Source of the DNA: Azolla caroliniana
Lineage: Eukaryota; Plantae; Polypodiophyta
Direction: 5' to 3'
Length of the DNA stretch: 64,000 nt
Assembly: GCA_043228905.1 (NCBI GenBank)
Contig: JBHGNT010000011.1
Coordinates: 12,152,001 to 12,216,000 of the forward strand
Shown: one piece after another, positions 1 to 64,000 of the stretch
Layout: each line of letters opens with the position of its first letter
Numbering within the stretch: position 1 is the stretch's first letter
Translations under genes and position numbers: made by a program
Notes under the pieces: model-generated
The model's input: only the letters and a program-made list of their open reading frames with translations
What the model was told of the DNA's origin: nothing
Databases searched by the model: none

Positions 1-1268
1 CGCATCCAATTCATGACTAATGAGGTCATGCACAATACATCCAACCACATCATAAAACTCATGACGTGCTCTACTCACCTCATTTGTCATTAACAATCGT
101 GGGCCAATCAACTCCTTAAAGTAATGAACACATATGTCAATTATTTTAGTAGGATCGACTATCCATTCATCACCTTGCTTCACATGTACCACATTAGATC
201 GAGTATAAGTAGGATGTAACGCTTGGAAAAACAAATGGGATTGACATTGATTATCTATGAGCCCATCCCTCAATTGTCGCATCTTCGCATAACGATAACT
301 TTGGCATTGCAACTGAGAAATGATAACATGCAATTGACTTTGGATATCCAAAAGCTCCTCATCTAAAGGTGCACGTATCAATAATGCATTACACCTAGAG
401 AGAACTTGTGAGAATTTTAGAAGAAGACCTCCTCTTCGTTGAGCATTAGTTACTCCATACATACGATGAACGATCTTAATATTTTGTAATGTGATATCCC
501 ATGCTTTAATTCCTTTAATATTCACTTCTTGTGAAAAATTTAATAAAATTTGCTCCATGAGAGAATCAAAGTGAGGTTGAAGCAAAAGAGAAGAGTTAAA
601 GCGTAATGGAGGCTTTCCAAGTAAAGATTTATACATGTCAATTGCATGACCACAAATCTCCAAACAAATAGGAAAATGATCTGAAGTTCCTACATCTTGT
701 AAAACTGCCATACGAAGTGATGTCGGTAAAAAAGAATCGTTATGCATCACATATATTCTATCTAACCGACTCCATGTTTGTCTATGTTGAGCGGATTGGA
801 AAGTAAAACTTGGATTGTTCCCATGCAACCATGTCCAAACATCCAACTTCAAAACCTCCACAGCCAATGAATCCCAAGCAAGTTGCTCAAGATCATCCAT
901 GATTGAATGTTCAGACGTAGATTGAGATACATCAACACACATGTTAAAATCACCCATAAGTAATCCTGGATGGCCCACACATAGGGTTTGACGAAGTGAG
1001 CCCCATAATGCAATACATTGAGTGGCTTGGTTAGGGGCATAAATCCCAACCACCCACACAACCTTGCCAAAAAAAGTGATTTCTAGAACCAAAAACCGAC
1101 CATAAGGATCATTATGCACCACCTGAGGAAAATACTTATCCCGCACGATTAATACCACACCTAAATAATCATTATTAAGATGTCCTGCATAGAATGATGA
1201 ATATCCACGCAAATGAACTGTGGATCCTGCTAAATCATGACACTTATGCTCAACTGCACATAATATAT

Positions 1269-1618
1269 TGTCAAGATTTGAACTCTTGACACGACCATGT
1301 TATAATATAGTATCATGGGTTAACCAATATATCTAATACACAGTTATGTATGTAATTGGTCCTTATTGTTTTGCTAGCATCATGTGCATAGTTGCTCCCT
1401 TGTAGTATTTATACTTGGCACATGCATGCATACCTACATGCTCTATTGTAGATTCACATGCGTGCAACAAGTATGCATGCCATGTAGTATAAATAGAGGA
1501 GTTCACCTTGAAGGAATTCAAGGTGAACAACACCAGTTATGGAGTCTTTTCGTTAATAGTACTCATCCATTTGTCTATCTTCTTTCTTGTCTCTTGAGCT
1601 TATGATCTATCCGTGACA
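1269..1618 (+). repeat. 5' LTR of the gypsy element (350 bp)
   Basis: TGTCA...TGACA termini, TATAAATA at 1488-1495. Differs from the 3' LTR by 4 substitutions and one 3-nt indel. Confidence 0.96.
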
Positions 1619-1668
1619 GTTTATTCACCTTCCCATCCTCATAGCTCTCCCTCTCATAAGCCATAGCT

Positions 1669-2700
1669 ATGTCCGACTCAACTAGTGAGTTAGGCCAAAT
1701 AATGGTAGCCTTACAACAACTCCAACTTGAAAATGAAGCTCTTCGAAATTCTTTACAAGAACTTCAAGTTGGTGCCTCCCTATCCTCACAACCCCCGAAG
1801 CCTAGTCTCCCACAACAACCTAGCCTAGAGCCTGATCTTCTACCAACATCTAGCCTAGCTTCGTCACATTTTCTTGAGCCTAAGGTTAGCCTCCCAGAAA
1901 AATTTGATGGAACGAGGTCGCGTTTCCGAGGGTCCATCAACCAAGTTCGACTTATCATTCGGCTACAACCTCAACATTATGGAGATGGTCTTCGACAAGT
2001 CGGCCTTGTGAGCACCCTTCTCTCCGGTCCGCCCCAAGCTTGGTTTGCACCATTGGTAGAAACCTCTTCACCTCTATTGGAGAACTTTCCCGCCTTCCTT
2101 GCCGAGTTAGAGGCCACATTTGGAGAGACGGACCGACGACGCACAGCTCTTAACAAGATTTATGCACTTGAACAAGGTTTGCATGCAGCTTCAGTCTATG
2201 CTTAAGAATTTCGACAACTAGCATGCGACGTCAATTGGGATGATCAAGCTTTAGTTGATCACTTTCGGCGCGGCCTTCGAAGCAATGTCAAGAATCTTCT
2301 CTTAAACTTTCCGGAGCCCACCTCGTTATCCCAAGCGATTTCACAAGTAGTCCATTGTGACAATCGTCTATTCGAATTTCGTCAGGAAGAGCGCCGAACT
2401 TGGGTTCCACCTCATTCACTTCCACGCCACGGCCCGGTCATACAACCCCAACCATCCCCCCCACCGACTGCGTCACACTCCCCTACTTTGGTAGATGCTC
2501 CTGTCCCCATGGAAATTGATCAAACCCGATTTCGGCCATTGACTGATGTCGAACGACAATTTCGGCGGGCTAATGGCTTGTGCATGTATTGTGGCGCCTC
2601 TGGTCATGTCGTTCGCCATTGTCCTAGGAGTAATCGCCCACAATTCCATCGAGCTAATGGACCCCACCATCTGGAAAACGACATCGTTCAGTTGCAGTAG
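1669..2700 (+). pseudogene. gag with CCHC zinc knuckle and a premature stop at 2203-2205
   Basis: LPEKFDG retrotransposon gag motif, PVPMEID motif and CMYCGASGHVVRHC. ORFs 1669-2205 and 2488-2700 share one frame. Confidence 0.9.
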
Positions 2701-2748
2701 GAGCCATGCAACTGGACATCTCCCCTCGCCGGACCATCAGGTTTCACA

Positions 2749-5700
2749 TTGGAGGTATGGCTTTCATTTAACTCTAGTTCCATTCAGTTTGTTGCTTTAC
2801 TTGATTCTGGGGCATCTTCTTGCTTCATCGACATCGTGTTTGCCCAAGCACATGGTGTACCTGTCGTTGGCCTCTCAAAACCCATTCTCATTGAAGCCAT
2901 CGACGGGTGCGTCCTCTCGTCATGTGCAATTACTCAAGCTACAATCCCATTAGGGCTTTGTGTGGGCTCACACCAGGAGGAGCTCACCTTTTACCTCATC
3001 GCATCTCCTCAACATCTGATCTTCTTAGGACTAACGTGGTTGGAGGCACACAATCCAATAGTGGATTGGTGCAACCGCTCGATCACATTTAGCAAGCCAG
3101 GATGCTCGTGCAAAAGTATGATGGTAAATTCAGTTTCCCATCCTTCGGAGAAGGTCGATTCCGATTTGACTACCCCATCATCGGTCCAGGATGGGTTTGT
3201 TGGTGGCGCCGTTTCTAACACACTCCATGTTATTCCCGACAAATACCAACACTTCTCCGATGTATTTGAAAAATGTAATGTTGATCGTTTGCCTGAACAC
3301 CGGCTCTACGACTGTCCGATTGATCTTCAAGAAGGTGCGTGTCCACCCTTTGGTCCTCTATATGCGTTGTCTGCACCAGAGTTGAAGGCCCTTCGTGTGT
3401 ATCTCGATGAGAACCTCGAGAAAGGATTTATTCAACCTTCTAAGTCACCAGCCAGGGCCCCCATTTTATTTGTGAAGAAGAAGGATGGCTCTCTACGCTT
3501 ATTCGTCGACTACCGAGGTCTCAACAAACTCATTGTGCGCAACCGCTATCCGCTACCTCTAATCCCCGAACTCCTTGATCGGCTCCGAGTTGCGCATGTC
3601 TTCTCCAAAGTTGATCTGCGTGGAGCGTATAATCTAGTTCACATCAAGCCGGGGGATGAATGGAAAACCGCATTTCGAACACAGTATGGGCATTTCGAAT
3701 ACAAGGTAATGCCTTTTGGTCTTACTAACGATCCAACAGTTTTTCAACATATGATGAACGATATATTCCGGGAATATCTTGATCATTTTGTTGTCATTTA
3801 CCTTGATGATATTCTCATTTTCTCGCCAAACATGGAGGAGCACACTCGCCAAGTCCGATTAGTTCTTGCCAAACTTCGCGAGCATGGTCTTTATGCCAAA
3901 GGCAAGAAATGCGAGTTCGACCGTACCTCGATCGAATTTCTGGGCTACATCATCTCGCCCACTAGCATCACCATGGATATGAAGAATGTCTCTGTCATTC
4001 AGGCCTGGGTGACTCCAAAGCGACTTAAAGATGTGCAATCCTTCCTCGGCTTCGCGAATTTTTACCGTCGCTTCATCAAGGGGTTTTCCACCCTAGCACA
4101 ACCTCTTATCACTCTCACTCGTAAAGGCACTCCATTTTTATGGACCTCGGAGGCGCAAACTGCGTTCGACTCACTCAAACACGCATTCATCACTGCCCCG
4201 GTGCTGCTACATGCCGACCCCACAAAACCCTTCCAAGTCGAAACCAATGCCTCTGACTTCGCCATTGGTGCCATCTTATCCCAGGCAGACGACACCAACC
4301 TAATGCACCCAGTGGCTTACTACTCCCGGAAATTCACGGCATCCGAAATCAATTATCCCATATACGACAAGGAGCTTGCTGCTATCATTGCTGCCTTTGA
4401 AGAATGGCGACCCTACTTGGCCGGCGCACAACATCGTCTCCAAGTAGTGACTGATCATAAAAATTTAGTTTATTTTTCCATCACTCGTACTTTGAATCGA
4501 AGGTATGTCCGTTGGTTGACATTTCTCGCCGACTACGATTTTGAGATCGTATTTCGACCTGGTGACCAACATGGGAAGGCCGATGCCCTTTCTCGTCAAG
4601 CTGACCTTGCACTCCGCCCTAGGGATGCTGCTTATGCTCAACAATCTAGAAGTTTGTTGAAACCCGACCAATTGCATCTTTTTGCCACTTGTATGTTGCA
4701 GGATGATTCATTACTCCAACAGATCACTGATGCATCCAAGACCGATGCGTTCGCCAACGAGATTCGAGATAGTCTACAAAACCCCTCCAAGGCGACCAAA
4801 AGGAAGGATCTTGACACCTTCACCATACACGAGGGTTTGTTGTTCCGAGATCATGTCTTATATGTCCCAGAGGGCCCATGTCGCACCCGGGTGTTGCGGG
4901 AATGCCACGATGACCCACTTGCAGGTCATTTCGGGGTCGCGAAAACCCTCGAGCTAATCTCTCGGGGGTATTGGTGGCCACAACCATGGAAGTTGGTCAA
5001 AGAATACATAAAGAGTTGTGAGGTTTGTGCTCGCTCCAAAGTCATTCATCATCGGCCATACGGCTTACTACAGCCGCTTCCATGTCCTCGTCGTCCCTGG
5101 GCCTCTATCTCTATGGACCTGATAACTGATCTACCCTTGGTCAATAGCTATGACTCAGTGTTGGTCGTTGTCAATTGGTTTACGAAGATGGCTCACTTCA
5201 CTCCATGCTCCAAAACCATTTCTGGAGAAGGAATGGTGCATCTACTACTCAACAATGTGGTACGCTTGCATGGACTCCCCGATGATGTCATCTCCGATCG
5301 CGGACCCCAGTTTGTCTCTCACTTCTAGCAGCGCCTGCTACAAAATTTAGGCATCTCTGTCAAGTTGTCATCTGCTTATCACCCCCAAACTGACGGGCAA
5401 ACGGAGCGTGTCAACCAAATCCTTGAGCAGTATCTTCGGTGCTCTGTTAGTTACCAACAAGATGATTGGGTCAACTACTTTCGCTCGCGGAATTTGCCTA
5501 CAATAATTCTCTCCATGCATCGACTGGCGTCACTCCCTTCTTTGCCAACTATGGTTTACATCCTCGCTACAACATTTCCCTTCCTACCACTTCCGTGAAC
5601 CCTTCGGCGGAGGATCGTGCTCGTATTTTGGAAGAACTACATCATGATTTATCCTTGGAGCTTAGTCTTGCTAGTGAACGATACAAGCAGCAAGTTGATC

Positions 5701-6190
5701 GCCATCGATCTGCCACTCCACACTTTGTCGTTGGAGACATGGTCTGGTTGTTACGTTGACACATCTCTACTACTCGTCCATGTGCGAAACTTGATTACAA
5801 GAAGTTGGGACCATTCCGTATCATCAAGTGCATCAATCTTGTCGCCTTCCGGCTCGCCCTTCCATCCCACTTCTGGATTCATGATGTTTTTCATGTCTCC
5901 CTCCTCGAACCCCATTATGCTTCACAACTCCCAAGACGTCAGGCCCCTCCACCACCACCTGTGCAATTGACGACAGGGGACGAATACGAGATCGACCAAA
6001 TCCTTGACTCGCGTTGGCACCGTTGACACTTGCAATACCTTGTCCTATGGAAGGGTTACCCCATGTCTGAGGCCACGTGGGAACCATCGGAAAATTTACA
6101 AAATGCCCCAAAGGTCGTCCAAGATTTTCATCACCGATATCCCCACAAACCAGTGGCCGGTTTGGGAAGGCGGTGTCGGAGGGGGGATAA
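2749..6190 (+). pseudogene. pol: aspartic protease, RT, RNase H, integrase and chromodomain, with several stops and frameshifts after 5328
   Basis: ALLDSGA, YLDDILI, ETNASDFAIGAIL, HHCC zinc motif (HDDPLAGH...CEVC), [23 protein letters not shown] motif, and chromodomain EYEIDQILDSR...YLVLWKGYPMSEATWEP at about 5980-6145. Confidence 0.95.
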
Positions 6191-6543
6191 TGTCAAGATT
6201 CGAACTCTTGACACGACCATGTTATAATATAGTATCATGGGTTAACCAATATATCTAATACACAGTTATGTATGTAATTGGTCCTTATTGTTTTGCTAGC
6301 ATCATGACATGCATAGTTGCTCCCTTGTAGTATTTACACTTGGCACATGCATGCATACCTACATGCTCTATTGTAGATTCACATGCGTGCAACAAGTATG
6401 CATGCCATGTAGTATAAATAAAGGAGTTCACCTTGAAGGAATTCAAGGTGAACAACACCAGTTATGGAGTCTTTTCGTTAATAGTACTCATCCATTTGTC
6501 TATCTTCTTTCTTGTCTCTTGAGCTTACGATCTATCCGTGACA
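6191..6543 (+). repeat. 3' LTR of the gypsy element (353 bp)
   Basis: Direct repeat of 1269-1618, followed by TSD TATAT. Confidence 0.96.
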
Positions 6544-8496
6544 TATATCTCATTCTTTACTTAATAAAGTTTGCCATAATATATACTTCTTATGAGGAGA
6601 ACATGCCCCTCTCACATTCCATGTTACCACTTTCATTCAGTCAACAATGTTATGGGTACACTTGCTCCTTTAGAGCAACGGATGTCATGAAACTACTCAA
6701 AGCATGTTCCAATGCTGCATATGGATTTTCATGCACCATATCCTTAGAGTTGTCTATCGAACTCTTTTGTTTAGGTTCTCTCGCTTGATGAAAACCTCGA
6801 GAATTTGATGAATTTACAACCCGTCCCAATGAATCAAATTGAAGGTGAAGGGGTAATCCCTTATCCCTAAATTGTCTTTGCCAAGGAACTTTTCGAGGAC
6901 CTTCCCTAGTTCCTGAATTACTTTTCCAAGTAGTCTCACAAGTAGTGGGCAAACTATTACGTTGCATATTCATTAATTTGCTCTTCGACTTGCCCAAGTA
7001 ACCTGATGCCAATCCTTTTCAACAACATCATTACTAGTTCTATCCAACGGTTTTTTCTCCTTATCTATAAGCACCAAATTTTGTTTTTCCATATCCATAG
7101 ATTGAGTTCCCTTATTCTTAGGGCCCAAAACCTTGAAGAGAAACCTCTTTATAACCTGCTCTAGATGATGTTCCTTCATCCATAACAACCACCATATCTG
7201 ACACACCAACATCTCTCCCAACTCCTTCCTTACCATTCCCTTCATTAGGAACCTCTATAGTTGAAGGACAATGACGATGGCATTCCACCATAAAGGGACC
7301 CCATCCACCACATCCAAAACAATGACCTGCAAATGTCTCCCACTTCAATTTAAAACAAAGTCTTTTCATTCCAGGTGTGTTCATACGCACCCATCCTGGC
7401 TTGTTACGACTTGTATCCCATAACACACAAAATTTGCACTTATTTGTAGCATTTGCATGTGGAGATACCAACACTTTACCCGTTTGACTTATCAATTCTG
7501 GTAAAAGTGGCCATAAAAAAGCATGCTTACAATCCATTGTTACCCAAACAGGACATTCTTGTTTCAACAATGCATGATAGTCCACAACAGGGGACCATTG
7601 CATTACATGCACCAATCGTTTATCAAAAAACACTGGAACTTTAGCCAACAGTGCACTTCGATGTTCCGGTGAACGAAACACTACATCATAAAACCCTTGT
7701 GGTCCTACATATATATTTTCAACACAATTTGGTGACACGATTGTATTCAACCATTGTTTAATCCAATTAATGTATGGGAGTTTCCCAGTGAAAAACAATA
7801 TAACTGCATGATCATAAAATACATCAAAAGATTGCAACACTACCTTAGCATCAACATCCACATCATGCACATCCTCATCATTGCATTTTCATTTTCTTCC
7901 ACAATATCAGACAATAAGGTATTGGCAATTCCCCATAAAGTATCCCAATTACAATTATCCTTGTCAACCTCATCTTCATGTATTACTTCGGCATATGTCG
8001 TTTTTTTCTCATTAATTTCCTCAATGCCCTTAAACCTCTTAGAGCTTCTAATGTCTTCCCTTTCACGATTACATTTAACCATCACGTTACTCTTTTTTGG
8101 ATCAATTGTTTCCATATCGATGTCCCCCACAATTTGAGAGGAATTCATGTTTATATTCATTATTCTTGATGTGATAGTGATCTGGGATAAAAACAATTTT
8201 CCATGAACAAGAAAGACAACCGGAACTCACCTGATTGAAGAGGTGGAAGATGATGAATACAATCGAAGACCCGCAATGTGTGTTGAGTATGTGGATGCCG
8301 ACAACACAAGATTCCTTATTTTAATCGCTGCTTCTCGCACAGATCACCAAATTTAACTTGCTATATCTCGTTACGAAGCTCTAATCGAGTGCTTTCCAAT
8401 GCATGTCTTTATGCTTGATTCCGTTATCAATAGAGAGCGCAACAATAAAAACAATTTCGCTTTTTCTTCCTCTCTCCACTCTTGCTTTTTTTTTCG

Positions 8497-8540
<44 letters not shown>

Positions 8541-8669
8541 ATCATAATTAGCTTACCCTAATGGTAAGTCAATAACACTACAAGCACTGTGTCTTGGGTT
8601 TGAAACCCAATTTCCTCACCTCTCTATTATATACTTCATATATATCTCTATTTCACTAGATGCCACTGT

Positions 8670-8744
8670 GGAATGTAGGGGTTGAACCCATGACCACCTA
8701 CACTGGTCCCCATTGGGCAACCTTACCAACTGAGCTACATCCAT
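8670..8744 (-). mobile_element. tRNA-derived SINE head or tRNA pseudogene
   Basis: The minus strand reads GGATGTAGCTCAGTTGGTAAGG...GTCATGGGTTCAACCCCTAC, giving an A box (TAGCTCAGTTGG) and a B box (GGTTCAACCC). Cloverleaf stems are imperfect. Confidence 0.6.
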
Positions 8745-8746
8745 CT

Positions 8747-8749
<3 letters not shown>

Positions 8750-8803
<54 letters not shown>

Positions 8804-8816
8804 CTATCTCTCTCTC
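8750..8816. repeat. (CT)n microsatellite
   Basis: Direct reading. Similar tracts at about 8497-8537, 12784-12866, 12958-13008 and 21233-21279. Confidence 0.95.
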
Positions 8817-11800
8817 GTAAATGTATGTTTATATTAAACAACATGATAATACAAAAAAACCTTGCTATCAAAACTACGTCAAAGGTAGCGATGTGGCAAT
8901 GACAACCTTCTAAGGTGTTGCAATACAAAGCAACACAAATGTACCTCATTTGGGACAAAGTTCCCATACAACATAATTGTGAAAATGGCCACTCCAAATG
9001 CAGACAAATCTTCCCTTTATCTAGTATTCGGCCACTCCAAACAAGATTAACCAAATCTTGTTCAGTGCATCTAATCAACAATGACTTGTGCATATTAATA
9101 TGTAAACCTGATGCTAAGGCAAAGATCTTCCACACCTCCATGGCTTTGGCTATGTTACTGGGATGCGCCTTGAGAAACAAAAAAGAATCATTTGCCAATG
9201 CTTGAGCTATCAGCTGATTCCCTGAGGGTAAAACAAGTCCCACTATATCTCGACATATCGCTAACTCATGCATTTTAACCAAAAGTGGGTGGGTAACAAT
9301 GACAAATAATAATGGACTCAATGGAAATCCTTGTCTCACTGACCTTGTTAATGATATTGTTAGTCACTCCACCATTTAACATGACATGTGACACTACACC
9401 TAATCCCAACATAAATGAGAGTCGAGACATCCTTGTACCAAAACCCATCTCAGACATAAGTTGGGCAAGAAATGACCAATTGACATGATCATAAGCCTTC
9501 TCAATATCCAATTGTATCATAACAATTTCTTGTTTTGATTCCTTCGCATAATCCACAGCCATTTGAACATTTAAAATGTTATGAAGGATGTCCCTTCCTG
9601 CAATAAATCCATATTGCATAGGATGTACAATAAAGGGTAATACCTTCTTAAGTCGATTGGCAATTACTTTGGTAAAAATCTTGTATAAACCACCCATTAA
9701 TGATATTTGCCTCCACTGACCAAATGAAGTAGGAGAAGCAACTTTAGGTATAAGTTTGATGAGCCCAATCTTCCAAGAACTAGGCATGTTACCAGAACTC
9801 CACACTTCTTGAAAGATTGTTGTAAGGGGGCCTTTAAGATCTTGAACAAATGATTTTAAAAACTCATTCGTAATTCCATCCCAACCTAGACTTTTATCAT
9901 TAAATGCAAGATGTGATAAGACCGACTCCACCTCTTCTTCTCTTATGTCCTCTTCTATACTCATCACAACCTGTTGCCTAACATTGCCCTTGATGGATTG
10001 AAAAAACATTGATCGTGCTTCTTTCATATCATTATCTAGAATACTTTCATGACCTAGAAGTTTTGTAAAATGTTGAATACAATTATCAATAATTACTTGT
10101 GGATTTGTACTCAAAGTTCCATCAACTTTTATGCGTACCACATTCATTCTAGCATGAGATGCATGTAACCCATGAAAGAATTTATGTGAGACAGAGTTAT
10201 GATCATATACCTCTTGTTTCTTGTCCCTCACCTAAAACTATTGATAACTTCTGACCTGAAGATCTTGTAGTGCTTGATTCAATGTAACTTGAATATCCAA
10301 TAATATGTCATCCACCGGGCTTGAGACCAACAAAGCATTACACTTGTGTAATAATTGTTGGAGTGCTCTCACTTTTTTTTACGGACAATTTCTTGAGAAA
10401 TCCCATAATGTCAAGCAAACCGTTGAATATTATAAAGGCAAACATCCCAGGAAGAAGCACCACCAATATTAACGTGTCTTCTAAATTCTCCCACTAGTTG
10501 TCCCATAGCATGCTTGAAACGGTCATGCTCAAGAAAAGAAGAATTAAATCTAATTGATTGTCTTCCCAATAAAGCTTTAAAACCATCCACCCCTTGATGT
10601 GTGCATTCCAAGATAACTGGAAAATGATCAGACGATGCAATACCTCTATATACCTGCATAATCAACACTTCTGGCAAAAACCTTTCATCATGCATTATAT
10701 ATATGCGATCCAACCTACTTCAGTCGATCTGAATTGTGTGGATTGGAAAGTATACCTAGAATTTGTTCCATTAATTCAAAGCCATGCATCTTACTTCAAA
10801 ACCTCTATTGCAAATAAGTCCTAAGCCACTCTTTCTGGAGCATCCATCAAACTATGCATCGAAGTAGATTGCCCCACCTCTGAACACATATTGAAATCAC
10901 CCAATAAAAATCCTGGATTTCCATTACTAAGAACTTCATTCAAACGTTGCCAAAGTTCAATACGTTGAGAGACTTCATTTGGTGCATAAATACCAACAAT
11001 CCAAATCCTTTGCCCTTCATAATTTATCTCAACCACTATGTACCGACCATGTATATCACTTTGAACCACCACTGGTTGCAAGGTATCTTTAACAATAAGA
11101 ATTACACCTGAATAAAGTCCACCAATGACACCCGCATAACAGACATGATACCCATTATGTTGAATAAAAGACCCAACCTTAGCATGGTCCTTATGCTCTA
11201 CTGCACACAATATATCCCATTGCCCCTCAAAAACATTTTTCCACATACCAAACTTCTTAGAAGGAGAACAAACACCCCTTACATTCCACGTGACTATCTT
11301 CATCAACACTAATTAGGTTACTTCTTCAAAACCTGATCGCGTTCCCATTGAGCTAATATCTCTGGGATATCTCCAAAATAATCACTTAAGACTACAAAAG
11401 CATTTTGTATAGATGGTAGCTGGTTATTGACCAATGACTCTTGAATTACCTCCTTTCCAAAGTTGCTTCTCTAATGGGGAAATGAGTTTACCAATTCTAT
11501 CAAATCTAAGGTTAAAAGGTCTTGATCCTTGATTTGATTGATACTGAGACCTATGCCAAGGTTTTGATTTTCGTTGAGATTGATTGGAAATCACCTTTGA
11601 TAACCCCATAGGATTGCTAGATGAACCTATGAGTTCCTGTCTTTGTTGTAATGGAACATTCTCCTTATGATATCGTGAGAACCTTCCATTAGCACCAACC
11701 TTGGTCCAAGGTCTTTCCTTTGTTTCAGACTCTTCTAGCACTTCTTCTACAACACGTTTACCTTTTTGCTCTGAAGGCACTATAGTGTTTTCTTTACCTA

Positions 11801-12780
11801 TATTTACCTCCTGACTTTTGTTCCTCTCATGTTCTTGCAGTACTTGATTTAGCATTACCATATCACAACAAGGGGTATTAGGACCCTCGCCAACTGGTAT
11901 TTGTTGACATTCAGCCATAAAATGACCCAATCCACCACATTTGAAACAATGATCAACAAATGAACCCCAATGCAATTGGCAACGAAATGACTACATTTTC
12001 TCCGATTTTATATTTAACCACAAAGGTCTCTTCTTAGTTGTATTCCACATCATACATAACCTATATCTATTACGTGCTTTTGGATCTGGAGCAACTATCA
12101 CTTTTCCAAATTGTTCCATTACACTTTGTATAATGGGCCACAAAAATGAGAATTTACACTCTACTTCAACCCATATTGGACACTCCTGCTTCAAAATCTC
12201 TTCAAATTCTGCTAATGGTCGCCATGGAACAATGTATACCAACTTATTATTGAAGAAAACTGGGATACGAGATAATAATCTATTTCTTTGTTCTTCAGTA
12301 CGAAATATAACCTCAAAAAAACCTCTTGGACCTTTATACACATCCTCCACATTATTTCTACCCACCATAACATTTAACCATTGACGGACCCAATCAACTA
12401 GGGGAATTTTTCCAGTAAAGAAACAAATAATACCTCAATCATGGAAAATTGAAAAGGCCTTCAAGATGTCCTTGCGGGGCAGCTCCACCTCCACAATATC
12501 ATCAGTCATTGTGTCCACCAAAATCTCTTCATCATTGGTAGCATGTCATGTGACGCTTGGTTTGCAATAGCATGGATTGTCTCCCAATATTGATCACTCA
12601 TCACCTCTTCCTCACCTTCAACCGCAACTTGGGCATATGATGGCTTCTACACCATATCTCTATCCTCCTTTTACTGATTCGGATGATCAATCTTCTATTT
12701 CTTCAAATTGATATCTTCAGTCACCATAGTGAGAGAAAGAGAAAGAGAAAGCGCATTCTCTCTTCCTCCTCTTCTTCCCT
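8817..12780 (-). mobile_element. L1-like LINE (copy B) with ORF1, APE endonuclease and RT; C-terminal part of ORF2 deleted
   Basis: ORF1 pieces 11424-12368 with HCFKCGGLGHFMAEC. ORF2 from about 11309: KIVTWNVRG, LGDFN, SDHFPV, RT motifs WRQISL, QYGFIAGR, LDIEKAYDHVNW, RQGFPLSPLLF, ALANDS. Then an abrupt jump to a T-rich 3' UTR ending at the (GA)n tract. Confidence 0.92.
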
Positions 12781-12822
12781 AATTCTTCTTCTTCTTCTTC
12801 TTCTTCTTCTTCTTCTTCTTCT

Positions 12823-12867
<45 letters not shown>

Positions 12868-13008
12868 ATTGATATCTTCAGTCACCATCGTGAGAGAAAG
12901 AGAAAGAGAAAGAGCATTCTCTCTTCCTCCTCTTCTTCCCTAATTCTTCTTCCCTAATTCTTCTTCTTCTTCTTCTTCTTCTTCTCTCTCTCTCTCTCTC
13001 TCTCTCTC
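12706..13008. repeat. Tandem duplication of a roughly 150-160 bp unit at the LINE B 5' end, each copy ending in (CTT)n(CT)n
   Basis: AATTGATATCTTCAGTCACCAT...CCCTAATTCTTCTT occurs at about 12706 and again at 12867. Confidence 0.9.
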
Positions 13009-14156
13009 ATTCTTTTGTATTTTCCTTTTTGTAACAATATCATCTCTAGTGCTATCAATTCTACTTTTGCAACTATCGGGCTACACCTCGACCCAATCTC
13101 TACAGCTATTTAAAGTTATCTACATAGACATTGCCACCCAATGAGGTAAGTGACAAAGAAGAAATAGGATCATCATGTGGGTGAAGAATGAGGCAAGAAA
13201 TGCTTCACAAAGAGGGTGCCAAACAAAGACATAGAATGGAGTCAAATGTTAGCAAAAAGTGGAGCAATTGTTGTGCCACACCAAGAGAAGGCATGTAGAG
13301 AGATAATAAAGACAACAACTGATTACCATTATCTAAACAATTGTTGATCTAAGATAAAGAAAGAGCTAAGTGGACTAACAATCAATTATCGTTAGCGGAA
13401 CAATTGTCACTCCAAATTGGGTTAGTAGTTGATGGCCATTAGCCGACTTATCCTTGTCCTAAGACAAGTTGAGTCACACCAACATTTGTTTTCGATCATT
13501 GAGCCAATATGAGCAAGAGCCAATGTCTTGACAAATCACCGATAGATAAACATGTGAACAGATATATGACTCAATGGTTGTGTATTGATAACCAACTCAA
13601 GAGTCGATGTTTAGGTCAAGGGATCACAAGTAATTGGGCATGAGCATAACAAGAAGAATAATGGGGACAATGAAGGAAATTTTGGGAGAAAAGAAAGAGT
13701 GAGATCAATGGATGTGTGATCAAGGTTGTTAGAAGATTCAACCTCTAAAAAGGTACGTATGTATAAACCAATCTTCAACAAAAACAATATGTTATTTTGT
13801 GGAAAAGATTAGTACTAATTATTGGAAAATGAGTGTTAAGATTCATACTAACATGTTTTCAATTGTGTTTGCTCATTTCAATAATCAAAATTATTGTTCA
13901 ACATTTTGTGTTCTCTTTGCAATGAAGTTTGAGGCTAGCCAAGTGGGAATTGGCCAAGTGAAGACAATATCATAGTTATTTATAAAGATAGATATTGACA
14001 TCCTTACGGCACTTGGATTGGGATGGGACAAAATGTCTCAGGTTTGAATTCAATAAATTAGTGGATCTTGCCTTGGTAATTGTGCAAAACGTTGATTTAG
14101 CGCCATATATCATGGCCTTTAAGACTATGCAAAACATGTTGCGTAAACATCCTAGA

Positions 14157-14732
14157 TATACTTTCTTATTCATGTGGCCTCATATTTTGGAATTGGTAGC
14201 AAATGAATGTGGAAAGGCTAGACATGAAATAATAATGAATGTCATATTTGGCAATCTTATATACTTTCTTATTCTTGTGGCCTCATATTTTGGAATTGGT
14301 AGCAAATGAATGTGGAAAAGTTGGACATGAAATTGTTGAGAATCGAACACAACTTCCCATAGGAATAGTGTTCACACTAGGCAGTGGACAACTTACTAGG
14401 ACATTTCTGTAATTAGTAGAAAGGGCATTTGCCCTGGACTAGTTGGTATTTAAACCAACCCTTTGTAACTTAGTCGTTGTTGGAGGTAATATATTGTTTT
14501 CTTGTGTAGAGCTCTCTCTCTCCCTCCCTCCCTCTCTTTCTCGTTGTTGCATCATGTGCACACACACTCACACACAAAGCTCCCTTCCACTGCATAGCAC
14601 CATCTACGCCTCTCATTCTTTACAGAAATAATGAATGTCATATTTGGCAATATTATATACTTTCTTATTGTTGTGGCCTCATATTTTGGAATTGGTAGAA
14701 AATGAATGTGGAAAGACCGGACATGAAATAAT
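14157..14732. repeat. Three-copy tandem repeat of about 100 bp, interrupted by a solo LTR
   Basis: TATACTTTCTTATT...GTGGCCTCATATTTTGGAATTGGTAG..AATGAATGTGGAAAG recurs at about 14157, 14260 and 14656. Confidence 0.85.
14334..14624 (+). mobile_element. Solo LTR (291 bp)
   Basis: TGT...ACA ends, 5-bp TSD GAAAT (14329-14333 and 14625-14629), TATA-like TATTTAAA at about 14447. It cleanly splits a tandem-repeat unit. Confidence 0.85.
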
Positions 14733-15279
14733 GAAAAATCAATACATTAAGTTCACACAAAGGACATCTATTGGAGGTTGATTGAAGCTAGAGATTGACA
14801 ATGGGTGAAGGTATTGTTTACATAGAACATTATCCAATACATAACATGTTTATGTCAAGTGTTGGACGTAGGCATGGCAATTTCATATTCCATTCCATGT
14901 CAAAGTGTTTCTTTGGCAAGCAATGATTAGCTACCTCATTGCCTTTGGTGTGACTTTAAGACACACACACACACACATATATTAGATGAGACATGTTTTT
15001 TCTATTCAATTATTAAAGAAGATGTTTTAGAAGTTATCTTTATTTCATTTAGTCTTGCAAACATTAGACCGTTTAACTTGCCATAAGATCTCCTTATTGT
15101 ATCAGGGACAATAAGTTTATTTTATATTGAAAAACGAGAGAGAGCATGTTTTACTATGCATGCATTCTATCTTGTCCCATGATTTCATAAATTGCTTAAA
15201 CACTAGTGATATATCATAAAGGACCACAATTGATGTGTGTGTTTAGTTTATTTGGTAGAAGAGACCTCTAGCTCCCCAT

Positions 15280-15840
15280 TAGCAATCTGCAACGATTTGC
15301 TTTGAACCGAACCGAACCGCCAAACCACGAGTTAATGCCTTAATGGTTTAAATGGTTCAATTCAAATTCGGGTTTTAGTAAACGGTTCAATTTGGGGGTT
15401 TAACAGTTCAATTCAATTCGGTTCCAACCTTATCGGTTTAACAATTTTCAGTATAAACAGTTTGAAACCGCATTTCAAACGGATTAAACGGTTTGATAGT
15501 TTAGGATTGACACTTGATCATTTTCTTAATTATTTTTTCGAACATTTTCTTAAATTTGAAAGATTTACAATTTTTAATTTTGACCTAGCTTGAAAACCAA
15601 AACCGAACCGCAAAATTGTGGTTTTAATGGTTTAAAGGTTTGAAGGTCTCTAAAACTGTTTGGTTTGAGTTTGAATTTTCTATAACAGTTAGGTTTAAAT
15701 GGTTTCGGTTTAAACGGTTTCGGGGTTCGGGGTTCGGGGTTCAGTTCAATTCAATTTTAGTTTCAATTGTTTTAACCGTTTCGGTTTAAACAGCTTGAAT
15801 TTGACACTCTCGAACCGAACCGAATTGTTACCAATTGCTA
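15280..15840. mobile_element. Non-autonomous hAT-type element (MITE)
   Basis: Imperfect TIRs TAGCAATCTGCAACGATT and TAGCAATTGGTAACAATT, 8-bp TSD CTCCCCAT/TTCCCCAT, dense AACCG/CGGTT subterminal motifs. Confidence 0.8.
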
Positions 15841-16931
15841 TTCCCCATCATGTATCCATTCCTCAGGGTTTCCCACGTGTAATATAACGTATCACAAAAA
15901 CAAGTGTGTGCTTGACCATTGTCAATGTTTGAAAATCAACTTTGGGTTGCAAATTTGAAGGTTTTATTGACAATATGAGTGCTCAAAAATCACATTCCAA
16001 TTGTAAAGAGGAAAGTTACAAATGCCTCCAACTTTTGAAATAATTCTAGAAGAAAGCCTTCAAATTTCTAATAATTTTCTTCTTCCGACAAATGTCCAAA
16101 ATACAAATGCAGCACTCAAAGTTGTGTGCATTTGTTGTGGTAAAGAATCAATAGGATAAAAACATCATGCAAATCATGAAAAGACAAATACATGATGTCG
16201 TGAACCCTTTGTCTCTTTATAATGTTTTGTTTTCATGAGAATTTGCAAACAAATATAGATCACGAGATCTCCTGGATCAAACATGTCTTTTTTCTCATTT
16301 GTTTTCCGTTTTATCATTTTTTTACTATAAGTTCATCACTATCATACATAAGAAGAAGAAGAAGAATACACATGAGCACTCCAATTCAACCCCATTATCC
16401 TATTGAATGTACTTATAATTTGCAAGTTTCTAACTTACATCATTGGGTTGTCTCTGTACATGTCGATAAGAGAATTAACGTTGATCATTCAACTCAAACT
16501 TAAATTATCACATCATCAATATATTAACTATATATTAAGACGATATATGGCCAAATGCTTAAGGCTAATAATATTCCAAATAGTCCCAAAGAAAATGCTA
16601 CATGAGTTTGGATTTTCATGAAAAAGCATCATGTGTTGAAGCACATTCTAAAAGTATCAACCTTGTGTATCACTTTAAACTTACTCACAAGTTATTGCTT
16701 AAGATTCCAAGTAGTAATTCGTGAAGTCATGCATTGGTTTGCTTCTTAATTCCAAATGATATGACAAAAAGGCACAAGTTAGTGGAATATGGAAGATGCA
16801 TATAGTATTTGAGGGGCACAACAAGAGAGGGGGGAAACCATTACATCATGGGTTTGATCTAGTGGCATGGAAGAAGATAATATGTAATACTTTATAGTGT
16901 ATGCCTAAGAGAGTGAGAGAGGGAGTGAGAG

Positions 16932-17243
16932 TAGGGATCGGCAACGGTTCGGTTTAGGCTTAGCCGGTTTGACCTTATCCAAGCCAAACCGGTTAAGCCT
17001 AAAACCATTTAGGGGTTTTCAAACCTAAACCAAACCAATCCCTAAACCGGTTTGGGAGAAAACAACAATACTATTACAATGAATATTCAACTTCATACCA
17101 TAATTTTATTACAATTAAATCACTTAAACGGCTTAGCCGGATTGGGAGGCTCAAACCGTTAAGGCAGGCGCAAGCCTAAGCCGAGCCGCTAAGCCGGTTT
17201 AGCCAAATGGTTTAGGCTTGAGCCGAGCCGTTGCCAATCCCTA
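16932..17243. mobile_element. Non-autonomous hAT-type MITE (312 bp)
   Basis: TIRs TAGGGATCGGCAACGG and TAGGGATTGGCAACGG, 8-bp TSD AGTGAGAG/AGAGAGAG, AACCG/AGCCG subterminal repeats. Confidence 0.85.
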
Positions 17244-20200
17244 AGAGAGAGAGAGAGAGAGATTGGAATTTGGTTCAACATAGTTCTACCCTCCTCGTGG
17301 TTACCAAGCCTTACAAATGGTATTTCACAAAATGTAGATAAAAGCATCTAAACATTGTATGTAGCATAAGGAGCGTTCAGTTTTAATTCATTTAAACGAG
17401 TCATTGAAATTGCACAGTTAATTCAAGCACCTTTGATTGTATTATATAACTAATGAATAATGAAACCATTACATAAAAAGAGATACGTTAATGTGTGCCT
17501 ATAGCCACACTGTGTGTGCACATACTTTTAGGTATCACATCAAATACCACTTAACATGTGATTTGGCAAATTATAGTTTCATCATGTCAAGTGGATGATG
17601 GAGATTTGACTTAAAAAAGTGTGTCATGTGAGTGTATTGATTTGAATGGCAACATCTTTGAAACTAGCAACCAGGCTGAAGTTTTTTAAGATAAATGTAT
17701 ATTCAACATGTCATGCTAAGAGACGTGCATACTTGAGAGTTGAAATCTTCTCGTATTGGATGTGTCTCCTCTTACGCAAAACATATTGAAACACTAGAGA
17801 TAGGAAAATGGGAAGAAGAATGCATACAACTCTTTAAGAAAGTTTGTGAAGTCTCTAAATGAGAATATCGTAAATCATGAAACATGAAATGTGCAAGAAA
17901 TTGAATCTTCTTGGAATGTTAACAATAATAATAAATGTCTTCAGACAGGGTGTAAGAATGAAACATGACTATCTTTACATCATTGGTTTATAAGTTGACT
18001 TTGTGGAGTAGTGGCAACAATGCTTTGATTCTATCAGTTGCACATTAATCCTTTTCGACATTCCTCAATAACAATCGACAAAATTTGTTTTTGTTGCCAG
18101 TATTCCTTCACCTAGTTCCTCATTGAAATCAAGAAGATTATTCCTCTATTTTGTTTTCGATATTCAACGCCTAACTCCATTCTTAACAAGTATCTCATGT
18201 ATTATGCATATGACATAAGCACAACACTTTGCATTCAGCTTTTTCCATTTCTCTGCCAACGAATGACCAAACCTTTTGATTAATTTGTCACAACATAAAT
18301 GCCAAGCTATGGGAGATAGTCTCACCTCCATTTAGAACTTAATGATGTGATATTATGTATTGCTTTATCCTTTAGCGAATATAATGTTATTACAATATCA
18401 ACATCTTATGGGGGAAGTTTTATGAGTATTACTCATGAATGCTTCTTCATGAAGTAAGTAACTCACTTCGTTTTTTTTTTGTGAGAAACAATCTTACCTC
18501 TTGATGAATTATATAATTGTACTCCACTCTTATGTCTAGTGAGATGAAAAAGACTTATGATTCCATCTAGTTGTAATATCACCTCAAATTTGTCACTTTG
18601 TTCCATGTATTTTGCCATTGGGGATTTGGATGTGGGAAAAACTTATGATGATTGGCTTTCAACATGAACTATAGAGATATAGTGCCAATATAACACTCCG
18701 ACATGTGTTTGTTATGGGGTAAGGAACCCATTTTTATCTCATCTTTTTACTTCTTTGAAGCAAGGCTAACAAATTTACTCAACATGGACATCATTCAGAT
18801 ATCCATACAATCATGATTTTCCTAAGATGGAAATGATGCAATGCAATGGTCTCATTTCAAGCATAGTGTTAATGTTCATGATCTCAAACCGAAAAATGAA
18901 GATTCCATTTAAATGCATTAAATTGCACAGGCTTTTTTTGAGATGTTAAAAGCCGAATTTTCTTGTCGAAAATTCTGTGTGAATCATCTCAAACTAAAAA
19001 ATATGAAATTTTCATTGCAATGTCACCCCCATTGGTAGAGATGTGAATTGATCATCTTAGGTTGCAAAGCACACATTTTACCACCAAAGCAAGAGGTTTG
19101 TCTATCCACATATTCTATCACCAAACCACGATGTCTATCCACTTAAATTATGTAATCAAAATTGCATGGATCAATTGAAATTTGAGAACATGATACCTCA
19201 TGTTGCCAATATTTAACTAATGTTGACTTGGATATTTAATTACTTTCTTCTGGTCTCGATGAATGCGCTTCTTCGAATACAAATATTACTTAATCTTAAA
19301 TATATTCATTTCTATTCTAATGAGATATAAACACATGTGCGTTTGTAATCAAGTCCATGTTTACAAATTCTTATGTTATATAATGAGAACTCTTCTTGTT
19401 CTCGACACTGTAAGACATTGTCCAGTTGTGTAAAAGTTAAGGGCAAAGTGGCATATGCACAGCTTGTCTCATTGTTGTTGTTCAAGAGTATCAATTGGTG
19501 TTAAAATGGCTATAGTTGTGTTAATCATTAGATCCATGCATTGATGTTTAGTTTTTTTCGAACAAACCTATGACTTGGTGATTCAACTTAGTGATAATGT
19601 ATTCCATTTTCCCTTCCTTTCCAAAACCCTGTACAGTAAGTACTAAACTTTACGTAGAGCAAAAGAAACTATAATTACTTTTGTATTCGCGTGAATTGTA
19701 CACCTCTTGAGATATTTTGTATTTTCTCCAACTAAACAATTGTGGTCGATTTGAAAAGCTACAAGTGGTAATGGCATTTTCATTTCATCATGTGTCCTAG
19801 TAATCTTGAAACACAAAATTTAAAGTCCATTTTCGTGTATTGAGGCTTCATATGGTTTATGTTATCGGGTCAAAACAATATTTGTAGAGTAGGCAAATTT
19901 GACTTATTTTATTTGAACTCATATAACATTAAAGAATGTCTAAGAATCTAGGTTGAGCATTAAATTGCAAACATTAATGTGGATTAAAATTGTGAACTGA
20001 GTGTGTACATACATGTTGGGGATTCCTACATGTAGCCTTAAAAGGAAAAAGAAGTTCTATTACATGATGTGGCCATTCTAACCTCTCACTTTTTTCGCGA
20101 ACTTTGAGGTCATCACTTATCGATTCCATCAAGTTGTTTTAATTATTTCAATGAAAAGTGTCGAGAAGATGAACGTGATGCCCATTTTACGCACCATCAT

Positions 20201-21228
20201 CTCAATCCTTCAAATATTTCTCTTTTCAAAATTGAAACAATATTGTCAAAAAACCATAAGACATACATACACCACACCTTATCTACAAAGGCTTAAGTTG
20301 TTCGCCTTGTCTTTTATTAGGCAACAACATCGTTGTCATCCCTTGGGTCGTGGAAAGTGAATGTAGAAAGCGGTTTTTTCAGGAGACAAAAGTGTTAGTT
20401 AATTATTGTGGTGCAATGATGTGAAAGTAAAAACTAGGAATTTTAGCATTAAAAAGAAATTCCCTATGGTAAAACTAAAATATTTCAATTTGAACCCACA
20501 ACCTCAACTCAAGGCTATAAAACTCAAGAGTTACCAACAGACTAAGGATTATGACAATCTACACATTTTAACAATGAATAAAGAACATCTTATTTTGGAC
20601 TACCTATATTCGATTTTCAGCCACCAAGTGTGAAACATGTTTATTCTCTCTAGGTTTGGTGGACTGACAAGTCTAAACTAGTATGCTAATTTTCTTAGTT
20701 TATACGGCCAAACAATCTTGAATAAGTGTTGGTTCTCTAGATATTAAACAAGCACCACGTGTGATGATGTGTATCAATTCTCTCTTTGCATTGGATGTGG
20801 CCAACACATGTGGAAACTAACTACTCTCTTTAAAAGCGAAAAATTGAGCAAGAGGTTGTTCTCTCGATATCATAGAAGCATCACAAGTGGCAATGGTGTG
20901 TCTTAAGTCATAAAATGAACAGAACCCAAGTATGATTCTCTCGCCATGGGGTACACTTGCCTCATAGATCACAATCATCCTCCATGGACATTAAAAAGCG
21001 TGCAAGCACTTGCGCGCACACACAGGGCCAATTTTGGCCTTAGAAGATGTTAATATATCTTTCTTTCTTTCTCTCTCTCTCTCTCTTGGTGAAAACACAC
21101 AATTATATTAATAAATGTATGTAAAAAACATTACTTATAATGGGTGGCACAATGAAGTATGGTCACCAACTAACTACATAGGTTGTGGAACATGTTGAAT
21201 TGGCAATAGGCAAGACGAACACTCTGCA

Positions 21229-21283
<55 letters not shown>

Positions 21284-22102
21284 GTATATGTATATATCAT
21301 ATGTGACCATCAAGTGCGAAAAAGAACAATGTTTTCCCTTGTCCATCAGGCGAGCAAGTGTGAAGCCAAAGCATAGGCCAAGAACTCTTTGACTCCTAAT
21401 ATGAAGGATGTTAAAAATGAAGGGCTTTCAATTTAACACCTTGGGGGAGGCCTTGTATGATGGTTTTCGACTTCCCAAGTCAGAATTTCAAAGAAAGGAA
21501 AGAAAAAGGGGAGGCCCATCATGTTGGAGTACAAAAGATTGAACTATGTACATTGTAAACTAATACCAATGTAAACTACTACTATTACTACTACTACTAC
21601 TACTACTACTAAACATATACCTATACATATAAATATCTATCAACACTTTTTTAAGTTGTAACATATCTCCTACTACCACCACTAACCTACCTTCACTTCA
21701 CCACTAATCACACACTAATCACACACTAATCACCTCCACTTTAACCACTACACTACACTACTCCGGCTCGCCCACTAATTCCACCTCCATTTCACCCACT
21801 AATTGCACGCTAATCCGGGCTGCATTTCATTTCACCCGCTAATCGCGCACTAATCCGGCTGCATTTCAACCACTTATCACAACCTTATCCACCTCTACTT
21901 CCGACAACTAATCACACACTAAAATCCTATGAACCCCACTCTAATCCACCTCAAATTCATCACCAATCCATCTCTATGTCATCATTAATCCCAACCTAAT
22001 CCACTTCCATTCCATCATCAGTCTACTAATCCCACTCTGATTTTCATTATTGATCTACTAATCCCACTCTTCATCAATCCATAGCATTCTTTTGAGCAAA
22101 CC

Positions 22103-25100
22103 ATGAGGTGCATGGAAGGAGCAGAGCAAGATGTGGCTTCTTCCTCTTTTTCTTCCTCTTCCTCTTCCTCTTCTTCTTCCCCATCTCTGAAATTAGACAA
22201 CTCTCTCAAATCTCTCTTGTCTACCAAACAATCTAACAATACTTCATCATCTCCTCCTCCTCATAAACTAGTAAACAGAAAATTGGGTTTAAGTTTAGGG
22301 TTAGGGTTGGGATTAGGGTTAGGGCTAGGATTAGGGTGCGAAAGCAGAGCTACGGATGTTCAGAGAAAATCCCTAAAACATGGAAATCTTATAAGTCTAA
22401 CACAAATCAGAAGCATTTCTTCTTCTTCTTCTTCTTCTACGACTTCTTCATTTTCGTCCTCTGCTTCGGCTTCTGCTTCTGCTTCTTCTTCCACCTCCTC
22501 CTCTTCTTCTTCTTCACTCTTTCCTTTACCCCTGCCTCCTGGGTATAAACCCATCCAAAACCCTAACCCTAATTGCAGATCTAGACTGATCCCTAACCAT
22601 ACCACTAATTCTGGAAGCTCCGAGAGACCACCCATTGTTTCCTCATCTTTCCCAGATTTATGCTTCTCCACGTCTTCATCGTCCTCAGCATCATCTTATA
22701 ACTCCGACATATCTGTAATATCTTCATCTCATTCAGGAGCAGGAGGAGAGCAGGACATGGTCAATAAGATCAACATGCTGAGTATGGGATCTTCTTCCTC
22801 AGCGCCCATGGAATTCTCTCCCCATTTCCTGGCACAAGCATGTGGGAATTTCAGAGCCTCCCACAGGCTGAGGAATGGGGCCATGGGGCCTCTCTACAGG
22901 GGCTCCTTCCCCACCACCACAACACCTTCTTCTTCTTCTTCTTCAGCTCTCAACACAACAGTTGTGGTGAGGGTGGTCATTGAAAGGATAGAGATCACCA
23001 TGGTTAGTTCCTCTTCTCTCATACATACATACATTCATTACATACATTCATTCATTCATTCATTACATACATACATACATTCATTCATTACATACATACA
23101 TTCATTCATTCATTACATACATACAATACATACAATTTGCAAACAAAGCTTTGGAATGCCCATCCCACTCCTCCACATCTTGCCAACCAACAACATCCAA
23201 GAGTGAGAGTGTCTGTCGTCGGATGCGATGCATCTCGCACTCGCTCTCGTGATTGCTTGGCTTGGCATTGGGTTTCGGATTGCCATCACACCTCACACAT
23301 TGGCCTACCAACATCCGTCCTGTTGGATCCCGATGCATCCCCACTCGGCCTCGTGATCGCCTGCATGGGCTTTGTCCCAAGCTTGGCAACCCCTCCTTCG
23401 GCACCCAGTGTTAGTCTCATTGTTCTTGTTCTTGTATGCAACATAACACTCTAGCTTGGAACTTTACACCCACAAAGGTGTGATGGGGAAGTATGTGGGT
23501 TATTAGCAGCACATGATACAATCCCTTGCCCCTCTGAGGTAGGTATGCACGTTCCATTATAGAATTGCATTGGATAAAGTGGAAGTGCTCGTCACTCCAT
23601 GCTCCATGTGAAATGAGAATTCTCGTGTTATTGTGACACCAATAGGTGTGGTGCACGAGAGTAATTATGACATGGTGGAAAAATCACTATAAATGCAAAG
23701 AGAGATGCCTTCAACTTGGGAATGGCCATAAGCACTCTAGAGACAATCCAGATTGTGTCTTTTTAATCTTATAGGTGGCAAGGACCTAATAATACTAGGT
23801 AAGATAATATTGGTAGCATTCTTCTAAATGTCAGTTAATGATTTATTTGCAAATCCTAACTATGTGTTCGGTTTGTTTGTTTACTAACGTCAAACTCTAT
23901 TGCATATGTTGTTGGCTATTGGATATAGCCTTTATCATCAAGCTACTTTTTCATTTCACTACTCAACGTTTTTCATCATTTCGATACTCTTGTTTCATGT
24001 TTTAAATCAAGCTTGTTTATTATCTTGTTTGGGCAATTTCAGATTCGCAAGCGATGGAAGGCTCAAATGCTATCTCTAGCAAGTATGACTCATACTAACT
24101 TGTGCAAAATAATAGGTTTCTCTTATGAGAGAGAGACAAAGGAGAAAGGAGAGTGTCTTCAACAATGCAAAGGCATTGGCTTCATAGTTTGGGACGATCC
24201 CCAAAATGGAAACCTCTACGAATTGTTGCACAATGGCATTTATCCCCATATAGATTGGCCCACAAGACTCAAGATTGCCATTGGCATCGCAGAGGGCGTC
24301 TCATTCTTGCTTGAAAATATGCCAAATCAGGTATTATATCCTATGCTTGTTTAACATAGTCTAGAGGAAGGGTTTGATCATAGTGAAACAAAAAAAAGTA
24401 ACCCTTGCATTTAGCGTTAACTGTGATTGAAAAGGTTGACCCGATTATGTTTCCATCCTTTCACATGCATGCATTTTATCACATAAAGATTCCATGTGAC
24501 TACCATTACCTTCTGTTTGTATCATATTTGGTATTCGTACACCAAATTGTCACGAGAATCTTGCTTGATCATTGTTGAACAATGTTAGTACAAAGATATT
24601 GATATTTGTAAAATCTAACTTTCGTGGGAATTCCAAAGGCTTGACACATTACTTTTGTAGTTTGTTATGTGCTGAATACATTGGTAAAAACAAAGTGTAA
24701 TTTAAAGTAACATTGATTCTTATTTAGATTACTCAAATTTAATTTATGGAAAGCCGACATTTTTAACGTATAGATCCAAATATATATAAACAAATTATCT
24801 TCACGTGTCAATGCGATCACGTAAACTATATTATGAATATTTTAGTTTTGCGTGTACAACACCAAAGGAAGAAAATGAGACAAACCATTATAATAAAATT
24901 GAGACTCAACAATGTCTTCTTGAAAATTGAGGGGGCAGCAATATAAGACTAGACAAAAGTTACCATAGGTCCAACAACAAACATTATGGAATGCTAAATA
25001 GGCATGTTTGATGGACCCACTCAGCTTTAAGAAACAACATAAGTTTCATAGTATGCATGTATAGTTTGAATGGCTAAATGATAAATTTCATGTTATATTT

Positions 25101-26139
25101 ACAAAATCCTACATACAGTAGTTTTTTTCAATCTTATAATGGGCCATGTCACATAGAATAGGAACAATTTGTATGCATAATGAAAATGTCATGTATAGTG
25201 TGAAGGTGACATAATTTACCTTGGTGAATAGATTTTGGTGAAATTGAAGATGAGAAACATAAAGCTAGATGCGTCTTTCAACCCAAAGATATTCGACTTT
25301 GTAAGTTTGATTGGTACCACTTCGACAATAAAGGTAAGTGGAGATTTTTATCCCAAGCAATTCTATAAAGATAGATAAATAGATACAAGCAACACATGCT
25401 TTGTTTAACCCATCTCAATTGGAAATGCTTGAAATGCATGCGTTACTCCATGTGTTTGACTTAAAGCATAATCTCATAACATTGGTTAACAATATCCAAA
25501 CAATGTTCACCACAATTGCTTGAACTCAATCTACATCCAACTCAAGTGAGTCAACCTTTGCAAATTTTAAAAGGCAATATCACAATGCTAGTTTTTCTAA
25601 ATGATTATCAATTATGAAACAATGTCTAGATTAGCATGCTATTGAATTTAGTGAATCTAACTAAACTTTGCCACCAATATTGAGTATTGTTGTAATTAAT
25701 GTCAGAGATAATGTCATTGTCAAGTCCATAACATTAAATAAAAGTAACAACAAAACAAAATTAGATTAGATTCAAATCAATTACATCTAAAATTCGAGCC
25801 ATTTTGTGACAACAGGGTGGTGATATGGTACGAGACTTCGGGATTATGTTGCTTGAATTGTTTAATTTTAGTTGCTATCCACAAGTAGAGGTGCCACATT
25901 CGGAGGAAAGAACACAAATAAGCATAGATTCCAAGGTAAATGATGCTAAGGTGGTGATAGATTTGGCTGCGAGTTGTTTGCTTCCTCATCCATCTCTAAG
26001 GCCTTCCATGCAATACGTGGCTCATGCTCTTCGTAGCCTCTATCAGCCGCGACGACTGTTTAGCCTTCCCACCTCCAAATTACAAATCTCTTCTAAATCT
26101 ACCTCTATCATGAAACAACGGTGTCATAGCTTTGGCTAA
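22103..26139 (+). CDS. Receptor-like cytoplasmic kinase-fold protein, probable pseudokinase. Exons 22103-23002, 24043-24330, 25232-25333, 25816-26139
   Basis: GT-AG junctions, all phase 0, keep one open frame. RLK/Pelle-like motifs: FSPHFLAQACGNF, HTNLCKIIGF, GNLYELLH, IDWPTRLKIAIGIAEGVSFL, NIKLDASFNPKIFDF, DFGIMLLEL, LAASCL..HPSLRPSM. Ser-rich N-terminus, no transmembrane segment seen. Confidence 0.85.
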
Positions 26140-27599
26140 CCTCATTTCATCTTAGCTATATTTAGTGTCATTGCCTCTCAAAATGCCTTTTAATATGCTC
26201 TTAAGCTAATAACATGATGCCTCAAAATATCTATAGTTGAGAATGTTTAAAGTAGTTAGAGTTGCATTTGAAGTGCTTCCAATATTTTATAGACAAACCA
26301 ATGGTCGGTTATGAAACAACTATATAAGGCACTGTTGCATACCTCTCCGGAATGATTTCACTCATGCTTTTTATACATGTGTTTGAAAATATCTCCTTCT
26401 ATAGTATATACACATATTGCCTGTAGATCACTACACTTCCATGGGCGTTGCCTATCCATTAAAAGGATTACATTTGTGCTTCCAAATCTCATAAATTAGG
26501 TGCAAATTTGAACACCTCAATAGTGTTATTTAACACTTCTTATTGTTACCCCTAAAACCTACAACTGGTAGCTATAATGCCTAGCTACAAAAACTACTTT
26601 TGTACTTGAAATCTTGGCTACAAAGCTACATGTGTATATGAAATAGCATTATGTTTTGTACCTTATTAAAATGATAAGCTCCTGATGACAGGGGCAAAGC
26701 TATTAGTGTGGGGATATACATATTGTTGAAAAGACAAGCTAAAGTATTGAAATTGTTTGAAAGTGATTGTAAGTTTTCTCATGTTCATTTTGCTTTTGAG
26801 CATTAAATTTGTAACATTTTGTGATTATGAGTTGTTTGGACAAACTTTGAATAAAGATAATGTATCACTCCATCGTGATGGGTCCACAATGAGATAATAA
26901 TGTAACTAACTTATGGGGCCATAAAAATTTGTCATTCTAGTTATCGAATCTACATTGATTAATTGTTTCTTTCAATTTATCTTATTTCCTTCTCATGCAA
27001 ATTTAAGGTCTCCGAAGGTCCTTTGTACAAATTTAAAGAATTAATTGAAACAAGGACAATTCGTTGAAGTTAAATTAAAGTTCTGCACTCACAACTTCCA
27101 TTATGTTTTGGGGGAATTTATTGAAGAGCTACCAATGGATGTATTGAAACCTTACAATAATAACCCTACGAAACTCATGCTGCATCCCCAAGAAATTAGG
27201 TGGATGTTATTCATGAAATATTGGAGCTACTGAGTTACTAGCCTTCCTCAAGTTTGTTCTATTCATGATGCGTCACCAAGAAAATAGATTGAATGTTTTT
27301 CATTAGACATTGGGCCTACCCTATATATTTATTTGAGAAAATGCTTTGGTTACTAGCCTTCTCAAGTTTTATTATTATTATGATGTGTCACTTAGAAATT
27401 AGATTGGATGTTATTCATGAAACGTTGGTTTTGTAGATTTGGTCAAGAAAATGTTTAGCTACTCACACTCCTCAAGTTTGTTTTGTGGATATTGTTAATA
27501 CAAGAACATAAGGTGTCGATATCATCTATTGTGAAACACAAACATGAAAGAATGATGCCTCACAGAATCTAGTGGAAGTATCAATTATTTTCATTATTG

Positions 27600-29600
27600 C
27601 AATGGATTCCAATATTTTGATTATTCTCTTAAAGATTCTAGGAGTCATGATGCTAATTTTATTTATTGACTTATGACGAGAGATTTTCTATCAAGACATC
27701 CATAAGTTGCAAGTTAGGACGATGTTGTCAAAGTGATTGCTTCAAGTACTTATTTGTCTTCTTAGTCCATTCTCAAGATTCATCAATGATCTTGCATGGA
27801 GATAATTGTGTAACTGTTCTTCTTTATTTGGTTTTTGATTAAGTGTTACAATTTTGTGATGTCACTTAACAATGAGGTTTGTTTTCAACTTTGTAAAACT
27901 TTATTATATTAGAATAACAATTAAAATATTCAACTTGATTTTCTAGATCAAGAGTGTTTATATAATTTTGTTTCTAAATATAATTACAAATATCTAGGCA
28001 AATGATAGGCTTGACATTATTTGCTATTGCGACACATCCTTTGTTAGCAATGTTATCCACTCTTGTTATTGTGGAATTGCATCTTCCTTCTAGTGGAAAA
28101 TTACTGGCACAAACCTTAGTTGAAGATTCTTTACGTTACTACATGTCTTAAAAGAAAATCTTGAAAGGAGTATGCAAGTTCAACATCGATTTGCCTTGGC
28201 TTCAGTGTTGCATATAGATTGGAGGAGGTCTTGCCTTATTTCTTGTACAGAGAGTGATTTGGAATGTTTGGGATAGCAAGGGTAAATGATTATGTGAGGA
28301 TCAATATATCAACATTCGGGGTATCTGTTGGGTGTTGATGTTGCAAATATTCAATTGATTGACTGGATTGGTGTTACGTGCATAACCATAATTGATCATG
28401 AGATAGTTTTTCCTAAACTTATGATGAGTACGTGTGAGTTAGTTTTGAAAGGAACAACAGTATGAATTGTAATATTCAATTCTACAATGTGGGATAACTA
28501 TTAAGTGTGTTATCACTTGACCACTTCAAATAAAGTAGTTAAGTGTAAACACACTAGGGCCTATGGTTTCTACCTATATAAGGAGGCCAACTACCTTATT
28601 ATCAAGGGAGGCGTCACTTATGTTAAGACTATGATAGTGTGGCTATGGCTCTTGTTAGCTAAGCACATGTGATCCTCATAGGGCCCAAGGATCCAAGGTA
28701 CGACTCACATCAACCCTTGATGATATGGGACATCGAGGAGGTTTAGGTTTATCTCACGTCGTTTCCGAGGGGTGGTCGGGTGGTTTGGCACCCCTCTTTC
28801 CTTTCTTTGGTCTATAATTATTTACGTTTTGCTTAATTAATTAGTTAGACTCCAATAATTGGTAGTAAATTAAAGGACAAGTTTATGCATTGGAAGTCTC
28901 AATTATGGGCATTTAATGTGCAACTCAAAGTGATGCAATGTATCATGAATCATGATACCCATGTAATCATATTTTTTACTATTGCTCCCTTGGACTTATA
29001 ACACATTACAAACATTGTTGCAACCTTTTCTATTCATGTTATGGTGAAGGGGAGAAAATATGGGATTGACATGGACTAAATGGGATCATTTGGCTACTTG
29101 TAAACGTTTAGGTGGTGTCACAATATTGAATATGGAAATGCCTTCAATGGATTGGAGATTTGCATTATCACAAGATATGTATCAAGTAGATCAATCATGG
29201 ATATATGATGCAATTTTTATTGAGTATATAGAATTGGTGCATAGGAAATGGTGCATGGGAAACTAACACTCAAACATCGTGGTGGCCATTGCTTAATGGA
29301 TGTATTCCTCTAAAGATTCAACATTTTGTATGTGCTCAACAATTGGTAAGGTCTTGGAAAGATGCCTTATCTTTCTTGGAGTGGGCACCACGAAGCAACT
29401 TAAAGCTTTGTACTTCATTTCTTCTCTATTGTTGCATTGGCATGGAAAAGAGATGTTGGCATCTTAGTTCAATCATTTATTTTGATTGAGGGTTGTGGAA
29501 TTGGGGGATGTGGTTAATATTGAATCTCAAAGGTTTTCAAATGTTGAAAATGTTGAATGATGGTTATGTATTCCCCCAAATATGGATTTATTTGGGAGAA
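27600..29600 (+). mobile_element. Heavily degraded L1-like LINE RT remnant (copy C); limits approximate
   Basis: About 28100-28270 translates as LLAQTLVEDSL and FALASVLHIDWRRSCLISCTESDL, matching LINE B LIAQALANDSF and FALASGLHINMHKSLLIRCTEQDL. The motif W..L...K..GG..I is at 29060-29130. Confidence 0.7.
28372..28857 (+). mobile_element. Solo LTR (486 bp) inserted in LINE C
   Basis: TGTT...AATA ends (CA apparently mutated to TA), TSD ATTGG (28367-28371 and 28858-28862), CTATATAAG at about 28574. The LINE reading LIDWIG|SKLKDKF rejoins across it. Confidence 0.75.
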
Positions 29601-32169
29601 ATTACATATATACACCAAATTTGCCCCATGAGACAATTGATTGCAATAATGGGATGTGTGCCCAATCATTGAAAATAAAATGAAATAAAAATTAGAAGAT
29701 AAATAAAAGAGTTTTAGTGTGTTACAAAATTGTATGCGATATAACATGTTCTATAAATAAATGACTATCTAAGATAGAATCATATCTTGAAATGCATATT
29801 TAGAGGAAGGGGAGAGATCTAATTTATTACACTTAAGATTCCTCTCTCTTCATATATTCAACACTTGGTTGTTTCATGGCATGACGCGGTGTGATGTCGT
29901 GTGAGAAGATTCTTCCTACCGGCTTGTGGATCTCATTGTGTACATTCCCTTTATATATAAATGGTGCACAAAGATCAAGGCAAGAGAATGCTTGAGGAGG
30001 CAAATGCTCGAAGGAGGCAAACGTTCCTGGGAGGCAAACACTCAAAGGGGGCAAACACTCAAAGGAGCAAATGCTCAACTTCCATCACTTCCCTTCTCTC
30101 TTAAATGAATATTTAGGATCGATTAGAACATGGGTTTAGGCTTAATACACTTGATTAATACAAGTACATGATATGAAGACTAAAATGACCTCATGTTAAG
30201 ACCTAAATGATAAATTACACACAAAAAATATTTTATAAAGTAGGGTGTACAAAATCATCAAACTGATTACAAAGGTTAATAACGAGAAGTTGTTACAATG
30301 AATGATTACAAGAGAAATAGGCAAGGTAAGTTAGTTGCAAGGACCCAAACTATGTGGTCTTCAACGAGGCCCTACTTGTCACGGATACACCAAGCACGGA
30401 CTAGGACGAAGCGCAGATGATGGGGCTATGAGCTACGGATGAACTTGGAGCTAGATGTGACAATGCTAGGAACTCTAGATGTTGTGAACGACACGAGGGC
30501 ATGAAGATAGAAATAAAGATCAAGGAGATAAAGATGAGGCGAAACGAGAATACTAGATTGATGTGTCAATGACTGGTGTTGAATCCTTTGAAAGGGAAGA
30601 AGGAGGTTACAAGTATTTATACATGTTCCGAGATTGAATATCTCTAGAATATACTCGAGAAATATCTCTAAAATATACTCGTCGAGAATATGCCGTACAA
30701 TATTTCTAGAATATACTATTGACTAGAATATTCTGATTTTGAAATGTATTATATGTTAGACTATAGAATACTAAACCATTATATACAAATGCATGCTCAT
30801 ATCAAAATGGTTGAGCATGACATATTGTAGTTGTGAGGTTGCAGGTTCAATCCTCACTAACTACATATTTAATAGATTCGTTGTGTCGTGACATTAGCCT
30901 CCCCTTTAGGATCGCCTTTTCGAAAGCGTGGTGTAGGGGTGGACGGGAATTGGAACATGAACAACAACATGCATGAGCGACCATGTCGGTCCTCGCCAGG
31001 ATTCGGAACACGAACAATAGCTGGAGTGAGCGAGTATGTGCGGTCCTCGCCGGAGATTGGAACACGAATACCAACGGGCGTGAGTGATCATGTGTGGTCC
31101 TCACAGAGAACACGAACACCAACGAGCATGAGAGACCATGTTGGTCCTCGCCGATAGTTGGAACACAAACACCAACGAGCGTGAACGACCATGCGGCCCT
31201 CATTGAGAACTGGAATACGAACGGACGTGAGCGACCATGTGCGGTCCTCATCGAAAACACGAAAGGACATGAGCGACCATGCGGCCCTCACCCAGAACTG
31301 AACACGAACGGGCGTGAGAGATCATGAGGCCCTCACCGAGAACTGGAACACGAACGGACGTGAGTGACCATGCGACCCTCCCGAGAACTAGAACAACAAC
31401 GGGCGTAGGAGCACAACTAAAGGGGTCGACTTGACTTCTTCTATTATGAGAGGGTAAATAGTCAAGGTTGACCCAAGACACGACACAAACCGTAGTGCTA
31501 GTGAGAAACCCACACGATCCCCACTAGGAAAGTGAGTAATTGTGATCCCCACCGAAACTAGAAGGTGAGCGATTGAAATCGGTCCTCACCAATAGAAAGT
31601 GGCGCGAGACTTGAACTATAACAAAAATGCAGTACAAGTGAGCAATGATCCGATCCCCACCAGGAAAGTGATGATGGGAACACACACTCCCGATGAACAA
31701 CGCTCGGCCACAACCGAGCCTAGGATAAAACACAGAAAACGGATAATGAACGCATGACACAGTGAAGAGAAGGGTACACAGGATGTTAACGTGGAAAACC
31801 CAAACTAGGGAAAAAACCACGGCAGCCCACAGACTGCAAACTATCACTATATTAGAATGTACAATAGTAGAGCATCGAGGCAACGACCTCGAGCTTGCTA
31901 TCTTCGCCACAGGCGGTGGTTACAACAGAGGCAACGACCTCTTCTTCTCTCTCTCTCACTGTACTCTGTTATGCGCTCTAATCTTGCGCCAACAAGAATG
32001 ACAACAACATACTACAGTTCTCAGTTTGCCCTAAGTTATATTTATACTAATATGACTTTTCGGCTATTTACAAATATAGCCCCGATGGACTCTCAGAAAA
32101 CATATTTACAAATATGTCCCTTCATCCGGTGAGCACTTCTCGCCGGGCCTTCACCATCCAACTCTTGCC

Positions 32170-32390
32170 GGGTATTCGTCATCCGGTTCTCACCGGGTCT
32201 TCCGTGGTTGGGTACTCGTCATCCAGTTCTCACCGGGTCTTCCGTAGCCGGGTACTCGTCATCCGGTTTTCACCGGGTCTTCCGTGGTTGGGTACTCCTC
32301 ATCCGGTTCTCACCGGGTCTTCCGTTTCCGGGTACTCCTCATCCGGTTCTCATTGGGTCTTCCATTGCCGGGTACTCCACATACGGTTTT
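32170..32390. repeat. 40-bp tandem array inside the copia LTR; also at about 37045-37225 with one fewer unit
   Basis: Unit GGGTACTCGTCATCCGGTTCTCACCGGGTCTTCCGTNGNN. LTR lengths of 789 and 749 bp differ by one unit. Confidence 0.9.
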
Positions 32391-32470
32391 GGCCTCGACC
32401 GAGTTTGCTCATCAATACTGTTCTTCTCACTTCCCATCCGGAGGGACCTGTTTCCTAACAAACTCCCCCT

Positions 32471-35400
32471 TCACTCCGGCATGGGATGTCTTACTAGTCC
32501 GACCCGCTTCCGACATGCATCCTGCTTGTCGGGTATCAGTACTTTGGTCAACATATCTGACCCGTTCTCAGCCGTGTGGATCTTCGTCAGCGTGAACTCC
32601 TGGTCATCTACTCTTTCCCGGATCCAGTGATACCTTCGCTGGATATGCTTCGTCCGGGAATGGTAGGCCACATTCTTAGCAAGGTGGATGAAACTTTGAC
32701 TATCGCAATAGAGTCGGTATTCATCTTGCCGGATACCGAGCTCTCCGATGAAGTCCTTCATCCATAATATTTCCTTGCTGGCTTCCACAACCGCCATGTA
32801 CTCCGCCTCCGTGGTTGACAACGCAACTGTCTTCTGAAGCCTCGACTGTCACGAAACAACTCCCCCTGCATATGTCATTACATACCCGGATGTAGACCGA
32901 ATGGTATCCACATCAGCCGACATGTCCGAATCGGTAAAACCGTCAAGTTAAGGTTTTCCGGAGCCGAATCGAAGACACATATTTGAAGTGCCCTTCAGGT
33001 ACCAGAGTATCCATTTAACCGCGTTCCAGTGCTCCTTGCCGGGATTGCTCATAAACCGGCTCACCACTCCGACTGCGTATCCTATATCTGGTCGGGTATA
33101 CACCATTGCGTACATTAAGCTCCCGAAGGCTGAGGCATATGGAACCTTCATCATATTAGCCTTCTCAGCTTTCTTCTTCGGGCTTTGCTTACCGGATAAT
33201 CTACAGTTTGCCGGGAGTGTCGATCCGACCGGTTTCGCTTCTAACATGTTGAACCGTTGAAGCACCTTTGTCACGTATTTCTCCTGTGACAGCCACATTT
33301 GCTTCGTTGGCCGGTTCCAGATGATATGCATCCCCAACATCTATCTTGCCGGACCCAAGTCTTTCATTGAGAAGGTCCAGTTGAGAGCCTTCTTCAGCAT
33401 CCGTATTTTGGCTTGGTCCCGTCTGACGATCAATATGTCGTCCACGTACAGAAGGAGTATCAGGAAGTCGCCTCCTTCGAACTTCTTCACAAACACACAG
33501 TGATCGGCCTACGTCTTGTGGTACCCTTGATCGGTCATGAAGGAGTCGAACTTCCAGTACCATTGTCGGGGAGCCTGCTTCAGTCCGTACATGCTCTTCT
33601 TCACCCGGCAAACCAATTGCTCCTTCCCTTTCTCCACGAATCCTTCCGGTTTTTGCATGTAGATCTCCTCTTCGAGGTCACTGTGAAGGAATGTCATCTT
33701 CACGTCCAACTGCTCTACCTCGAGGTCCATGCTTGCCGCTATACTCAACACCGTCCGGATGGAGGTCATCTTTACTACCGGGGCAAATATCTCTTCGAAG
33801 TCCACTCCCTTCTTCTGTTGGAACCCCTTCACCACGATCCTAGCTTTGTATCTCGGGGGGTTGCCGGCATCTCCCGGTTTCAACTTGTACACCCACTTGT
33901 TTCGGAGTGCCCGCTTTCCTTTCGGCAACTCCACCAATTCGTACGTATGGTTCTCATGCAGTGAATCCATCTCACCCTGCATGGCACTTAACCATTTTCG
34001 GTTGTGGGTGTCATCCTTCGCTTCTTCGAAGCTTTTTGGCTCCCCCTCATCGGTTAGCAACACATGCTCTGCATCCGGAAATCTCCGGGGGGCCCTTCTC
34101 TCTCTGAGAGGATATCTCCGTCTTTGGGCTTCGGTAACCGGCTCCTCCATTTGGTCTTCATCCGAATCCGATTCGGAGTCTTGGCCGGTTCCGGTTTCAG
34201 CTTCCTCTACTTCTTCTTCTGCCGGTTCGGTATCCTCACCGTAACCGGCTGGTTCCTCAAGTGCAAACCGGTCTCTTGCCGGTTGGGTCTGCTCATCGTA
34301 GAATCGATCCTTACTGGTCAACTCGGATTTCATTATCTTCTTCTCAGACTCCCAGTCGGTGAGCGTCTTGTCCTCCATGAAGATAATATCTCGACTCCGG
34401 AATACCTTCTTGTCGACCAGGTCCCACACTCGGTAGCCGAACTCATCGTCGTTGTAACCGAGGAATATGCATGGTCGGGTCTTCGGATCTAGTTTTCCTC
34501 TCCGGTCCTTAGCTACATGCACATACGCAAGACACCTGAATACCTTCAGATGCCGGTAGGACACTTCCTTACAGGTCCAGACTCTCTGTGGCGTGTCTCT
34601 GTCCAAGGGTACTGAGGGTGATCTGTTTATCACATATGTCGCCGTCGACAGTGCCTCAACCCAAAACTTCTTAGGTAGTTTTGCATGCGCCAACATACTC
34701 CGAACCCTCTCCATTATGGTCCGGTTCATCCTCTCGACTAGCCCGTTTACTTTCGGCGTCTTCGGCACGGTAAATTCGAGCCAGATTCCCTTCGAGTGAC
34801 AATACTCCTCGAACTGCCCCCGGTATTCACCTCCGTTATCTGCTCGAACCGCCTTCAGCTTCTGGCCGGTTTCTCTTTCCACTCTCGCGTGGAGCTCTTT
34901 GAAGACGGATAACACCTGATCCTTCGTCTTCAACGGTGTGGCCCACAGCTTCCGGTTGTGATCATCTATGAACGTCACAAAGTACTGCGATCCGGCATGT
35001 GACTTCGTGTCCACTTGACATACATCAGTATGCACCAACTCCAGTGGTGCATTACGTCTCATCGGTGGCCTCGATCGGAAGGAGGTTCGGTTTTGTTTAC
35101 TGGCCAGACAATCAGTGCACTTCTCCAAGTGCACGTTCTTCACTGGAATGAAGTTGTCGTCTGCAAGCCTCTTCATCCCCTTCTCGCTCATGTGACACAA
35201 CCTCTTGTGCCACAGCTCACCGGCAGTGTTGGATGCAACGTTCACGTCTTCCGGGCATAACCGGGCATTCATTAGGTACAACGTGTTTACCTTCCGGGCC
35301 CGAGCCACAATCAGGCTCCCTTTGCTGAACTTCATAACACTGTTCCGGATGCTACCCGTGTAGCCTTCATCATCTAGCCGACTGGCTGATAACAGGTTCA

Positions 35401-36516
35401 GACAAACCTCCGGAACGTGTTGGACATCCTTCAGCAGCAACTTGCATCCGGTTGGTGTTGTCAACCACACGTCTCCTATGCCGAAAATCGGCATGTACCT
35501 TCATTCCCCATCCGGACACAGCCGTGATCACCGGCTGAGTAGGATGAGAAGCATTTCCGGTCTGGGGTAAGGTGGAACGACGCTCCGGAGTCGACCACCC
35601 AGGTCATCTCGTCGCCGGCAAGGTTTAGCTCACTCTCCTGAGTGATGAGCATGAACTCTTCTTCACTTGCCGCGATTGCCGTCGTTCCCTTCTGGTCCGG
35701 CCCCCTCCGGTCTTTACCGTTCCGGTTCGGTGTCCACTTCGAATCGGTACCGTTGGTTTCCTTGTCTTTTCAGAAGTGCTGACAGTTCTTCTGGAAGTTT
35801 CCCGGCTTGCCGCAATAGAAGCAAGTAGGCCTCCCCCTTGACTTTGACCGTGTCCCCGACTTTTCCCGGTTCTGGGGGCTACGGTTCCTTTGTCTTCCGC
35901 GTTCCAATTCGGTAAGGAGCGCTTTGGAGTCAGAGCTCGTATCCTTATCTTTCCGACGCGCCTCCTCATCTAGCAAGCTCGACTTCACTCTTGCTAGGGA
36001 TAACTGTTTCCCTTCCGGCCCAGCGTTGCCCAAAGTGACAACCAACGTCTCCCAACTATCTGGGAGGGAACCGAGTAGGAGTAGTGCTAGTACCTCATCG
36101 GCGAGAGGTACTTCCAATGATGTTGCCTGGTGTATCAGCCCCTGGAAGGCTTTCATGTGCTCTGCCATGCTGGAGCCATCTTGGTACCGTAGTCTTACTA
36201 GCTTCCGGAATACCGAAACCTGGTTAACGACATTTTTGTTCTAAAACATAATGTTGATCTTCTCCCAGAGCTCATGAGCCTTGCTCTCTTCATTGAAGTT
36301 GTTGTATAGGCTCATGTCGATGAAGCACCGTATGTACGCCGTTGTCTTCATGTGCATCACCTCCCATATCGTGGCGTCGATTTTGTCTGGTCTCTTGTCC
36401 CCGAACTGAACTGACAACCAATGATCTTTAACCACGAGCATGTCCCTCATCTTCGACTTCCACACGGAATAGTTGGAGCCGGTGAGCTTGAACATGCCTC
36501 CCAACGATTCGTCCAT
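32471..36516 (-). pseudogene. copia gag-pol polyprotein (gag, PR, IN, RT, RH) with stops and frameshifts
   Basis: MDESLGGMFKL start, CFYCGKPGNFQKNC, WVVDSGASFH, LWHKRLCHMS, HTDVC, RADNGGEY, YKARIVVKG, YGLKQAPRQW, STTEAEY, SRTKHI. Confidence 0.95.
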
Positions 36517-39339
36517 TTTCTGAGTCGTTTCGCTCTGATACCACTTTGACAGGAACACACACTCCCGATGAACAACGCTCGGTCACATTCGAGCCTAGGA
36601 TAAAACATAGAAAACGGATAATGAACGCACGACACAGTGAAGAGAAGGGTACACAGGATGTTAACGTGGAAAACCCAAACTAGGGAAAAAACCACGGCAG
36701 CCCACAGACTGCAAACTATCACTATATTAGAATGTACAATAGTAGAGCACCGAGGCAACGACCTCGAGCTTGCTATCTTCGCCACAGGCGGCGGTTACAA
36801 CAGAGGCAACGACCTCTTCTTCTCTCTCTCTCACTGTACTCTGTTATGCGCTCTAATCTTGCGCCAACAAGAATGACAACAACATACTACAATTCTCAGT
36901 TTGCCCTAAGTCATATTTATACTAATATGACTTTTCGGCTATTTACAAATATAGCCCCGATGGACTCTCAGAAAACATATTTACAAATATGTCCCTTCAT
37001 CCGGTGAGCACTTCTCGCCGGGCCTTCACCATCCAACTCTTGTCGGGTACTCGTCATCCGGTTCTCGCCGGGTCTTCCGTGGCTGGGTACTCGTCATCCG
37101 GTTCTCACCGGGTCTTCCGTAGTCGGGTACTCCTCATCCGGTTCTCACCGGGTCTTCCGTTGCCGAGTACTCCTCATCCGGTTCTCACCGGGTCTTCCGT
37201 TGTTGAGTACTCCACATCCGGTTTCGGCCTTGGCCGAGTTTGCTCATCAATACTGTTCTTCTCACTTCCCATCCGGAGGGACCTGTTTCCTAACAAGTGA
37301 GTGGTTGTGACCCCCACCGGAACTGGGAAGGTGAGCGATCGAAAGCACTCCTTACAAAAACCATGATGCAAAATGATACCTAAAAATGATGACAAGTAGT
37401 GTTGATGATGACGATGGTTGGGCGAAGAGGTGCTGAAAATGATGACGTCGAAGACAAGGATGTTGATGACGGTAACTCCGAAACCAAGGATGGTGATGAT
37501 GGTAACTCTAGAAGCAAAGGCGATGACGAAGACGGGCAATGCTCCCAGTTGGAAGGGATTCAAATTGTCACGGACACACTAATCGCGGACTGGGATGGAG
37601 CACGGATGACGAGGCTACGAGTGATAAGTGGAACCGGAAGTGATGAGGCTAGGAACTCTAGAAGCTATGAGCAACAAGACTATTAACATAGGAAGCTAGG
37701 GTTAACTAGAGAGCATGCAAACAAATATGAAGATCAAGGAGACAATATGGCATGAAAGGAGAATGACAATGGGGCTACGAGCGTGGAACTCAAGACGCTG
37801 GGAAGGACACAATAGAATGAAGACAATGATAAAGATGAAGTAGACAAGATGGGAAGAAACAAGAACACTAGATTGATGTGTCAATGACTGGTGTTGAATC
37901 CCTTGAAAGGGACCAAGGAGGTTACAAGTATTTATACATGTTCCGAGATTGAATATCTCTAGAATATACTCGTCTAGAATATGTCGTACAATATTTCTAG
38001 AATATACTACTAACTAGAAAATTTTGATTCTAAAATGTATTATATGCTAGACTATAGAATACTAAATTATTATATACAAATACATGCTCATATCAAAATG
38101 GTTGTGCATGACATCTTGTAGTTGTGAGGTTGTAGGTTCAATCTTCACTAACTACGTATTTAACAGATTCGTTGTGTCGTGACATTGCCTACTATTAATG
38201 GCTATGCCACCTTCATTGTTGAGGTGGTGTCCTTGTGCCACTTTGAGCCTCCTTCCTTGTTACAATGAATGAATACAAGAGAAATAGGCAAGGTAAGTTA
38301 GTTGCAAGGACCCAAGCTATGTGGTCTTCGACGAGGCCTCGCCTACCATTAATGGTTATGCCACCTTTTGTTTAGGTAGTGTCCTTGTGCCACTTTGAAC
38401 CTCCTTCCTTGTTTGACAAGCTAACTCCACATTTTTTACTCTTTCACCCCACCTCTCCAAATGAGATGAACCCAAAACACTCTCAACCAAACCCTAAACT
38501 CTCCGGTAGGAAAAATAAGAAGAAGACACCTAAACTCTCATAAGGACAATCAGAAATAAACCCTAAAATTCCAAGTAAGTGGAGAAGAAGAAGATGTGAA
38601 GAAAAAGAACCACCAAAAGAAACCTAACGATGCACTCTTGAAACCCACAATGAGCGACCCAAAATAAGCCCTCTTCTAAAAAAGAAGCGTCTATTTTCAG
38701 CAATAAATATTATCTTCCCTTTTTTCTTCAAAATGATAAAAAGGAATAATTCCTTAATGCAAATTGGCAGAGATTCAGACTCTACATGGCGAACCACACT
38801 TCTGGATGGATGTGTAGGATAGAGGGCTCATAACACTTGCCTACCTTGTGCTTCGGGAATTGTGTAAGCCTAGGGTTCTACTATTGTCACATAAGAGAAG
38901 GGAAGGAACCTAAATTGGCAAGCATACCTCAAGTCACATTTGCAGCATTCAAGAAGTTGGGGGATCCAAGTACTAAGAGACGAGTTGTTTGAGTGGAAAT
39001 TTCTTTTCAAATTCATGTACAATAGGATTTCAAGAAAGTTATTTTTTCTTGCAAGGTGATATTACTAATAAGGGGTAGGAGGAGTTCTTTCTACCTTCAA
39101 GCATTATTAGTATGGAAACCATCACTTAATAGAAAGCGTTGTACTTCTTTGCAAAAAGAGTTATTTGTATCTTCTAGGTTTTTATGGTGCCCTAAAAATG
39201 GGAGATTGCATTCTCAATTTATTCAAACGTTTTGTTTGGAGGATAAAGAGGTGGTAGATATAGTTGAGGCTTGATTTAAGAGAATATTGGAGTTTGTTGA
39301 AGCATGGTAAAGATCCTGGACGAGAATGCTTAGATCCTT

Positions 39340-39901
39340 TAAGATTCTCTTCAGCCAAACAACTTCACATGTCGTGACAACCACGGGCCCCTGTATTCGG
39401 TTTCTGTGTTGGACAATGCAAATGTCAAATGCTTCTTATTGCTCCATGATATGGCTCCAATGCCGAGGGAGAAGACGAATCCCAATGTTGATTGTCTGTC
39501 AGCTTTGTAGCTGAGTACAACAAGAGGATTCAAGGCAACGACCTTGACCTCTTCTTCGTCGAGTGATGGCTACAGAGTTACACCCACTCACACACACTCT
39601 CTCACACAGTTACATAGGCAGCGACCTCGAGAGTAACTATACAACTATATGAGCTACACTAATGATTTCCCTACACCTTCATAAAGTTTTCCCTAGTTGT
39701 ATTTATACTTATACAACTTTCTGGCTATTTACAAATATAGCCCACATGGGGCACATTTAGACTATTTAAAAATATAGTCTCCCGAATTGGTTACATAATC
39801 AATTTTCAATTTTCGATTTCAGCCTCAACTGAATTACCCATTGATTCCATCTGATTCGGTTCATTCTCTTCTTCCTATCCGGAGGGACCCGTTTCCCAAC
39901 A
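39340..39901 (-). mobile_element. Truncated copia remnant: RNase H fragment plus a partial LTR related to the 31672-37295 family
   Basis: DRQSTLGFVFSLGIGAISWSNKKH..ALSNTETEY. Shares GGCTATTTACAAATATAGCCC and ATCCGGAGGGACC.GTTTCC.AACA with the copia LTR. Confidence 0.75.
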
Positions 39902-41235
39902 AATTGTAGGGATCAAACATCATGACTTAAACAGGCTGAGAGGATACTAGAGAAGTATGAAACTAATAATGTGATAATGCATATTGTGGACGAGCTCCAA
40001 TATTGGTTTACTATATTGAGCTTGACCAAACCCACTATATGGTATAATGTATCGCTCCAGTGCTCATATTGTGATTGCCAAGACCTTGTGAGTAAATGTA
40101 CGCATCTACTCGGCATCCGAATGATTATTGAGAGGCAGATGCCACATCTATGTGGGTCTTTGCCTTTTATAGATCATGCGGCCCATATACGCAATGACCA
40201 TTTCACAAAAATAGAAGTGGAGACAAACCCTAGTGCATTAGAAATGGAGAATGGGAGTCAGAATTACAAATGACCAAGACAATTATTGAATGTCTCAAGC
40301 AAGGGTTACGATCCCTCAACGGTGCAAAAGTTTTGGCATGTATGGTGTTCATTTCATAAATGAGACAGATGGTGGTGTATCATGTTGGTGCACCAAAACC
40401 AACCAATGAAGAAGACGGTGGATCCATAAGGTGGAAGCAAGCAATTGGTGTGAAGAGAGGAGCATCAATTGACATTTCACACGATCTTAACAACAGCTCC
40501 CCAAACACTTCCAAAACACACACCTGGAAAATGTAAAAAGGTGCAAGTCGAGGTAGGAGGTGGTTGCCAATATGTGTGACAGAGAAGATTCGATGCTTGC
40601 ATTGCAATGCCTTGACCTTTAGATCAAGGGACTCGAATGTTGATTGTTGTAAGACTTATGGCCATATCTTGCCATTATCTCCAAATGAGCCATAAACATT
40701 GCATGCGTGGTTTTGCGAACCATTGCAATTGGGTTTACAAATCAAGTATGTTTAAAGTGGATTTATGTTAAAAGTATGTTTTAAGTTTTATGTTTGAAGT
40801 ATGTTATAACTTGATTTATGTTTTATGTTTTAAGTTGAAGTATGTTATACGATGATTATTTGTTGTAAAGACTAAGTTTTAAGTATGGTGAAGTTCATTG
40901 ATTTTGGAAATTTTAATACAATTGGATTTTGTGACTGTTTGCTCTGTTATTGTAAGTTTTTAAGTTTCAAAATCATACTTATTTGAAGATTTTGGTGGAA
41001 AGGATACATTTGGTTGGGCAACCTGCAACGGGCGGAGTTGGGTGACCAAATGTGGTTGGGCGATCGACGACTCAAAGTTGGGCGACCTCTAACAGATTTT
41101 TTTGCGCGCGTTCTTTTTTTATCCAAATCGGACCTTGCAGATTACACGCACGCCATGCTTCAAGCGACCTGCACCGTCCGTGGCCGCGATTTCATCGCCA
41201 ACCCTATTTATGATTTGGTGTATAATAGACACGAG

Positions 41236-41237
<2 letters not shown>
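39902..41237 (+). mobile_element. Right arm of a Mutator-like element (SWIM zinc-finger remnant, subterminal repeats, TIR)
   Basis: WYNVSLQCSYCDCQDLVSKCTH SWIM motif. Homologous to 51740-53233. Ends AATAGACACGAGCC followed by (AC)n. Confidence 0.8.
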
Positions 41238-41274
<37 letters not shown>

Positions 41275-44049
41275 TACATACATACATGATACATACATAC
41301 ATACATACACATACATACATGATAAAAATAGTAGATCAATCATGGATATATGATGCAATTTTTATTGAGTATATAGAATTGGTGCATAGGAAATGGTGCA
41401 TGGGAAACTAACACTCAAACATCGTGGTGGCCATTGCTTAATGGATGTATTCCTCTAAAGGTTCAACATTTTGTATGTGCTCAACAATTGGTAAGGTCTT
41501 GGAAAGATACCTTATCTTTCTTGGAGTGGACACCATGAAGCAATTGAAAGCTTTGTACTCCATTTCTTCTCTATTGTTGCATTGGCATGGAAAAGGGATG
41601 TTGACATCTTAGTTCAATCATTTATTTTGATTGAGGGTTGTGGAATTGGGGGATGTGGTTAATATTGAATCTCAAAGGTTTTCAAATGTTGAAAATGTTG
41701 AATGATGGTTATGTATTCCCCCAAATATGGATTTATTTGGGAGAAATTACATATATACACCAAATTTGCCCCATGAGACAATTGATTGCAATAATGGGAT
41801 GTGTGCCCAATCATTGAAAATAAAATGAAATAAAAATTAGAAGATAAATAAAAGAGTTTTAGTGTGTTACAAAATTGTATGCGATATAACATGTTCTATA
41901 AATAAATGACTATCTAAGATAGAATCATATCTTGAAATGCATATTTAGAGGAAGGGGAGAGATCTAATTTATTACACTTAAGATTCCTCTCTCTTCATAT
42001 ATTCAACACTTGGTTGTTTCATGGCATGACGCGGTGTGATGTCGTGTGAGAAGATTCTTCCTACCGGCTTGTGGATCTCATTGTGTACATTCCCTTTATA
42101 TATAAATGGTGCACAAAGATCAAGGCAAGAGAATGCTTGAGGAGGCAAATGCTCGAAGGAGGCAAACGTTCCTGGGAGGCAAACACTCAAAGGGGGCAAA
42201 CACTCAAAGGAGCAAATGCTCAACTTCCATCACTTCCCTTCTCTCTTAAATGAATATTTAGGATCGATTAGAACATGGGTTTAGGCTTAATACACTTGAT
42301 TAATACAAGTACATGATATGAAGACTAAAATGACCTCATGTTAAGACCTAAATGATAAATTACACACAAAAAATATTTTATAAAGTAGGGTGTACAAAAT
42401 CATCAAACTGATTACAAAGGTTAATAACGAGAAGTTGTTACAATGAATGATTACAAGAGAAATAGGCAAGGTAAGTTAGTTGCAAGGACCCAAACTATGT
42501 GGTCTTCAACGAGGCCCTACTTGTCACGGATACACCAAGCACGGACTAGGACGAAGCGCAGATGATGGGGCTATGAGCTACGGATGAACTTGGAGCTAGA
42601 TGTGACAATGCTAGGAACTCTAGATGTTGTGAACGACACGAGGGCATGAAGATAGAAATAAAGATCAAGGAGATAAAGATGAGGCGAAACGAGAATACTA
42701 GATTGATGTGTCAATGACTGGTGTTGAATCCTTTGAAAGGGAAGAAGGAGGTTACAAGTATTTATACATGTTCCGAGATTGAATATCTCTAGAATATACT
42801 CGAGAAATATCTCTAAAATATACTCGTCGAGAATATGCCGTACAATATTTCTAGAATATACTATTGACTAGAATATTCTGATTTTGAAATGTATTATATG
42901 TTAGACTATAGAATACTAAACCATTATATACAAATGCATGCTCATATCAAAATGGTTGAGCATGACATATTGTAGTTGTGAGGTTGCAGGTTCAATCCTC
43001 GCTATCTACGTATTTAATAGATTCGTTGCGTCGTGATAGCAGCAGGCATGAGCGACCATGTCGGTCCTCGCCAAGATCCGGAACACGAACAATAGCTGGA
43101 GTGAGCGACCATGTGCGGTCCTCGCCGGAGACTGGAACACGAATACCAACGGGCGTGAGTGACCATGTGTGGTCCTCACAGAGAACACGAACACCAATGG
43201 GCATGAGAGACCATGTCGGTCCTAGCCGATAGTTGGAACACGAACACAAACGGGCGTGAGAGATCATGAGGCCTTCATTGAGAACTGGAACACGAACGGA
43301 TGTGAGCGACCATGCGACCCTCCCAAGAACTAGAACAACAACGGGCGTAGGAGTGCCCCTAAAGGGGTCAACTTGACTTCTTCTATTATGAGAGGGTAAA
43401 TAGTCAGGGTTGACCCAAGACACGACACAAACCATAGTGCTAGTGAGAAACCCACGCGATCCCCACTAGGACAGTGAGTAGTTGTGATACCCACTGAAAC
43501 TAGAAGGTGAGCGATCGAAATCGGTCCTCACCAACAGAAAGTGGCGCGAGACTTGAACTATAATGAAAATGTAGTGCAAGTGAGCAATGATCCGATCCCC
43601 ACCAGGAAAGTGAGTGGTTGTGACCCCCACAAGAACTGGGAAGGTGAGTGATCGAAAGCACTCCTTACAAAAACCATGATGCAAAATGATACCTAAAAAT
43701 GATGACAAGTAGTGTTGATGATGATGATGATGGTTGGGCGAAGAGGTGCTGAAAATGATGACGCCGAAGACAAGGATGTTGATGACGGTAACTTCGGAAG
43801 CAAGGACGGTAACTCTGTGAGAGTGCAGAGACAGCCATGAGGTTTGCCTAGAAGCAGTTGCCTAATTCGGTACATTGATGTATAATTATTGTGCCAGGTA
43901 AATGTATGGCCCACAAAGGAATCCTTCCAGTGGTATTGGTCGTTTGTACCACCCCCTCCCCTTACCCTACTTCGTTTGGTTCCACCACTCGGTCACGACT
44001 TAAGACATGAATGGTCACGAATGATTAGGATTTTGATCTTCCTTCGCTC

Positions 44050-44199
<150 letters not shown>

Positions 44200-44266
44200 C
44201 TAATTCATTTACGTCAATCAATCTTATCGGGGTTTAATCAGTCTCGGTGTGACGGAATTTCTCTGC

Positions 44267-44428
44267 CGAACCTGTCTGCAACAAGCCAAAGTAAAGGCAG
44301 ATGAAGTTCGCATAATTGGACTTGCACAATTGGACAAGGAACAACGAGATCTTGTTGATGCAGCTGATGAAGATCCAAAGAGATTAGAAGACAATAAAAA
44401 CTATACAATTCGTTTTGAGAAACAACGA
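44267..44428 (+). pseudogene. atpF: Plastid ATP synthase subunit b fragment
   Basis: [51 protein letters not shown]. Confidence 0.85.
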
Positions 44429-44552
44429 CTTTGGAGGGTTTTGGTGTTTCTTACACGTTACAAGCGATGCTTACGATCAAATCAGATCATATTCAGGCTC
44501 GTTATAAGGTACCTAGTGCCATCGAGACTGGAAAGCCAGTCCATAAACCGGT
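44429..44552 (+). pseudogene. rpoB: Plastid RNA polymerase beta C-terminal fragment; inverted second copy at 44604-44688
   Basis: [36 protein letters not shown]. Confidence 0.9.
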
Positions 44553-44914
44553 AAATCCGTTCTTATCGACATCTAGTAAACGGTAATCCAAAAAGACCCA
44601 CGTTTTCCAATCACGATGGCACTAGGTACCTTATAACGAGCCTGAATATGATCCGATTTGATCGTAAGCATCTCTTGTAACGTGTAAGGATGAGTATGTG
44701 CTTTTTCTCTGACTGATGCCTCGACGAATTACCTGCTACTAAGTTTTGCTCAAGAACCAGGAAGGAATGTTTTACCAACTACCAAACGTGACACAAAATC
44801 TCTCCGCCAACTTTTTTTCGTCTAGCTTCTCGGTCGGTCGCGTTTTACTTGTTTGTTGCAGATCTGAAATAATTATCGTTTGGGTGGAGACTTGGCAACA
44901 ATCATAGATCTATC

Positions 44915-45142
44915 CGAAGAAGAATTACGAATAACTGGATGAAAAAATGGTTGGTTCTATCACTAGTAGTATCCATTGGTTTTGGTAAAGTGAGTTGTTC
45001 ACCCACCTCAAACGCATATCCGATATTTGCACAACAGAATTATGAGAATCCGCGCGAAGCTACAGGGCGCATTGTATGTGCAAATTGCCACCTAGCAAAG
45101 AAACCGGTAGATGTGGAGGGTCCGCAATCTGTTCTTCCCGAC
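44915..45142 (+). pseudogene. petA: Plastid cytochrome f N-terminal fragment
   Basis: [45 protein letters not shown], including the CxxCH haem motif. Confidence 0.95.
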
Positions 45143-45266
45143 GGAGGGTTTACTGCAAACACTAGCTTGGCTTTCTACTGCCGAGACAATGGGCTACTTC
45201 TTCACATTCACCGCGCAATGCATGCTGTCATCGATAGACAGAGAAATCATGCTATACATTTCCACG
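45143..45266 (+). pseudogene. rbcL: RuBisCO large subunit fragment
   Basis: [40 protein letters not shown]. Confidence 0.95.
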
Positions 45267-45320
45267 GTTTGCGTCGTTATGCTCAATGAATGGAATCAGA
45301 GAAGCTTCGATAGAGAAATG
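45266..45320 (-). pseudogene. rpoB: Plastid rpoB internal fragment
   Basis: [18 protein letters not shown]. Confidence 0.85.
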
Positions 45321-45360
45321 CGTCGTTGGGGGCATCCCCGAAGGGCTGGGGATTTTGTTC
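45320..45360 (-). pseudogene. rps12: Plastid ribosomal protein S12 exon 1 fragment
   Basis: TKSPALRGCPQRR. Confidence 0.8.
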
Positions 45361-45950
45361 CACCGCCCAAAAAAAGCTCGAACGACTTTTGACAAGTGGG
45401 TACAGAACATATATCTTCCGTTTCTTGTTGATGCGAACTGGCAACTCTAGAAGCAAAGGCGATGATGAAGATGGGTGGTGCTCCTAGTTGGAAGGGATTC
45501 AAATTGTCACGGTCACACCAATCGCGAACTGGGACGGAGCATGGATGACGAGGCTACGAGTGATAAGTGGAACCGGAAGTGATGAGGCTAGGAACTCTAG
45601 AAGCTGTGAGCGACAAGACTATGAACATAGGAAGCTAGGGTTAACTAGAGAGCATGCAAACAAATATGAAGATCAGGGAGACAATATGGCATGAAAGGAG
45701 AATGACAATGGGGCTACGAGCGTGGAACTCAAGACGCTGGGAAGGACACAATAGAATGAAGACAATGATAAAGATGAAGAAGAAAAGATGGGGAGAAACA
45801 AGAACACTAGATTGATGTGTCAATGACAGGTGTAGAATCCCTTGAAAGGGACCAAGGAGGTTACAAGTATTTATACATGTTCCGAGATTGAATATCTCTA
45901 GAATATACTCGAGAAATATCTCTAGAATATACTCGTCTAGAATATGTCGT

Positions 45951-47036
45951 CTATGTGGGTCTTTGCCTTTTATAGATCATGCGGCCCATATACGCAATGA
46001 CCATTTCACAAAAATAGAAGTGGAGACAAACCCTAGTGCATTAGATATGGAGGAATGGGAGTCGGAATTACAAATGACCGAGGCAGTTATTGCTCAGGCA
46101 AGGGTTACGATCCCTCAACGGTGCGAAAGTTTTGGCATGTATGGTGTCCATTTCATAGATGAGATAGATGGTGGTGTATCACGTTGGTGCACCGAAACCA
46201 ACCAATGAAGAAGACGGTGGATCCATAAGGTGGAAGCAAGCAATTGGTGTGAAGAGAGGAGCATTAGTTGACATTTCACATGATCTTATTAGCAGCTCCC
46301 CAAACACTTCCAAAACACACACTAGAAAAATGCAAAAAGGTGCAAGTCGAGGTAGGAGGTGGTTGCCAATATGTGTGACAGAGAAGATTCGATGCTTGCA
46401 TTGCAATGCCTTGACCTTTAGATCAAGGGACTCGAATGTTGATTGTTGCAAGACTTGTGGCCACATCTTGCCATCATCTCCAGATGAGCCATAAACATTG
46501 CCTGCGTGGTTTTGCAGACCATTGCAATTGGGTTTACGAATCAAGTATGTTTAAAGTGGATTTATGTTAAAAGTATGTTTTAAGTTTTATGTTTGAAGTA
46601 TGTTATAACTTGATTTATGTTTTATGTTTTAAGTTGAAGTATGTTACATGATGGTTATTTGTTGTAAAGACTAAGTTTTAAGTATGGTGAAGTTCGTTGA
46701 TTTTGGAATTTTTAATACAGTTGGATTTTGTGACTATTTGCTCTGTTATTGTAAGTTTTTAAGTTTCATAATCATACTTATTTGAAGATTTTGGTGGAAA
46801 TGATACATTTGGTTGGGCAACTTGCAACGGGCTGAGTTGGGTGACCAAATGTGGTTGGGCGATCGACGACTCAGAGTTGGGAGACCTCTAAAATATTTTT
46901 TTGCGCGCGTTCTTTTTTTATCCAAATCGGACCTTGCGGATCGCACGCGCGCCATGCTTCAAGCGACCTGCACCGTCTGTGGCCGCGATTCCCTGGCCAA
47001 CCCTATTTATGATTTGGTGTATAATAGACACAAGCC
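45951..47036 (+). mobile_element. Second right arm of the Mutator-like element
   Basis: Paralog of 40148-41237. Ends AATAGACACAAGCC followed by (AC)n. Confidence 0.8.
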
Positions 47037-47276
47037 ACACACACACACACACACATTATACATACACACACACATACATATGTACACACATACACACACA
47101 CACACACACATACATACCGACGTGTCTATTATGACACAAATCATAAAGAGGGTTGGTGAGGGAATCGCGGCCACTGACGGTGCAGGTTGCTTAGAGAAGG
47201 CGCGTGCAATCTGCATCGTCAAATTTCGATAATGAAGAAGGTGCGAAAAATAAAGCTGTGCAGAGGTCGCCCAACC

Positions 47277-47600
47277 GTTGGGTGACCAGTTTAAGCAGGT
47301 TGCCCAACTGCTTTAGGGCTTATATTGAGTTGGTCACCCAACCAACTCAATAAAAGATGCAGGTCGCCCAACCGTTTATTTCGAAAGCGGTTGGGTGACC
47401 GGTTTAAGCAGGTTGCCCAACTGCTTTAGGGTTTATATTGAGTTGGTCACCCAACCAACCCAATAAAAGATGTAGGTCGCCCAACCGTTTATTTTTAAAG
47501 CGGTTGGGTGACCAGTTTAAGCAGGTTGCCCAACTGCTTTAGGGTTTATATTGAGTTGGTCACCCAACCAACCCAATAAAAGATGTAGGTTGCCCAACCG
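47277..47600. repeat. Three-copy 113-bp subterminal tandem repeat
   Basis: GTTGGGTGACC unit starts at 47277, 47390 and 47503. Each unit carries the motif in both orientations. Confidence 0.9.
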
Positions 47601-48869
47601 ATGACTATAAAAGCCTAAAACATGTCATTATCTCTTATTTTTTCAAACAAGATTGACAGGTTTCTTTTGCCAGGAAAGAGTTGGGCGTCAAGCGGCCTGC
47701 AATCAACATACACAACAATCAATCTCCTCCATCACTATTCCCAAGTATGTACTAAACCCTATCACATCACTTTTTCTGTTTTTTTTACATGTGGTAGGAA
47801 TAGTTGAGGGATTAGGGTTTGGAGTAGTTGAGGGATTTTGTTTCTTGTTGAGGGATTACAAGGATAAGTAGGTTGAGTTGGTCACCCAACCAACTCAATA
47901 AAAGATGCAACTCAATAAAAGTTTATTCAATCATCTCTCTTTTTCCATGTTGGGGTGTTTCACGAAGTTCACTTGTAGACTGCGTTTCATGGATGAAAGG
48001 ACACTACAAAGTCTGGCTTCTTTGAGATCTGTTCAGATTACGTAGAGTGGAGCAATGCTGCCTTCATTTTGTCTAAGCTCCCTCATTATTTTGTGCTTTA
48101 GAAGTATATTTATTTAATAAAGCATGCTTTCCTATGAAATGTAACTGTAGTGTATAGCATATATTTACTATGAAGTGCAATAGTAGTGTAGGCAACTTCA
48201 ATTCGAAATTGCATATCACAAAGCAGAATGTGGCATATTGCCATTTCTAGCCTGTTTTGTAAATGTTATAGCATGTTGCATATATAATAGGGTTGCTTGA
48301 TGGGGTGGGTGGATGTTGTGAATCGTGATTAGTCGAGGCATGGCAACAAATAATCGATTACAACAAATATCAAATGTTGGTGTGATTAAGATCACAATTT
48401 GTGATATTTTGTGTATAAGATATGGCGAATGAGGTTAGTGAAGTGTGAAGATGGTAGACAAGGGTAATGTAAATGGGTTTTTCTTGATCAACATAGTAAG
48501 GTTTTGATTTTGGCTATGATGATGATTTTTGCTTGTTTTTTGGGATTCAGTTTGCATTGCTAGAAACTTAGGTTATAGCTGAAATTATAGAAAAATACTA
48601 GCCAGTTTTGGGGGGATTTTGGGTTTCATTCGACATTGTTACAACTTAGACAAACTTAATCATGTAAAAAGCACTCATTTTATAGGACATTGGGGTTTGA
48701 GTCTCATTCCTGCTTAATCTAATTATTGCAACATGATAAGTAGGATATAACATATGGGGAGATTTGGAAGTGAGGGATTAGGGTTTAATTATTTGCTTGC
48801 TTAAACTTAATATTGTGTGTGTTTGAGTATTAAAATTCAAAAAATGTTTGATTACTTGAATGGTGGTAG

Positions 48870-50923
48870 ATGGCTTCCAAGTCCAAGTACAAAGATTGGT
48901 GGGATTTCGATAACAATGACATATATCCAACTCAAGAGAGGTATGTCACGAACCAATCTCCCCTAATACTGGTTTAGGGTTTGATGCATGTATGTTGACT
49001 CGTGATTTGTTAAAGGGTCTTTGTTAGAAGACATTGGCGAAGTTCGTCAGCTGACATGTGTACGAGTGGGGACAGAATGGTTCAGACACATACGCCTCAG
49101 ATCGAGCCCATACAGGCCATGGCAACATTTGACCAAGATGCTCCTCCAAATGGTATGTGGATTTGGTGTCGTTTCAATATGTCAATCTTTATGCCAATCT
49201 TTATGTCAATCTTAAATATGTAACACATACAAAAGGAACAGATGATCCTCGCCCAGACTCGTTGTATAAGGTTGGAAGAGATGCAAATAGGAACAAGGCT
49301 TGTGCGTGTATCTATACTGAGTATTGTCGCCTCTCGCCAAGGTGGTATCGCAAAAAAAGTGACATGGAATCACATTTACGCAAGGAACATGGAATAGACA
49401 TAGTCCTACCACGAGGGATGCGTATAGACGAGGAGGAGGGTATTCGGGGGGCATGCTTTAATAGCTATGAGCGTCAGAGATCACTCAGAAGATTCATGGA
49501 CCCCGAAATCAAGTACAACAGAAATCGGCAAACATATATCCGGAAGTTGAAGGTTAGGGTTGTTTCGAGGTACAACTCTATTCCTGTTGAACTCCGTCTT
49601 GACATAGAGGCAGAGTTCGTGGCGCAATTTATGGACAATGAGATGGCCATATACGACTCCAAAAAGGATGAGCGTTTGGAAATGTTGACGAAGAAGATGG
49701 CATCTGGTTTGGATTCTTATGTAAGTATGAGCGAGGATTTCATTTCAGATATGTGTTGGAGGGTTTATTGGCAGACTTCAGATAATAACATGTGTCTTAT
49801 TGTGGTGAAACAGTGTAAAAGGGCGGGGATATCCACCCAACCGCAGGGTGTGTCCACGGATGTGGATGAGGCTCTAAACCCATCTGAGGGTGGTGTGTCC
49901 ACTCCACCGAGACGGAGACGACAAAAGATGCCAGTCCGACGGAAGGAGGTCGAGTCACACACTGATGTTTATTCCCTAACATCAGATTCAGATGACGCTG
50001 CACCGGATGTGGCCATAGTTCAAATTCAGCATGGCAAGGGCATAAGGTTATGGATCCAAACACCAAATAAACACTTCTCCAGGTAGGGTTTATGCGAAAT
50101 ATAAACTAGTATCCTACTAACTGACATGAGGTGTGATGTACCTACTCAAACTACATATTTCTATGCATTCAGGTACCAGCTGACCTGCCAACGTCTCGAT
50201 TTGGCCCTTGATGTTACCGAGTCAGATCTTGAGACCATGTGCAAGTGTCGTGAAATGGCATCGACGTGGACTATGACCTTATTCACGTTGTGGATGGAGT
50301 ATTCATTGCCACTCGAGGTGACAGAACGCTTCACCGTCGTCGACCCAGTGTGGGTGACGCTACACCAACAGACAATGAAGGGGCAAGCCATCCTTAGGAA
50401 GGTGGCTGAATGTGATTTTATGTTCATTCTGATCGTGCTTGACGGGCATTGGGTGTTGTGGACGAAGATGCGACAGAAAGTTTCTAAGCTAACTAGCAAA
50501 GTAGTCTTCTACGATCCATTGAACAACGCAGTGACTAACAACGTGCGGAGAATGGCAGAGTTGGCGATTCGGGAAAATTTCATCTGAACTGTCAGACCAC
50601 ACCATTGTGCCCGAGGGTCGACATCACGTATTGCACATCCCAACTCAGCCAAATTGTTGGGATTGTGGCTTTTACGTCATGAAGACTATCCAAATGTTGG
50701 TGGGGGAGTTCTTACAAGGATGGATATCTCCAACTTTTGTAAGTGTAATTGCAATGCCTTATTCATGTGGATTGTGTATAGATGTGTTCTTATACATATT
50801 TGGTGACAGGGCACAAAGATGTGGTTCACCAAACGCGAAGTAGATTCACTTCGGAATCATATGGACGAGTGGGCACGAAGGGTACTAGGATTTGCACCTG
50901 CGACCGGTGGCTCCATATTGTAA
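48870..50923 (+). pseudogene. Spliced transposon accessory gene: C2H2-like zinc finger plus Ulp1/peptidase C48-like protease. Exons approximately 48870-48940, 49016-49152, 49235-50082, 50173-50738, 50809-50923; frameshift near 50585-50607
   Basis: Phase-compatible GT-AG junctions. CIYTEYC...HLRKEH, and the C48 catalytic pattern GHWVL, FYDPL, QPNCWDCGFYVM, WFTKREVDSLR. Confidence 0.75.
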
Positions 50924-53353
50924 ATTTTGTGAATGTTATTTTCAGCACAAATTTTGCTATAGAGCTGATGTTGTAACTATATTTTGGAATCCACACAAAT
51001 TTTGTATAGTGAGAATCGACTCATTGTATATCGCGATTACTTATTAATGGAAATGTTGTTTACAACAAGTGTTTATCTCAAGTTGATTTGTTTTAAACCA
51101 ATCACAAGTTGTGATGTAAAGTTGATTTGCTGTTTTCAACCAATCTAAGTTGTGATCTAAAGTTGATTTGTTGTTTTAAAAGTTTCTCAAGTTGTGATCT
51201 CCAATACATTTGATGATTCCACGTTTTAAAAAAACCAATTTGGCTTGCCATTATATGCAGTTGTGGCCCCAAATGCCATGGGAGTTGGTATCCCATTATA
51301 GTACATGATATGTAGTTCTGATAAGGGGTCTAACCATGAAACCATCTTTATAATCGGATGTGCCAACTCATGCAATGCATTACGAAATCCACATTCAATG
51401 CCCAATGTGAGGAGTTAAAGGTAGAATATGCAAACAAGCCAGGTGTTTGGCATACATAGAAGGAGGATGGTGTGGCTTGACATGTGTGTGGAGGAAATTG
51501 TGGCCCAAATTTGGTAGAATGTTCAACTACGGACATGTTGACACTACCAATCTCGTGGAGAGACATTGGTAGTTTATCAAATATACTGCCTTAAGAGGGA
51601 GGATAAACCGATCAATTACCGATCTTGTGCATGTTTTAATCGGGGACAATCAAACTGGCACTTGCATCGGGGGTACTGTTATTGAATGGTACAAGCAACG
51701 ACAAGAAATATGTGAGAGTGGTAGATTTGCACCACGTGCAAATTGTAGGGATCAAACAACAAGACTTAAAGAGGCCGAAAGGCTACTAGAGAGGTATGAA
51801 ACTAATGATGCGACAATGCATATTGTGGACGAGCCCCGATATTGGTTTAAAATATTGAGCTTGACAAAACCGAATGTATGGTATAATGTATCGCTCCATA
51901 TTGTGATTGCCAAGACCCTACGAGTAAATGTAAGCATATACTCGGCATCAGGATGATTATTGAGAGGCACATGCCACATCTATGAGGGTCGTTGCCTTTT
52001 ATAGATCATGCAACCCATATGCGCAATGACCATTTCACAGAGACAGAAGTGGAGACAAGGGTAGAACCAGTCGAGGAGACAAACCCTATAACATCACAAA
52101 TGGAGGAATGGGAGTCGAAAATACAAACGGTTGAGGGGGCTATTCAATGTCTTAGGCAAAGGTTATGATCCCTCGACCGTGCAACAAATTTGGCATGTAT
52201 GGAGTCCATTGAAGAAATAGGTCAGACGCTGGTGTATCATCTAGGTGCACCGAAACCAACCAATGAAGAAGACCGTGGATCCATAGGGCGTAAGCAAGCA
52301 ATTGGTGCAAAAAGGGGAGCATCAATCAACATTTCACAAGATCTTATTGGCAGCTCCCCAAACACTTGCAAGGCACACACAGGAAAAATGCAAAGAGGCG
52401 CAAGTCGAGCTAGGAGGCGGTTGCCAATATGTGCAACAGAGAAGATGCGATGCTTGCATTGCAATGCCTTGTCCTTTAGATCAAGGGACTCAAATGTTGA
52501 TTGTTGCAAGAATTGTGGTCGCATCTTGCCATCATCTTTGGATGAGCCATAAACATAGCTTGAGTGGTTTTGCGGACCGGTGCATTTGGGTTTACAATGT
52601 TTCAAGTGGATTTATGTTGATTTATGAGTGCATTTGGGAGTATGTCATATGTTGATTTATGTTTTAAGTTTCCTTATTCAAGTATGTCATCCTTTGATTT
52701 GGGTTTACGGTGTTTAAAGTGGATTTACGTTCTCTGTTTTAAGTTTTAAGTTTTTTAACTTTTAACTTTTATGTTTTAATATGATTATTTGTTTTAACAT
52801 AAGTATGGTAAAGATCGTCGATTTTGAATAATTTAAGGTTGAATTTTGTGATTGTTTGATATGTTATTGTAAGTTTTAAGTGTAATGAACAAGCTTATTT
52901 GAAGATTTTGGTCGAAATGATACATTTGGTTGGGCGACCAATCAGTTGGGAAACCTGCAAATGTCAAGGTTGGGTGACCTAAAACGGTTGGGCGACTTGC
53001 AACAGTCAAAGTTGGGCGACCAACGACTCAGAGTTGGGCGACCTCTAACAGGGTTGGGCGACCATCGACTCAGAGTTGGGCGACCTCTGACAACTTTTTT
53101 TTTCGCGCGTTCTTCCTTATCGAAATCTAACGGTGCAGATCGCACGCGCCTTCCTCTAAGCGACCTACACCGTTTGTGGCCGCGATTCCCTCGCCATCCC
53201 TCTTTATTATTTGATGCAGAATAGACACGAGCCATACATACACATACATTTATGTACATACACACACACATATGTACATACATTTACATACATACACTGT
53301 ACATTACATACATAGTGTGCTGCACTCTGTTTCTTCCTCTCTACTCCCTCCCT

Positions 53354-53362
53354 AAACCCTAA
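53354..53362 (+). promoter_or_regulatory. telo-box AAACCCTAA upstream of RRP45
   Basis: Exact motif about 40 nt before the ATG. Telo-boxes are typical of plant translation and rRNA-processing genes. Confidence 0.6.
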
Positions 53363-53400
53363 CGATCGATCACCCACATCTCCTTCTCTTTCCTGCTCAC

Positions 53401-56400
53401 ATGGCCATTGCCACACCTTCCTCTCTCGACGACTTCGTTGCTTCTGCGTTGAAAGAGGAGCTTCGTATCGATGGTCGCAGGCCTTTCGATTCTCGACGCC
53501 TCAACATCAAATTCTCCAGGTATTTTCTTTCTTTTCTTCTTTCAATTCTACTACTACTCCTGTCTCCCTCCCTCTGTCCATAGTCAGTAGTCTGTTTTGT
53601 GCTTCACAAAAGACCTCTGTCTATTACTTTGTCTAAAGCTGCAAACTGAGTTTATGATTTCGAAGCACAATGCTTCAAGTTGAGGTGACATAATTTGAGG
53701 CTCGAAATATTTGGAGCATTGGGCCTTGAAGGATTAGCCTCACCGGATTAGACTTTGAAGGATTTGAAATTCAAAGGATTTTATCTTGGCATCCCAAAAC
53801 CCATTGAAGGACTTGAAGGTCTTAAGTTTTTTGAATGTTTTGAAGCACAAATCTGTTGACGGATTTGAAGCTCAAATATAAGCCCTGGAAGTCTATAACC
53901 AACCCTTTTGAAGTCTTAACCCTTTTAAGGGATTGAATCTAGGATTTGATGCCGAGAACCTTTGAATGCTCAGACTTTTAAAGGATTTGCAGGTAGGGTT
54001 TGAAGCCCAAAATCTTTGAGGGATTTCTATCTCTAAACCAAATCATCAATTGATTTGGGTGTGAAATCAAAAGCCTTTAAGCTCAAACCTGAGCCTTTGA
54101 AGGATTCAGATAAAATAAAAGTCTTTTGAAAGATTCAGAGTTCATGAATCAATGGCTTTGAAGGATATGAAGCGCAAATTAGAGCCTTTGAGAGGAATCA
54201 GAAGCTCTAAATAGGAAAGGAATTACTTTAAATTGCAGAAATATGTTGGGAAAAATCCACGAAACTAATGAACATTTTATTCTCAATATCTTCCGCTTAA
54301 TTCTGGAAATACTAATGCATATTTTTATGACCCAGTTTTTCCTCTTAAACTGCTCTGACTTAGCAGTCTTGTTATCACACAGGGAGGATGGAGCTGCAGA
54401 AGTACAGTTAGGCCAGACACATATAATGTGTGTGGTAAGCTGTCAGCTGGTACCACCCTTTCCGGATAGACCAAATGAGGGTAGCCTCTCAGTGTTCACT
54501 GAATTTTCACCCATGGCTGACCCATCCTTTGAACCTGGACGGCAAGGAGAGAATGCCGTGGAGCTAGGTCGAGTTGTTGATCGTGGATTAAGGCAAGTTT
54601 CTCTTGTACTCTACCCTTCTATATGCCAGTATTATTATTTTTAGGGTAAATCTCTGCAGCACCTCTTTCCTTGTTTCTGCAAAATGCCCTTTGTCAATCC
54701 CTCTCGAGCAGTAAAATGTGCTATCTGAGCATGTATATGATCAATTCATTCCCTTTTCCTTGCTTTCAAGGGCTGACCAGGGGCATTTGGGGACATAATG
54801 AAAACTTAGTTGCATTCAGCAAAATAAAGAAAAACACAGTAACATTTCAGAGTTTTCCATGACTTGGTTTCCCTGCCTCTTCAACTCCACAGTTAAGACA
54901 ACTCAAATCATTGTTAAAAATAAATAAATTTGCCAGAAGGTAATAAAACTTCATTGAGATTGGTTGAGAATCATTTATTAAATGCATACAAAAGGTTTTA
55001 TTTTAAAAGCATTCCAAGATTCCAAGGTATTTCTATCTTCAATTTCAAAATTAATGGTGATTTCCAATTTTTCATGTGAGAAATTACACTAAACTTGGAT
55101 CCTTTTTGAAACACTACTTCAAATGCCCCACAGATTGGCTTTGATTTGGTAACTTATTTTTTTCGTATGTGATTACAGGGAGAGTCGTGCAGTAGACACG
55201 GAATCATTGTGTGTTATAGCCGGGAAGGCAGTGTGGGCATTGCGAATAGATATTTGTGTACTCGACAATGGAGGGCATGTTTCATTAACCAAGTGATAAG
55301 CAGTTGCTGATGTACTCCTTTTTTGGCTTGTAATGATCTCTTTTAATATGCAGAAATCTGACTGATGCAGCTAGTGTTGCTGCACTAGCAGCACTTCTTT
55401 CATTCCGTAGACCAGAGTGCAGTACTGAAACAGGGGAGATCATGATATACCCACCAGAGGTGTGGATCCTGCATCTCTTTCCCCCAATGAGTTTGGTCAT
55501 TCTTCTATATAGAGATTACTCAAGCATGTATAATGCATGGTAGATTTCCTTTAGTGTTCTGGGGCTATGATTCTAATTTGTGCTACTAAGTACCAATTAT
55601 TAAATACTGAATATTGCATGATTACGACTTTGGATTCATGATGCTGTATATTATATTTGTCTTACAGGTACGTGATGTAATTAAGTTGAGTGAAGTGGTA
55701 TTGAATTCCTAAACATGCTAGAAATTGATCCTTTCATTCGTCCTTGATCGAGAAATTTACTCTCTCACCCGTGCTTTCTCTAGCAGCTAGTGATGTGGGT
55801 AGGTTTCCATGTACAATATCAAATATGTCTTCCCCCATGTTGTGTCACCTCTTCGAGCTCATGATATGATTCTCCCAAGAATTGGTTCACCATGATTGTG
55901 CAGGAAAATGAAACAACCAGTTTCCTGTTTTCCATAGATTCCTTTCATTTTTAATGAGTTTATTAAAATTCTTCTCTTCAATCCTTCCACCATGCCTGAA
56001 GATGTGCATTGACGGTACACAATTAAGTTTAACGATTTATGGGATATCAAGCTTGTATATGTTGAAGTTACTATAATTCAATATGTTTGTTGTGATTTAA
56101 TATTCTTTGGTGGCATCCTTCATGAGCAAGCCGTTTCATGTCTCTCATGTATAAGCTGTGACCATTATATTATTTATGGAAACCTCAAGTGTAAGCTCTA
56201 AACTGAACTTACAAGCTTTCACTATCCAAGATATGGCACTTTCTCTGATAATCTCGTCATAGCTAAACCAACAAAGGAACATCCAATTACTACATCCATG
56301 CATTGCCAGCAGAATGGTATCTTGGTAAGTTCTACGGTATGTAACTCAAGAGTTTGACAGATTCTCCACAGGTTGTGATTACCCATAAGTATATTTGGTG

Positions 56401-58304
56401 CTTTCCGAATGGAATATTTATTCATGTGGATGGTTGGCGACGTTCAAATCATATAGCTCTCCAATCAAGTAAAACTCGGAAAGTTGAGACTTCAGTACCA
56501 TTTCAGAACCCAAAGATAAGAACCAACAAAAAATTGTAAATTTGATATTGAATTCCGTGTCAAAAGGTAGGTTAACTTCTACCAGAGACCTTTTTTGGGG
56601 TTTCCTGGCAGACAGACTTCTAGATATACTACACAGGTTCTAGATATGTTACCTTGCTTCTATAGAGAGTGAGAGAGAGAGCTCGTCGTTGCATGCATCA
56701 GAGAAAGCAACTATGTATTGTAGGTAAGGGAGCCGCTTCCATTGATCCTTCATCATTTACCAGTCTCAGTCACATTTGCATTCTTTGGAGGTGGAGATCT
56801 TGTGGTATGGATTTTACAATTTTCATTGTTTTGCATGATATTTTCTAATTAATCAGAACTCATGTTTGAGTATCGTGTAGGATATTACAGGTCATGGACC
56901 CAAGCTATAGAGAAGAGCTAGTAATGAAAGGAAGACTCACTGTAACTATGAATGTGCATGGAGATATTTGCACAGTCCAGAAAGGTGGTGGAATTGGCAT
57001 ACGCTCAAGTGAGATAATGCGTTGTTTGAGGATCGCTTCCACGAAAGTACTCGAAATAACATCTTCATTAAAGAAGGCAGTAAGTATACATTTCTAATTT
57101 CAAAGGTTAATCATCCTGTCAGATGTGTTAATTTGTGAAAGGGTGCAATTACTCTTCATTGGAGCTTTGATATGTTGGCACTCTGGTGTAAATTAGGTTT
57201 TGTCAAATGTGTTTAGCTCTTCATCATACACTTCATCGCTAGAAAATTTTGAAGAGATTTTTTTTTTCATCATCTCCAAAGCCTCTTTTGAGAAAATTGC
57301 TGAAGGTTCTTTCCATAGTCACTTGTACACTCTTTTCCTGAATTTCTCTCTGAAACCTTTTTAAAAGGTCTCCTGACCTCCATTCAGGTTATCTATTGTC
57401 ATGCCACTCTTTTCTGCCAGCGTTGTTTAGTAGCAATCTTTTATTCAATATTGAGCATGTGTATATCCTTCTTTAATCCGTGATTAGACTTGAATTGCAA
57501 ATTATTTCTATAGGGCCCTGTGTCCTTGTCATAGTCGAATAGTAACAATCAAGAAATGTGAGAATAATCCGATGTTTCTTAATATTTGCATGGAGAATCT
57601 AAATTAATGATAGAATCTGTGCTGTAGGTTGAAGCATATGAAACAGAGAGAGCTCAAAGGAAAATCAAGAGGCACAGAAACGTTTTAGCACAGGGCAATG
57701 CATATGATATCAGTGAAAATTGTCAAAAGGACTCCGAAATGGTGGAGGCCATGCTTGAAAATGAAAAATCCAGTGCTGGAATAGGGGGAAATTCAGAAGG
57801 TTCTAGTGATAATGATTCAGATAGCCATTCAGATAATGCAAAGGAGGTCGGTGAAGACACCGCAGTTATAAGACCATCAGAGAATAAAATACAGAAACCT
57901 GCAGAACTTGACCAACCAAATGATTCTTTGTTTGAGGGTGGTGTTTCACAGTGGTATGACGTGTGACTGTTCTTATATTTCTTTTTAGGCTCAGGCATGA
58001 CTCAAATATATAGTTTGCTGCAGGGAGGAAGCTGCAAATCCAATAAAAAGTGCAGATCTAACCAGTAATATTGGTGAGATTTTTATCTTCCTGGTGTCGT
58101 TGCCGAGGCCAAAAATAATTTTTAACATGAGTTTTCTTTATAAATCTAGTACAAGCTTTTGTTGATTTTGTCTCTCATTGTGCAGATGCGCAAGGGTTCT
58201 TAAACCAAGTTGCAGCAACAATTGCAGATATGGAAAACCCACAGAGTTTACATGACACAGTTAAGAAGAACAAGAGGAGGAAAAGGAGAAATAATGGGAA
58301 CTAA
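53401..58304 (+). CDS. RRP45: Exosome complex component RRP45 (EXOSC9, RNase PH-like). Exons 53401-53519, 54383-54592, 55179-55274, 55354-55459, 56724-56804, 56891-57079, 57628-57953, 58024-58073, 58186-58304
   Basis: LRIDGRRPFD, AEVQLGQT, PFPDRPNEG, EFSPMADPSFE, DRGLRESRAVDTESLCVIAGKAVW, LDNGGNLTDAA, SFRRPE, REPLPLILHHLP, DPSYREE, basic C-terminal NLS-like KKNKRRKRR. Exon phases are consistent throughout. Confidence 0.95.
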
Positions 58305-60371
58305 AGAGACATCAGAACATCCAGATCATGCTGTGCTCTTTTGCCTTATTCTACCCTAATCAGCACTCTTGGCTTCCAAACCCAGGTATAAATCATAGAT
58401 TATCTGACATTCAGGTTTGATGGCAAGCCTTTCAATCTTGCACTTTGCCCCTATTGAGTTAAAAAGATTTCTAATGCGGAAGAAGTGAAGATATAAAGCA
58501 GCACATTATTCACTGGTGATTGCAACATTCCTTCAAAAGCTCTAGAAGAGAAGCAAGCTTTTGCCTCATCCATAATTCAGAAAAACTGTTTTGGAAAGCT
58601 TAGTCTCTGTAGTATGGATACATTTTTTCTAATATCTGATCATTTTGAATTGAGGCTAACCTAAGTCTTATTCGACATCTCATCATACGTATGTCCTTGC
58701 TAATCTCATTGCAGATAGCTGTCGGTATTTCATTGCCAGGAAGGCTTTTGTTACGATCCATTGGTTTGGAAAAAAGTAGTGTGTACAATGTATTTTGAAG
58801 TAGTGGACTGTTTTTTTGAGGGAAAAACTTTAATACCCTAGTTTCTTGCTCCAAAATCCCAAGATTTTGTTATTTCGTGAATGCCGTTAGTTCAAACCTG
58901 AAATATTTTGTACAGGGTAATGAGCTTCATGAAACGACACATTAAGAATGCTAAGAAATTGGACTTTTACTTACATTTCTCTTCAGAAAAGCATTATGCA
59001 CAGTAATGTTATGTGGACAATCGTTTCAATCTTGACCACAAAATATCAATCAAGCTCGGTCATCATTTTAATATTCATGTAGGAAGTAATAGTTAATTAT
59101 CTAAGTTTCTTTGTTTGTTGGATTTGAAATGTGGGCATGTTTCTCATTATTGTGGTTGAAAAAGGATTTTATATCTCACTTTGCATGGTACATGCAATTT
59201 ATATGTTGCAAGGATTAACCAAATGTCGAATCTCTAAATTCATTAACTGTCATTTGTCATATTTTATAGTTGTATACGATGTAATGCCTATTGCACATTT
59301 ATGCCAAATTTGCCCTCCAAGTGTTGGAAGAAGATTGGCTTGACCTTGAAATTGAAGTGTTGGTGGCCATGATATAAACATTTGATGCTGAATTTTGACA
59401 AGGGCAACATGTTCTTGAGACATTTTTGGACATGTGTGATATAGGAATATGATTCCTCTTCATTTGGATTTAGAGACATGAGAAGTAACAAGGCAAAGTT
59501 ACGAGAAGGAGAATGTGTAGTACATTAATAGAGCCGAAGCCTAAGCTTTCCAATAATTAAACATGTGAATTGTACTAAGCATTTGTTACACATTAAAAGT
59601 AACTTGCCATTATTTTGATGTTAAACTTCTAGGCTCTCGCTTTCTTTTGGGTACTAGAGCCTAAGATTATGTTATTGCCTGACTGGACTAACTGTTTTCA
59701 AATCTTCCCATATGAAAACACTTGGGCAATTTGGACTTCAAGCATTACTAACTAGTTTTATCATTTTCCCTTAGTTAGAGGGGTATTAGTCAAACGCTGT
59801 GTGCATTGGTTTCTGCCATAATTATGTTTTTTCTGGTGTAGCCTGTAGGGATGAGAGATACACTTGAAAGAGAAGGTCAGGTCAAAATCTGGATAGGGAG
59901 CACTATGTAACAAAACTTTGCCTGGGAAAGCAAGATGATGATTATTTTTGAAACACTGTTCATAGCATTTGACTGAAAATGATATAACATTGTTGGTCAT
60001 TTTCAACCTATAAAATCGCTAATCCATGAGATCCAAAGTTCATCTTACAAGGGAGGGGCTCTTGAATACATCATTGAGCTTCTCAATGCGAGCCCATTAA
60101 TAAAATAGTTAGGCTCTATGGAACTTTAATTATAATTCCAGTGAATGAAGAAAGAAAGAAAGAAAGAAAGATGTATTAACGTCTTCTAAGGCCAAATTTG
60201 GCCCATGAGACAATTGGTTTACAACAATAGAGTATTTATCCAATCATCATAACTAAAAATAAAATTAAGTAAAAAAAAAATAGAACTTAAACTAAAAGAG
60301 TTCTAGTAGTGTACAATATGTAGTATACTCGAAAGTGACTATACACTAAGCCTAAAAGAGAGATATGGCAT

Positions 60372-61514
60372 TCATTTAAGGGGGAGTCTTGACCAAGTAC
60401 GGAAATCCGATCCATTGCTAACTGCGACCCCGATCCCAGAATCACCAATCACATTGTCTTCATTCTTACTCAAACCCAAATAATACATCCTCAACGATTG
60501 GTCAGGCATGACCACCACATAAGGAGTTCCAACCACATAATTATCCCACACATCTTCACCTTTCCTGGGCTTCAAGATTGGTCCACCAGGCTCAGGTCCA
60601 CACTGATCATCCCTTGTCCATACTATACCATCATTAGATTTAGCAAGACCAATACAGAAATCAAACTTGAAGTTGGAACCTTCATAGAACATCAAATATT
60701 GCCCATTGTATCGGATGATGTGGCGAACGGAGACGCCACCTTCATCCCACGCACCAGGCTTGCCACGCGAAAGCACCCTTCCTTGCTTAACCCAACTCAT
60801 ACCATCATGTGAGATTGCTAGGCCAGTGGAGAAGAACCCACCCGATTCTCGAGCGTGGTAACTCATGATCCACTTATCATCATACAGATTCATATTTGTG
60901 TTGGGTTTCGGATTGGGATTGGGCATGAGAATCCGAGGCCACGAGATGGCATTCTCATCCCATGAGTTTTTCTCACCGACGCCGAGGATGGGCCCTTTCG
61001 AGGCACGCTCGAAATGGATGCCATCCGCAGACACGGCTACACCGGTCTGGAGCCTGACTCCTCTGGCTACGCCAGGTAATCCGGCGAGAGGTAGCTCATC
61101 GAAGCTACCCCCGAAGTAGTACAAGTGCCACTTCTTGGAGATCTGATCAAACACAACATCACCAACGCCAATGTGGACACAATCAAAAGCAGACACATCA
61201 TCCGACGGATCGAGGATCGAGCCATGGTCGGATCGAGCGAATGAGAAGCCACCATCTGTACTTGTGGCCACACCGATGCGTCCAGTAGGTAGTGTAGGGT
61301 TGAAAGGTGGGACTCCCATGTTCCACATGTCTGTGCCTCTACCATAGTAATACATGTTCCATGCGTTGTGGTCACTGGAGAGAGGGTTTTGTTGTATTAC
61401 AACAGGGCCAGCGAACTTCTTCTTGTCCCAAGCAGTGGAAGATGGATCTGCAGGGCCTAATACCCTGCTTGAGCTCCATGACAGGGAGCATGGTAATGAT
61501 GATGACGATGCCAT
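60372..61514 (-). CDS. Five-bladed beta-propeller glycoside hydrolase-like protein (GH43/GH32/GH130 superfamily), intronless CDS, 380 aa from the ATG at 61514
   Basis: Repeated blades W.MYY.G...IG.A.S.DG..W/F.R with Asp-box-like SxDGxxW motifs, and WD...P motifs (WDKKKFAGP, WDENAISWP, WDNYVVGTP). Uninterrupted ORF. Confidence 0.85.
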   Translation of the reverse strand: MASSSSLPCSLSWSSSRVLGPADPSSTAWDKKKFAGPVVIQQNPLSSDHNAWNMYYYGRGTDMWNMGVPPFNPTLPTGRIGVATSTDGGFSFARSDHGSILDPSDDVSAFDCVHIGVGDVVFDQISKKWHLYYFGGSFDELPLAGLPGVARGVRLQTGVAVSADGIHFERASKGPILGVGEKNSWDENAISWPRILMPNPNPKPNTNMNLYDDKWIMSYHARESGGFFSTGLAISHDGMSWVKQGRVLSRGKPGAWDEGGVSVRHIIRYNGQYLMFYEGSNFKFDFCIGLAKSNDGIVWTRDDQCGPEPGGPILKPRKGEDVWDNYVVGTPYVVVMPDQSLRMYYLGLSKNEDNVIGDSGIGVAVSNGSDFRTWSRLPLK

Positions 61515-62036
61515 AACGTCCTTTCCTTGAAGATATTTCTTCACATGATGCCCTAAGCTTATCTATCTGTCTGCAGGGAATTTATTTATTTAGTGCCCCT
61601 GAACTTTTCTTTATTTCCCCAAATACCCTTATCCTTAGCAGCATTAGATGAAGGGAACTCTTTTATTAATAGCCCTTTCCTTTGGTCAACCCTGACAAAA
61701 TGAGAGAGGACAAATTTAACTGTATTATCGCCCAAATAGCCAAAACAATCGAGAAAAAAGGGTAAGAACAATTGCCCCATATGATTGATTACATGTACAA
61801 ATTATAAGTGCATGTACGTTTGTAGTTATATGTGCATATTCATGGTTTTGGCCAATTTCAAAAAGTGCAATTAAAATCCCATAAATTTTGAAACAATAAG
61901 AAAAGTGTGTCTTCACCTACCAATGTGTGACATGGGACACTTGCAAGAATTTACAAAAGGGTAAGAACAATTGCCCCATGGGACACCTACCAATTGTAAG
62001 GAATCATGTATATAGATATTTGACATGCTTACTAAT

Positions 62037-64000
62037 CTATCTACACATATGTAAGGAATCATGTATATAGATATTTGACATACTTACATAAGCCGCAGTA
62101 TCCATTACATCTTCTAGGATTGCATGTTCAAAGGCATGCCTAGCAAGCTCCATGTTTCCCCATTTTTGGCAAGCTCCCAAAACTGAATGCCAAATTATAG
62201 AACTAGGCCTGAATGGCATTTTAGTGACAACTGCTAAAGCCATCTCAATGCAGCCTGCTCGGCCAAGAAGATCTATGATACAAGTGAAATGCTCAGGAAC
62301 TGCTATCGAACAAGAATCATTGATTATGAAGGCAAAATACACTTTACCCCACTCAAGTAAACCCTCATGACTACACACATTGAGAATGCTAACAAATGTA
62401 ATCATGTTCGGCGATACACCTTCTGCTACCATTCTACGAAATATGTCAAACACATATTTGCTTTGTCCAGTTTGTGAGTAACCTCCAATTAGAGCATTCC
62501 ATGATATTAGATCTTGGACTTCAGCTTTATCAAATATTTCTTGTGCGTCTAGAAGTAAACCACATTTGGCATACATATCAAGCAAGGTATTTGTGCCAAT
62601 AAGTTCATTATCCAACCCTTTCTTCACAATTGCGACGTGCATTTCCCTACCCTTGACACTGGCTCCAACAATTCCACATGCTCGTAAGCCACACACAAAG
62701 GTTACAGTACCTAATATGATGTTTTCTCGTTCCATTAGTTCAAAACAATTGAGAGCTTCCTCACAATATCCATACTCTACATATCCTACAATAAGCATAG
62801 TCCATGTAACCACATCTCGGGCCGGAATCTTATCGAACGTTGTTTCTGCTATAGCAAGTAAACCACATTTAATATACATATCGACTACTGTGTTCCCAAC
62901 TATAGTTTCTATCTCTAACCCTTTCTTTACAATCTCTATATATACCTCATGGCCTTTCTCTATAGCTCCTATGCTTCCACACGCTTTTAAGCAGCAAGAG
63001 AGCGTGACCATATCAGGAGTCAAATCATCCTCATTGTCATGCATTCTTTCATAGCAGTTAATGGCTTCTTGGCTTTTACTAGCTTCAGCATATCCTGAGA
63101 TCAATGTGTTCCATGATATTATTGTTCGAAACTGAAACTTATCGAAGACATCTCGAGCTTCAAATAACAACCCATGTTTTACATACATATCAACCAATGC
63201 ATTGCCGAGAAGAACCGGTGTTTCCAGCCCTTTTTTCACTATTTCTGAGTGTATATCATACCCTTTCTGTATGGCTGGAATGCTCAAACAAACTTTTAGA
63301 ATACTAGTAAATGTGGCACAACTTGGCGAAACACCGTCTAATTGCATTTGTTCAAAACAATCCAGCGCATGCATCGAATCACCATATTCATAATAACCAG
63401 CAATCATCACAGTCCATGAAACTACATCTTGCTCTTGAATCCTATCAAAAACTTTCAAAGATTCTTCAAGAAAACCAAATTTAGAGTACATTTCAAGCAA
63501 TGCATTGCCAATAAGCACATTGCTTTCCAATCCCCTTTCAATAACCTCTCCATGTATTTTCCTTCCACTTTCGGCACAACAGTGGTTGTAGCAAGCTCTC
63601 AAGATACACACTAGTGTCATTGTACCTGGAGAGATACTCTCACGTTTCATTTGTTCGAAACAACGAAATGTTTCTTCAATTTCTCTTTGATCACTATAGC
63701 CTGATATTAGCGCCATCCACAATGCTTCATCTCGAACATAAAGCTTGTCAAAAACATCTTTCGCATCCAAAAGGTGACCACATTTCACATACATATCAAC
63801 AAGGGTGCTCCCCCCCACAAAGGTTTCTGTTTCCAGTGCACCTATTTGAACGATGTTTACATGCATCTCTCGGCCTTTGTCTATGGCCTTTATGCTGCCA
63901 CAAGCTTTCAAAATGATGCTGGTAGTGATTGCACCTTGTGAGATACCTTCACATTGCATTTGTTCACTGTAACCTAATACTTCTTCAATATGCCCATTCT
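62037..64000 (-). CDS. PLS-class pentatricopeptide repeat protein with E domain and no DYW; 5' end lies outside the window
   Basis: Repeating P-L-S triplets (VVSWTVMIAGY, TFTSILKVC, GNALVDMYVKHG) and the E region MPFRPSSIIWHSVLGACQKWGN...AAYVSMSNIY. Confidence 0.95.
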   Translation of the reverse strand, partial: NGHIEEVLGYSEQMQCEGISQGAITTSIILKACGSIKAIDKGREMHVNIVQIGALETETFVGGSTLVDMYVKCGHLLDAKDVFDKLYVRDEALWMALISGYSDQREIEETFRCFEQMKRESISPGTMTLVCILRACYNHCCAESGRKIHGEVIERGLESNVLIGNALLEMYSKFGFLEESLKVFDRIQEQDVVSWTVMIAGYYEYGDSMHALDCFEQMQLDGVSPSCATFTSILKVCLSIPAIQKGYDIHSEIVKKGLETPVLLGNALVDMYVKHGLLFEARDVFDKFQFRTIISWNTLISGYAEASKSQEAINCYERMHDNEDDLTPDMVTLSCCLKACGSIGAIEKGHEVYIEIVKKGLEIETIVGNTVVDMYIKCGLLAIAETTFDKIPARDVVTWTMLIVGYVEYGYCEEALNCFELMERENIILGTVTFVCGLRACGIVGASVKGREMHVAIVKKGLDNELIGTNTLLDMYAKCGLLLDAQEIFDKAEVQDLISWNALIGGYSQTGQSKYVFDIFRRMVAEGVSPNMITFVSILNVCSHEGLLEWGKVYFAFIINDSCSIAVPEHFTCIIDLLGRAGCIEMALAVVTKMPFRPSSIIWHSVLGACQKWGNMELARHAFEHAILEDVMDTAAYVSMSNIYIHDSLHMCR

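What the first reader, a model, noticed from the sequence alone, without database searches (positions are those of the whole stretch)
37553..37936. A second, unrelated, non-coding LTR element has the same self-priming geometry with a different 11-mer
Seen on the minus strand: TATAAATA (37936-37929), exactly 24 nt, then AAGGGATTCAA (37904-37894). After the LTR end plus 2 nt comes TTGAATCCCTT (37563-37553), a perfect 11/11 complement. The same PBS is at 45492-45502. Spacing (TATA+24, LTR+2, 11 nt) and TGTCA...TGACA termini are identical to the gypsy element, although the LTRs are otherwise unalignable and the central bases differ on both sides in compensating fashion. Inference: a non-autonomous, tRNA-independent TRIM/LARD family mobilised by Tcn1-type chromoviruses. 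I do not know of a described plant example, but could not search.
Basis: partly seen in the sequence, partly recalled or inferred. Interest (0 to 1): 0.8.

Follow-up and report, generated by a model that had tools for sequence, protein, structure and literature searches.

The report
Self-priming parasite retrotransposon in a fern
A high-copy, protein-less jumping gene in what is likely a fern carries its own matched primer and primer site, so it likely starts copying itself without a tRNA and borrows enzymes from related full-length elements; the mechanism is known from yeast, but I found no protein-less plant family using it in print.

Summary
The segment is the R-U5-PBS part of the 5' LTR of a ~2.2-kb non-coding LTR element split by a copia. 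The site at 45492 is a segmental duplicate, not independent. All 12 LTRs with this element's primer (GATT type) lead into the same non-coding leader; 31 of 33 with the other primers lead into gag. A second R-U5 stem covaries too. 'Unrelated' is wrong: R start, U3, PPT and a chromodomain relic come from the Tf1/sushi-type (Tcn1-like) chromoviruses beside it. Host is probably a fern, where Tcn1 was reported absent. Extra: U3 holds a covarying antisense copy of the primer. Transcription start, cleavage and mobilisation are untested; no clean TSD was found. The scan noted self-priming mini-elements before in other genomes (one fungal). New variant of a known kind.

The parts
37566..38184 (-). 5' LTR (619 bp, TGTCA...TGACA) of the non-coding element, copy A; U5 lengthened by about 126 nt relative to the 3' LTR
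   Evidence: loose ends of 23-42 contigs per run with low agreement at 37566 mark the LTR edge
37929..37936 (-). TATA box; its first T lies 32 nt before the primer
   Evidence: spacing 24 in 111 of 121 loci
37908..37914 (-). U3 arm predicted to pair with primer nt 2-8 (weak form of the U3/R anti-primer hairpin)
37894..37904 (-). predicted self-primer, first 11 nt of R (AAGGGATTCAA)
37871..37888 (-). R arm of the R-U5 stem
37567..37584 (-). U5 3'-end arm of the R-U5 stem
37553..37563 (-). primer-binding site (TTGAATCCCTT), LTR end +3 to +13
37296..37552 (-). non-coding internal region, 5' part (family leader)
31672..37295 (-). nested Ty1/copia insertion (LTRs 96.1% identical, TSD TCACT, TGG-type PBS); not part of the family
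30908..31671 (-). non-coding internal region, 3' part, with 45-53-bp tandem repeats at 30949-31406
30894..30907 (-). polypurine tract, homologous to the PPT/pol end of the coding elements
30377..30893 (-). 3' LTR (517 bp); U3 92.9% and R-U5 81.6% identical to the 5' LTR; primer copy has one change
45492..45945 (-). copy B: truncated 5' LTR and PBS, from an older segmental duplication
42521..43810 (-). copy B: internal part without PPT, and 3' LTR from a more recent duplication (99.2% to copy A, flank included)
1269..6543 (+). coding Tf1/sushi-type (Tcn1-like) chromovirus copy, broken by stops and frameshifts; primer 1520-1530, PBS 1621-1631, TSD TATAT, LTRs 98.9%; member of the likely helper lineage

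Best explanation
This is the 5' end of a high-copy, non-coding LTR retrotransposon family derived from Tf1/sushi-type (Tcn1-like) chromoviruses, and it likely primes its own reverse transcription Tf1-style while likely borrowing Gag, RT/RNase H and integrase from coding relatives. Shown: the geometry, the primer/PBS and R-U5 covariation across copies, the lack of coding sequence, and the shared U3, PPT and chromodomain relic. Inferred: Pol II starts at the A 32 nt after the first T of TATA; nt 1-11 pair with the PBS next to an R-U5 stem; a helper RNase H cuts after nt 11 and RT extends the 11-mer; the PPT primes the plus strand. Because the primer is supplied in cis, the family could change its four central primer bases (GATT against the helpers' TGAA/CGAA) and still use the helpers' enzymes.
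For: Exact 11/11 match at the expected place. With the PBS located without using its central four bases, 44 of 45 LTRs have central bases complementary to their own primer: TGAA/TTCA 29, GATT/AATC 11, CGAA/TTCG 4, one mismatch; 39 of 40 distinct rows, permutation mean 19.1, maximum 29, 0 of 10,000. Spacing is 24 in 111 of 121 loci although 23-25 was allowed. R-U5 stem: 229 of 248 cells pair in register against 77-144 when slid, with changes on both sides; a typical copy (L010) folds with both stems at z -3.42, 0 of 200 shuffles. 12 of 12 GATT sites lead into the same non-coding leader; 31 of 33 TGAA/CGAA sites lead into gag (26 hits, 5 gag-like ATG). 21 of 23 GATT U3s align to U3s of coding elements; the PPT region is shared; GATT copy L029 keeps 32 codons of the chromo-integrase tail (66%, E 5e-11). 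Hundreds to thousands of contigs per run in six organism labels hold the family. Tcn1 elements are 83% predicted self-priming, with overlapping gag/pol ORFs (PMC6317226 Additional file 5); seven intact relatives here have two overlapping ORFs or a long pol ORF.
Against: The covariation rests on only three primer types, so on few independent events. No TSD-flanked full-length GATT copy was seen: the window copy has no clean TSD and mismatched LTRs, and the contigs were too short. The third 'pretzel' duplex described for Tf1 (3' of the PBS) was not enriched over shuffles. The window copy's long leader does not fold better than shuffles as a whole (z -1.45 and -0.48). No RNA data on the start site. 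Clade Tcn1 itself was not tested with a tree against named references.
Confidence: 0.85

Rival explanations
1. Self-priming is right, but the GATT primer is not private: a coding subfamily with the same GATT primer exists and is the specific parent and helper.
For: L029 has a GATT LTR directly after a piece of chromo-integrase. 4 of the 12 GATT sites had only about 100 nt of downstream DNA.
Against: 0 of 31 gag-leading primer sites carry GATT. GATT elements carry U3s of two different coding TGAA subfamilies (L088/L003 type and L054/L084/L085 type). Listed loose ends beyond the PBS continue into the same leader in four runs (148 rows not shown).
Confidence: 0.2
2. The element is a dead, one-off deletion or recombination product, and the complementarity is a passive leftover.
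For: No clean TSD, LTRs only 92.9%/81.6% identical in U3/R-U5, a nested copia, and the second window copy is a segmental duplicate.
Against: The same primer, PBS, leader, tandem repeats and PPT recur in loci with unrelated 5' flanks (L022, L063, L074) and in many contigs of several organism labels. The primer differs from every coding parent seen at four positions, with the PBS matched. This copy is probably a dead chimera, but the family is not a one-off.
Confidence: 0.05
3. A host tRNA or tRNA fragment primes at this site, and the match to the LTR is incidental.
For: With the family's usual GT spacer the site resembles a tRNA T-arm/B-box in sense orientation (motif recalled, from no call). 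No tRNA set was available for a direct test.
Against: No TGG start; the PBS follows the LTR 11-mer through three sequence types; no tRNA or 5S match in 29500-47000 and no tRNA gene in the window (run with the bacterial code).
Confidence: 0.04
4. The helper is a self-priming Ty1/copia of the TAR lineage, not a chromovirus.
For: TAR elements are 89% predicted self-priming.
Against: U3, R start, LTR end, PPT and the coding relic all match the chromovirus relatives; the only copia at the locus has a TGG-type PBS.
Confidence: 0.02

Closest known systems
Tf1/Tf2 of Schizosaccharomyces pombe and the Tf1/sushi group (PMC7175516, bioRxiv 10.1101/2022.12.06.519325, PMC4600332; passages)
   Same: First 11 nt of the predicted RNA complementary to a PBS just after the 5' LTR; a second stem next to the PBS; chromo-integrase in the coding relatives.
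   Different: This family encodes nothing; only two of the three 'pretzel' duplexes were detected; the host is a plant.
Chromovirus clade Tcn1 of mosses and club-mosses (PMC6317226 passages and Additional file 5; PMC2864245 passages and section 7)
   Same: Predicted self-priming, overlapping gag and pol ORFs, 5-bp TSD, chromodomain with aromatic residues in the coding neighbour.
   Different: Those surveys cover coding elements; PMC2864245 found no Tcn1-like clones in 26 ferns and horsetails and saw no primer site in SM-Tcn1. Here the host is probably a fern and a non-coding family with its own primer is present.
Plant TRIMs/LARDs, Cassandra, Helenus, Ajax (PMC13570524, PMC10886601; passages)
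   Same: Non-coding, LTR-PBS-internal-PPT-LTR layout, tandem arrangements, dependence on a coding partner.
   Different: The PBS types in those passages are all tRNA-derived; no small-RNA-derived sequence was found in this LTR; size ~2.2 kb.
TAR lineage Ty1/copia (Houba, Osr-1; PMC6317226 passages)
   Same: Predicted self-priming in plants.
   Different: Copia superfamily; no shared sequence shown with this family.

Membership tests
Tf1-type self-priming element | 11-nt LTR sequence complementary to a PBS 0-5 nt after the 5' LTR | tested here: met
Tf1-type self-priming element | Primer and PBS covary across copies | tested here: met
   44 of 45; three primer types only
Tf1-type self-priming element | Stem between U5 3' end and LTR sequence after the primer | tested here: met
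   229 of 248 cells against 77-144 slid
Tf1-type self-priming element | Third duplex between sequence 3' of the PBS and the LTR | tested here: inconclusive
   No enrichment over shuffles in most of 38 distinct rows; the primary structure paper was not held
Tf1-type self-priming element | Primer is the very 5' end of the RNA and is cut after nt 11 | not testable with these tools
   Only contigs were available
Non-autonomous LTR retrotransposon (TRIM in the wide sense of PMC13570524) | Two LTRs, PBS, PPT, no coding domains | tested here: met
   no hit of 120 Pol-type proteins or the window's Gag/Pol pieces in the internal region
Non-autonomous LTR retrotransposon (TRIM in the wide sense of PMC13570524) | Multi-copy family with conserved internal layout | tested here: met
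Non-autonomous LTR retrotransposon (TRIM in the wide sense of PMC13570524) | Target site duplication around full-length copies | tested here: inconclusive
   Window copy has none that is clean; no fetched GATT copy had both flanks
Classical TRIM (<1 kb) or LARD (>4 kb) | Length class | tested here: not met
   About 2.2 kb without the copia; internal regions of 1.3-1.5 kb in L010, L013, L026, L050
Cassandra/Helenus/Ajax | 5S rRNA- or tRNA-derived sequence in the LTR | tested here: not met
Chromovirus, Tf1/sushi group (coding neighbour and relatives) | gag, PR-RT-RH-IN order, C-terminal chromodomain | tested here: met
   Pfam order; chromodomain-like tail read directly; PF00385 on the closest relatives
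Clade Tcn1 (coding neighbour and relatives) | RT-RH-IN tree groups with named Tcn1 elements | not tested
   No named Tcn1 reference came back; named hits among the best 120 were amphibian, Ustilago and Tf2, none from seed plants
Clade Tcn1 (coding neighbour and relatives) | Self-primer, overlapping gag/pol ORFs, 5-bp TSD | tested here: met

The most novel reading that the evidence does not exclude
A fern lineage of Tf1-type chromoviruses uses a three-part primer system: primer, PBS and an antisense copy in U3 that folds over the 3' R copy of the primer so that only the 5' copy can prime. Its non-coding parasite has evolved a private primer, weakened that U3 hairpin, and swaps U3 promoters with several helper subfamilies, which would show that the helper RNase H reads the shape of the primer duplex and not its central sequence.
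Probability: 0.35. Interest if true: 0.7.

Novelty: new variant of a known kind. Interest (0 to 1): 0.5.

Why it matters
Self-priming in plants has so far been predicted from single-element complementarity; here it has family-level covariation on two stems. A protein-less family that brings its own primer is invisible to TRIM searches that need a tRNA-type PBS, so such families may be missed widely in non-seed plants. The natural GATT/TGAA/CGAA series gives a ready test of what a Tf1-type RT/RNase H recognises in trans. It also places Tcn1-like chromoviruses in a fern, which bears on the proposed fungus-to-plant transfer.

Tried and rejected
No RNA holder listed: nothing on expression. One search was meant to count variants in primer and PBS; it listed none there, but it also missed a known polymorphism next to the PBS, because changes near the ends of short laid pieces are not counted, so I do not use it as evidence of invariance; one search showed only 40 of 227 variant rows. 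Third duplex 3' of the PBS: not enriched. Whole-leader folding of the window copy: not better than shuffles. TSD search in GATT loci: none testable. Cluster look-up for named Tcn1 relatives: no names; no tree was built. Rfam and ARAGORN: no tRNA/5S source. Rejected: 45492 as an independent insertion; 'unrelated' LTR. Lin and Levin 1998 and Atwood-Moore 2006 were not held; Additional file 1 of PMC6317226 (per-element PBS) was too large to read, and supplements of the bioRxiv preprint were not seen; both may list similar primers or U3 hairpins. Repbase and subscription journals were not searchable.

Full report
Observation. On the minus strand TATAAATA (37936-37929) is followed by 24 nt and AAGGGATTCAA (37904-37894). 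The LTR ends in TGACA at 37566; after 2 nt comes TTGAATCCCTT (37563-37553), the exact complement. The 11-mer occurs three times in the window, at 37553, 37894 and 45492, against 0.09 expected; 0 of 100 shuffles reach three. The gypsy at 1269-6543 has the same spacing, with a 10/11 match in this copy.

Anatomy. The finding is the R-U5-PBS part of a 619-bp 5' LTR (38184-37566). A non-coding internal region of about 1.04 kb follows, split by a copia (37295-31672, LTRs 96.1%, TSD TCACT), with 45-53-bp tandem repeats, a PPT and a 517-bp 3' LTR (30893-30377): about 2.2 kb in all. Pfam found nothing in the five internal ORFs tested, among 20 window ORFs scanned, and neither 120 Pol-type proteins nor the window's Gag/Pol pieces hit the internal region. 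This copy is not pristine: its LTRs are 92.9% identical in U3 and 81.6% in R-U5 with 128 gap columns, and there is no clean TSD. It is probably a recombinant of two family members. Copy B (45945-42521) shares the 3' LTR and 1.19 kb of flank at 99.2%, and its 5' part is 93-96% identical, as is the neighbouring repeat block; it arose by segmental duplications and is not independent evidence.

Family. No genome was held. Contigs of public runs showed a very large family: 2338, 1887, 2518 and 911 contigs were laid in four runs, with 23-42 loose ends of low agreement (0.37-0.40) at the LTR edge, as expected for many insertion sites. One search added three more organism labels, in which the listed loose ends past the PBS continue into the same leader. 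Of the other ten, L001 is a true element, and the five others with flanks that I checked had no hit to these elements.

Covariation. I located the PBS from the LTR end and its outer seven bases only. 45 of 126 LTRs (121 loci plus 5 window LTRs) had one; the other 81 were 3' or solo LTRs, truncated, chance matches, or failed the context filter (five of these, L011, L042, L031, L077, L087, had a 10/11 site with matching centre). The central four bases were complementary in 44 of 45: TGAA/TTCA 29, GATT/AATC 11, CGAA/TTCG 4, and one mismatch (L074). Among 40 distinct rows 39 matched; permutation mean 19.1, maximum 29, 0 of 10,000. Only three types exist, so this is a handful of evolutionary events, and the outer bases were fixed by my search, so their constancy is no evidence. 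A second stem pairs R (from 5 nt after the primer) with the U5 end: 229 of 248 cells in register against 77-144 when slid by 1-3 nt, with changes on both sides; in the GATT family it runs 11-12 bp or more. L010 folds into both stems at z -3.42; the window copy shows both stems but is not better than shuffles overall. A third duplex 3' of the PBS, described for Tf1 (bioRxiv 10.1101/2022.12.06.519325, passages), was not enriched.

Relation to the coding elements. All 12 GATT sites lead into one non-coding leader (eight with at least 785 nt downstream, four with about 100 nt); of 33 TGAA/CGAA sites 26 lead into a gag hit, 5 into a gag-like ATG and 2 are unclear. The two groups are related. They share the R start, the LTR end, the usual GT spacer (majority base at 37565) and the PPT region. 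21 of 23 GATT U3s align to coding-element U3s, of two different subfamilies (L088/L003 at 69-81%; L054/L084/L085, which fits the window copy over 73-120 nt that include a short repeat). L029 keeps 32 codons of the chromo-integrase tail before its PPT. L025 and L058 carry the tandem-repeat interior with a TGAA LTR, so non-coding relatives with the helpers' primer exist too. The coding elements have PR-RT-RH-IN, a chromodomain-like tail with aromatic residues, overlapping gag/pol frames and a 5-bp TSD; named hits among the best 120 were amphibian, Ustilago and Tf2. This fits the Tf1/sushi group, whose plant clade is Tcn1; I did not test the clade with a tree.

Host. An RRP45 exon at 54378-54596 is 89% and 86% identical to Ceratopteris and Adiantum proteins, at most 80% to named angiosperm proteins and 74% to Sphagnum (73 residues only), so the host is probably a fern.

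An added feature. The 24-nt spacer holds an antisense copy of the primer. In coding families it forms a 12-bp hairpin across the U3/R border: 35 of 43 distinct TGAA and 5 of 5 CGAA spacers beat at least 95 of 100 shuffles, and the arm changes with the primer in CGAA. On 34 of 87 TGAA/CGAA LTRs, picked by me as distinct, 90.7% of cells pair and 14 change on both sides (0 of 500 shuffles; 25-49% when slid; structure taken from these sequences). In GATT it is a weaker 7-8 bp stem (6 of 15). Since U3 is transcribed only at the 3' end, it would hide the 3' copy of the primer; this role is inference, and a DNA-level or 3'-end-processing role is not excluded.

Mechanism. Inferred from Tf1 (PMC7175516, PMC5341516, PMC4600332; passages): the RNA starts at the primer (TATA at -32 and a C/A start fit plant promoters; recalled), nt 1-11 pair with the PBS, RNase H cuts after nt 11, RT extends, the PPT primes the plus strand, and a helper integrase inserts. 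Copying of the primer into the new PBS would let primer and PBS drift together (inference).

Literature. [quoted passage not shown] PMC2864245 (passages and section 7): no Tcn1-like clones in 26 ferns and horsetails by PCR. PMC13570524, PMC10886601 and PMC6934838 (passages): non-autonomous families with tRNA-type PBSs, or none assigned. PMC3601003 (passages): no U3/R anti-primer hairpin in what I saw. Searches found no paper describing a self-priming non-autonomous family; 56, 63 and 77 none reporting Tcn1 in ferns (listing only for PMC13477047); others gave the papers above. The library lacks most subscription journals and Repbase. Earlier notes of this scan report self-priming mini-elements in other genomes, unchecked by me.

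Verdict. Real and well supported: a non-autonomous, likely self-priming derivative of Tcn1-like chromoviruses. Known mechanism, new combination (non-coding, private primer, fern host, U3 anti-primer arm). Interest 0.5.

Noticed in passing
window 1496-1530 (+) and TGAA/CGAA loci such as L035, L040, L053: 12-bp U3/R hairpin in which U3 carries an antisense copy of the self-primer; it covaries with the primer and is weaker in non-coding families.
   Followed up: yes
window 1269-6543 (+); L036, L047, L062, L065: Tf1/sushi-type chromoviruses in a probable fern, several subfamilies, some with unbroken long ORFs in collapsed contigs; Tcn1 was reported absent from ferns.
   Followed up: partly
L025, L058, L090: Non-coding relatives that carry the TGAA primer of the coding elements; possibly a sister non-autonomous family.
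   Followed up: partly
L010, L013, L089, L102, L111: GATT LTRs with a PPT before and a PBS after: tandem arrays (L013 at low coverage) or collapsed assemblies.
   Followed up: partly
window 38186-38418 and 30290-30376 (-): The element sits in a short tandem repeat of about 160 bp with TG...CA ends, possibly another small LTR; AGTAG lies on both sides of the insertion but offset by 4 nt.
   Followed up: partly
window 44873-45286 (+): Plastid-derived mosaic (petA joined to rbcL) inside the 1.6-kb insert of copy B, next to an 85-bp inverted repeat at 44450-44688.
   Followed up: no
window 39900-41318, 45950-47117, 51739-53314: A 1.2-1.5-kb repeat in three copies (93.5% and 72-74%), with a 113-bp tandem array at 47277-47615.
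   Followed up: no
window 7118-12434 (-): Fragments with DUF4283, zinc knuckle and RT matches, probably a decayed LINE.
   Followed up: no
window 54378-54596 (+): Exon of an exosome RRP45 gene, used to place the host among ferns.
   Followed up: yes
window 37553-37566 (-): With the family's GT spacer the GATT-type PBS resembles a tRNA T-arm/B-box in sense orientation (motif recalled); no A-box or tRNA match was found.
   Followed up: partly
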